The notes beneath the pieces were generated by a model. That model was not told the origin of the DNA and did not search any database. It saw nothing but the letters and a program-made list of their open reading frames with translations. A DNA stretch of 64,000 nt. Origin: Marsupella aquatica. Taxonomy: Eukaryota > Plantae > Marchantiophyta. Made by a program: the position numbers and the translations under genes. The DNA is taken from contig OZ316894.1 of assembly GCA_973895155.1 (NCBI GenBank), positions 19,782,351-19,846,350 of the forward strand, in the 5' to 3' direction. Below, in pieces: positions 1 through 64,000 of the stretch. Position 1 is the first letter of the stretch. Every line of letters starts with the position of its first letter.

Positions 1-50
1 GGCAGAGCAAAAAGTTGTGAATGGCAATGCTTTCGAAAACAGAGGGAGTC

Positions 51-463
51 TATATATACTCTACACGAAGAGAGACTCGAAATCGAGCGTAGCCAAAATC
101 TGGCGTTCGAGATCGACAGAAATGGACCGTCCATCTCGACGATAGACGGCCTAGATTGAACGAATCATCTACGACGTCGAGTTTTGTGACGAGACATTCG
201 TTCGATTCGCACGAAGAAGAAGATGACTGTTGTTTTCCATCTGAGTACGTTTGTCAAGTCAGCAAGTGACACGTCCCGAGGTGGCGGTGGCAGGTGTTGG
301 GGCCTGATTGGGAGAGCTGAGTCATCCGGTCTGGTGCACTAGAATAGGGACACGTATGGAGGGTGAGTTGGAAATCGGAGTGACATTTCGCGGCATTATT
401 CTCTTCTCGCTCTTCCGAGAACATCGCAAGGGCTCCGAAGAAGTGGGGATGTCGACACGTGGC
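51..463 (-). promoter_or_regulatory. Possible ABA-responsive promoter of a gene lying left of the window
   Basis: TATATATA at 51-58. ACGTGTC ABRE-type motifs on the minus strand at 268-274 and 349-355, and GACACGTGGC (G-box/ABRE) at 454-463. The gene itself is not in the window. Confidence 0.3.
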
Positions 464-2012
464 AGAGTAACTTGTGGGCTGTTGGTTTTGTGGAGCTGAA
501 CTAGGGTACTGGAACGTGATGATGGCGGCAAATGTCGTGTGTGTCAAGCGTGGGCTCGTTGGGCGCTGAGTTCCCAGTGCGGAGGTGTCCTTTCCTTCAT
601 CGTGATGAACGTGTAGGGTATTAATTAAAACCCATCGTCCCAAGGGATGTAATTATGCTGGTAATACTAATATACAATGTGCACTACTGTAGTATTTAAA
701 AAAAATAACTATATTTATCATGGTATAGAATGAATGTGGTACACACTCTATATGGCATATTGTTTTATGTGCAGTTTTGAGACCCATGTAATAACGGGTC
801 TCAAATATTTAAGCCTTCTGGATGTTTTATTTTTATTTTTATGGCAATTGACCTTGTTAGTGTTCACGCAGACTGTGCACAGCGACCGACAATCTGGGGC
901 AGGGGTTTGCAATACTGAGACACCCCAGGGCAGTCTGCATTTGGACTTTCAAGACTGTTGGGTGATCCCAAAACGGCCAGGGATACAAGTGCCGAGAGTG
1001 CCGACCATATCTATTTTGAAATTTGGTATACACAGTCGCGAAAAACAGCTAAACACCGAAGCCTGGTCTTGTCAACCACCCTCCTGGTTGCCCGTCACTT
1101 TTTGGACCATGGCCATTCCAACCACAACGCGGATGCCAGTATTTCACCGCAGCCTGAATATTTACTCCCTAATCTCTGAGGGAGGTTAGGCGGAGGAGAT
1201 TACACCTATGGCCTTGTGCAATTTTACTCTGTTTTTGACCTCACAATCCTCTAAGCAGGTTAATTAGGGGACCTACTGTAAGTTTCATAACCCAACTGAA
1301 GGGCTGGCTGCAGTAGGGGATTATGTTTCATAATTATCCCTAGAATAATAAGAGAAAATTACATGAGGGGTTTATGTATACAGTAAAGTCCTGTTTGCAG
1401 GGCATATTATGAGATATAATACCCGCAAAAAAATAGCGCCACTTGAGTTTTTAGGGGATATTATTGCACACAATGCTCCAAAAACAGGACCTTAGTACAC
1501 TTCAGGCCTGAGAGATTTTTATTTATTCTAACTTTAGGTCTGATTCAGGTCTTGCCCCAAGCATTGTGGTCCAGAATTCCATGAAAAATACAGAAGGAAA
1601 ATTCATGAGGGGCATCCCCAAGGGGGCTATGGGAGCCCTTATATAGAGGGTTATTATGGGATATAATAATAATATAGGGGGTTATCGTGGGAATATAGTC
1701 ATTGAGGGCGGTAAGCTTGAGAGGGGTTACGGATTCACAAGCATAAGCCAGGGTGTAGTTTTATTCTATTCTTGACCGAGTACTGGTGCCTGAAATTTGA
1801 TAACCTCCGGACCAGGCTGGCAGGCGGTAATGGCTGATAACCATCCATAGAAATAAAGAGAGAAAAGTACACTATGGGTTACTTTACATTTAGAGTTGTT
1901 GTCCATTGGGTGCTGAAATTCAATGTTGTTTGTCATAGTGAGCTGCCCAGCTTGCCCAAAAGATGAAGAACATTTTTTTCAGGTTTGTTTCACAGGGTGA
2001 CAAATAGGACCT

Positions 2013-2030
2013 TGTGTGTGTGTGTGTGTG
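2013..2030. repeat. (TG)n microsatellite
   Basis: tgtgtgtgtgtgtgtgtg read directly. Confidence 0.9.
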
Positions 2031-3465
2031 AGAGTGACAAGATGCTAAGAATATTTCTTACTAAACTTTATGAAGTCAAATTTTGACTGGTACATTTCCC
2101 TAGATTTAAGTATAACCATGAGATCCTAGCTAATTATGGCAAAGTACTGGCAGACAAAAAGACCAAAGATTTTTTGCTAAATTGGCAAAAACTTTTCAGA
2201 GAGGTGAAATCCAGCGGATTTTTGCAGGGGATTTTGCTGCCAAAATAAACTTTTCTTGTGAATTAGAACCCAAGAGTAAGTGTGCTCCCTGGCTGTTAGC
2301 CGCAAGGGACACCAGAGTCCCTGAGCGTTGGACCCAGAACCCAATGGTTCCAAACATTCCATGGATTCCCTATTAAGCTCCCTTATGCGCTAGCCTGATA
2401 GTCACAAATTCATTCTCCATCAGTGTTTGCTCCCAAAGATACACGCTATTTTAATATGTTTTCAAGATTTGAGAAGTCCTATCCATGCTCAATCCATGGT
2501 GTTCATTAGGTCTACATGAAAAGTGGCAATGAGGTATATCCAATGCTACTTAGTAAAAATCCTGTGGCAGGGGCTGTTATCAAGAGATATCATTGCTCAT
2601 AGTGCTCAAATCAAATGAGTTACACAAATTAAACTACAGTACACACTCTAATCGTGTGAAACAGTATACAAATGAACCACACAGATTATCCATGAGATGT
2701 AGAAGGAATCACATGTGACTTTTTACATTCACTTTTTACATTCACTTGATAATGTGACTTTTTACATTCACTTGCATCAAGTGTGCATGTGACAATAAGA
2801 ATAATAATCATCTTCACACTAGGGTGGAAATTATAGAAATCAAACCCGGCCTAGTAAATTGCTTTGGGAGAAAAATTGTTCCCAAATTTCTGTAACTGAT
2901 TTTCATGTCTCGATCAGAACACCTTGCCCACCTTAACATTGGTGTGATGCCATCAAATGCGAATGGACACACCAATGAATTTTGTACAATAGAAATTATT
3001 TTTGTAAAGTTTATGAAGCAGGGAAGGAATCACTACTGGATAATGGATTCATAGTTAGTAAGATGTTTCTCCCTGTGTTTCCTTTGTATTTTTTTCTGGG
3101 TTTTGGAGGGCACAATTCCCTCCACCTTCTCATATAAGGCCCCGACTTCTCCTCACATCCAAGACTCTCAGTCCATTGTTCCTCACTAAATCTTGATTCA
3201 ATCTACTTCCTATAAAGTTCTTTAACCGGGCTTTGATAGGATAGCATTCCCCACTACCCTAGCTCTCAGGGCTAGAGCCCACAAGGCTGGGTGATTGATA
3301 TCCCACATAGCCCTTGGTAAAGAGAATTTTCACTCTAGCTTGGTCCATTGATATATGGAGGGTAAAGTCCTACCATGGTGTCCCTTGCATTATCATATGT
3401 ACAGAAACCTATAGTGGACACCAGCCACCGCCAATTCAACACAGCTGTACAATAGAGCAATGCAA

Positions 3466-6400
3466 CTAGTGCTTTTGTAATCGTAATTGTTCCTGCAAAA
3501 TTAATGGAATTTGTCTTGGTAAACTTATTTTCTCCCAATGAACTTGAAATCAAATCATGGGAAATCTTCATCACATGGAAGTTTATGAAATTGCAAATAT
3601 GCACTAGAAATCCTCATCAGCATATATTACTCCGCTATATCATGACTAACAGTTTTCAAGTGTCATAGCGTTAATTTTCATACCCACATAAAGAGCCTGA
3701 CTCACAATACATGGAAGTGCATTCATCAGGCCAACAACTTCACATACCTCGGTTACAAATACTGAGTGAAAGCCATATGGCACTCTTGAGGGCATTTCAA
3801 TAACTGCAACAGGATCGGATGACATTGTTTTTGCATCAATCACAAGCACCTCAGATTTGCTGCAAAAGGTCATGCAATCAAACAGTTCGTCATCAGAAAT
3901 AAATAACTTTTTGTTGTCAGCAGCCAGTGGCGATCAATATATCTTGGCATGACAACTAAAATTGATATTTGGGAAATTAAATCTACTGAGAGACAACTTC
4001 CTGACCTATGCAAATGAAGGGACTGTTTGATTGATTTAGAGCAAGGTTGCCTGGAGGCAGATGAGGGGGGGGGGGGGGGGGTGGTGGTGCGCGGTGACGG
4101 GTATGAGAAGCTCTGAACCCAAATTCCAAACATGTAAGGGAAAATGGAAGTGTGCAAGGTGGCAGGAAGTACAGGGGGTGAGGGAGTGTATGGACGCCGG
4201 GTGCAGGGGTACCAAATCCCATGCACTTCCTGGAGCCTCTCTCCTATACTCTCTGTATTGTATTGGGCCTGACATCTTACATTAATTGCACCATACTCTT
4301 TGGAGAGCACTAAATGGCATCTGTGCAAGGGTGAGAAACACGGTTACAGTATCCCCTTCCCCTTCTGCAACCCATGGAACCTTGTTCTCAAATCTCCACT
4401 GTCCCCTGAGCTGTGGGAGGACAAAAGAGTTTTGACTATTTATGGTAACCTGGATCCACCAGGTTTTGCTTCAGGGACAATGGCTATTGTGGCTCTCACC
4501 CCATGTATGATAGCAATCAGCATAATTTTCCCTCATTTCTTGTTTAGCTAGTTTGGTAAATGTCAGTCTCTGTAAAGGAGAAGACGCTAGGAATATAACT
4601 CCTGTGTTTCCTGAATTACTGATCTCTCTAGATTTAAGGATGTCTACTAGATTCTGGCGAATGGGGTCTAATGACTAGGTGAGAAACTTGCTAATGGGAT
4701 ACAAACCATTTAGCAAAGTTTTGCCAAAAGTGACAAAAACTTTGTGGGGAGGTGGAATCTTGCAAACATTTGCATCTAAAAATACACTGATAGATCTAAA
4801 TCATTGCTGAACCAGTTTGAATGCTATGCACATGCCAGAAATTTAAGGGCTCTCATTATCTAGACTCCCCATCCCGTCCTTACTCTAAAGCAGTCTAAAT
4901 ATCAGATTTTGCTCTTACTAGAAGAATTCCAGCCTATAGCTTCATTCTACTGAAAATATCATGAACAGTAGACTTTGATCACAAATTGCAGCATACTTAG
5001 ATGTGACTAGCCCAAGTGCCCCATTTTTCGAACATAAATTGAGGTGAGGACATTCATGCCCATTGAGCTAATAAAGTGACTATCTAGAGGCTTCACTCTA
5101 AACTGTAGGTTCTGAAGAGGGGTTTTCGATTGCAATTATGTAGTTAGCGTACTTGTGTGCTCCTCTGCCCCCAGCTATGGAACCTTGTTCTTAAACTCTC
5201 GTTTTGAAGACCCAAGGGATTTCGAAGGATGAAAAACTCACGATGTGTTTTCGTCAAATACGTGACAGAGAATGTATCCGTCGTCTTCGTCGAAATCCCT
5301 TCCAGGATTCCGGGGAACAAACACAGGCTCCGATCCCCAACGCCGATGCCCATTCCAAAATACACCCGCCACATTCCCTCCTACCTCCAGTTTTTCTTTG
5401 CCGAACTCGGGCTCTTTCGTCAAATCGTACTTTGCTATTCCCAATGAGTGAGCTTGGTTTTGTGACACAGCTGTGTAGACATATCTGTTCTTTCTGCAGA
5501 ACAGTGGCGAGCTCGGGAGTGTTAATACCTTCCAGTTCTTTGGTCTGTGCGATTAGTCGGTCTAAATCCAAGTATGAGATTGAGTATCTGTTATTCGGAA
5601 GTGCATTCAATTCCAGAGCGACAATGCAGATATCTTTCTGACGCTCGTAGGATTTCCACATCTCATCATAATGCTGAAACTCAAATTGAAACAGTTGGCA
5701 ATGAATAGTCTCCTCTCCAAAACTAAACCTTCCATGCAATCGACCCCATATAATTTCCATTGGCATGATCTGGCTATAGCTTACCGGCCGAGATAATTCT
5801 CGTTAATTCTGGGAAATTCAGCATTAATCTCTCCCAGGCTTCTCTCCGTAGTCTCTCCTGTCTTCAAGTTGATCCGATACTCATGCCTGTGCATGTTACA
5901 TAATTAAAGGTCGATTAACAGAAGATTCCGATTTTCAAACCCATAGTGTAGCACCTTCGCATCAGATCAACAAGAGAATTGCTTGTGAAAACCGATTGCT
6001 ATTTGAAGAATGTCGTAATTGGATTAAGCAACAACAGAGATGCCCATATAGAGAGCTCATGATATTGGCAGCGCTTAGTTTGATTGCAATTCAATCTAAA
6101 CGAAGTTTTATCAGAGGATCAGCTTCGATACTAATCAATTGTAGACGACCTGTCATTGTACTCGAGAATCTGACTCCCACTTTCACCGTAAAAATAAATG
6201 ATTCACAGTTTCGTCTCTACTTGAGTCAGTGTCATTTGGCAAACTGTTTACAATAATTAATGAGGTCTGCGTTTTTATTAAAAAGGACAATCAAGACGTT
6301 AAAAGGAATAAGGGAACTCAGTAAAGGAGGGATAGGTTGCTTTACAATCTTGGGCACGCATCATTGATCCAGAGCATATTCAATTTTTGCATTCGGCATG

Positions 6401-9400
6401 TCGTTAAAACGATTTCATCTCCTTCTTGCCATCCATTTGCTGCAAGACATGCACAGCGCAGATATTAAAATCTTCAGGAAGAAATTCACTCCCAAGCCTA
6501 ATATTCCGAGTGATTGAAGAATTGGATGATGCAAATTTTATCTTCAGGAGCAGCCTATTATCTGGAAGACATTAGCTTCATCACCAAGACTTGAATCTTT
6601 GCAAACAAAATAGAGTCATAAGCTTACAGGCAATATGGAAAGAGAGACAGAAATTGGGATCAGTGATAGGAATCCTAGCTCACCGATATGGAAATTAACA
6701 GCCGAAGTAAACTCAAACCATCGCATCTGAGATTCATCCTTGGCATACTTCGGTAAGATGCCAAAACGAAAAGGCGTATTTTCATTGTGTATGAATGCAA
6801 ATTGATCCTTTCTGATCATACCCTGAAAAGATAATGATAAAGAAACCCAAAAGTTAATAAGCCAATTACAAGATAATGTATAATTATCAAGTTAAGTTCC
6901 ACGATTGTAAGACTTCGCTTTCCAAGTTCCTAGAAAATTCACATTTCAATTCTGTTGCAGAAGTTCGGTTAAAGATACGGAAGAGAAGACTCTGTCCAAC
7001 GAGTGTTTCGGCTGAAGTTAGATACCTCGGGATCGAAGTTTAGAGGGCAATCCATGAAGACGACGTAGTCATCAGTAATGGCAAAGTCGTGCACCATTCT
7101 TGGTCCTGACAGCGTGATAGGAACGGGATCTCCCATCTTTCCATCTTTTGATATAACATTGTATGTTAAATATGGGGGTTTCAGGACGTAGCCGTATGAA
7201 AACACCTCCCCTGGTCAAGAAAAAGTTTCATTGAGTTGAGGACCAGTGAGAATGACAATCATACAGAATGGACCTGTCGGCTATAATTATTCTAGACTAT
7301 GAGGAGCCAATTAAACATATCATTACAATGGAAGTCAATCTACAATTCAACCCCTGTATTAATGTGTTCAAGCGCCAAAACAAACCTGTGTCCGGATCAA
7401 TTTTCGGGTGTGCTGTGAAGGGATGATCCAGTTTTTTGTCAAAGTCATGGCGTGAAATAGTCTCGAAGTCACCGTCCTCAAGTATCCGTATAGCATCTGT
7501 GAGGAAACAATCAGTTGAGGACCAAACACAAAAGTTAGACAATATCACCGGGAATATCACTTATTCTGTGCATAATTCTTGAGGGAATGACTGGAAGGTT
7601 TCAGAAATCAGACAAGCTAAGTACCCAAGAAAATAGAAATATCTCAAATGTTACAGATCAGGCAATTAACAGTGGGCAGGTTTGTATTTTGATTGATGGT
7701 ACGTGCAACAGGGCCAATTGGGATGAAATTTCAAGTTTGGCTGTGTAAAAGCGTAGAGAAGACAGGTACTTGAACTCATACATGGCATATCTGTCTCGCT
7801 TAGAGCTAGCAGTGTCCCGTTGTGATACGACAACGAAGTATTTGCTGCACAGAATAGAGTCATTCCACAACAACGTTGAGTCCACAAAAACTTCCTGATA
7901 GACGTATAGACGAAGTGATGCTTGCAAACAAAATTATACTGACATAACTATAGATATTAAAGATCTATATATATATGCCAGCTGATGATTTTCGATTTGC
8001 AATCTATTATATTCTCGGAACAGATCGATAGTATGACATTAAGGGTCGAACACTCACAATCACTTACCAGTGCCTTCTCCCTGAGATGTATCCAACGCAC
8101 CCAGTTTCTCTCGGAGCGCATATATACCGACAGTAATAAGTGCTTTAAAGCCAACCAGATCTCCACTCTGCAAGATTGAAGCAATCAACCGGATTTGAGC
8201 AAGTTGATTTTTCAATTATCGATGAATTGAACAGGTTCAAGGGATTTTGGTGGGCGAAATCGAAGATCCGAGTGTCAAGATTGAGAAGGAGATAGGAACA
8301 AACCCTCCTGAACTTCGGAGCACCCCAATACTCCTCCTGCATCAATCGCGATGTCCTCACATAGCGACAAGCGTATGTCACCTCTCCGTCCTTGATTTTG
8401 ACGCCATGCAACATTCTGGAATCAAAATATGATCCAAACTAAATACTGAGACACAAACATCTTTAAGCATAGACCAAATTGGAATAAGATTGCTGGACGT
8501 TTTAGCAGTAGCAGAGACCGTTTAGAAGTAACACAGATGCAACAGAGAAGTGTTGACTCTCGGACTACATTCCGTCAAGGACTACTGCTTTTGTGATCAT
8601 GGCTTGAGCTACAAAACTATGGTTGTTCAAATGATAAACATACCCGTCTCCATCAAACCTGCAGAACACAAAGAAAGAAAAACAGAGTAAATAATCAGGG
8701 ATTACAAGTTCAACATGTCGGAAAGTATGTGATTGGCACGCAGAACTTATTTTCCTGTCACCATGAACAAAACAGACTTCCTATCTCGTTAACAAATTAA
8801 TCTGACAACGTGACGAGCGAAGAAGAGGACACAAACGCATAGAACGAATTGTCGAACCAGGCCACTATTCAATTATTCCAGTTTTTCGCGAGAATATCAT
8901 CATCAACGTGTCTACAGAGATCAGTAATTCAAGCGTTCACCCTCTTGAAATTCTCGCAGTATCTGTTTTGAACGGTAGAATGAATAGTGAGTTAGAGGCC
9001 GCGCGTCAATTACCAGTGATATTTCGCCACGGGCATGAGCTTCGGATTTGGTCCCACTCGAATGAACTCGCCATTCAAACATTCCTGTACGTGAGACACC
9101 CTTAGATGGCGCTTCTGGATCTCTCTAATCTTTAATTGGAAGGTAAAATGCGAACAATAAACTCCCGAAGAACGGAACGTTTTGGTGGCAGAAAGTTGAA
9201 TTATTACTCACAGGGAGGTGGCCCTTCACTGTCAGAACACGCTGAGGTGCAGACTCCTCCACCGGTGCGTAATTGCCAAGCATATAGAAATTGGTTGGCT
9301 TTTCGTAACCATAGCAAGCCCGTAGCATGGCATATTCGAGTGCGTCACAAAATAGATTCGATACAGAAGCGTAGAAAGGAAACGTGACCTTCTGGCGGTC

Positions 9401-9838
9401 AACATGCTCCTTGGGTTCAGGCTTAGTAGTGGGCAACTTCAAGGGCTGGAGAAGGTCCAGGGTGTGAGTTTTTCTAGAAGCTTCACGCAATTGTCGACCT
9501 GCATATATACAATTCTGTTAAATAGTGATTCTACATCCGGACGATCCCCAAAATGCATCAAAGACAGCAGGAAAACCATCACATGTAGTTAGAGATCGGA
9601 GCAAAGTCTCACCGATAGTTTTCACTACACTAACGGGACCAATTTTCGTAGATTTCTGTGCACATCTTACGGAGAGTTTTGGCACTTTGGGCGATGGTGT
9701 TAATCCATTCGACTGGGTTGTCCCACGGCGATAGAGGAGGAGTTTTCCTTCATCACATCGTAGACTTCCAGTGGGGAAATCACCACAAAACGAAGTTGAG
9801 GGCAAGCCTGCGACACGGGCAGCTATTGCTCCTGCCAT
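3466..9838 (-). CDS. CCD1: Carotenoid cleavage dioxygenase, CCD1-like (RPE65 family), ~631 aa, 15 exons
   Basis: GT-AG exons: 9838-9613, 9498-9212, 9084-9014, 8658-8644, 8415-8304, 8167-8068, 7844-7782, 7496-7386, 7210-7026, 6822-6684, 6439-6346, 5886-5785, 5493-5242, 3859-3748, 3492-3466 (1896 nt, frame intact). Motifs [47 protein letters not shown]. All four Fe-binding His present ([24 protein letters not shown]). Confidence 0.92.
4039..5190. mobile_element. Putative PIF/Harbinger (Tourist-like) non-autonomous insertion in CCD intron 13
   Basis: Left end TTA|GAGCAAGGTTGCCTGGAGGCAGA and right end TCTGCCCCCAGCTATGGAACCTTGTTC|TTA form an imperfect TIR with a TTA target duplication. A second right-end copy lies near 4375-4388. 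The insertion explains the 1.4-kb intron. Confidence 0.5.
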
Positions 9839-10949
9839 AATTTCTGTCCGAACAGTACCCGCCCCAAAGTAATTTGCGCTCGAAAATCTGGGGCTGATCT
9901 CCTTCCTACTTTGCCATGATGGCCAATGAAGTGAGCCCAAATTATCGTTTTTTTATCCTTTTGCATGTACTGTCAGCTCATGCTGCAACGTAACATGAAC
10001 CCAGTGGAGTACCTCTGATCGCATCGCATTGCATACGAGCGGACTATGTATGTAGCGGGAGCAGTAGAGTGTTTAGCACACGAACGAAGGGTCCTGTGAT
10101 GAGATTTCCACGGTCGCTAGAACGTCAGGTGCCGTGGCCTTCGGGCTCCTAGATGTCTCACTTGGTATCGTGTTGGTCTGTATATATATATAGTGCGGCA
10201 TGTTGGTGACTTGTACGCTACTTGCGTGATGCTGTTTCTCATTGGCTTTCAATTCACGTGATTGATTCTCCTGTTGCAAACAAAAAACAGGAGACTCGAC
10301 TAGCTTGTGGAGAGTGAATCCTAGCTACAAAATCTCTAGGATTACGAAGCAAAAACGATTTGATTTCGGAATGACGGTACCAAAACGCACTTCATGAAGT
10401 AAAGATTCTACACAAGTTGCTAGAGATCTGACTCTTCTGTGGGCCTCCCTCGATGTAAGAATGATTTTAGGATAATATTGCTATAATACTACGGTAGCCC
10501 TGACCGCTTCGAATCCTTCGATGTAAGCCTGAGTTTTACTATTGTTAGTGGAGCTCTGACTCTGCTGTTTCGAGTACGTTACACACAACACAGCCCAATT
10601 GTCAATTATCCTTCAATCCCTCTTTCTATCCGTCAGTACTTTTCTCCAAGCTTAGTCAGATCCTGTTGAGTCCACACTTTACAGACTTAGCTTATTGGCT
10701 TGTGGTTTCGTAACGGAGTGACTTACCTAACAGCACATGTGACCAGCTTTCCCAAACGAAATCAATGCTTGTCTCGGCAGGGTAGAGTTGTTGGAGCAAG
10801 GCAAGGAGATCGAGTAAAGGCGGCATTCGGGCAGGCAAGGTGATAGAAATGAGTTGGACGGCCAGATTTGGACATGGAACGAAGATTCCTGGCTTGCTCT
10901 TTGCTCTGATTCGATATTTCAAATTGGGGTATTGGGGATAACCATGGTC

Positions 10950-11560
10950 AAGTGTTAATCCTAGCTGGCTTTGGTTGTCATATTGGCAAACTGGGCATAA
11001 TCATGCTGAAGTGTTACTCCTAGCTGGCTTTGGTTGTCATATTGGCAAACTGGGCATAATCATGCTGAAGTGTTACTCCTAGCTGGCTTTGGTCAGTTGG
11101 CCTGGGGATGAGCCTAGAGTGGACAAGGTCCCAGGTTCAAGGACAGGAGGGTATGTATGTGTGGTGGGGTGTAGTGGTGGGAGTCCTGGTTTCTTCTTAG
11201 TGGTCCGTTTTGGGGTCCTGGTTCAACCCGTGTTACTCCTAGCTGGCTTTGGTCAGTTGGCCTGGGGATGAGCCTAGAGTGGACAAGGTCCCAGGTTCAA
11301 GGACAGGAGGGTATGTATGTGTGGTGGGGTGTAGTGGTGGGAGTCCTGGTTTCTTCTTAGTGGTCCGTTTTGGGGTCCTGGTTCAACCCTCTCCTGCTGG
11401 TTTAGGTCCCTATCAGATTCCTGGGTACTGTCTCCTTGTAGCTGCCTTACATAGAATCACATGCTCAGGAGCAATACATTGCTGGTCTAGGTCCCTATCA
11501 AATTCTAAGGTATTGTCCCCTTGTGGCTGCCTTACATAGAATTGCATGCTCAGGAGCAAT
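10950..11560. repeat. Nested local tandem duplications (59-bp, 160-bp and ~86-bp units)
   Basis: 59-bp unit starts near 10951, 11010 and 11069. A 160-bp unit repeats at 11070-11229 and 11230-11389 (identical translations in ORFs 11089 and 11249). An ~86-bp unit repeats within 11405-11560. Confidence 0.9.
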
Positions 11561-12734
11561 TTGTCTATCATATATTAATCCTCTGTTGGATGGGTCTGCT
11601 TGGCTCTCAAGGCGAAAAGTGTAGTTTTAACTACAGAGAGCTACTGTAGGAGGTCCACTTGAAAGCCATTGGTGTACAGTTCTAACTGTTGGCCAATGTT
11701 GAATCACGTCTGAAATTAGGACTCTTGTGCATAAGAATGCAAAATTTGCATGATTTTGGTTGCTCTTCTTTTGTTCTTCACTGTAGGGTCATTGTAGCAT
11801 GTGAGGAAACAGTAAAAGTTTTACAGGCATGTGCAAATTTTTTCCTCACATGACCCCTAATTTTTCTATATCCAACTGACTCGCTAGTTACAACAACCTG
11901 GTTGATAACATACATTTTTGGGACTCCACTTTTTGCTAGGGAACTTGCTAGCCATCTGGAATCATAAAAAACACAAAAAATATAAAAGACAGCAAAAAGC
12001 AGAAAAAAATTAAAATTACTAGTGTCTGGCTAACAACACTCTCTTCCCTAACAAACTTCCTGTTTGCCCACATTATACAATACCTCTTCAGTGCATAACT
12101 TTTCTTGGTCATGTACTGTGTGGACTCACTACCTGACTACTGTAGCTTCTGAAGCCGTATTGATCTCCATTGTAAGGTCAGCCCCATATAGTGCTTGCAA
12201 ATTCTGAGATTCAACTTGTCTGTTGAAAGAACTGATGGACAAGTTGTTGTGTTGTCAGACACGACAACTTATTATTTGTTTCGTTGGCTCCAAGAGGGGT
12301 CATCTGTCGCATATTTGCCAATATTCCCCAGCCGGCCCCAAACTTTCCCGACCCTCTCCCGGCCCAGTCCCGAACTTTCCCGACCCCCTCCCGGCCCGGT
12401 CCCGGACTCCCCCAGTTGGTGGGGCTGGGACAACTGGGTGTGACAAATTTCATTTGTCAGGGTCCAGACCCATTGTTTGTCGGACAAGTCCAAACCGGGG
12501 GAAAGCCTGTAGGCTCAACATTCAACCCCAACTCAACCAATAACCTTAACCATGTGTTACGTTGAGGCTCAAACTACCCACAATTGAAGGCAGGTGGGGT
12601 ATACACTTTGAAACTAGGGTGAGGCAGGTCAAGGCTTTCCCTTCAGCCCCTTATTTTTTAGATGGATAACTTGGTCCCTTAACTAAGCTGGGTTACCTAC
12701 TAACTTACCCTAAACCCACAACTGAGGTCCCCTC

Positions 12735-12975
12735 CCTTCTGAGTCTTTCAAACTTGTCTGCATGTCTTTCACCCCTCTTCAGTCTTTCAAATTTGAGAAT
12801 ATCTTTCACCAATCTTGACTCTTTCCAAGAGTCTTTCCAAGTAATGTAGGAATCAATGTGTTTCACCACTATTGATTCTTTAATTTGTGAATATCTTTCA
12901 CCACTCTCGAGTCCTTCCAAGAGTCTTTCCAAGTAACGTGTGAATCAATGTGTTTCACCACTATTGATTCTTTCA
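12735..12975. repeat. Degenerate tandem repeat (GAGTCTTTCCAAG / AATCAATGTGTTTCACCACTATTGATTC)
   Basis: A ~92-bp unit is repeated, and a related motif recurs near 15810-15840. Confidence 0.7.
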
Positions 12976-15900
12976 AACGTAGGAGAAAGGACGACTGCAG
13001 GACAACGGGAACCTGCGAATTTGAAGTCTCAAAGCTCGAAACCAATTTGATCAGTCGGGAGTGAAGCGAATTCAGCAGCGATCAGAAGTGGCGAGGTTGA
13101 AGGAATCAAATAATGAAGCTAAAGCAGAGTCACAAATCAAAGAAGATTGTGAGAAGGGACATCAGTGTTTCGATGGCAGCTGGATACTCGCAGCAGCTAA
13201 ACGCTGCAGCAATTGAACAAAGATCGGTGGGATAGACTGCAGCGCTAGCTCTGAGTAATTTGAGTCTATCCCACCGATTTAAAGCTGAAGCATGCGTCTA
13301 CAAAAGGCATCTACAAAAGTTGGTTGCAGCCTGAAATTGACGGAGAAATAATTCTGAAAGAGAATCAAGAGCTGCTGAGGGATTTGATTTGACACGTAGC
13401 TGGAGACAGGAGGATTACGGATGCAATAGAGGCGAGTTGGGAGTGCTGCAGCGAATCAAATCAAAGGTCACTAAACAGAAATTTAGGAAGGGCAGAGTGA
13501 AATGGAGATCTGCTGAAGGAAGAATTGCAACCAAAATTGGCAGAAAACTTGAATTTCAGGGCCGCAGGGCGCTGCAGATCGCAATCAGTGATGGTGCAGT
13601 TGGACAGATCAATCTCATGTCCTCTGATGGAGCACTTGGAATCATCGGTCACGATGTGCATGAACTGTCGGTTTTCATATGAGTTAATTCACCTTGTCGA
13701 TGATTGTGCATCATCCTATTCTTCCCTATGAATCTTTACAATCACATTTGAGACCATCAGCGGTTCCGGCCTGTTCAAGTTAAGAATCTATGCAACAGAA
13801 TCTAGTCGAAAATTCACGAATGAAGGCTAATGGTGACACTCATGTGTCCATCCGTCCGATCATTGTGTTGGGTCACGAGCAGTGCTGCATTAAACACCAC
13901 TGGTGTGGGCCCCATGGCCTAGCTCAGGCTCAAGCCCATTGGACATGGGGGCTGAAAGGTCTCATTTGTCCCATGCTAAGGCGTGTTCCTGCCAGTTGCC
14001 TACCAACTGTTTTTTTGAGTGTACGCAACCAACTTTTGTAGGTGGCTTTTTAGACTGCGCCTGAGGCTGGTCTAAACTGGGTTCCCATCCCGAAAAACAG
14101 GGCAACGCAAACAACGGTGGGCAATCACACAACCTATTTTGACATAGTGGAGGCAGCCCTAGACTAGGCTTTGATATAAAATGCACGGCACACACTGGCG
14201 TGCATCCAAAGGTAAGCATTCACACTCAACCTTTTTACACCGCTGAGCTTAATTTTGCTCGGCTTAGCTCTACCGTAGCCTTGCACAAAATTGGTTCCCT
14301 ATCGTCATTGTCTCTCTGTGTTCTTAGGACGTGAAGAGTTCCATTCCAATTGCCAATGCTCCTGAAAGATGCGACGCAGTGTTCACAGGATGCACTCTTC
14401 CCGAAAGTCGGCTACAGGAGATTTCACGTCATTTTCCTGCTGGATTTGTTTGAGGATCTTCCTGCGTGGCTAAAACAAATTAAAAGAGTCAGCACAACTG
14501 GATCGGCGTCTTAATGGAATTTTGTTGGAAATTCGAGGGAAAACAAGCAGATTGAATGATGATAAAGTAAGGTTCAGTTATAGTTAGTAGCTAGATGAAT
14601 CACTTACAGTAAAACCTCAGAAAGGTTATCTGCCTCGATCACTTGGGCCTAGCTCCCGAGATCATCCGATTCGGAAAAATTACACTAGTGGAAACTTATA
14701 TGTGTCTACTTCAATTGTCGGAGAGGAGCTTAATCCCGCACAATCGAGGAGCACCTTGTCAGATTCTCCTGCTGGGGAAATGTCGAGGTTAAACTCAACT
14801 TGTTCGATAAAAAATGTAGGTCAACTCTGTCCTCGTCTAATCCCGACTCTTGAGTTTTGATCTGTCGTCAAGCTTGAGCAGAATAAATCGAAGATTGCAT
14901 GCCACCTCTTCGATCTGCTTGCAAGTGTGCCCGCAAGTGTGTTGAAACGGATTCTGGATTCTTTATTATCCTGATTAGTTTGATAATCATTTTAGATTCG
15001 CCGGGGCGGCACTTTCGACTCACTTTGGACCCCCCGACTTTGGACACACTTCAAAGCGAGGAGAGTACGTTGCAGTGACCTCTGATTTTAGAGCAGTCCA
15101 GACTCGAGATATACTGTACCTTGTTCGATACTCGATTCCTCCGCATTTGATTCCTCCGTTTTTTATTCCTCCGGCTGACGAACTTTGAGGTCAAGCTTAT
15201 TCACTGTTTATCCTAATCTATAGCTATGCCAAATTTGATCGCACTGTTGCTAGATTTCCGAGACGCACAGAAGGTATGCACACATATCGGCAGACAGATA
15301 TTCCGGAGACAATATACAGCATTGAACATCTGTCGGTTAATAAGTCCTGCCTAAAAGTAGATCCAACCGTAACTAATATAACCTCATTCAAGGGAAAATA
15401 ATTCATCCTGGCCATTCAATTGAAACACTGAAAGAGCAATATGGCTGAATCAAGTAAAAAGTCGCATCATACTTTAAGAATAATCTTGTCGGAGTGCAAA
15501 AGCTGACTCATACCTAGACTCAAAAGCATATATACTCATACCCTTCAATTGTGAAGGGTCTCAATTGACTGCGGTAGTTGTCTGAATCTGAGAGTGCAAA
15601 AGTTGGCTCAGATTCAGACCACTCTTTCCTGTCTAGATTAATTGCGGGACTGCAGAGCTGAGTCGATAGCTGAGTCTGAATCAGAGTGCATGAGCTGGCT
15701 CAGATCCAACCACTTCTTCGGGTTTACGGTGTATTGAGTGCTAGCTCGACTCCGTCCAATCACCTATGTAATAACGAGGGCTTGGAGGTGAAATAATTAC
15801 TCTTGAATGTCTTTCACCTCTCGAGTCTTTCAAACTTGTGTCTCGATTAACAACAATGACGTTACTGCGATCCATACGTGGATGGAAGATGCAAAGTTTC

Positions 15901-16109
15901 GCACTTTGCGGAGACGGATGCATCATCGATCTCCAAGTGAAGCAGCCAAGTTCGTTTGATTCGAGCTGACGGCCGGAATGAACGACATTTGGAATTGTCT
16001 GCTCGCGTCGACCGAGGCTAGAAGCACTGGATTGAATTTCTCATTAGCCAAGTTCAAAACAATTAGGCATTCTGTGTCCTCTGTTTTGTGATGTTGTACT
16101 GCTGTCTCA

Positions 16110-16535
16110 TGCATGCTCAGCCTTCAATATATCCGGATCCGGAATCTTGGGTTTCAATTTCAGCTCTGCTATACAGGAGAGCGTTCGATTTACTCTAATT
16201 GTCTGCTTAGACTGGCCCACCTGATTGGCATGATGATCGATCCTTGCTCGATTCTGTGGCCCAGGTTCTCATGCTTGCTCAGCCTAGCTTCCGGATCCGG
16301 AATCTTGGGCTTCAGTTTCAGCTCTGCTTTGTTGGAGAGCCTTCGACTTACTCTAACTCCATGCAAGAAGGCTCAGCGTAGACTGTGGCCCATCTGAAGC
16401 GCATGAGCTCCATTGATCGATCCTTGCTCGATTCTGTGGCCCACTATCCAATCGCACCCCCTCCGTGCGGCCCATCTGAAGGGCATGATCGAGCTCCATT
16501 GATCGATCCTTGCTCGATTCTGTGGCCCACTATCG
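16110..16535. repeat. Degenerate tandem duplications
   Basis: TCCGGATCCGGAATCTTGGG...CAGCTCTGCT occurs twice; GATCGATCCTTGCTCGATTCTGTGGCCC occurs three times. Confidence 0.8.
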
Positions 16536-18103
16536 AATCGCACCCCCTCCGTACGATCCTGTCGAATGTTTCAGATGGCTTTCTGCCTTACTTTACGGGT
16601 GATCGATTCCGATCGAGCCTTTTTCTGGTCTCCTCTGGGCCCTCCGTTTTCATGGGGACCTTTTCACCATGGACCAATACGAGGACGAACACTGAGAATT
16701 ATGGACCGTGAATTGTCGGTGAAGTGTCGCGCTTGGCCCCACCAAAAAACGCATTTTTTTTTCTTTTCACATTGGTAGCTGTAGCTTTGATCACGGGCAG
16801 TCTAAAACAGCGATTATGATCATCGGATGACAATGCTGCGGCACGCATATATTCGACGACATGTCGAGGATCATGTCAACTTTTGGCTCCGGGACGTAGC
16901 CTACAGATTCGTTTCTCAGGTGATCTATCCAAGAGTGAACACGCAGTGACGTCAACTGGAGATTGCAAACCGGCCATTTCAGCAGGACACCGAGAACAAT
17001 TGATGCACGACGTACCCATCACGTGCATCGCCGGTTAGCAATAACTCAGCGATGCGAATTAAGTGTGCCCGCTACGGCAGTCGTCAAATTCACCACAATC
17101 AACGTTTGAATTACCCGTCAGAAAATTAAATAAATTAGAATTTAGAGATCCGAAGGCGAGCTACTGAGGTCGGAACGGCTTGATCGATGTACGTAGCTGG
17201 CCCGGTTGAAGTCTCTGATCAAACTAAGAATCAAAGGTTGGCTGGCCATCGACATTATTATCTAAAAGACTTCAACAGTTGATCAGGGTAATTAACTCCA
17301 AAAAGTTTTAGCTCGGTGATCGAATAGGAGCAACAGTTCTCGTCCATATGCACTGGACTATTGTAGGCATTGGGCTACGGTAGGCAAAGAGTAAATCATC
17401 CCTCAAATTAAATGGTGCTTCGGCGCCCTGGCTCATCTGCAACGTCAATACTAGAATGAATTTGAATTGGCGGGACTGGGCATTCGATCGAGTTACAGTA
17501 AATCACTGAAGTGGTCATGTTGTACTCAGGTTTCTGAATTTCTAACTTGGACACTGACTTTGATTCGAGTCGTTGAAGAACCAGGTAAGTACAGTGGTCC
17601 AAAGATTGTCCGTAGATCTTGGCTTTATCAATGAATATTTCCTACAACAATTGAAGTAATAATTATGTGGCTAGTCCGCGTCAACGTGAAATTGTACGTT
17701 CAAGCGTTTCGTCCTGCAAATTGCAAATTGTGTCTGCCTCGTCCGCTGAAAAGTCACATTGATCGCGATATCGTGTACTCCATGCTTTGGCCTTGTCAGG
17801 ACTAAAGTATCAAGTGGCTTGGTATACCTCAGTCCCCCAACAACCGAGAATCAACCTATTTGAGACAAGGTTAAATTGTAAATCACATTGAAATAGAAGA
17901 TATGTATTGATTCGAAAGAATTTTGACATATTGAGTTAAAAGAGTCAGTTGTTTCTTTTCTTCTGTCAATCATCATGGTGGCCTGGCTATTTTAAAGAAA
18001 AAGAGTATTTTCTGCATCACAATGTTACTTTCAAGAAAAGGCATCTAAAGTAACGAGAAGTCTTACTATGACGCCAACGCGTTCACTTGGCATCCATAAC
18101 AAA

Positions 18104-20375
18104 TCAGCATGAACGTCCAAGTGGCATAAAATTAAGGCCGGCATCTTCGGGTCGTCTCAGCCCGCAATTGATCAGAAATGCGAGATGCATTTCTGCATGG
18201 GGCCTGGGTAAAGCTGCCTCTAATTTCTCCAATAAAGCAGCTTCCCTGGCGTGACCCTCTTCCTTCTCTCTCCTCAATCTGTCGGCCTCTGCGGCTCTCT
18301 GTGCCTCTCTGGTTACCGCATTAGCTTGGACTTCAAACACCCTTTGCAACTGTGCCGACTTTGCGTTTATCTCTGATTGCAATTTCGCCTTCTCCATACC
18401 TGCCAGCACGAACGCCACTAGTTACGTGGGTGTCACTCAACACGGCCCCGATACTTAATCCCAGTCACAAGCTCCCACCGATAAATATGAGTAATGTCAG
18501 TCCAGTACGGACTTCAGCTGCAGTCGAGGCTATTGAACGAACTGCTGTTTTACATAAAGAAATTAAATAAATTCTCGAAAAATGGAAGACTATTGGGTCA
18601 CTGGACGTCTTTGCCTCCCGAACGTCCTAAACTAAATTGACGATTTAAGTGTCTGCATTTTCCCTAGCTGTATCGGCTCAGTGTGGACATACGATGCGAT
18701 TCCTATTTGAACGGTCCATTTAACCACTGGCTGCATCGGTTTACAGGATAAACATTTGAAAAGCAAAAAACGAGACTGACAATTATAAATGTAGAGAACG
18801 GCAAAGAAATGACAGGATCAGACCGCCCGGCCAGAAATAACCTGATGTGTGTTGAACAGTTTCAAGTCTTTGGACAGCATTTTCTAATCTTGATCTCAGC
18901 CTCTCGAACTCATGGTTTGCTGTGACACAAGTTCTTTCCCGTTCCGCGACTAGTGCAGCTTTCTCGGACTGCAATTGAGTGATTTCCATTTTTGTGCGTG
19001 ACTCTGTTTCCTCTTTCTCTGTGGCCATTTCTTCCTTCTCTAAAATGATGTTCTTCAAACTGCGTGCCGTACTCTCTAGGCTCGATTTCAACCGTCGGAT
19101 CTCTGCACCTGCTATTTCTTTAGCAGTGTGCATCTCGCTACGCAGCTTTTCGTTAAGACACTCTATCTTCTCGAGCTCCAGCCCAGCGGCTTTATCAGCC
19201 TTTGCTACTACTTCTTCTTTCTCTCGAAGTAGCTCTTCAGTACTCAAACGAATTTGCTTTACCTCTTCATTCGCGGCTTCCAGACGACAAAGCATATCTT
19301 GGGTGGCCAAACTTGTCTTTGACTCCGCCTCCTCTTTTCCTTTCATCAATGCATCTTTCTCAGAACTCAGTTGGGTGAACTTTCTCTCCGTCGCAGCCAA
19401 GGAGGACTGCAAATTCAGGATCTGCAATTCTTTCTTTTCCTTGCTATACCGGGTTTCCTGGATTACTTGTGCCGCCGCAGCCAGGGACGACTGCAAATTC
19501 AGGATCTGCATTTCTTTCTTTTCCTCGCTATCTCGGGTTTCCTGGAGCGCCTGTGCGTTCTCAAAGCGTAACTTGTCGATTTCTGAGTATTTTCCAGCCG
19601 TGTCTAATTCTACCTGTTCTTTAAACACTAGAGCTTTTGACATGACGAAAGCGGCAAGGATGTTAACAGCATCTCTGATCACGCGTTGTCTTCGAAATTC
19701 GTCGAGCTTTAAAGATGCCGCTGCTTCCTTCTTCACTAGATTGGCGTTCTCCAACTGCAAATTCGCAATGTCTCCAGCGGCAGCTTCATTGGAGATTCGC
19801 AGGTGCGATAACTCCAATGTTGCAGCTTCGTGAAAGGTCCGCAGCCGAGCTAATTCCGAGGCTACGGCTTCATTTAAAGTCCGCTGCTGAGCTAGCTCAG
19901 TTGTAATTGCTGAAACTCCGCAATTTTCCTGGTTCCTCTCTTTCTCGTAGGCTACTAAAATCGAGCGCGTAAGACTTGCTAAGTGCAGGATCATCGATCT
20001 GACCGATCCATCAGTGGGATATTCGCTTGCTAGCCGTTTTCCCTTCTCCAATGGTCCGCGTTTGAGAAAATCATCGTCCTTCTGAGTCAGAGGAAAGTTG
20101 CCTTGCTGTCGGGCTTGCTGTGGCCGTTTGGAAGGCAGGTATGCATCGTTATCTGGATTGGACCTTTTCTTTTGTGACTCCTGCGTCAATTGTCCAATCA
20201 GATCCAGATTGTCTGAACGCCGTGGTGACGTTTCACTGAGGGAAGTAGAGCCCCTTGATTTTTTGCGGAGGTCGTCCGTAAGCACCTTCGAGTAGCGTGA
20301 GTTCCGCTTTCTCGGTGTAGATCGCGTCAAGCAAGCACTCGGTGTACATGTACTAGAGTCGACCGATGGTGGCAT
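18104..20375 (-). CDS. Uncharacterised long coiled-coil protein (~609 aa, at least 2 exons), possibly TE-associated
   Basis: 530-codon ORF with a basic, Ser-rich N-terminus and an E/K/A/L heptad-rich body. A phase-1 intron (TCAG|GTTATT at 18841; CAG|GTATGG at 18399) joins it in frame to 18399-18104. Internal 28-aa repeat QETR.S.EKKE.QILNLQSSLAA. Further 5' exons are possible. Confidence 0.6.
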
Positions 20376-21551
20376 CTTGATGTACTGAAGACCTCTCGCA
20401 GACTTCTCGCAGCTTCGATTAATGTATATCGACCCGGCAGTGACGAAGAATCAATCTCTGCATGAAGACAATGAACCTTCTTAACATCATGCACAAATTT
20501 CGTACTTCGTTGCATCTGTTGCATTGAGCTCCCTAGCACTCGGACTACCGTTTTTAACTGAAGAATAAAGAAATTTTATCCGTATACTGTGGTAATTACA
20601 TCGCTCACGAAAACTTTGCACATCCCTGAAAGACTCGTCTGTGATAGTTTTGGATTATGCGGACTTCATACACTGATAGACCTGCTGGATATACGCCATA
20701 ATTAGCTACGTAGACTGTCATACGAAAATCAAATGACCACTAATTCCTATGTTGTGATACTTTCATGAGTTACACTCGATTGATTACCCTTGCAATTTTC
20801 GTAGCGGTCGACAGCGGCTATTAATCATCGACCTGGTCATCGACAAGTCCAGATTCGAAACACAAATATTTTGGCTAGTACGTAAATGCAGGTCAATTCT
20901 GGAAATTGTTAGTAAATTAAAACCTCCAAAGAGATACATAAAATTCAAGAAGGACGTAGTAGCTACATTGATGTGTAAACAACATTAATTTGATCAGTTG
21001 AAGTAGTAGAAGGAAGAATTAAAATACCTACGCTTGGAATTTCCAGCATTCAACAGCAATGCAGATCTCCGCAGTCGGTGATATCCCTGGCATGGACTTA
21101 CTCGTACGTACTCGTCTCGAACCCTGACTCGCCGATCTGGAGTAAGCCTACATCACCGCATTGCAGCTCGAACTACTGCAGGTAGGTCGGCTCGCAGGCA
21201 TCCACAGAGACAATGCCGAAGAATGCACTGCTTCTGGCGACGAGCGACATTCATCCCGTGCATTTAGATCTTAGGTGCACGCACTCTCCGGACGCAACTG
21301 AGACAGATCTGAGCGCCAATTTTGTTGCAGCTCTACTTGTCGAGACGGATTGATTTCTCTGCCTTTCAATTTCAGCAGCTCACTATCGATCGGCGACGTT
21401 CGATACCAGTTTCTAAACCCCGCTCGCGCCATAATGTGGCGATCGATGCACATCTCCAATCTGAAACGCAATCGCGACCGTGGACGTATGTTCGAATGGC
21501 GGAGGCGATGATGGAGCCAGCCTTGGATCGATCCACAAAAGAGGCGCCAGC

Positions 21552-21690
21552 ACGTACATATGTATGCCTTACATATATAGGTATAAATGTACGTACAATG
21601 TATGCATCACATTATACGTATTAATGTACGTATATATATCCATGTATATATGTATTATTGTACGTACATATATGCATGTACGCACATACC
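21552..21690. repeat. Low-complexity TACGTA/TATA/CATG-rich alternating purine-pyrimidine tract
   Basis: acgtacatatgtatg...tacgtacatatatgcatgtacgcacatac read directly. Confidence 0.7.
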
Positions 21691-23557
21691 TGCAAGTGTG
21701 CAAAGTTGCAACTCGCCGGTGTCGCAGTCATAGCTGTGTCATGTTTTAGTGTTTTAGTTGTTAATTTGGTCTTTCCGGAGTCTTTCTCCCCTTTATTTGA
21801 CCCTTAGGTGTTTCATGTTTTGGTTTTTTAAATTGTTGGTTTGGCCTTTTGGGGGTCTCTACTTGTTCGTCTTCTTCCCCTTAGGGCATAACTGAAGGTG
21901 GGATACAAACAAAAAGCAGGGATGAGGCATAGATGAATCAGAAATAAAGGGAAACCCTTTTTTCTGGAAGGTTTTTTTCCTCTCTCCTCAACTCATCTTA
22001 TTTATGTTCGATGGACAGGTAATCAGGCTAGTATCTCCAAAAGAACTCTAAATCTGAAACCTGAACACTAGGCAACTTTTTTAACTTCTTAGTTTGTACA
22101 GGTAAAGGTCAGTTGAAAAGCAAAAGATTGGTAGAGCTCCAGGTAAAGCACACATTTGAAACCTACAACATTAAATTAGAGAAAATATGTGTGATTGCTC
22201 AAAAATGTAAACTGATTGTAAGCTAAAGGCAAGGACATTTCTTCCCTTCCCACTATTTCCACCATCCATTTCATGTTAGCACATAGTTGCTTCAAACATG
22301 GCAAGAACATGACAAAACAAATTCAGTCAGACACAAAAACAATGGGAGGTTAGTATACAGTTTGGCTAGTATAATTTGGTGAGATCTGTACCCAAACAAA
22401 AGAGTGGTTTTCTCACCATGAGCTTGAGACCATGTGCTAACTTGTATCTTTCTGAGCACTATAATGTGCATTTGATGGTTGATGGTTTGCATCAAACAGG
22501 TTGTGCCCCAAAACCTAAAATTGCAACTAAAGTTTTATGCCCCAATAAGTAGACCCCTGCTACAATATTGGTTGTAGTGTTTTAAATATGGGTATTGGTG
22601 TTTTATAATATGGAATAGTTGTCTAGCATAAATGAGGTGACAGGCGTGCATTGCACATTGTTGTCAATAGGAAGAGATATTGAGGATGCACATTGTTGTG
22701 AATAGTGAGAGATATTAAGGGGAAGTGTTGGCAAGCATGAGCCATATGACCAGGCAGTTAGACATAGGAGGGAGTTGGCAAGTCAACCTGGCAACTACAT
22801 TTCAAGGAGTGTGCAGTTGGGCATAGGAAAATGCACAATGACATCTTGAGATCCTTAGGAATTAATGTCACTATAATCAAATGATCAAAACAAATATCCG
22901 CCAAAAATGACATTTTCTAAGCAAACCATGAGAAAGAAAGACCAAATGAGATTGCCTGCCAAATGACATGTGCTAAACAAACCATGAGAAAAAAAGACCA
23001 AATGAGATTGCCCGTTATAGTATCTACACTAGAAGGTTAAATAGATGGGGGTGCCCTGAATATTGATACAGTACTCTCCTTAACTCATCAAATTGCATAG
23101 TATAGTGTTCAGATAAATACTTAGCACAATCGAATTGCATATTCATTTGTTGTGCTGAGATTTAGATAGATAACACAATCCTTGCCCAGAAAACTGACAC
23201 ATCTTGGACTCTGTTTTACTCATCAAATGGGACCGCTGGCCCCTGTAGCTACCTCAACTTGGCCAAAGGAGGCGAGGGGTATGGTGACAGTGGACAAGAC
23301 ACAAACTGTCACGCGAAGTTCCACGTGGGAAGTGGGATGTTTGCATCGTCAATTGCAGGAATTGGTAAAGAAAAAATTTCCACATTGAATTTCCTTGGGT
23401 ATGGAGTTGTGCTATTCCCCACTTATTGGACCCATTATGCTGTGGTTGGTGGATAGAACAGGTGCAATGTACTCTCCTTTAATTTAGTGCCACTTTCTCG
23501 ATCACTCAAGTCAGAGCTCGCCTTTTCAGATTGAGGTTTTCCAAATTCCAACCACAA

Positions 23558-23627
23558 GGATTGGCTAGAAATGAACCTAGGACCCCCACTTATACATTTT
23601 AGTGCTCTGCCACTGAGCTACAGACCC
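23558..23627 (-). pseudogene. tRNA-derived sequence (SINE head or tRNA pseudogene)
   Basis: Minus strand reads GGGTCTGTAGCTCAGTGGCAGAGCAC...GGTCCTAGGTTCATTTCTAGCCAATCC. It has an A-box with D-arm (GCTC/GAGC) and a B-box-like T-arm (CTAGG TTCATTT CTAG), but the acceptor stem pairs poorly. Confidence 0.6.
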
Positions 23628-25670
23628 TTTAGAGTGTGGTCATTTCTAACATGATTTCAGTAACGGTATATTACCAGAATTCCCCTCGAATTTCAGAAAT
23701 TTGACAAAGTCCAAATCAATTTTGTGTAGTGCTAAATCGCCAATGTTCGTACGCCTCCGTTGTCTCTGCCGGGATCAACATGCCTCTAGCTCCCAGAGTT
23801 CGACCCTGCGCCATTGTAGCAGGGCAAGTTCTCTCAATTTCCCTTTCATGTATTCTTTTATCGAAAGTGCAGCACAGTACGGTACTTCTCTGTGATGAAA
23901 ACCGTGGTAATTTTTGAGTGTCTTGATTATGGTGAATTGGTCGTTGAATGTCACGAGTAAGGAAAATCAAAAATTGGAAACATGTTTGGTCTCTGCCAGT
24001 AAGTCCCACATTGAAATTTTGTCGCCCCATCGTGGAAAATGGACTCTAGTGTCCAAGCCAAACGCTGTGAGACAACAGTGAGGGGGATTGGTGGCTACGA
24101 GATTCGTCGCCAGCTTCTCGAGACAGGTCTGAGAGTTTTCTTGAGCTCGATTGCGTCTACCCTGATTCCACTCCACACGATTAATCCAATTCGAATGTCT
24201 GTATCGTGGAAATTTAATTCCAATCCTTCTAAGTTTCCAACTCATCAACAGCGCTGCATGACAGACTTTGAGAAGCAGATACTCCTGTTCGTCGAGAGTA
24301 ATAATATGACAATCAATGTACCCCTTTGACTTGACCAATCCACAGAACCGGGGCTGTGGATCCAACGTTGGCGTTACTTACTACCGACAGAAGACATCGT
24401 GTGAAACTATGGCAATTCTTTGCGGACAGAGGACAGTTTTCTTGTTTGAAGTGGGCCCGGAAGTGGGTTGACCACAAGAGTTCAACCGAGAGTTTAATTA
24501 CTGTCGACAATGGTAGCCTTTGGCTTATATATTCAATCCGTGTACATGACAGTACACACTTCGCGAGCTTCTCTATGGTGTGAAGATGGGAGTGCTTTGA
24601 GTCTGTCTAGTAATTAACTATCTCCTAATTTAGTTGGAGAAGAAGACTGGAATTCAACGGCTCTTGAAAGACGGAATTTGATGGAGTTGCGTCGTACCTT
24701 GGATGCCTCAGGTTTTTCTCTTCTCGGTCGTTAATGAACCTCAAACGACGATTGTCAGTCAGCGAGTAGCAGATAAGTTCAATTTCACCTCTAAGATTTT
24801 CCTGAAAGTAAAATGACAGGCACGGGAGCCTTCAGAGTCGTGCTGAACTGATCGAATTCTGTCGACGACTAATGAAACAGCCTGTCTTCACTAACTCTAA
24901 TAAAATTAGAGCTCGTTACTTTGGCAAGCTGATAAGCGTGCCCGTTGCTTTTTAAATTTTAGGCGTTCGAAGTTAGGCGCTGGTAAGCGAGGCATGTAAG
25001 ATCTGCTCTTTTTCCAACGCCTAAGCTCGCAACTGCAATTCTCAGGCATATCTGTTGCCAGTAGGCCGTGTTTCGAATTTCACCAGGCTGGAGCGTTGTT
25101 GAGCCGGCCAGTAGCACTTTCTGTGCTGGAAATTTTGGCGGTAAAATTAGGGAAACCGATTCTCGAAGTCGTTGTTATAATCGTTTTTGTGATAGCCAGG
25201 CGATCACCAATTATTAATTGCACGAGTCCGTTCGTGGTCTGGCCCGGTGAGCCCTCAGAACGGGACCTTGATGTCAAACAGTGAGGGCTAGTTCTAGTAA
25301 CGTAAACTATACCACTAGGTCGATTCGCAGCGAGGCCGGACTGGACGCGCCTTGGTGCTCCGGGGCTTTAAGTGTAGATCTCTCACTTGCTGAAGCCCAT
25401 TTTACATACCTCCTCTTAGTTTTCTCCTCTCCCTCTCGGATACTTAGAGCCGGAGTTCTCTAATTTCTCAGTCTCTGCTTCATTTGCTTACTCACACAAT
25501 TTCATATCCGGCAGCTAGAACGCACTAGAGCAGCTCAATAGTTAGATTGATGATCGCTGATTAAGTGATCGAAAGGCACACTTGGCGCGAAGTGTGATTC
25601 ATAGAACAGTTCAAATTGTTCTTTGACTACTGGAGTTAGTATTAGAAACCACGCGGACACAATCGGCAAG

Positions 25671-28581
25671 ATGGGAACTACGTCATGTGTGCTCTTTGCA
25701 CTCAGTTGCTTGCTGGTTTTGACTCATTCCGAGTTGTTGCAAACCGAAGCGTTTTGCAGCAAATACGTTGAACCCGAAGGCTACTCCTGCCACGAACATA
25801 AGGTACGAACTTCATAGTTTTCTGGAGATCAACTACGTATCCAGATTTCGCTTACAGCATTTCGAGATCAAATCTTGAAGATTACTTGCTCGATCCATAA
25901 TTTCTCCGGTTCATTTGTGCCAGGAGAATAGTGAAGTATATCTTAAAGTTCTAAACGATTTATTTACGATGCCGGAACTATTACCCAGCCCGTTGCTTTA
26001 AATGCTTTCATTTGCATTGTGCTTTTCTGCAGTTATACACGGAAGATGGCTACGGGCTTCTCTTGCACAGAGTGGGAATCAAAGGCGAGGGCAGAGGTGG
26101 GAAAGGACCACTCCCCGGTTCCATCTCAGCCTCCACGAACGAGAGATACAGAGGTTTTCCAGAATCCCCGGGGCTTCAACGATCTCAGTCCCGGATGCAA
26201 CCAGCTGATGAATCAGTTAGTACAGGCTTTGGTGCAGCACTCAGCGAGTATCCGAACCAAGCCATTGCATCTCGAAGGGGCAGTCCCGTGCTTCTTCTAC
26301 ATCCTGAGATGTTGAACGGAGATAGTTGGTTCAAGCACGCGGATCTAGAGAACCAAACCGCACGGCTGCCCTTCCTCCTAGCAGATGAGGGCTTCGATGT
26401 CTGGGTTGGACATCTTCGAGCAACTCAGTGGAGCCATGACCATGTGTCCATTTCGCATCACGAGCCGGTAATGAATTAAGCATAGCATGTCGTCTTGCAT
26501 GTCCGTTTGTTTTGGTTACTCCGAGATCATTTCTCAATTGTCAGTTTCGTGAACCTAGAAAAGCAATTATCTAGAACAGCAAAGAAAGTGAACACCGCAG
26601 CGAAGACACCTACTGACCAAGCGATTCTTTACGCAGGCGTATTGGAACTGGACATGGGATCAACTAGCACAGCATGACTTGCCTACTATGTTGCAATTTT
26701 TGGCAAATGAGACGGGTGGAAAAGTACATGTTGTAGGCTTCTCGCAGGTAAGCTGAGTTGATAGAGTCCATGACTCGCGGGTCTTTGTCGGGCTCGAATT
26801 CTTTGAGTGGTGTGATTAAACATATGTGTGGTGTATCTTGCGAATGGTAGATCTTGAGCAGCTTCCGTGATGAAATGCAGGGTGCCACGGTTGGAGCGGC
26901 AGCCGCTACAAGGGCAAAGGTCGCAGGGCAGATGAAATCTCTCACTTTAATCGGACCTACGATGTACCGTGGAGTAAGAAACCCTCTTCTTACGGGACCA
27001 TGGGCAGGATTCCTACGTGACTTGCTGCGAGAGGTAATGTGATACCTACGTAGTAATCGATAACAAACGGGATCTCAAGCTGCCGTAGTATTCTGCTGCA
27101 TATAATCTATTTTGACTAAAACACGTCACATTGTCAATGTGAGACTCCATTTGGATATAAAGGTCGATCGAGCTAGTGACAATCGTACCGTGGGATAAAT
27201 GCGCAGATCACACACCAAATCGCAGCATCGCCAGGGTGGGTCAACTTTACTAGGTCAGTTTATTTTCAAAACTATGACATCTGTTGTTCGTTTGAAGAGG
27301 CTGAAGACGAGTAGGGAGAAGGAGCAATTAATTACTCCTCACTTGTGCTTACTAGGTCAGTTTATTTTCAAAACTATGACATCTGTTGTTCGTTTGAAGA
27401 GGCTGAAGACGAGTAGGGAGAAGGAGCAATTAATTACTCCTCACTTGTGCTACAAAAATGAACCTTATCTCTCATGCTCTCGTATAGTACTAACATTGGA
27501 CCTGTAACGGCGCTTGCTCCTGCTCGAGAAATTGTTTTCCTGCATAGATTTAGAACTATACGCTGACTTGACTTCTGGAACTTGATCGTTAGGGATATGG
27601 GGGAGTTAGCCAATTTCCAGCCGATTCTTCCGCTGACAGGACCTCGAGCAGAACTGCGATTCCCAATCTCAGGTGAGTTAGACTCCAGTTGTTCGCAATG
27701 ATTTCGTCTTCGATCGTGTTCTCTCCCTTATGAACTGCATTGTGCTACGGCATGTGCACCGGTTTTGACGCAACAACCCTCGTCCGTGCTGCTCGGAGTG
27801 AATTTCCATGAACGTGCGTCCATTTCTTTCAAATAATGATCGATCTGATCGCCAGATGGATTCCGGCTTTTACAGTGAGCAGCCCCTGTCGAATTATCAT
27901 CACGGTACTGTGTGATAATCATGGCGAGGGAAATCCCTGCTAAATGTATGAGTCTGGAACTAATAATAAAATCAATGTGGTGCGAGACGTCGTTAATAAT
28001 GTAAGTTTTGCACGTATATATATATTGCCTGATTGTACATGTGGCTCGCGTATCAACTCCGACAGGTCCTGATTGCTGCTTAAGTCCATCACTCTCTTTG
28101 ATTGACAACGGATGGGATGGAACCACATCGTCCAGCAACATCGAGCATTTCCATCAAGGTAAGTTCCAGTGGTACCTTGTTCATGTTGAGTAAATTGTAT
28201 GTCGATCTGGCCGGCTGTCCCAGTTGCTGCAAGTGGTAACAAATTTTTCTTTTCGTGGTCACAGCTTTGATGACACCTAACTGGAGGAAGTTCGACCACG
28301 GTACGGGACAGCTCAATATTGAGGCGTATGGAAGCCCTACGCCCCCGGATTACGAGCCTAAAGATATCCCGGCCGATCTTCCAGTGCTAATTATCTACGG
28401 ACAAAAAGATTTATATTCCCCAGCGGAGGGAGTCGAGGAATTCATCACTTCAATGCAGAGCCTACCTTCAATTGTGTCTCTATCGGATTACGCCCACTTA
28501 GATCTCTTCTTCAGTACAAATCGCATGCAAGATGTTTATGACCGCGTTAGCACGTTCCTTGGATCCAATGCGACGGCCTAG
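25671..28581 (+). CDS. Secreted acid triacylglycerol lipase (lysosomal/gastric lipase-like alpha/beta hydrolase, LIP1/MPL1 family)
   Basis: Exons 25671-25802 (signal peptide, FCSKYVEPEGYSCHEHK), 26033-26467 (TEDGYGLLLHR, LADEGFDVWVG), 26637-26747 (YWNWTWDQLAQHDLP), 26881-27033, uncertain middle exon(s) near 27593-27672 and 27876-27904, then 28066-28158 (GPDCCL) and 28265-28581. Catalytic triad motifs GFSQG, GQKD, YAHLD. Confidence 0.85.
27247..27451. repeat. Perfect 102-bp tandem duplication in a lipase intron
   Basis: TTACTAGGTCAG...CACTTGTGC starts at both 27247 and 27349. Confidence 0.95.
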
Positions 28582-29399
28582 ACCCTGACTTAGATTTGAT
28601 ATGGAGATTAAGCCTCAAGCTAGTTACTGGGCGACAAATACAAGTGTACAGTCTAGTCTGTATGTCCAAGTAGCATCAGCATCAATTCTGTCAAGCTTTC
28701 TAAAGCAGCTTCTTGACTGAAATGAATCACACTAGAGAGCTCAATCTTACATTATAATTATGATTACGGCGCTGGGTCGGTGACCATTGTTCGAAGGCTT
28801 GGGTCAATGCATTCAAGCAACCTAAGCCAGTACTGTAAGTGTTTGCAGCAATAGAGGTTGTAGACGCTAGAGAATGAAATTTTGTTAAGCAGCTACTCTT
28901 TCAAATCTTAGGATAGTTTCAAACTCTATATGTAAAAGTTTTTTGTCATCTGTAAGCTGTGAGAATTGAAGATCATGCTACGATAGTGAGTATTCATCGC
29001 TACTTTGACATCAAACTACTGACTTGCGACCAAATGATTTATGGTCTCTGTAAGCTCAGTTGAAGTCAGTGGCTAAATTCAAAGCCATCATATTAAGCTA
29101 TTTCAGAAGTAAAAAGACAGGAAATCTTCTTTGCAGCCCTGAAGTGTGGTCTTCATGATATTTCTGATTGAATTTATCTGCACTGTTCTCAACATGCTTA
29201 AAACTATTTGTCCGTCGAGTACCCAGTCTTTTGAATTGATAGGGACGCTCAATTGGCTGCATGGAGTTTTGGTTGTTTGCTCAATTGAGTAGCCCGTTTA
29301 ACATCAGTAGCGAGATCAGTAGGTCATGGATTGAAGGATTTCATCTCATACGCGTAAAGTCAGATCAGAAACCTTGGGATGGGTTCTTGTGAAGTACGG

Positions 29400-29800
29400 T
29401 GCTGGCATGGAAAATCTCGCGATTGGGAAGTAGCATGTCCAGATCGAACAGAGGAAGTTCACAGTGGATGTTAAAAGCGCAATGTGGTGGATGGAACGTA
29501 CGAAAGGTCGGACAACAAATGTCATGATAACGAGAAGAGTTTCCATGAGGATCCTTTCGAAAAACTTAGCATGAAACGAAATAGCCCCAAATTGGGACTC
29601 AGCACAGTTCTTTTCGTACTTTTCAAGATTGAAGAAAAGCTCAGTGCCCACACTGCATATAAAGTTCTCAATAGGAGACCCTGACAAGGCAGAACAGGAC
29701 CATCGATTTCCTCGTACGTAGATGTTGGAAAGTTTAATTGCATTAAAAGTCTAGAAGCAAGTTTCATGTGAACCATTTGAAGCAAGCAATGATCATTGAA
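29400..29800 (+). mobile_element. Possible highly decayed LINE reverse-transcriptase fragment
   Basis: DPFEKL...KLGLSTVLFVLFK...VLNRRP*QGRTGPS loosely follows the LDFEKA...MGF...RGVRQGCPLSP order. Weak. Confidence 0.25.
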
Positions 29801-30756
29801 TGGACGAAATGAGATCAGTGGTGGAGAAGCACAATGACTGGATCATGCTATATATCTTAGACAGAAAGCATTCACTAACTTGCTGGTCAGGGTATGGTGG
29901 GGTAGCTTTGGCAAGCCGGTACTGATGGTGGTGGAGATGGGGGACACAGGAATATGTGTAGGGTAGATGTTATTCTATGTGAACTGCCCCCACCTAAAAT
30001 ATTCCAAGATTGCTGGAAAGTATTCAAACTTCAAAAATATTGGAGTGTATCCCAAAAGGCATGACTTTGTGATAGCTCCCTTGAGTACTTCGCTGTAGCT
30101 CACTTGAGTAGACTAGGGTTCAATTATTGTGGACTGGCTCTTCCCAACTATTGTGACCAACTCTTCCCTTCCTGTGAGGTTTCACAGATTTCCTTTCCAA
30201 AAATTTTAAAATTAAAAATAAATAAAGTATTGGAGTGTTACCCCCTCCAAGTCATTCTCTCTGAGGTATATATATACTGTGTCAAACAACAAAAAGTGGA
30301 AACCGCAGAGGCATATTCCCAAAGGCAGGAGACCCAACAAAGGGGTGACAATTGGGGCCTTGGAGGACACTTCACTCAAGGGAGTTAGAGCTCATGATAC
30401 CCAAGAGGTTATTAGTTACCTGTTGTAAGCCTCAAGGGTATTAATTTCTGCTGGAAATTAATTGTACATTATAATCTTGTTACCTCTTGGCAGAGGAATA
30501 CATAGTGTCAAACATGGGTTCCATGTTATATAACTTGTGACCACTTTACAAAGGAAAGATGCTAGAGGGGATTTTTGAAGAGAAAATCAGGTTCCTCCAC
30601 ATCCTATGAGAATGAAGAAAGTAGGAAGTGAGGAAACCAGCATGCCTGGTTTTCTTTGCCAAAAACTATATGAAAACAACTTGAGAAGAGTAGAGAGTCT
30701 TCAATAGGTCACCGGCCACCCGGTGACCCTAAACCCTTTTTAGGATGCCCTGTTGT

Positions 30757-31177
30757 AGCATCTCCAGCGGGAGGGTCAAATGCACCTGTAAGCTCTAAAC
30801 AGGACATATAGGGGTTGAATATATTTAGAAGGATGGCTTCCCACTGGTGGCCCCTATCCCTAGATAAATGGCAGTCAGCCTCCACTTTCACAACCCCTTA
30901 CCTCCATTTTTGGTATAAAAAAAAGGCAGCCAAGTTAGACACCTCTATCCTGAACTTTATTCTCATCATGTCAAATATTTAATCACATGATACAAAATAC
31001 TGGATATGATTAAGATCTTGAACCTATGTATGACAACACATCATTTTGGAGGGATAGAGGTTTAAGAAAGCAGCGAACCGCTGGTGATTGAATTCAATGT
31101 GAAGGCTATTCTAATTCTAGGCCTCCAAATGATGGGCTATATTGACGTCATTGACCCCTAAACCACTGGAGATGCTC
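30757..31177. mobile_element. Tourist/Harbinger-like MITE (~420 bp)
   Basis: Left AGCATCTCCAGCGGGAGGGTCAA and right TTGACCCCTAAACCACTGGAGATGCTC, followed by TTA. GAGCATCTCCA is a typical Harbinger-MITE terminus. The left TSD is degenerate. Confidence 0.65.
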
Positions 31178-31594
31178 TTAGAATTGTATCTTAGGGGGGA
31201 GGACTCGACTCTCTTTTAGGCACATACGAGGGTGAGTTATTTAGACAGGAACCCAAGGGAGTTGAGGGGTGTCTCTCAGTTGATCTAGCTACTCAGGATG
31301 AAATTCAGTTATCCCAGGTCAACTAAGTGAGAAGGTTAACTAAGCCTCGAACCTGGTAACCACTGTCTTAATTATGCTCAGTCATCTCAGGTAAGTTGGT
31401 GGGAAGGTTGTTCATGGTTTGCTGTTGTGGCTCTATAGCTATGGTGGCTCGATGTATATTAATATATATAGGTATATGGTGGCTGCATAGCTATGGTGGC
31501 TTGCAACAGTGTTTTGTGCGGCCAAGCTCCAATTCCATCACGAGAATTATGTGAATGCCATATCGAAGTACACTGATTCTATCAATTTTCTGTG

Positions 31595-32645
31595 TGCCCA
31601 CCTTGGGCCCTCACTCTTACTATATTAAGTGAACCCCCCTGAGAACAAACACCCCCTGTGTACCCCTTCTTAATATTTTTGTTCACAAAAATAATCCCAT
31701 TGTTAATGTAAAAATATTAACTTTTCCTATTAAATTTTATCCTTTTGTAAATTATAATAGAGTTTTTCAAGGAATTGAAAACACCCTTGAATTTTTAGAA
31801 TTACAAATATCATATTGAAATAGATCAAACTTTATCTTTCATAGGGGACTTGTATGTTATGCTCGATCTTCAATGTACATATTTTATATATAGATAAACA
31901 AAATTAGTACGAGAGAAAATTATAGTTCTTCCTATAGTTTACACACAGCCATGCACTCTTGTCTTAGTGTTCGCAAAAGTGCCTCTAAACTTCTAGTTTC
32001 ATAAGTACTATATATGTATAATCCAGGAATAATACTCCAAAGTCTGAACCAACTATAACAAACATTGTTGAGCGCCTAAGACCCCTCCCTCAACACACAA
32101 ACACATCTGGCCTCATACCTGGTTGTTTGATTCAAGGGAATTCAAAAGTAATCTTGTCCTTCCATGTGGGATTGATCCATGGATCCCCATCAATCCTAGT
32201 TTCCCAACCAAGTTGGGCCCAAAGATTCTGGCCCAACATTTACTCAACTCCCCAGTTAACTCCTAAACATGCGGGTAAACATGTCTACCCAAACCCATTT
32301 GTTCCACCATAAGGGGACCAACGAAACCAAACTTGCCTTAAGACGATAAATAATTAAATGTTTGATTTACTATATGGACACGTGTGCAAATGAAGTGATG
32401 ACATGTGTGCCAACCATATAGTGACACGTGTACTTGGCATTTTGGGTACCCTTGCATAAGATTTATGTCACATGTATTGATAAGAGTCTTATTACTAATA
32501 TTGTGGCGAATGTATATAGAGGGATGTTGCCTACTTTAAAAACTATTATAAAAATTAGTTTGCATTACATTAAAAATACCCTTGCATTGTTCGCACGTCC
32601 TCCCTGTATTAGTAACACTAAGGGCCCAGGGTGTGCCCATGGGTC
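31595..32645. mobile_element. AT-rich element bounded by imperfect inverted repeats (MITE- or Helitron-like)
   Basis: CACCTTGGGCCCTCACTCTTACTA near 31598 and TAGTAACACTAAGGGCCCAGGGTG near 32610 are inverted copies. Confidence 0.3.
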
Positions 32646-32929
32646 CAATTGAAGAGCATTAAGATTGCACGGGCCTTAATTTGAGGGCAGGCCGCCAAAT
32701 GTTTCCCCTTTTTGAAGTGTAGAACACAGAACAGATGTGCAGGTCTCGAACTCTCTGAGGTGGAATGAAAGCTGGTAGCAAGTGCTTTGCTCCGTGGCAG
32801 TACCTCATAAGGGGCTAACGGTGCTGGCTAGTTCAAACGAGAAGAGGGTATACAAGTTCAAATTGTTTGAGTCATGGCTTGGATTGAGAGTCCCGAGTCC
32901 CGTGCACAGCTTCGGACAGGTACAAGTTG

Positions 32930-33490
32930 AGAGGGCTCAAGATTCACGTGGAGTTTCCCAAGGGACAAGTGGGGCAAGTGTTATTTTGTCTACCAAGCTA
33001 GAGCTCAAAGTGTTTGCATGAGTCACAGGCAAATCCCAGTCAGGATCCCAGTGTTCACGTGGAGTTTCCAAGAGGCGAGTAGGGCAAGTGCTATTTTGTC
33101 TATCAAGATCTCGAAGTGTTTGCATGAGTCCCCACATGAGTCACAACCAGGAGCTGCAGGTTCATCTGGAGTTTCCCAATGGGCGAGTACGCGAGTGTGA
33201 TTTTATGTATCAAGAGCTCAAAGTGTTTGCATGAGTCACGGCCTGGATCAAGAGTCCCAAATCCCGGTGTTCACATGGAGTTTCCCAAGGGGAGAGCTCA
33301 AAGTGTTTGCATGAGTCACGGTCGGGATCGAGAGACAGGCCCAAATCCAGGTGTTCATGTGCCCGTTCATGTGGAGTTTCCCAAGGGGCGAGTACGGCAA
33401 GTGTTATTTTGTCTATCATGAGAGATCTCGGTGCACAGCGAAGACAGGTACACATGGAGTTTCCCAAGGGGCGAGTGTTATTTTGTGTGT
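32930..33490. repeat. Degenerate satellite-like tandem array (~110-bp unit, ~5 copies)
   Basis: Recurrent blocks GAGCTCAAAGTGTTTGCATGAGTCAC, TGGAGTTTCCCAAGGGGCGAGT and GTGTTATTTTGTCTATCA. Confidence 0.85.
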
Positions 33491-34829
33491 CGTTGTTTTT
33501 TGCAATTGTTCATCTATGAACGGGTCTATGATTTGGATGCAAGTACGTGCTCGATTGGTGGTAGTAACTGATAACGGTTGAATCAAGGGTTGAGTCACTG
33601 TAGGGGTCAACGGGGTTCGAGAGTCCCACACCGGAAAGTCTGAGACATGGGGTCTTTGCGGCTGGAGATGGAGTCTCCACGAGAGGTGCTAGTATTATTT
33701 TGTCTCATTGTTTGTACTATTATGTCACCTGCTTATCAAACGACTAACACAACAACCACCACATGATTCCACTAAAAATCATTTGTATCGTATGACGGGG
33801 GACGTGGAGGGACGCTATATGGATCAATTTCATACTAAGGATGAGTAGATTCGTTTCCGCTCCTGGAAATGTATTTTTTGATCAAGTCTACCGACTATAC
33901 GTACTCTGCTTTTGATCAAGTCCCGTGGACTACCTTGTTTCTACTCCTCCTGGCCTTTGGCAAAGTGTTGTCATCACTCTCCCACTCACAGGGTCGACCA
34001 ATCCATGTAAGTTTCTCTAAATACTCATACTAGGGGAAGAACACAATCGTGCAACCAAGAGAGGGGACAACACATAAGAAGTCATGAAAATCCAACCGAA
34101 TCCATATCTATTAGTGGCCAAGGTAACACATTGCATGGGCAACCCGGTCTCCTATCGTCTACCCAACTCCTGCCTCACAGGACAATGAGCCCTCTCCACC
34201 TCAATACTCTGGATCGCTTCCCTACTCTTGTTGAAGGCTAATCCTCACAAAAAAAACACTAGACTGAGTTCCCCCCACCTCACTACTCCGGGGCTCCCCC
34301 CCTAAATACCAAAAAACACACCAAAGCACCCCTCACGGGGCCACAACAATGGCGGCTTACCCTAGCGGCGCCGCTAAACCCTTCACTAAGAAACCCCTAA
34401 ACTAAAAGCATGCGGCACACACATGCTTCTAAAACCCTAAACCCTAAACTAACAATGGGGCCGACGGTGCCTTCGACGTCGCCCCAACATTACTCCGTGA
34501 ACTGTGAAATTGCAAGGACCCCACAATGGCCGAAACTAGGCGGCCTTCCACTTGCACTTCTGAGTTCACCCCTGGATAGCCCTCCTCCTCCTGATCATGA
34601 ATCACTCAACCGCTCTTGAAACGAACATCGGACGACCAAGTTATGGTCGTTTTAGTATCCCGTAAACTCAACTTCGTTGGGCCATAATTTGCTCATCCTG
34701 GCTCCGTTTGAGGAGCGCTGCCTCTTGTTGGAATCAGCTCCGCGAGCTCTTTCCAACAAGCCCGTGAGTGACCCCTCACGAAAAAGTGGGAAAGTCAAGG
34801 GGCCGTACAACCACGTCCGTACGACCACT

Positions 34830-36725
34830 CTAATCCTCCTCTTCTTCACTCACGGTGCCCTGGCTTGAGCCCCGTGAGTGGGCCTCCTTATCACTCTCCA
34901 CTGGAGTGAGTGCCACTTCACTCCTCTTCTTCTTCACCGGGGTATTCCTTGTGCTAGTGCTCCCCTGCTTCCTCAAATTGGCCAAGGCCTGCCACGCCTT
35001 AATGTACCCCTCACCAATGGTGTCCTTCCATAAGGCCGCCTCTTCACCGGACCGCAACTCAAACGGTAAAACCTGCCCGGTGGCCATGGGAGTCCCAGGG
35101 GTGACAGATTGGGGTGGCATCCCCGGGGTCCCCGTGTTGACCTGAGCTTCTCGTAACGATTTACGTACCTCCCTGAGCTTCTTCTCTAAGCTCTTGCTCT
35201 TCTTTTGACTCTTCTTGGCTGCATCCAACAGGGGTCCATACTTCCCACTGACTTCCTTCACCACCATCTCAATGGCCCTGGAGACCAAATCCGGGGAAAG
35301 TGTGGAGCTAGGTGTGCAGGGGCTCTTCCGTTTCCCCAGACTCAAGGCCTCACTCCTCTTAGCCCTTGTCTCAAAGATCACCATTTGACTCCGTAGTGCT
35401 CCCACCTAGGCTCTTAACTCCACCACTTCTCCAGAATTCTGCTGCTCTTTGGCCAATGCCTGTTTCAATACTCCAACCTCTTCCGCTTCCTTGGCCTTGG
35501 TGGACAAGGCTCCCTTCAAGTTGGAGATCTCTACGTGAGCTACTTGGAGAAGTTTAACCTTCTCATGAATGGCCTCCTCCTTGGCCTTGATCACCTCCTT
35601 CATAGACAGGGCACTCTGCTCCAAAGTCTCTACTCTGGCGGTGGCTTGCTTGAGAGAATCTCTCAATGCGTGGACTAGCTTGAGTCCCTCATGGACTCCC
35701 TCCCGGAATTCCCATAACTCTTCCAGGTAGACATCAGGAATATTGTAGACCAGGGGCTCCTCCAGATTTCCCACAAGTGATTCAAGCCACTCCATTGTGG
35801 AGTCCTCATCCTGGTTTTCTTCCTCTCTATTATCATCCCCAACCGCCGACGATGATCCCTCCGTTAGTTTCCCCAAGATGGTAGTGGCAATACTCCTGAT
35901 TTCCGTGGTAAGGGATGATCCAGTGTCTTCCTATCCCGGGGAAACAATCCACCCTTCTGCTCTGGCTAGCAAAAAAGACCCCATCAAATGTACAGCCCCA
36001 CCTGGTTTCACACTCCCGGAATCGGCGTCCAATAGCTTCTTCAACCCGTAGTACCACCATCCGTACACATGGGCTGGATAGTTATTGATGTCCATAGCTA
36101 CCACGAAATGCTCTCCATTCACCACCCCAGATTGCACGTTACCAAGGACCCGTTGATGAACCTTGGCCATAAATCCTTTGTGCTCAGCATCCTTGACGGC
36201 GGAAAGAGGAATGGAAGTAGTGGAGGTGGGATTAATCACCCAACCGGCCACCATTGTCAATGTGAGCTCTCCCCTTATGTTCCGAGGTGTGAATGAGAAT
36301 TGCTGGTTCTCCAGGAACAGAAGCTTAGCTAACTCCACATGGGGCACTACCCGTTGGAGACATTCAAAGTAGATTCCTTCCGTACGTAACTCCATCCCGA
36401 CCTCAATGTTCCAACTCTTCCCTGAAGGGATTGTAATCTCCACCTTCATGAACTTCGTGAGCCCGGTGACTTGAAAAATATTCCTACAATCCTCCATCAC
36501 CTTGGCGGAGGTTTTGGGATAAATTCGACGGAAAACCTTCCTACTCACCGGTGCGAAACTTGCCGCCAGTCCAATACTCATCGTAGCTTCTCTCCCTTCT
36601 CTCTCTCTTGCAATCAATGTTTCAACGTAGTCACGGTAAGCAGCCTTGTATCTCCGAACGCGTGCCGCACTAACTCCGGTTGATCCAGCATCCATGCATC
36701 CAGAAATCAAATCCTCAATCACCAA
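34830..36725 (-). pseudogene. Single ~630-codon ORF interrupted by two in-frame TAG stops (retroelement extra-ORF-like; globular N-half, coiled-coil C-half)
   Basis: ORFs 35931-36725, 35406-35876 and 34830-35405 share one frame. The linker reads SPG*EDTGSSLTTEIRSIATTILGK and the second junction reads ELRA*VGALR. Confidence 0.75.
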
Positions 36726-37059
36726 ATCCCGTCACCCGTAGCAATGTCAATTCCCTGGCCCAAAACGGCCCCCGTATCCCGATCAATCAATTACTCTCAA
36801 TTCCCTCAGAAGCCCCTCCGTGCTGCTGCCGCTAATGCCCGGAAGAATCACGCCACCAAGCCCCACCAACCTACCATGAGAGGGAGAGCTTCAAAAATAA
36901 TTAGAATGTGGAGAGAGCTTCCAGCAAGGTGTTGGGAGAGAGCTCGAGTTTTGCTTTCGGCAAGGAGAGGATCGTGCAAAAGAGGGAGAAAACAAAAAAA
37001 CAAAAAAAACACCCCCGACACCTCCTTTCGCCTTGCGCCCCGGTGCCTTATTCCCTCCT

Positions 37060-37260
37060 CGCGGCTGCCCGTCCCTCCTCGTGGCGCCCCTTCCCGACTC
37101 GCGGCGCCCCTCTCAACTCACGGAGCCCCTTCCCGACTCGCGGCTGGTCTTCTCAACTTGCGGCGCCCCTCTCAACTCGCGGCGCTCCGTTCCTACTCGG
37201 GGCGCTCCTTGTTGCTTTGGGCGCTCCGTTTCTACTCGGGGTGCTCCTTGTTGCTTTTAT
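37060..37260. repeat. GC-rich short tandem repeats
   Basis: GCGCCCCTTCCCGACTCGCG, GCGCCCCTCTCAACTCGCG and GCGCTCCGTT.CTACTCGGG units. Confidence 0.85.
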
Positions 37261-38479
37261 GGAGATGCCAGGTGGCGTCCACAGGGGATGCCCCTTATGG
37301 ACCCCCTTACTCCAACAACTTTTAACCTCCCGCGAACTCATTCTCTTCTTTTGGCCCTTGTCGTGGTTATACCCATTTAACCCCAAAAAGAAAAGTTAAC
37401 CTCTTGGACTTATAGGGGGAACTTGACAATGGTTCAAGCGAAATGGCCAGGCCACCATTGCCCCCCCTCTGTTGTCGTGACCGTTTAGAACAATTCTGAG
37501 AAGGAAATAAAGTAAAGTCCTCCTAGCAGCACAAACTTGAAAGGATGGAGTTAACTCAAAAATTAAAAAAACGGCTTATTTACACTGGCTATTAACAATG
37601 CACAGGCCTCCGCGACCGGTTATGTGTGACTTCCCGTGACGGGGTACCCGTCACATATTATGTGTGTTCTTTGTTTTAATTAGTTAACCTTGTACTATTT
37701 TGTGTGTTCTTTCTTTTAATTGACCCATATATGATTGCACGTTGTATCACTTATGATGTTGCTCATTGATCAGAAGTGAGATGACAAGCGGGATGAGAAG
37801 TGCCAATGCACACCCGAGTGGAAACACATAGAGGTTAGAGAGAGGCTTCTTAGAGTGAAGAAATTGCATAATGATGAAATTGCTCATCAACGCAAACAAA
37901 AATATTGTCAGTACACCTAATGCCCCACTTTCTCAAAATTCTACTTTCACTAGACCTCTTTGTAGTTACAGTTTACATCCCCACACAAAAAACCCTCCTT
38001 CCCTAGGCTGCACTCACTCTTGGAACTTCATTGTTGCCTCCTCCTCCACATGCCCTCATTCCCACTACGCTCCCGCCGGAGAGTCTGCCTCAGACTACTT
38101 CTGTTGTGAGCCCTAGTCTCCCTCCCCTAATTGGAGCCTGTACTCCTCCTGCTAATAGGAGGAAGAAAGCATTCCACAAAACCTCCGATGTTAGTACTTC
38201 AGAAAAAGTTTATGTCCTCTCCCATGCAATTAATGAATGTGGAACAAGGGTACCTTAGTGCTTTTGCCCCTAATGGACCCGCTAATGGATTGGCATTAAA
38301 AAAGAGGAAACATTTGGGACTTGCACCTTATAGCAGAGAGTGCCAAAGATCCTCCAAGTGCTGACCTGGACCTTGTAGCCCAGAGTGCCAGAGATCTTCC
38401 AAGTCCCGCTTCAAGTGCTGCCATAGATGCATGCACTCCTAGTGCGCTAGTGTCACATGGATACGCTCCTAGTGTGATA

Positions 38480-39112
38480 GCTGTATTTGATAGTGAGGCA
38501 GGAGGCCGGCATCTTGTCTAGCAGATAGACCCCTCCTCCTAGTCCTGTATTTGATAGCTAGCGAGGCAGGAGGCCGGGGTCTTGTCTAGGAGACCCCTCC
38601 TCCTAGTGCTGAGTACCTTATTAGAGGATTGTCGATTGGATCATGTCTCTTTCCAAGTGAGTTTTTTAGAATTTCTGTGCTTTCCAGTGACGGTGACATG
38701 GGGAGATGTCTCCCCGGAGTTTGGGAGGAGACCATGGAGGACCACAAGGCAAGCATGGAGGCCCGAGTTTGGGAGGAGACCATGGAGGAGGAGACCAGCA
38801 GAGTCCTCACCCCAGTCCGGAGCATGGAGACCAACTAAGGGGGTTCCTGAAGAGACAAGCAGCCAAGTCCTCCCCAACAAGGAGACCAGCTGAGTTCCAG
38901 AAGAGACAACACCCGAAGAGATAAGCAATCAAGTCCTCCCAAGCATGGAGGCCAACAACATTGAGAAATCTGAGCATAGCATGGAGGAGGCTAGGAAAAA
39001 TAGTACTCCTCCTAGAATAAGGTAAACAGTGAGAAGTCTATTGTGGCCAAGAAGTCTATTGTGGCTAAGAAGTACAGCAAGAAGTCTGTTGTGGCTAAGA
39101 AGTCTGTTGTGG
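38480..39112. repeat. Cluster of short tandem duplications
   Basis: GAGGCAGGAGGCCGG..TCTTGTCTAG x2; GAGTTTGGGAGGAGACCATGGAGGA x2; 18-bp AAGAAGTCT.TTGTGGC. x4 at 39032-39112. Confidence 0.8.
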
Positions 39113-39659
39113 GCGGGCTTAATATATGCTGCCTATTATGAAGCCATGAATGCCCTGTCCAGGTTAGGATTAGAAATAAATCGAGTGGGATTAGAGGATA
39201 GAAATAAACATTCTCCTCTTCTAATCACCATACATGTTCGACACAATCTCAGTGCAAGACACATAGATGTTTGTGTAGGCTCAATTTACTTAGGTGCTCG
39301 GAAACTGCAAACGTGACCGAACAAAGTGTAAAATTCATTGAAAAAGGGTCGGTACAGGATGGCAAGTGGAACTAGTCCAACCGGGGGATTTGCGACAAAC
39401 TGGAGTCTGTAGTAGATTTTGTGAGCTTGGGCTAGTTAGCTAGGGGCTAGTTTTGGCTGAGTTTGTTTGCATTTTTGCGGTGTTCAAGAATAGCTTTGTA
39501 AATGCGGGGGACGGTGTACTTTCACTTCAAAGTGTTTCAAAGCGTAGTGTCATAATAATGGTATAAAGCCTCCCAGCCTGCTCGCTCATACAGGCCACTT
39601 TGCCCAAGTCAAGCACAGTGCAGGGTGCCCGACCTCACCCTCTTGCTGAACCCTAAACC

Positions 39660-40019
39660 CTATCCATTCCTTTCTTGAAGTTGAGCTGCCTCTGCTGCTC
39701 GCCATGCATGGAGCTCTTGAACTCTAGGTTGGGTAGAGTTGAGTAACCATGTCACAACAGTAGAGTGTGTGGTGTCTTGTCGAAGCAAATATCTAATCTC
39801 CTCCCACTCATCCCACTTCTCAAGTGGGACCCGGATTTCTGGCTTGGCATCTGGTCTTTGTCGCTTCTTATAGTCTATATCATCACTCGGGTACCATTGT
39901 CTAAGTAGACCACCCCCTCTCCGATGGCGTTTCTGCCTCCTGTGTGCAACATCAGGAGGTTGGCCCCATCTAACACTATAATAGGCAATCCTGCCCATTT
40001 GGCCACTTTTGTCCGTCAT
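39660..40019 (-). other. ATG-initiated 119-codon ORF, possibly the N-terminal part of a transposon protein
   Basis: Basic stretch followed by the helical motif EIRVPLEKWDEWEEIRYLL...THSTVVTWLL. Protein-like composition in a repeat-rich context; no family confirmed. Confidence 0.3.
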
Positions 40020-41299
40020 CCCGTTACAAATTTGAATATCAGCAGGAATGGAACTGAACCGTCAGATTAAAGCATCTCTTTTTTCGTATCCATCCAATCG
40101 TGAAACGAGACATGCATCAGATTTTGCTCTCTTCTGTGCACCCCCGTGCACTCATTATGCCCCTCCATCCCCACCCGCAGCAAGGACCTCCGCATAGGGC
40201 TTCGTGACCCACGTTTACATTCCATGCACTTTCTCCCTATGGGACCGGCCCTCCTTGCATAGTGCAAGGCACTGGCATAGGGCTCGTTACTCATACTACT
40301 CTATCCCAAAGTCTAAACCCTATATGTAGAGCCTACCTATAAAAAATCCAACCTATAAAAGAATCTAACCTAAAATTGGAGACTGTATCTCAAGCCAAAC
40401 CTGGTGAACGACCAAAGATTTTCACTCACATCAAGAAACTAGAAAAACTACAACAAATAAAGAAATCTAACCACCAAATGGATAGAGTAAGGTTGAGCAG
40501 CAAATAAAAAAACCTAAGGACCAAGGAAAGAAAGTAAGCACCAGAGACCACTACAGGTGCCACCGATAGATTATGGGAAAAAATCAGGAATGAAGAATGA
40601 GGTGAAGTCGCTGCTCCTTGCACCTTCCCCCTGCCCCTGGCCGTCGCCCCATGTTGCCCCATGTTTGGCAGTTGTGACCAAAATCAATGGGAATTAGGGT
40701 TACAGTGAACCCTAAACTAATCTGCCGACATATACATAGTTGTGACTTACATAGAGTTCCAGCATAGGAAAAACAACTATGCACCAGTGCATGAGCAAGT
40801 TTCAAACTCAGGACCTGTTGCATGGGAGGCGAGTGCACTAACCAATAGCATAAGGGGAGTCTTCGGGAAGTTGAGACCAAGAACTCTAAATGAATACATA
40901 AGTTCGCAAGGGTGGTCCTATGCCTCACCCGGTACAGTCCGATCAGCTGCCCTTGCTCCCCCCTAAACCTTTCACCCGCCATTTCCACAGGCCACCTGTC
41001 CCCTGCCCGGCCTGCCCGACATTTGAATTCAAATTTTATCTCTAAACAATTAGAATGCTCTATTCTTTTTTCTTGTTTTTCTTACTCATTTTTTTATGCT
41101 TTTTTAGTGCTGATTTTTCTAAGCCGTAGATCTTTCAAAAAGCGTCAACGGGTGAGATGTTACTGAGTGGTGATCGGAGGGTAGCGGATGAGCACCAGTC
41201 CACAAACGCGACTATCGCATTTTTCATATGCCAACTCAGGGGTCACCTGGAGTGTAAATATACTTATTTGTGGTTCAAAGCTAAGTGCCCTGAATACCA

Positions 41300-41662
41300 T
41301 AGATTGAACCTTTCAGGGCCAACTTCAATCTCTACTAAGGGCGAATGAAAAAGGTGGAGGGTTTTGCGGATTGGCTATCAGAATGAGGTGAGAAAGGGCA
41401 CGAGAACAAGACGAGAGCTTCACGGGGTTGGGAACTTGGGATGGAGCATTTGAAGCTCAGTTGGCAATCTGTCCCCGAGTACTGCACACTAGATTGAAGC
41501 TTTCACCGAGATTGAAGCTTTCACCGAGATTGAAGCTTACACTGCCAGCTTCAATCTCTAGTAAGGGCGAATGAAAAGGTGGAGGGTTTTGCAGATTGGC
41601 CATCAAAATGAGGTGTGCGAGGGCACGGGAACAAGACGAGAGTTTTACTGGGTTGGGATGGT
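41300..41662. repeat. ~130-bp direct duplication flanking an 18-bp x3 repeat, upstream of the HSP60-derived exon
   Basis: CTTCAATCTCTA.TAAGGGCGAATGAAAA.GGTGGAGGGTTTT...GAACAAGACGAGAG at ~41323 and ~41549; AGATTGAAGCTTTCACCG x3 (last copy partial) at 41491-41538. Confidence 0.85.
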
Positions 41663-41761
41663 GAGGTCTTCTGTCAATTAGCTGGACAGCCGAAATCAAT
41701 TTGTTTAGGGTTTTGCGGTTGGGGCTTCGTGCTCAATTCATTGCAGTCATCAGCAGCGACA

Positions 41762-42298
41762 ATGCAGAGGCCAGGGACGGCTTTTGTGTCTGCTGCAAGG
41801 TTGGTTTTCTTCGTTTGTTCTTCGTCTATTCTTCTTCCCATCGTTTACTGCATTGTTTTTGCTCCTCTTAGGAATTTCTGCGGAGTCTTTGTGAGCTGAA
41901 GAGTTGTCAGTCCCGGGGTTTATCATTTCCTGAGGTTGATGAGTCCGAGCTGGCTTTTTCTTAGTGGATCCGTCTTCCACACAGGTCGTTTCTCTGGGAT
42001 CTGTATTTTGAATCATTACAGTAGATGGGAGATGCCCGAAAAATTGAAGTCAAAAGATTTAGATGGTACACTGGAATAAGATGGATTTGCAAACGTGGCG
42101 CCTCTTTTCGTGCGTCCAAGAGTGTATGCGCTTCTATTTCGCATTATCCGACTCTGTTTCTTCTCTTGCTGCAGTATTTCCTCGTTGTTGACAACTACAG
42201 ATGATACTGCTATCACCGAGTTGCCAAGGGATGGTGCCCCTGCTTTCGCACCTGGCGGTATGGGTGGTATGGGGGCCATGGCTAATATGGATTACTGA
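41762..42298 (+). pseudogene. HSP60: Internally deleted mitochondrial chaperonin-60 gene (first exon plus last exon only)
   Basis: 42175-42298 encodes (S)ISSLLTTTDDTAITELPRDGAPAFAPGGMGGMGAMANMDY*, the Cpn60 C-terminus with GGM tail, behind a pyrimidine-rich acceptor. 41762-41799 encodes MQRPGTAFVSAA(R) followed by a GT donor, resembling the HSP60 start MYRFASNLASKAR. Telo-box TAGGGTTTT at 41706. No chaperonin core lies between. Confidence 0.75.
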
Positions 42299-42783
42299 GG
42301 AGCTCTAGCTGACATTGTGCACTGACCTTGAGAGTTTACATTCAGTGTCCAGCATATTTACCTTGCCTTATGTGGAGAAACTTGAACGATCTTAGCCATT
42401 TCTCAATTCCTTGCACTGCAAAAGAGTACTTTACTGTGAACAAGCTTATAGATTTTTTGAGCTACCTCGATTATTCGGCATTCTATTCTAAGACCATATC
42501 GTTCTTGACAGAAAGCCGTTGCTCTCAATTGAAACGGAGTCGTATCACTTTTGCACCTTTTCCGCACCGAAGATTGCAGCAGAGCAAGGGATACAAGAAA
42601 ATACATATTTGGACGGAGGTAGAATCTTGGCCCTAAAATCAGAGACTTACCGGTCTGTTGTCTCATTCTGAGCGTTTTATTGTAGAAATATGGTATTGAC
42701 CGAAGAAATCAAATAAGAAAAGCAATTCATTGCACGTCGTGGAATCTCTTGCATTTTATACTGGTATCAGTGAGGTTTTCCAG

Positions 42784-45781
42784 ATCTGATCCCGGGTTGT
42801 GGTGCCGACAGTGGAAGCCCAGGGCACCTACTTCTAATCCTAAGATGACAAGGAAAGCACTTCGGGTGGATGGCTGGTCAACTTCAGCATGGGTGCAGGC
42901 AAGGCCCAAATTGACTACTCAATGCCGATTGCAATGTTGTGCTAGTTATGACAGGAGAGAGTGGTCTCAAGACGCTGTACAAGGGAATGGGACCACGAGT
43001 GAAGCAAGTGCTGTTTTGAAGACCCGTCTACAGCGAGGCATTATTGCAGACTCGTCCACGTATGTTAAAGTTCTGCAAATGTGCTTGAAACAAAAAGACC
43101 TTTTAGCTGCCAAGCAAGTTCATGAATGCATCATCCAGAGTGGAATGGATAAGAATACATATGTAGCCAACACCCTCCTGAATGTGTATATGAGGTGCGG
43201 GGGAGTTTTGGATGCACGTCGAGTTTTTAACAAACTTGAGAAGAAGAATGTTGTTACTTGGACCATGATGATTGCAGGATATGCTAATCGTGATGATGCT
43301 GAATCCGCACTGGAAATTTTCAAATTCATGCGCCAAGAAGGCGCCCGGCCTGATGAGGTCACTTATCTGTCCATTCTGAAGGCATGTGCCAATCCGTCAG
43401 CTTTAAAATGGGGAAAAGAAGTTCACGAGTGTATTCGACATGCCGGCTTTGAATCAGATGTGCGTGTAGGCACTGCCCTCCTTCAGATGTATGCAAAGTG
43501 TGGGTGCATTACGGAGGCAAGCCAAGTTTTTGACAAATTGACTAGTCGTAATTTCATCACCTGGAGTGTGATGATTGGTGCGTATGCCGCAAGCGGCAAT
43601 GTGGATGATGCCCGAAGGATGTTTGACAGAATGGGAAAACGAGATCTAATCTTATGGAACATAATCATTGGAGCATATGCAAAAAGTGGTCGTGGTGTGG
43701 AAGCATATCGTCTATTTCTCGAAATGAGACGAGAAGGTTTTGAACCAAATGCTATCACATATATGAACATCCTTGATACCTCTGCAAGTAACGGGGCTTT
43801 GGATTGGGTGAAGGAGGTTCATGCCCATGCCAGTAAAGCGGGACTGGAGTCAGATTTGCGTGTGGGCAATTCACTTGTTCACATGTATGCGAAAAGTGGT
43901 AGTTTGGATGATGCCCGATTGCTTTTTGACAGATTAAAGACGCTAGAAATAATCACATGGAACATAATGATTGGCGCTTATGCAGAACATGGTCGAGGTG
44001 AGGAAGCATATGGATTGTTTCGCCAAATGATACGGGAAGGCTTAAAACCAGACGCGATCACTTATACGAGCATCCTGAATGCTTCTGCAGGTGCGGGGGC
44101 TTTAGAGTGGGTGAAGGAGGTTCATGGCTATGCTAGCAAAGCGGGCTTGGAGTCGGATTTACGTGTGGGCGCTGCACTTGTTCACATGTATTCTAAAAGT
44201 GGTGGTTTGGACGATGCCCGATTGATTTTTGACAGATTGAAGACGCGCGATGTAATCACATGGAGTATCATGATTAGCGCGTATGCAGAACGTGGTCGCG
44301 GTGATGAAGCATATCTACTGTTTCGTCAAATGATTCGCGAAGGGGTAGAACCAGACGCAATCACTTACACCAGCATCCTGAATGCGTCTGCAAGTGCGGG
44401 GGCTTTAGAGTGGGTGAAGGAAGTTCATGGCCATGCGAGGAAAGCTGGACTGGAGTCGGATTTGCGTGTGGGCAATGCACTTCTTCATATGTATGTAAAG
44501 AGTAGCAGTGTAGACGACGCCCGACTAGTTTTTGACAGAATGGAGAAACGCGATGTAGTGACATGGAATATAATTATTGGCTCGTATGCACGACGTGGTC
44601 GCGGTGTAGAAGCATATGGTCTGTTTCGTCAGATGAGACGGGAAGGCTTACAACCAGACGCAATCACTTATACGAGCATCCTGAATGCATGTGGAAGTGC
44701 TGGGCCGTTGGAGTGGGTGAAGGAGGTTCATGGCCATGCTAGCAAAGCAGGACTGGAGTCGGATTTGCGTGTGGGCGCTGCACTTGTTCACATGTATGCA
44801 AAGAGTGGAAGTATAGATGACGCCCGAGTAGTTTTTGACAATTTGGAGAAACGCGATGTAGTCACATGGACTATAATGATCGGTGGACTTGCACAACATG
44901 GTTGTGGGCATGAAGCCTTGGAACTGTTCAAAAAAATGAATGCGGATCTCGTGAAGGCCGACGGGACTACATTCGTTGCAGTGCTGTCAGCCTGTTGTCA
45001 TGCAGGTCTTGTTGATGACGGCCGTAGACTCTTTTTAGCTATGACGCAAGATTACGGCTTCGAGCCTGACATTGTGCATTATAATTGTATGGTGGATCTT
45101 CTTGGGCGGGCTGGGCACTTGGAGGAAGCAAAGCTCTTCATTAGTGACATGCCAGTTGAACCAGATGAAGTAACTTGGAAAGCCTTGCTTGCGGCTTGTA
45201 GAACTTACGGTAATGTGGAGTTGGGCGAACTTGCAGCTAACGAGCTTTTCAAGTTGGAACCCAATGATGCCTCTACATATGTGCTCCTCTCCAACATTTA
45301 TGCTGCAGCTGCCAAGTGGGAGAAGGTGTCATTGGTGCGCACTATGATGCAACAGAGAGGCGTTCGGAAAGAGCCAGGGTGTAGCTGGATAGAAGTTGAT
45401 AAGAAGATCCATGAATTTTATGTGGCGGATACATCTCACCCAGACGCGAAGGCGATATATACTTACATAACGAAATTGACTGAAAAACTGAAGGCTGAAG
45501 GCTACATTCCCGATACCCAGATTGTGTTGCAGAATATCGACGAGGAGGAGAAAGAACTAGCTCTCTGGTCTCATAGTGAGAAGTTGGCGATTGCTTACGG
45601 GCTGATGCGCATACCTCAGGGAAATCCAATTCGTGTATATAAGAACCTTCGGGTGTGTTCAGATTGTCATACAGCAACCAAGTTTATCTCTAAGGTCACG
45701 GGACGCGAAATTATAGCCAGGGATGCAAATCGGTTTCACCATTTTAAAGATGGTGTGTGTTCCTGTGATGATTACTGGTGA
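42784..45781 (+). CDS. PLS-class DYW pentatricopeptide repeat protein, organellar C-to-U RNA editing factor
   Basis: About 21 P/L/S motifs, E1/E2, PG box KEPGCSWIEV, SHP, deaminase HSEKLA...CSDCH and terminal DYW. First in-frame ATG at 42845; alternative spliced start via acceptor 42783|42784. Confidence 0.97.
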
Positions 45782-46014
45782 CCAGATTGGAAGCTCTGTT
45801 TCGCTAGCTTTGAAATGCAGCCCAGAGACAAGGATCCATTCGGTTTTGGCTTGATCAGTGAAGGGCATACGTTCGACAAGCATTATTTTGGAGAGGCGTT
45901 CCAGCCATCGACTATGGCAGTTCTGTGACAGGAACGAACTTCGAGATTTGTGAAGTGATGTTGCTCTCTGTTCGCCCAGCGACCTTTCCCAGTGTCAGGC
46001 AAGCTTCTATTGCT

Positions 46015-47524
46015 ATGGCAGCAGCGGAAGGCGACAGACAAATGAGTAGTAGTGGACGACAAAGAAGACGGACGAAGAAACAGAAAAGCAACACGGGCAG
46101 TTGTTATTCACCAAGCTCTTGGATACCCTTTACATTCCTCCAAACGAAGATGAAGCTCATGGGACCTTCGCCGCCGAGTACAGAAGGTCGAAGCAATACT
46201 AAAACCTTGGCTGGAAGAGTCAATGAGGGCGAAGCCAGACGAATATGGGGAAAAAGTTGCCATTTCCTTGCAGCATGAGTATACCAAAGTAAGCTTGAAA
46301 GGAGATGATAGCATTGTGGCAAAGGTGCTCAAAAAGTTGCCGGGACAAGTACGGAGATCAGTGGCTTGATCTGCACATGTTTCTGGTGACGAAGCATCAA
46401 GAGAGGGACCCGGATTCTGATGACTACCACTACGATAACTGTGATGAGGATGATGAGGAAGAGGAACCAAGTGATGTTCCAGATGATAAAGTCGCTAAAG
46501 GCCTCAAGTGTACCACGAGGATACTGAAGTAATTGGATTGAGAAAAATGATGAAGGAGATGCGACTTTTGAAATCCAGACATTGCAGTTCGGGAGGGAGA
46601 GCACCCGTTCCATGATGACCCGGATGATGAAGAACTTTACGACACAGGTAATGAGGGTGCCAAGTTGGAACACTGGTATCACAGGGCCATGCTTGTGCTT
46701 GCTGGCCCACAAGAAGATCCGTACCAATTGCTTATACAGCAGGGATTTTCTGCCCATAGAGATAATAGATCGTATGCTGGAAGTTAATGATCCACGATTT
46801 TGTGAAACTCTACATGTCGTTTTTCGCCACAGTGAAACCAATCCTTCAACGGTGTGGACGGATCCTCGTGAAGATCGAGCCACATCTGGGTGTTTTTGCC
46901 GATCTTGCAATGCAGCATTTCCAGATGGGCAACTGGGATGCAGAGTTTATTGTGGCGAAGAAGCCATGTGAAGTTTCGATGAACTTTCTGAGCTTAAGAA
47001 ACCTGTGTTTTCATGGTGTCAGCCATATGCAAGATTTCCATATCATGCTACTGTCCAAGCGTTTCTTAGAGGACCGCAGGACAGCATGGTCTACAATGAT
47101 GTGACGAGCTTACCTGCTGCAAGGAAGTTTGCAAGAAAAAACTTTCAATGGGACGCTTACAGATGGATATAGTGCCATTGGAATATATGGTGCAGCGTTT
47201 CGTAAGATTAGAAAAATTTGGCATGCTTTTAAGGTTGCCATGAAGGACTGGGAAAATGGGTAAGAGGAACTTAAGGCGATCGGCATACAACCTGACCTGG
47301 CTACCGTAAACATATCTCCTGATGTGGCTGGCCACAGTGGCAAGAAGAGGAAGAAATTGGACATTCAGGTCACTGATCTAAGCAAACTTCAACCTGACCT
47401 GGCTACCGTAAACATATCTCCTGATGTAGCTGGCCACAGTGGCAAGAAGAGGAAGAAAATGGACATTCAGGTCACTGATCTAAGCAGACTTCAGTACAAG
47501 GAAGAGTATCAAGACGAAGTGTGA
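46015..47524 (+). pseudogene. Intronless disrupted gene of unknown family
   Basis: Successive protein-like ORFs in shifting frames (45925-46278, 46305-46532 with acidic tract, 46582-46971, 46787-47104, 47324-47524) separated by stops and frameshifts. It ends with an in-frame 102-bp duplication (47289/47391) carrying KKRKK. Confidence 0.5.
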
Positions 47525-47899
47525 CATGACTAAATGTGATTGACCTGCCTTCTGTTGAAAACTATTGAGAAGTTTGTTTACGAGCTTCTAGACACATTGT
47601 CTTTCAACGAGAAAAGTTCCTGTGGGCTCCGTGCCAGTGGGAGCAGCCAAAATATGTGAATACGTGAGCTGGCTCTTCCCTTGACTTGAAGCTTGCTGTA
47701 GAGACTGCCGCACTAGCAACTGGCTTTAAGCAGAAGGTTCGTCAGCCATTGCCAGGCTCGTGTGACCCTGGGTTGTGTCCGTATTGAAAACCGTTAAGTC
47801 GCCTCAATTGGGGCTTGAGTGGGTCCCTTTTGGTATCGTGCCCAGTAAACCACTTGTCCAAGAAAAACGAATCACCTGTACCACGATATGAGTAACGGG

Positions 47900-50800
47900 G
47901 AGACGCACATGAAAGCGCGATCTGCAGCTGTAATTGTGCTCCAAACCACTGAAGGGTAGACAAACTAGTTCTTCAGTTTTCGGAAATAAGGAATTAACAG
48001 TTGCTAAGAAGGCCAGTGTTAAGGGATGATTTGCAAATGTCTGCAGCAATTCCAATTGCAGTAGTTAACTTTTATCCACATTCCAACAAGGTGTCCGAAC
48101 GATACCTGTTTGAACTGTAGGAAACCTATAGCGAGAATGGCCATAATGTGGTCAACCGCTTGTCCTTGAGGGCCTTCCACAACAAGATTTTGCATGATGT
48201 TCCAGACCCATGGCTTGAGGAACGAGGGAGAACATTTTTTGCACCACGGGAAAAACATTGTCCTCCCTCCAGATTCAGGTTTTGGAGTCGGACAGATCCC
48301 AATTGGTTCAATTACATCATGAACTCGTTCATCTCTTTCCTTGCCGTTCGTCAATTGTATGGATTCTTGGTGACTTGTCAGGGATTAAAGTGATTGCAAA
48401 CAGGGGCCAATGTACTCTGTCAGTTCATATTGATAATAGAATCTACCTCTAGCCATGGCATCTGGATTCAGTAACTAATGCAACACGTTAATGAGTATGC
48501 AATGGCCAATTAGGTTGGAAGCGAGCGAGGGTGAAAATCCTTTTGATGCAATCATGAAAATATGCACACCTTCGACGAGCGTAACTGTTGATAGAGTCCT
48601 GAAGTTTCACAATTGACAGGGAAACGATGGGCCGAGTGATATCTTCCTCACTGCCGGATAACAACAGAAAGTGGAGTGCAGGCTATCATAGTCACAAAGA
48701 CGTTTCAATGTCTTGTCCATGGAGATTAGAAAACAGACTGGATTCTTCCAGGCTATGTAGGGTACAACAGGAAATGCAGTGCAAATGATCCTAGTTCACG
48801 AGATGGTTCTTTTTGTTTTCACGTAGAACTCTAGTAAAATTAACCGTCCTACAATTGCCAGTAATAGCATATGCGTTGAATGTACTAGTGTGCACCAAAT
48901 CTTGTGACTCTGATGCAGCATATATGTGTGTGGCTCGAATCTTGGGACTGTCAGCCAAGAGATATGTATTTTGCACCATCGTCCAGTATGGTAATTTGGG
49001 GGTAGGGATTCAGGATACGAATCAGCACACCTTCCATAAAGGAGCTGAACTATTGGCACCTTGAAAGATTCACACTTTTAACGATTCCTTTTCAATGCTC
49101 CTCGCCTTATTGTAGTTGTCAATCCTCGCCACCCTGCTGATTCCGCACCATGATGACGGTTCTCCAATGCCTGGTCCTCCTCCTGACGGTTGTCCAATGA
49201 GGGCAAAGTTGACAATGAAATAAGTGAAGCGTGGCTGGAAGCCGAAGGTAGTTCCGTCCGTCATCAAATCACCAGCAGGCAGGCAGAACTTTGTAACACC
49301 GGGGCCAAGATCAGGCTGGGAGGGAGAACAACAATGCAGTCGTACCCTTCCTGAGATCTCAAAGCAGAGCAGCACACAAACACCCAAACTGCGGAAACTC
49401 GTAAAGAAAAATTAAGATTACTGCCAAAAGAGAGATGACAGAAAAATTCATTCGCTCGTCTTCATACAAGACTTTCCTTGGTCCGTAATAACGCTGATGG
49501 CATTGTTTCAAGCAATTAGTCAGCTATAATATTATAATAATATCCTAGGAGTGTTCAAAACGAGCTCAGTTGAGTTCTCTCATTGAATATCATTGGATCT
49601 CGAATTGGTGCCCTTTCAATGTGTCCCATGGAACTTTACACCGGAGAGAGGTGTCTCATGGACTTAAGACCTGCTGCACTTGGTGACGCAACAAAATCTG
49701 GACCACCCCACCTGCACAATCTTCACAACACGGAGTCTTGTGAAGATGTAAGGAAGGTGGGAGGCTCTCCCCAAATTAGGAACTTACTGTACATTGGGCA
49801 CCCAGTTTCGTTTGATCTTCTTATTATTCCATGTTCGTTAACAATTGGCCAGACATCGATCATGCTTTCTGAGATTCCGAGGTGGAGGAAGGAAAGGGAC
49901 ACGAGTATGCACCCACATTTACGAAAGGAACGACATTAGGGCAAAGCAAATAATCGGAGAATTTCGTGCCTTCCTGAATACGCAGCGCACGTTGCGGTGC
50001 TCTGCACTTGAAAAGCTGTCACCTCCAAATTAGGAATGCAGGTCATACCATGGAGACTAAATCTCTTTCAATGTCCAAAGGAAACGAGGGCGTTGGAGGA
50101 AATTGCTTGATCTTCAACTGAATGTGGTTCCAAACGGTTCGGTGTTTCGAGACAAGTAAGCATATGGTTACTCATATGTGCAAGGATAATGATGACTAAC
50201 TCCGGAATTCAAAGGCGTGCATTCGTATGATTGATTGGTATGGTTGATGGGTATAAATGGATCAAAGCTTCACTGGAATCTCCAGCACTGTTGCACGTAG
50301 AAGACTATAATTATGAGCGAGAGGAACCACGTCACATCGACTTTTTTCTTCAATCGAAGGTACAATTCTACACAGGTGTTCATAAACCCGTGTTTGAGAA
50401 TTTCACCAGTGATAAACAAATCACTCTGTTTGGGATTGACTTCCTTCCAAGATGTAGATGTGAAAAGAACCGCATTGTAATGCAGTTGAAGATCATGAAG
50501 TTCGAGCACTTCCAAGCTAGATTTGAAGTTGCATTCGTCTAGATTCACTTGAATTTGGTGATTGCATCTTGCATTGTAGGATTCTCGATCCGGGATCTTC
50601 GACCTTTGGAATGTACATAGCATTGCTCCTCAATGTCTTCCTTGGATAACAATGAAGTCTCAGGTTTGTCTTTGTTGAAACAAGGTTTCCCAAACCCCTC
50701 TAAGATGGCTCTCTGATTCATAGATCATCATCACATTTTGGTCAAGAATTATAAGTTACAAGCCCTTGTGGTGGAAACTCTAATAAAAGTATATCCGTTC

Positions 50801-52400
50801 ATTTGTTTAGGAGATCATATTATAACCTGTATCTTCAATATTGTCAATTGAAGAATTATTTCAGCAACATTCTACCTTGTCATGGACTAGCTCCCCCAAC
50901 CCAGAATGTTTGCTTCCAATTCTCCCTTAACATATATCGTCAGTTTATCCAATACTCAGTATAGGAAGTAATCATAAGATCAGTGGAAACCCATGCCAAG
51001 CTTTGAGCATGTATTGTAATAAAGAGATATGAAATGTTGAACTGTTGGTAAGTTGGAATATTGAACATGTTTGGTAAATTGTGTGCGGATTAATGATAAT
51101 TGCTTTTTGATGAACAAATGCTATTGTATGTGATGTGCTGATAGGAGCATCTACCCTTAGTGATGACACCCAAAATCCAAATACCCAACATAAGGGCGGT
51201 GAGAGAGTGGTATCCTTGTTGATGAGCATGAAGAGATGGTGTTGATGCAAAATCTAAGACTCCAATTGACAAAAGAGCGAATTGCATTTTGTTGCGGTTG
51301 TCTGTGTGGCATGCTTGTGGTAATGTTTTGTGCATTCTTCCCTTATGCGCCCTTCTTCAAGAATCATGTTGGCATCCAATGTTACCACAATACTTTCATG
51401 CGGTGGATACTTCACCAATCATGCTGAGTAACCATTGTATTCAATTTGGAGAACCCGCAATATATATTGGATTAACTGCAATTCTTGAAGTGCTCTATTT
51501 AGGTCTTTCCCCTAAACTTTGTGATTTTGCAAATGATTGTGTTTACTAGCCTAGCTGACCAGATTGCTTTCACAAAATATGTTATTTCTAAATGCCTAAT
51601 TATATTTGGGTATGCCTTTCTTTGAGTGTTTGCTTTGATACCCTGGTTGCTTAGAGAGTAGGCCGGGGAGTAGACAGTCATGTGAGGGCAAACAGAGTTC
51701 ATAAACAGGGGAAAAAACAGTCAAAGTCAATTGAAATTTCCCTTTTACTATTTGGACATCTAAGTACTCATGTTCCTCACAAAAACAGGAGTCCAAAATT
51801 ACATGGGTAAAATTATTTGCAGGTAGCTGCTGGAGGGAGCAATATCTGTCATTATAGAAAGATACAGCAAAATATGTAGCAGTAGCTTTCAAAGTTTGCT
51901 TAGGCATGGTATGCACAAATCATGATCATGTCATAGTTGAAGGAGACCTATTGCAGTGCTCATTGAGAAACTGGTGTTGCAAACTACCATGAGGGCAATC
52001 TCTATTGTCAACAATCTGAGGCATTCTATTCCAGATCAATTTATCGGGGAAGGGGAGCAAAACTTTATTTTCAATACTTTGCTCATAGGGACAAATCAAA
52101 GTCAGAGAATATGCCAGCCTTTTGGTCAATCTTCATCTTAATAAGTAAAATAGTGGGTGAAGGAGCAAGCACTTGCCACTTTTGTGTTTCATATGATAAA
52201 TGAATAATGGACAGTTCAACTCCAGGGTCACGGGTGACTTCAAGCTCATAAATAGTCCTGGCAATAATGGTAGCACATGTCCATGTATGATTGCTTGCAG
52301 AAGGTTTCCTATTAACCACGTTCAATTTAATTATGAGGTCTTGCTAAATAGTGCCTTGTTACACCATAAGTTAGAACTATCATATAATGGACAAGTAACT
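47900..52400 (-). mobile_element. Decayed L1-type LINE retrotransposon (EN-RT-zf remnants)
   Basis: Minus-strand remnants in LINE order: endonuclease-like (LMVVCNT, FTHVILD, PSHDCLL), linker ILEEGRIREECTKHYHK, KFLIWG...LCRWGG (cf. FLW...PK..GGLG), and zf-RVT-like CPTPKPES...FFPWC...W. Many stops. Confidence 0.55.
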
Positions 52401-52745
52401 ATCCCAGAACCAGTCCCTAACGGGCATGGGGATCTAAAGTGTCTCCAGTGCATGACATATTTGTCATGAATGATTAGATTTTATTCCTAGATTAAAGTAC
52501 TCTTACCAAGAAGGAACAATAGCTGCTTCTGTTACCAATTGAGTTGGAGTAGGCACAATATGGCTGGAATAAAATTTAATGCATGTTGGTTATTGTACAT
52601 TATTACTTAATTTGCCACATAATGATCAACCCCGTGTTTGTTATTGGTTCAGATTAATGTCTTAACAAAAGAAACAAAGTTCAGATTAAGGTGAGGCATT
52701 AATTGAACCAATTCAAGCTCAAGCATCATCGTCCATTATAATACA

Positions 52746-53927
52746 ATGGATGTGAGCTCATACTCCTTACTCCAGACCAATAGCTCCAACAAAGTTGCCT
52801 TGTATGGCCACCAAGACAATTCTACTCATGGGTGTGCTTGGAACTACGGTCAGAACTCTCGCTCTCTTGGATTAGATGAGTATGATCCACAAATGGATGA
52901 ACACTTGTGGACCCAATTGCCAGAGGATTTGGTGGACAGAATATTGGCATGGTTGCCAGTAGCAAGCTACCTTCGACTAAGGACAGTGTGCAAGAAATGG
53001 AGCACCATTATTTACTTACCCAGCTTCTTAGAAGTGTGTGCAAGTGTGCCAACAGTAAACCCCTATTTCATTAAAGTCTCTAATTGTGAATACAGCCGTC
53101 TCTTGTCATGCTACAACCCCATGCTCAATAAGTGGCATAACATACCCATAAGCTTTCTGCCCCCCCATGTGGGATTTCCAGTGGCTTCTGCTGGAGGGTT
53201 GTTGTGCTTCATTAACAAGTTCCATGGCTATGTTGATGACTTTTGCTCCTTATTTGTGTGCAACCCCTTGAGCAAGAGTTGGAAAGAACTTCCATCCATG
53301 CCTTGTAAGCAAAGGCCAATTCTTGTGAGTATGGTCGCCGACAGGCAACCCTTCAAATATCAAGTGATTGTTGCCGGCCTGTTGACTACAGAGGTATACG
53401 ACTCCATGTCTAGCTCCTGGCATAGAGTTGGGTGTTTGCCTCGAGGAGAAGAGGTTTCTCGCAATATTGCATTCTGCAATGGCAACCTTTACTGCCTCAC
53501 ACCTCGATGGTACAATTGTACACTCCTTGCTTATAACCTTGAACAAGAGGTATGGGCAAAGATCAAGACTGGTCGGCTTCCTGGCTACTGCCAATTTCGC
53601 AACCTGGTAGGGTGCAGGGGGAGTATAGTCATTGTGGGCAAATCTGTGAGACATCAAGTGTTGTGTGTGTGTATATGGTTGCTCGAGCAAAAAACCATGA
53701 AATGGAGAGAAGTTGGTCGAATGCCGCAACGTATGTCAGATCACTTCTTAGGAAGGCCATCCGAGAGCTTCTATTGTACAGCATATGGAGACCTCATTTT
53801 CTTGACTCGAGATAATTGTGAGATGGGATTGTTATTTGACCTCTTACAAAAATCATGGCGTTGGGTGTCTGGTTGTCCCAACCTAGAGGGTTTTGCATTT
53901 GAGCCTAGACTAGACGCTGTTGTGTAA
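52746..53927 (+). CDS. F-box/kelch-repeat protein (UFO/HWS/FBX6-like), 393 aa, intronless CDS
   Basis: F-box LWTQLPEDLVDRILAWLPVASYLRLRTVCKKW; VASAGGLLCF; LFVCNPLSKSWKELP; C-terminal FAFEPRL. Confidence 0.93.
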   Translation: MDVSSYSLLQTNSSNKVALYGHQDNSTHGCAWNYGQNSRSLGLDEYDPQMDEHLWTQLPEDLVDRILAWLPVASYLRLRTVCKKWSTIIYLPSFLEVCASVPTVNPYFIKVSNCEYSRLLSCYNPMLNKWHNIPISFLPPHVGFPVASAGGLLCFINKFHGYVDDFCSLFVCNPLSKSWKELPSMPCKQRPILVSMVADRQPFKYQVIVAGLLTTEVYDSMSSSWHRVGCLPRGEEVSRNIAFCNGNLYCLTPRWYNCTLLAYNLEQEVWAKIKTGRLPGYCQFRNLVGCRGSIVIVGKSVRHQVLCVCIWLLEQKTMKWREVGRMPQRMSDHFLGRPSESFYCTAYGDLIFLTRDNCEMGLLFDLLQKSWRWVSGCPNLEGFAFEPRLDAVV

Positions 53928-55949
53928 TTATTTCAAATTCATCTATAAGCCATGCTCCTTACAATTTCCTTTGTTCAGGAGGAACAAGCTTTGATAGTGC
54001 AAGGATTGAGACGTGATATCTTCCTATTTGCTCCCTCTTCTACTGTCAATTTTTCATTCTTAATACTTCCCAAAATTGCTTTTGCAAAATTGGTTATGTA
54101 ATTTGTATATTGCTCCATACTGGAAGATGAAATTGTTGCCTAAACTATTCCTTCACTCCTGGCTTGGAAATGTTGAACTACCGTATGTACAAGTCCAAGA
54201 CCATAATTCTCCTAACTAATTGGTCATGATAAGAATTGGAATACACCAGGAAGTTAGCCAAAGGAGACTGTCTCAAGAAAAGACAACATAGAAATACTAT
54301 GAAGGATTCAATTGAACTAAGAAGTGCTTCCAAGGATCCTAGTAAGGTTAATTCTATTTTTGGACTGTATAAGGGTAACTCTTGCATACACCGACCAAAT
54401 ACCAGCCTAAATGCTGCAGGGGCGCAAGATTAGGTTTGGATAATTATTAGCTTGGCATTGCCAGGTTCTAGACACTGGCTAAATACTCCACAATCATGCA
54501 TATTTTCATTGAAACACCAATTCTTGTACACTCTCTTTCATTAGTTGGTGATAGAAGTGAGGTTAAACGTAGAGCCAACTGTAAGAGGGCTCAATGGAGG
54601 TTTAGTAAGGAAAAATTCAAAGAAGGGTTCTTCACGGCTGTAGAACCATTAAATTGAAACATATGTAATTAATTTGGCTCCATACGTCAATATTGTGTTA
54701 AGACGTTCAGAGCCCAGTTCTGAGCTTTAGACTTTGCTAGCTCTTTTATTTCCATGTGCCCCAACCCCATACTAACTAGGATATTTCATAACTCCAAAAT
54801 TGTCATATTAAGAGCCTATAGGCGGTGTCAATTGGTTTACTTACGTGGTAATTCAGTGATAAAGATAAGTTTTGTAAATTAGGAAGGCCCTAGACAAGTC
54901 GCACTTCCCTCTTTGTAATTGTACTCACTCTAGTGCTTTTGAAAATCATATTCATTGTCCATAATTCTCCCCTCTATTCTGTATATTACTGATAAAAGAG
55001 CTGAGTCAAGTAATCCAATGGGGGAGGTCTGTCTGTCTGTCTGTCTGATTCCATGGCTTCATATCTGCCTGAGATGGGGAGGTCATATTCTGACCTAAGC
55101 TATTCCTGTGCAATGCTCTGAGGTTAGTTGTACTTACATTCTAATGTGAGACTTGGTGAGACTGAAATAACCAAGGCGGCTGTTATGGCAGGGGTCACTT
55201 GTATAATTTTGTCACCACTGACAAATTATTAGAAGTAAAATTTTCCTATATGAGTGTTGTGAACACGTACCCCTATCCAAGGCTACCTTTTGTAGTTTCC
55301 TCTCCCCATCATCTGTTTTAGACTGCCTTAAGTACAAGGTTAGGGTCAAGGTGGATATATGAAATCAGCAGAATGATAGCAGGGCAAATAGAGGTGGTAA
55401 CTACGCAGCACAACTAGCGATTAGATAGGGAGCTCCCTAAGAAGACAAAGTATGTTAGGGTTGGCAAGTCAGCAAAATGTGTACCAAGCTCTCCTAAATT
55501 ACCTAAAAGTGAGCAAACTCCCTAAGTGGTTGGTGCAGATTTCATTTAAAACTGAGGAAAAAGGGGTCTGCAGCTAAGCCTCTTGCAAAGCTCCCTTGAT
55601 GCTCCATCAAACAATAATACTAAATTGTGTGTAGTACAGAACACCCACACCACATTAAATAAAACATCCTCGCCATAAAATATTTTACTTCCAGTTTTGA
55701 TGCTCTTTTTTACTGCCACAACATCACATCTTCTCCCAGAATAGTTCCTTTACATTTAGGCAAGTCACCAACCCATCCACTGGACAGATGTCCCAAACAT
55801 GGTCAACCTGCTGTCGTAACAAATTGTGTGATGTCTAATATATGCATCTCCCAAACGAAACCTCGCCCTCTAAAGAGTTAATTAATTAATATTTTTCCAG
55901 CCCAGTCTCGGAGACAAGATCCTTGAGAAATCCCAAAGAGAGGAGGCCC

Positions 55950-58870
55950 AACAAAGGTTTGAAGTCCCCTACCTGCTGGTTCCTAACCACGAGACTGGAC
56001 AAGAGGGTAGACCCCAAGACATGATCTTACTGAAGTCGTTCTCTATTCCTTCCGACATTTATACCATTTTCTAGTCTTCACACAATCCTCCTATTCTCGT
56101 GAGTTGATGATGAACAGAGGAGGATCCTGATTTAGCTGAGTCCAGTCCGTGGGAATTGCTCACTGGAGTGAGTGTACAGGTTGTCTGCATTCGTGACAGT
56201 GGACTGTGCATTGAGCCTTATTTGATTGGGTTTTTCTTCCCGGCCTCTTGTGGGTTACATCAGGAAGCGGGATTGGCGTATGGTAAACTCGATGGAGCTC
56301 GTATTCGTATCACAAGGGTAATGATAACTGTGAGTACATACACATTCAACCTCGTGGCGCTTGATGACTCTGTAGCTATGGATTTGCCTTCTCTTCTATC
56401 TTTCTCTTTGGAAAAATATGCTGTGAAATCTCGTCTTAGTGCAAGTCACCTCTTGGTAGAGCTCGCCTTTAAAATGCTTGTAATGTTATCTGGAATAAGG
56501 CAATGAAGTGCGTATTTTCATCGTAAAAGAGAGGCAAATTCAAAAGCCAATATTCGATTTTCTGATTTCTCGAGGTACTCCAGTAGTGACAACTGCTCGT
56601 TTTTTTTGCAGTGGAGTTCTTTCGATGCTTGGGAGCGCTGCGATAAAAGAAGCAGGTGGACCAAACGATAATCCTATTCAAGGTAAACCTGACCAATATC
56701 TTAGTATTTTCTTACACTCCTGCAGGTATAGCAATTATTTGCAGACAAACTTCCGACGAACTTTGCCCTCTTCTTCACACACAGACGAATAGAGAACGCA
56801 ATAATTCTGCACCCCAAAATGAGTCACTCAAATCTTTTGGTAATATTGATTTCACCTCGCAGCAAGTTGATATGCTCGAAAGTGTTACTGATAGTAGTGA
56901 GACAACAGGTTTAGAAGTAGGTATTCCTTTAACATACATGTCAAGAAGCGTTGATAATTATCTATTTCGTCTCCTTATTTGCCCAATTTGTTTCAAACTG
57001 TACTCAAAGCGACCATCTGACTCTGGCATTCAATTAGAAAGTTTCGCCTTTTGAAAAATCTTGTGCATTTCATAGAACTCTGTAAGGATGCCTACTGTCG
57101 TGTGTGCAAAAGTACACAGATCTGAATCATCGAGGGAGAAAATTCACACTAGCAAAAGCCACAAATGTCTGCATCGCTGCCTCGAATTGATGAAACAGAT
57201 GGACGAGATAATTGTTTTTGGCCTTCAATCTCTTGAAAGTTTAATGTTGGCATCGCCACATCTGCGCGTAAGATTCCAGGGCTATTCCTTGGTGGTATGT
57301 ATATCTGAATCTTTTCAGGCTTGGTATGGACGTCGTAACATTTGTGTACACACATTGTTCGAAAATTGGTCACAAGATTTCCTTTACTTTTGTATTGTGC
57401 CAAATGATGCCACATTAAAATTATGCTCGTGTTTTCAGTGCAGCCGGAGCTTCTGTTTCTTCTTACTGTGCTCTTCGTAATTGCCATCGTAGGGTAGAAA
57501 TGGCCAAGCCAGACAAACCAACGAACTGTGAGTATGACCCGAACTTTCCAGGCTCGGGTTATAAGCCATAATGGATCTGACGTCAGTGATCAAACTGTCA
57601 TAAGCGGGATCCCAGCGGGATCCCAGCAGCAAGTGATCTGCAGTAGCAAGCTGCCTTACGGTTAAAATAGCACTTATACTTCGCTAGTAAGAGCAATTTC
57701 AAGACCTCTTCAGCAGTAACATTTTCCAGGTTGTCGGGTAGCTTAAAGTAGACTTGTCAATTAAGAGTGCCGTATATGTCCCGAGTCCTTCGGGTTGAAG
57801 GATACGCGTGGGAACTGACGTGATCGGCAGAACCTCATCGAGCATGTAATTTAATGTCCTGCTGATGTAGAACTCTGTTCGTGTGTAGCTGAATTTCGTA
57901 TCTGCTAGTAAAGGAAATTGTACGAAAATGCTATATTTGACTCCTAGAACCAGTGACAGTTTGACCTGATTGTATTTGTTATACTATCTGTATTCTTTCA
58001 CCTTCATAGCTCTCCATGCGCTTTGGTGGAAAGAATTTACCCAACAGGGCTTCTCTCTACGTCAGAGATCCATTGCATAAGTACAAAGTGGAGGTAATTC
58101 AATGGCTGTTGTATACTACTAGATGCAGATTTGCAGATGCTATGTCCAGGACGTCGGGATGCAGCCTCTGCACTTATCTCGGACGATGTGTTCGTTTCAG
58201 TGGAGCGTGAGTCTGTCTCAAATGCGATGGAGTTTCTTTCGGATGGTTTAGGAGCCACCGTAGTTGTCATCCAGATTACCAGCTACGTCAAAGTTTCAAA
58301 GGACACGCTATTAAGACAGTGGTCCTCAGAGCTTCCTCCTCCTCCTTCGTTGGCAATGGCTATTCGCAATTGGATCCTGATGCTTCCGGCAGACAGAGAC
58401 CATGCAGCCAAGCTGTCAATTGCACACCTATGTGTGTCTTGGCCTATAAATGCTCACTCGCTCGCTCGTTACTGATGAAAGCGCAACCCTGTGTCTTGAA
58501 GAATGCGTTCTAAACAGTCTTTGTTCATTCTTTACGGTTCCCTGCTACATACATTCCTGACAAGTCTTTTACAGCGTTTTTATTCACACTTTGGAGCACA
58601 CGGACTGTTTCTTTTAGAACCCAAAAGTTGGCTCAGCTTCATATGTTACTTCCACCACAAGTCTTCCGGATCTGGAAGGAAGATTTCATCGAGAAAGACT
58701 GGCAAGGAAACACAATTAACGACGATACATTTCAAATGACCACAGTCAATGCGTTTCTCGCAAACTTGCTCTTCCTTGAACAAAACAGGACTAGATTGAA
58801 AGAGCAGGGGATGCTCAATGGAGCACCAAAGCATTTTCTGAGATTCTATTTTCAGATCCGATCTTAGCGT
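55950..58870 (+). mobile_element. Decayed L1-type LINE retrotransposon
   Basis: Motif remnants in order: KLDGARI and LSASHLLV (endonuclease), VDNYLFRLLICPICFKLYSKR (cf. NYRPISL...YK), KDAYCRV, VRFQGYSL, VPNDATL (cf. FADD), IAHL and IWKE near the 3' end. Confidence 0.55.
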
Positions 58871-60237
58871 TTTGAATTTTGAAGCCGACTCGAAAACGAA
58901 ATTGCTCAAAGATTGGGCTGTATCTCCAAAACACTAGATACACACTTCATCACGGAGTAGAAAGATCCCAGTAAACACAATGATTGTTTCAATTTATTCC
59001 AAAAATTAAAATATAAGTTTCCCTCTTTTTAGCTTGTTCTTTGATTTATCCCTATAGAAAGTATTTCCTTGGCCCCAACTGGACCCTGAACTGTTGCTAG
59101 TCCATACTAATTCAGTCAAATGTTTCTGTCCCTTCCGCAAAGGTGTAACAGCTGTGCGAGTGTTGAGGTACATCTAGTTATTCCATTGTGACGTGAACCA
59201 TCGAGGGGAGAATCCCAGAATTCGTGATGATGCGCTCATTCAATTCCAAGAAAATGATAATTCCAGCTAACTGTGAATCCTGGACTATTGATGTTGGCCA
59301 GATTAATTCCTAGTGTGGACAACCATTCAATTTTACTATCCGTTCACTTTATTGCGCGACCGTAATCAGTGTTGGAAAACTTTTGTGGGTATCTTTTCTT
59401 AGCGTAGATCTTATGCACAACGGAAACGTCAAAATTGATAATCGCGATTTGTCTTCACTGCTGTGGACAGTTTGTTGGTCACATTCTTTTTGTAAGCCGC
59501 ATCCTTGTTCATTGAGTAGCGTCAATGACGAGGTGGAATGTCCGAGTCCGGGCAGCAAGTTAAAGTCTCGCAATGTGAACTCCACTCCCAGCCACAGACC
59601 CATGACAATACACTTTACGCTCAACCTGAGACAGCAATTCTGCACATCCCATACATGAACAGGTCCCGCACAGGGTACCACACCTAGAGCTGCCAATCAA
59701 ATCATTGAAATGACATCGCGACCCACCATTCCAAGCCCAGAACATCCTTATTAAATTCCAAAATCGCAGTCGTGGTGAGGATTGAGCATCTCCGAGGAAC
59801 GGGTTGAAATCCAAGAAAAACCCAATCGCAGGGCCTTTTGGACTCCCATGTCCCAGTAGCAAATATTGAGTTGCTATCCTCACTTAGTATTCACAACATG
59901 CAACAGACATTGCTGAATCGCAGTCAAGACAACAAAGGAAGGTCCAAATGGTTCGATTTTTAAATTGCCAATTCGAACCACAGAGAAGGCACATAATTAT
60001 GTGCGCCGAATTGTTGACATAAGTTATACAATTTGGCTTGCTACTAAGCCAAAGCCAGTCGGCAGTTCGTGAATGAATTTCTCTTCAGAGCATGAGTGTG
60101 CATCACTTCCTCACAGCTTCGTCCCCACATCGAGTGGAGAAGAGAACTGGTGACTCTAAACCGATCTTCAGAGCTCGCAAAACTCCTATAGTACATGACT
60201 AGCAGTGCAGTTAACTAGTTACAAATTTTACAGTGAT

Positions 60238-62793
60238 TTAAGCCTTAGCTGATTCCAACTTCAACGCCTCTCTTGCCACAATTTTCTCAAACACCTCCCT
60301 AATTTTGAGGCCTACGATGGTTTGGAACAATCCTGTTCCGTTGTTGCTACCGGGGAAGTCAGCGTGTTTCAACATCTGTTGGGTGATCTCTCCGTAGAAC
60401 TTGGTCGAAATGTTGCTCAAATGACTCTCCACATAAATAAGCTCATCCAGTCTGTCGAATTGACCGTCCATTTCCAGAACGGAAACCTGTGCAAATTGAA
60501 TGCATATGGTATCAATAACTACAAAAATCTAACGACTGACGACAGTACTTAAATTCCCATTCATCACAAATACAGCCAGGAACCTAAGACCAGGGCCTTT
60601 GCAAAATTCCCCCCATCAAAATGTACCTCATGTCCGTAGTACGTGTCTGGGCCGTAGGTAAACGTGATCCCGGGGTACGAGCAGGTCAACTTTCTGCCGC
60701 AAGGGATCCAGGTAATGGTGGAGCCTTCATCGAACAGATGGACCGGCTCAAAGTCGGACACTCCCTCCTTCATGATCATCTTGACCCTCAAGATCTTGCC
60801 CTCGTTGTCATCGGGAATGAGCTGGGTGGGCAGCACTTGGATTACAATATCAGCGTGCTGCTTCTGGGGATCTGCGAGCCCAAATTGTTTTAAGGTCAGC
60901 AGATGAGCACATCCTTATGTCCAGGGAAACAATCGAGTGTCTGTGAAGAGGTTGGAAACAGAGTTAATCAGACAAGTGGTACGGGAAGACATTACCAATA
61001 AAAGCATCGAAGTCTGGCTTGCGAGCAGCAATGCTAGCCTTAATGCTCTCCAAACTGTGTCCTCGCTCAGCCATGTCCCGCTGTCAAATACACAACAGAC
61101 ACAGGCCACTATTCACAATACTGATAGAAGTGAACTACTTACGCCTACATCATACAGTAGCGACAGGAAATCTAACATGCAAGGGATCAGGATACGACTT
61201 CTCGGACAAGGGCTGCCACGACACTGAGAAAACATGCTGCCAGAAATTCGCCTTCTAAAACGAGCACCGACACTGGTCCAATGGACCGAACCAATGCAGA
61301 CTCTTCTTTACTAGAAAAATACGGCGCATAGAGAACCCACATAAACAGCACGGACAGAAACAGAGAGAATTACCTGAATCTTCCATGCAAACTTGACATC
61401 GTCACTGATGTCTAGGTAGATGCTGAAGTCCAGGAGGTCCCTCACCCGCTCATCATACCTAGCACAACGTCAAATTGGAGCCAAGAGGATGATAAGAATT
61501 TCACATTTCTAAATTTGCGGGCGGCCTAGACTTCCGGCGAACTCCGCTATACAAGCCACGCACATGTACTCTGGCAACATCACAACACACACTGAATAAT
61601 TGTCACGTCTCACCACAGTGAATGCATATTTTGTCCCAAGTAACAACACCGGGACCTAAATTACACTTCTTGAAAATTCATTATCATTAATTCGCTTATT
61701 GGTAGGTGTAATTAGTAATATGTCCATAGTAATGATTTCACTTATCGAGGTATTCGAGTGAGAAGCATCACCATCATGAATTCCCGACTAGACATGTCTC
61801 GTCCCACGATTCTGATTTACTCGATAAGTGCAAGACGAAAACCAAAGGGTAGAGTTGGGAATAATTCTCTCTTGGAGGCAGAGGACGTGTATAATTCAAA
61901 CAGAAATTGAAATCCAAAGTTTCAGCTGGACTCTAAACACTGACATAACTCCATACTACCTCGGATTACAAGATGAGGAGGGAGGGTGCATCTTCGGCTG
62001 AAATCTACAGCTGCAGACCAGTTGTTGGGTCCAAGAGATCGTTAATCCATTTTCGACAAGCAACCAGGAACGTCGTGGCGTCGGCCAGCCTTCTGCGTGG
62101 CTTCATATCTACCTCAGATGCGGTCATGGCGCCAGTATTCAGCCCACCTCTCCCGCCTAATAGTGATGTTCCCGAGTGAATTAACCAGGAGGGAGGACGA
62201 AACAGCAAGGTAAGTGAGAAGACTCACATGGGATGCAGTCCTTCGATCACGAAAATCTTGGGTGCAGCAATAGTTTCCGCAGGGTCGAGGAGTCCAGTGA
62301 CATGGTTGTAGATGGGCTTCTCAATAGACTTTCCCTCCTTGATAGCCTTCACTTGCTCGTACATGAGATCGAAATTGTTGGCGCGCGGGTCCAAAGCTGT
62401 AACGGCCTTCTCCTTCCTGCCATACCTGTCCAGTGAATGATAATCATCCAAGCAGATGACAGTAGTGGTATCACTAATGAGGGTGTTGGAATCGGGGTTT
62501 CCGCCCCTCGGAGGGCTCGCAGCTCCGCCAAACACACTCGTCAACCGTCTCATGAAGGTACTCTTGCCACATCCTGAATCGGCAGCCAGTCCAATGATCA
62601 CAGGCCTGACGTCTGGGCCAGCCTTGCACAGCACAACAGCCCTGTGCCCGCGCCTCTTGCTCCCATGGCTGGGCTGAAAATTGAAAGCCCGCACGTCAGT
62701 GTCCAAGCTCAAGGAGCTCGAGATCCCTGTTCCGTGGAAAGCCGATGATAAACTCATCCCACACTTGCTGGAAACTGCAAAGCTAGTCGCCAT
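60238..62793 (-). CDS. PRK: Phosphoribulokinase, chloroplast (~409 aa, 5 exons)
   Basis: Exons 62793-62228, 61458-61374, 61080-60996, 60871-60627, 60486-60238 (1230 nt, frame intact). Transit peptide, IIGLAADSGCGKSTFMRR P-loop, ICLDDYHSLDR, RDMAERGH, FPGSNNGTGLFQTIVGLKIR. Confidence 0.98.
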
Positions 62794-64000
62794 GTCGACA
62801 AATTAAATGAATCCTTCGACTCGTTTGACAGAGGAGGGTCGTCCTCACAGCTCTATCCCAAATCTCTTCTCGTCAAATCATGCTCCGTCCCTGTAATATT
62901 GTGGTGGGAACAGCTATATCGAGCTGAGCTGATGAGTTGAGCCGAGTCGAGCCGAGCTGAGCTGCAGCGACTGCTTCTTCGTCTCGGGAAGTCCTCGTCT
63001 ATGGCGAAGGGGAGGGAGGGAGGCAGGGAAAGAAGGAATCGATGACAAACGATGGGTGGACACTTTCTTCAGGCAAAAGAGGGATGTAAGTGCGTCATGT
63101 TTTGTTTTTTTCCAGGAAAGTTGATTTTAATGAAAGGCAAAAAAATCAGGAAGAAAGTGGGGCAGCTTGAAGACGGGCAGATGAACCCAAGAATGTGGGA
63201 GGAGATTTCGAAGGCTGTGAGTTCCCCAAGACGGCCCCACAAGCATGGTAAGTTCTAAGGATTTTTTAAAGTCTGAGATTTACAAGGCTGCCAATTTGGG
63301 GGGGGGGGTCCAAATTGGCTTAGTAAGTACCACTCGGTGTCCCATAACCTCGGACTCCTGGCTATGCCCATCCCTACTACTCTCAATATCAAATGTCCTC
63401 TTATCAGATAAATTATGGTCCACTAGTGCAAGGCCTGTGCATTTCCCAATGCTGTTATGGTCATGTTGGTGTTTGTGGAGCAATTTTTGTGCATTGCATA
63501 AAAATGTTGAGGTGAGACCAAAAAAACTGTGTTGTAGTTCTCATAGTGTCATCTATTGAGTCTTGTTGTGGCTAGAGAAGTGTTGTCCTTTTGTTTGAGA
63601 GGTTCTTGTTGCAAAAATGATTGCAAAAATGATGTTGTTGGGGAGCCCCAACATGCAATGTATGTACTCTCTGTCTTTTTTTAGGGACCCCGATGAGAGG
63701 TCCCTTCCAAAATTCCTGGCAGCAGAGCATGCCACTTCAACAACAAACAAGATTTATTAGTGTTGTGAATTAAACTTATAATTTTCATTCGTGTTTGCAT
63801 CAATTTGGGTGTAAATTTTGGGACACCATACCGTAAAAAGAAATGTAAAAATTTGAAAATGCAAAGAGCAAGATGGGCAAAACTGTCATTATATAACCCT
63901 TTTAGTTATGTATTCAATTTTAAAAATTAAATTCAAAGAGTAACTGGCACATGGAGTAAGATTTCCAGCATTTTGCAATTACGGCAAACTGTCAGCTATG

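What the first reader, a model, noticed from the sequence alone, without database searches (positions are those of the whole stretch)
41700..45781. DYW-PPR editing factor appears to have recruited the promoter, start codon and first exon of a collapsed HSP60 gene
Seen: the PPR frame is open from 42686 but has no ATG until 42845, and contains an acceptor GTTTTCCAG|A at 42783/42784 in phase 2. The HSP60-like exon 41762-41799 (ATG, 38 nt) ends in phase 2 at a GT donor. Joining them gives an uninterrupted ~1011-aa protein MQRPGTAFVSAAR-SDPGLWCRQWKPRAPTSNPKMTRKALR..., with an Arg/Ser-rich, acid-poor, presequence-like N-terminus. The HSP60 last exon would then sit inside the intron as an alternative terminal exon. 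Known: nuclear genes for mitochondrial proteins such as rps10, sdh3 and rps14 gained targeting by borrowing exons of host mitochondrial genes, including chaperones. Inference: the same route, with alternative 3' splicing, could create new organelle editing factors. I do not know of this being described for a DYW-PPR.
Basis: partly seen in the sequence, partly recalled or inferred. Interest (0 to 1): 0.85.

Follow-up and report, generated by a model that had tools for sequence, protein, structure and literature searches.

The report
Editing gene borrows a chaperone's start
A liverwort gene for a predicted organelle RNA-editing protein sits behind the first and last exons of a gutted copy of the mitochondrial chaperone HSP60 and likely starts from them, and gene models of related proteins begin with pieces of other genes instead, which would make such borrowing a repeated way for new editing factors to get switched on and addressed.

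Summary
The coordinates hold and the HSP60 origin is confirmed. Exon 41762-41799 matches Calypogeia fissa mitochondrial HSP60 residues 1-13 at 11 of 13. Its length (38 nt) and phase are those of plant HSP60 exon 1. Exon 42175-42298 is HSP60's last exon; no internal exon survives.

The proposed splice is probably wrong. Contigs of a related plant's probable RNA run join 41799>42175, then leave the HSP60 tail by a donor in its Gly-Gly-Met repeats, enter 42512, and join 42618>42812. No joint into 42784 was among 15 of 48 listed. So the HSP60 tail is likely an internal exon, giving about 1065-1068 aa. That N-terminus is acidic, so HSP60 more likely lends promoter and start codon than a working presequence.

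Paralogues with the same leader, and an apparently intron-less copy, lie in DNA that also holds this locus unchanged. In C. fissa gene models of the same clade, 7 of 16 start with an LHCB-derived leader and 1 with a methyltransferase piece, all ahead of the same exon. No RNA of this locus was seen; targeting is untested.

The parts
41301..41658 (+). Upstream region with a direct repeat at about 225-nt spacing (41301-41433 and 41527-41658, 81-88% alike) and a short 18-nt repeat. Likely promoter / start of the 5' leader; HSP60 origin of the part before 41527 is inferred, not shown.
   Evidence: no canonical heat-shock element, TATA or site II motif found in 40900-41800
41527..41761 (+). Likely 5' untranslated leader
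   Evidence: an X1 contig covers 41527-41730 (29 differences in 204); another X1 contig carries both 41701-41752-like sequence and the HSP60 tail with 3' UTR
41762..41799 (+). Coding part of HSP60 exon 1 (ATG, 38 nt, phase-2 donor); two Ala changed to Pro-Gly relative to C. fissa HSP60
41800..42174 (+). Intron 1; likely a fusion of the first and last HSP60 introns (both phase 2); no trace of internal HSP60 exons
   Evidence: 41799>42175 joint, GT..AG, 2 X1 contigs; best local score 28, 115 of 200 shuffles reach it
42175..42298 (+). HSP60 last exon, coding part to its stop. Likely used as an internal exon up to a phase-1 donor G|GTATGG after 42266 or 42257; ATG 42260 is in frame with the PPR if 42266 is used.
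42299..42480 (+). Remnant HSP60 3' UTR (likeness to HSP60-type contigs ends near 42419) and the fusion zone; likeness to other PPR loci begins at 42480
   Evidence: tables 7 and 8
42512..42618 (+).
   Evidence: 11 of 16 C. fissa proteins match in this frame at E<1e-5, 2 more weakly; X1 contigs cover 42516-42618 between two joints
42619..42811 (+).
   Evidence: 42618>42812 in 5 X1 contigs
42812..45781 (+). Main exon: N-terminal linker, 21 PLS-type PPR motifs (43052-45166), E1 (45167), E2 (45269), DYW domain (about 45500-45778) with PG box, HSE, CxxC and terminal DYW

Best explanation
This is a complete DYW-type PPR reading frame lying behind the first and last exons of a collapsed mitochondrial HSP60 copy, and it is likely transcribed from that remnant as one four-exon mRNA (41762-41799, 42175-42257/42266, 42512-42618, 42812-45781) for a predicted C-to-U editing factor of about 1065-1068 aa. 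Shown: the origin of both HSP60 exons, the absence of internal ones, the conserved third exon, and this splice path in related RNA-type contigs. Inferred history: an HSP60 duplicate lost its internal exons (16 of 18 by the moss gene's count) between two phase-2 introns, so the frame survived. A PPR gene broken in the phase-1 intron before its conserved exon came to lie behind the HSP60 3' UTR. The Gly-Gly-Met repeats, whose DNA reads G|GTATGG, supplied ready phase-1 donors. The chimera was then copied by DNA duplication and probably by retroposition. Inferred function: the remnant mainly supplies promoter, leader and start codons. Import, most likely into mitochondria, would rest more on the basic third exon, possibly from a start at the Gly-Gly-Met ATG 42260, than on the 13 borrowed residues.
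For: Exon-1 identity: 11 of 13 with C. fissa HSP60 (P0131), against 4 of 12 with the end of its penultimate exon. A 38-nt ATG..AG|GT first exon was found upstream of the last exon in 29 of 67 plant HSP60 loci from metagenomes; many others are too short or are mRNAs. Splice path in X1: 41799>42175 (GT..AG, 2 contigs); HSP60 tail>42512-type exon (3 contigs); 42618>42812 (2 contigs GT..AG, 3 more with 24-27 diverged letters that fill the expected length); one 280-nt contig spans tail, third exon and the start of exon 4 in frame. C. fissa gene models join the third exon straight to the 42812-type start in 12 of 16 first-round proteins. Run X3, which holds this locus unchanged, also holds two other contigs with HSP60 tail followed by PPR start (records 8, 10) and joints of an intron-less form (table 5c). 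Donors after 42266 and 42257 rank 1st and 3rd of 64 GT sites. DYW motifs intact; 11 of 14 P/S motifs carry canonical 5/L pairs (code from PMC10482289). Charge counts: four-exon form 2 basic / 4 acidic in 35 residues, ATG-42260 form 9 / 1, HSP60 6 / 1. One X1 contig is 11 nt short in the tail, which puts the HSP60 ATG out of frame while a Met just before its donor stays in frame.
Against: No RNA from this locus or organism was seen. X1 holds 0.05 of the words, its laid contigs are mostly under 95% alike, and 'RNA' is the tool's guess. Only 15 of 48 joints were listed, so a weak 41799>42784 joint could be hidden. On a matrix from 29 moss introns the acceptors before 42512 (1.7) and 42812 (1.2) score below the one before 42784 (6.1), and 42580>42618>42784 is another in-frame route with a basic N-terminus. 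The equivalent of the donor used by the X1 contigs (near 42281-84) is not present here; this locus must use 42257 or 42266. The promoter's HSP60 origin is not shown. The C. fissa fusions are gene models whose transcript support I could not see. Charge counts are not a targeting prediction.
Confidence: 0.68

Rival explanations
1. One reading: exon 1 splices straight to 42784 and builds a new mitochondrial presequence; the HSP60 last exon is an alternative terminal exon.
For: In frame. N-terminus as basic and amphipathic as HSP60's own (6 basic, 1 acidic; moment 0.56 against 0.60). Acceptor scores 6.1. C. fissa model P0052 uses the equivalent acceptor, and 42785-42811 aligns with moss PPR N-termini.
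Against: No joint into 42782-42784 among 15 of 48 listed joints, whereas three other junctions each appear in 2-5 contigs. It skips an exon conserved in 11-13 of 16 C. fissa proteins. As a minor isoform it remains possible.
Confidence: 0.14
2. The four-exon mRNA is made, and the HSP60-derived N-terminus is itself the working targeting signal (mitochondrial, or plastid/dual because its first 21 residues are Ser/Thr/Ala-rich and nearly uncharged).
For: ATG 41762 has A at -3 and is the first in-frame start. Both HSP60 exons have kept an open, in-frame reading despite about 15% DNA divergence from an HSP60-type contig in the tail region (record 9).
Against: Only 13 of about 30 presequence residues were taken, Ala-Ala became Pro-Gly, Arg13 becomes Ser at the junction, and four acidic residues follow. 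One related transcript appears frameshifted in the tail.
Confidence: 0.3
3. The HSP60 remnant is a neighbouring pseudogene or mini-gene; this PPR copy uses its own downstream start (ATG 42845) or is silent.
For: No RNA for this locus. Some X1 contigs cover intron 3 (record 6, 42726-42922). The ATG-42845 form is basic (6 / 1 in 35). HSP60-type contigs run through the stop into the 3' UTR.
Against: Related transcripts cross from the HSP60 tail into the PPR exons in 3 contigs. The arrangement recurs in at least 2 other DNA contigs. All splice sites and the frame are intact here.
Confidence: 0.12
4. The 38-nt exon is a decayed end of HSP60's penultimate exon (also phase 2) with a chance ATG, so no HSP60 start was borrowed.
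For: Both exons end in similar residues; 18 of 30 nt match the loose end of an HSP60-type X1 contig (my count, table 7).
Against: 11 of 13 identity to C. fissa HSP60 residues 1-13 against 4 of 12 to the penultimate exon; exact 38-nt length.
Confidence: 0.02

Closest known systems
Borrowed presequences of organelle-to-nucleus transferred genes (Arabidopsis sdh3 from hsp70, carrot rps10 from hsp22, rice rps11-1 from atp2; Rhazya sdh3 from hsp22; sdh3 with a chaperonin presequence in Cupressaceae)
   Same: A gene gains its 5' end from a duplicate of a nuclear gene for a mitochondrial protein, often a chaperone (PMC2631504, PMC4045975, PMC8317393; passages seen).
   Different: The recipient is a nuclear-born editing factor, not a transferred organelle gene. 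It takes the first and the last exon of the donor, and only part of the presequence. The capture seems to recur with different donors at one intron.
rps14 inside sdhB/sdh2 in rice and maize (one presequence shared by alternative splicing)
   Same: A host's first exon is spliced to a foreign coding exon (PMC2631504 passage and its reference titles).
   Different: There the host gene is intact and still makes its protein. Here the host has lost its internal exons, the PPR lies behind the host's last exon, and that exon is read through by an internal donor.
DYW-type PLS PPR editing factors of bryophytes (such as Physcomitrium PPR56)
   Same: PLS array ending P2-L2-S2, E1, E2, DYW with PG box and HSE. 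Expansion by dispersed duplication and retroposition is reported for early land plants (PMC13386178, passages).
   Different: The papers I saw do not describe leaders captured from HSP60 or LHCB. The protein has no close orthologue among the hits (79-84% over the last 330 aa to C. fissa proteins).

Membership tests
DYW-type PLS-class PPR editing factor | Array of P, L, S motifs ending in P2-L2-S2 | tested here: met
   21 motifs laid out; Pfam PPR hits
DYW-type PLS-class PPR editing factor | E1, E2 and DYW domain with PG box, HSE, CxxC, C-terminal zinc ligands and terminal DYW | tested here: met
   PF20431 and PF14432 (1-93 of 93, E 8e-43); motifs read
DYW-type PLS-class PPR editing factor | Canonical 5/L code residues in P and S motifs | tested here: met
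   11 of 14 canonical (code from PMC10482289)
DYW-type PLS-class PPR editing factor | Organelle import | tested here: inconclusive
   Only charge and hydrophobic-moment counts; no targeting predictor on hand
DYW-type PLS-class PPR editing factor | Edits a cytidine in an organelle RNA | not testable with these tools
   No organelle genome or transcriptome of this plant is held
Gene with a 5' end borrowed from a nuclear gene for a mitochondrial protein (sdh3/rps10/rps11 type) | 5' coding exon homologous to the donor's first exon | tested here: met
Gene with a 5' end borrowed from a nuclear gene for a mitochondrial protein (sdh3/rps10/rps11 type) | Borrowed exon is spliced in frame to the recipient | tested here: inconclusive
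   Met in related RNA-type contigs; no RNA of this locus
Gene with a 5' end borrowed from a nuclear gene for a mitochondrial protein (sdh3/rps10/rps11 type) | Borrowed part holds the donor's whole presequence | tested here: not met
   13 of about 30 residues (the cleavage point near residue 30 is inferred from general knowledge); no trace of later 5' exons
Gene with a 5' end borrowed from a nuclear gene for a mitochondrial protein (sdh3/rps10/rps11 type) | Recipient is a gene transferred from an organelle | tested here: not met
   Recipient groups with nuclear liverwort DYW-PPRs
rps14/sdhB-type shared presequence by alternative splicing | Host gene intact and making its own protein | tested here: not met
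   Only residues 1-13 and about 539-579 of HSP60 are encoded
rps14/sdhB-type shared presequence by alternative splicing | Two products from alternative 3' splicing | tested here: inconclusive
   A 53-aa mini-product and a 41799>42784 form are possible on paper; neither was shown for this locus

The most novel reading that the evidence does not exclude
In leafy liverworts the expanding DYW editing-factor family works as a plug-in system. A phase-1 intron in front of one conserved basic exon repeatedly accepts the 5' ends of unrelated organelle-protein genes: HSP60 here, LHCB and a methyltransferase in Calypogeia fissa. The captured leader sets expression and decides whether the factor goes to mitochondria or plastids, so leader swapping, spread by duplication and retroposition, reassigns editing enzymes between organelles.
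Probability: 0.4. Interest if true: 0.85.

Novelty: new variant of a known kind. Interest (0 to 1): 0.64.

Why it matters
Editing-site numbers in liverworts rise with PLS-class PPR diversity (PMC6865856, passages), and PPR genes spread by dispersed duplication and retroposition (PMC13386178). Such copies need a promoter and an organelle address, and where they get them is, to my knowledge, open. This locus shows one source in unusual detail: a chaperone reduced to its two end exons, with its Gly-Gly-Met tail serving as splice donor and possible start codon. The LHCB-led and methyltransferase-led relatives suggest the route is used repeatedly. It makes a direct test possible: do HSP60-led factors edit mitochondrial RNAs and LHCB-led factors plastid RNAs?

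Tried and rejected
No whole genome is held for this window, so the intact HSP60 gene of this organism could not be aligned. No RNA holder on record was listed; X1 is a guessed RNA run with a small share, laid to see what it holds. A homologue search with the 40-aa HSP60 tail scored nothing. Five candidate proteins of the window were not in the collection by exact look-up. The search of protein representatives met a full queue four times and the Atlas did not answer, so the origin of the third exon and the identity of the moss N-terminal motif stay untested. The penultimate-exon origin of the 38-nt exon was rejected. No remnant of internal HSP60 exons was found. The HSP60-like stretch in C. fissa P0248 is too weak to count (10 of 17, pairwise E 0.016; not found at E 0.05). 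The tree does not resolve the order of leader swaps; the liverwort clade is star-like. Contig depths were not used to rank expression. The donors of the leaders of P0038, P0047 and P0068 remain unidentified. Three look-ups of earlier findings returned nothing.
Full report
Setting. The 3.1-kb frame 42686-45781 encodes a PLS-class PPR protein with E and DYW domains. The highest identities among the 120 listed hits are to Calypogeia fissa proteins (64-71% full length). On a tree of the last 330 residues the window protein groups with all 22 C. fissa proteins included (support 100/99), apart from the moss-type and lycophyte rows, with no clear orthologue (37 rows chosen from about 130 held, unnamed rows labelled moss by assumption). 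The window is therefore most likely from a leafy liverwort. One contig of run X3 matches 40500-43086 without a difference. It may be the source DNA, but it spans the whole HSP60-PPR junction.

Observation. The question was what the 38-nt exon is, because it also resembles the end of HSP60's penultimate exon. A pattern scan fetched 67 plant HSP60 loci. In 29 of them a first exon of exactly 38 coding nt, ATG to AG|GT, was found; many of the rest are too short or are mRNAs. A moss-type mRNA maps to 18 exons. With that mRNA as query I retrieved C. fissa HSP60 (P0131). Its first 13 residues match the window exon at 11 positions; the penultimate exon matches 4 of 12, and no other 13-mer of the window exceeds 6. 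Its tail matches 42140-42295 (E 1e-11). Nothing in between matches. So the host is a mitochondrial HSP60 copy reduced to exon 1 and the last exon. Both flanking introns are phase 2, which is why the collapse keeps the frame.

A missed exon. C. fissa proteins laid on the region by tblastn hit 42511-42618 in one frame: 11 of 16 at E<1e-5, 2 weakly, 1 in another frame, 2 not at all. The hits end at a GAG|GT donor. In 12 of these 16 models the next residues correspond to the window's 42812 start, after a CAG acceptor; one model (P0052) uses the equivalent of 42784.

Transcript evidence. No run on record as RNA holds this locus. Run X1, a guessed RNA run of another organism label, was laid at 80% likeness. 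It behaves like RNA: GT..AG joints, little cover of introns, and a spliced HSP60-type contig whose loose end is the penultimate exon. Of 48 joints, 15 were listed, 12 of them from X1. They include 41799>42175 (2 contigs), HSP60 tail to the 42512 exon (3 contigs, leaving inside the Gly-Gly-Met repeats), and 42618>42812 (5 contigs: 2 direct, 3 with diverged letters of the expected length), plus one contig that enters 21 nt further on. None enters at 42784. One 280-nt contig spans tail, third exon and exon 4 in frame. A second, by depth arithmetic (my inference), also carries 22 nt of exon 1; it is 11 nt short in the tail, so its HSP60 ATG would be out of frame while a Met just before its donor is in frame. 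These are paralogues or a relative's genes, not this locus. In X3, two further contigs carry HSP60 tail followed by PPR start (about 82-86% alike), and two joints at equal depth read like an intron-less copy. HSP60-type contigs stop matching near 42419, and six other PPR-type contigs start matching at 42480, which places the fusion between them.

This locus. The donor used by the X1 contigs has no GT here, but two earlier repeats give G|GTATGG donors in the same phase, after 42257 and 42266; they rank 3rd and 1st of 64 GT sites on a matrix from 29 moss introns. They give 1065 and 1068 aa. Against my reading, the same matrix scores the acceptors before 42512 and 42812 low (1.7, 1.2) and the one before 42784 well (6.1), and 24 in-frame chains exist among the sites tried. 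The isoform mix here is therefore open.

What is borrowed. The four-exon N-terminus has 2 basic and 4 acidic residues in its first 35, against 6 and 1 for HSP60, and two helix-favouring Ala have become Pro-Gly. Only 13 of about 30 presequence residues were taken. A start at ATG 42260 gives 9 basic and 1 acidic. I therefore read the remnant mainly as promoter, leader and start codons, with import resting on the basic third exon; this is inference. The catalytic end is intact, and 11 of 14 P/S motifs carry canonical code pairs.

Wider pattern. Among the 16 C. fissa DYW proteins, the N-terminus of P0039 is a decayed LHCB transit peptide plus mature start (E 6e-28 to chain 8htu_U, residues 9-99), and 7 of 16 share it (E<1e-12). 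P0108 starts with a methyltransferase piece (PF13649), repeated in two cluster mates on other contigs. P0038 has yet another, basic leader. All lie ahead of the same conserved exon, in the LHCB-led ones with a further short segment between. With HSP60 this makes at least four leaders in one clade, hence at least three replacements whatever the tree. These are gene models; I could not see their transcript support.

Comparison with what is known. Borrowing a 5' end from a chaperone or other mitochondrial-protein gene is established for genes moved from mitochondria to the nucleus, and sharing a presequence by alternative splicing for rps14 in rice and maize. I saw passages only of PMC2631504, PMC4045975 and PMC8317393, of PMC13386178 and PMC6865856 on PPR expansion, and of PMC10482289, PMC9459714 and PMC6963530; no supplements. 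Six searches combining PPR or DYW with HSP60, chaperonin, LHCB, chimeric gene, exon shuffling or Calypogeia listed no paper whose title or abstract start describes this; the library lacks most subscription journals, so that is limited evidence. It is not a member of the rps14/sdhB type (host not intact) nor strictly of the sdh3/rps10 type (recipient nuclear, presequence partial), but it works like the latter.

Verdict. A real chimeric gene: HSP60 origin shown, splice path corrected from relatives, targeting role unproven. New variant of a known kind, with signs of being a recurring route in this family. Interest 0.64.

Noticed in passing
C. fissa proteins P0006, P0018, P0024/P0243, P0039/P0247, P0099, P0103/P0249, P0112/P0250: DYW-PPR gene models that begin with a decayed LHCB transit peptide and mature start. 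P0062 and part of P0006 look by eye like the same DNA read in another frame (untested).
   Followed up: partly
C. fissa proteins P0108, P0246, P0245: A methyltransferase N-terminal piece (PF13649) fused to the same conserved exon, on three different contigs.
   Followed up: partly
C. fissa P0242 and P0248: A 118-aa HSP60 5' fragment is annotated as its own gene, and P0248 has a weak likeness to HSP60 residues 30-46 ahead of the conserved exon. Possible raw material or intermediate.
   Followed up: partly
window 42785-42900; moss proteins P0005, P0007, P0055, P0061, P0102; lycophyte P0060: A Trp-rich motif with PDF precedes the PPR array in moss and lycophyte relatives and survives in decayed form here. 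It recalls the single-strand-binding PDF motif of OSB proteins (PMC6963530 passages); the likeness is recalled, not tested.
   Followed up: partly
run X3, joints 41799>42214 and 42591>42836: Apparently intron-less copy of the chimeric transcript in DNA that also holds this locus (table 5c).
   Followed up: partly
window 41800-41935: One X1 contig joins 41800 to 41911 with 28 other letters between (table 5c): a possible extra cassette exon in intron 1 of a paralogue.
   Followed up: no
window 34830-36731 (-), 46150-48400 (+), 18783-20450 (-): Stop-broken or unassigned reading frames flanking the gene, and a 555-aa coiled-coil-like frame; no Pfam family above threshold.
   Followed up: no
window 52707-53927 (+), 62224-62802 (-), 25955-26479 (+): Ordinary neighbours: F-box/kelch protein, phosphoribulokinase exon, weak lipase-like exon.
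   Followed up: no
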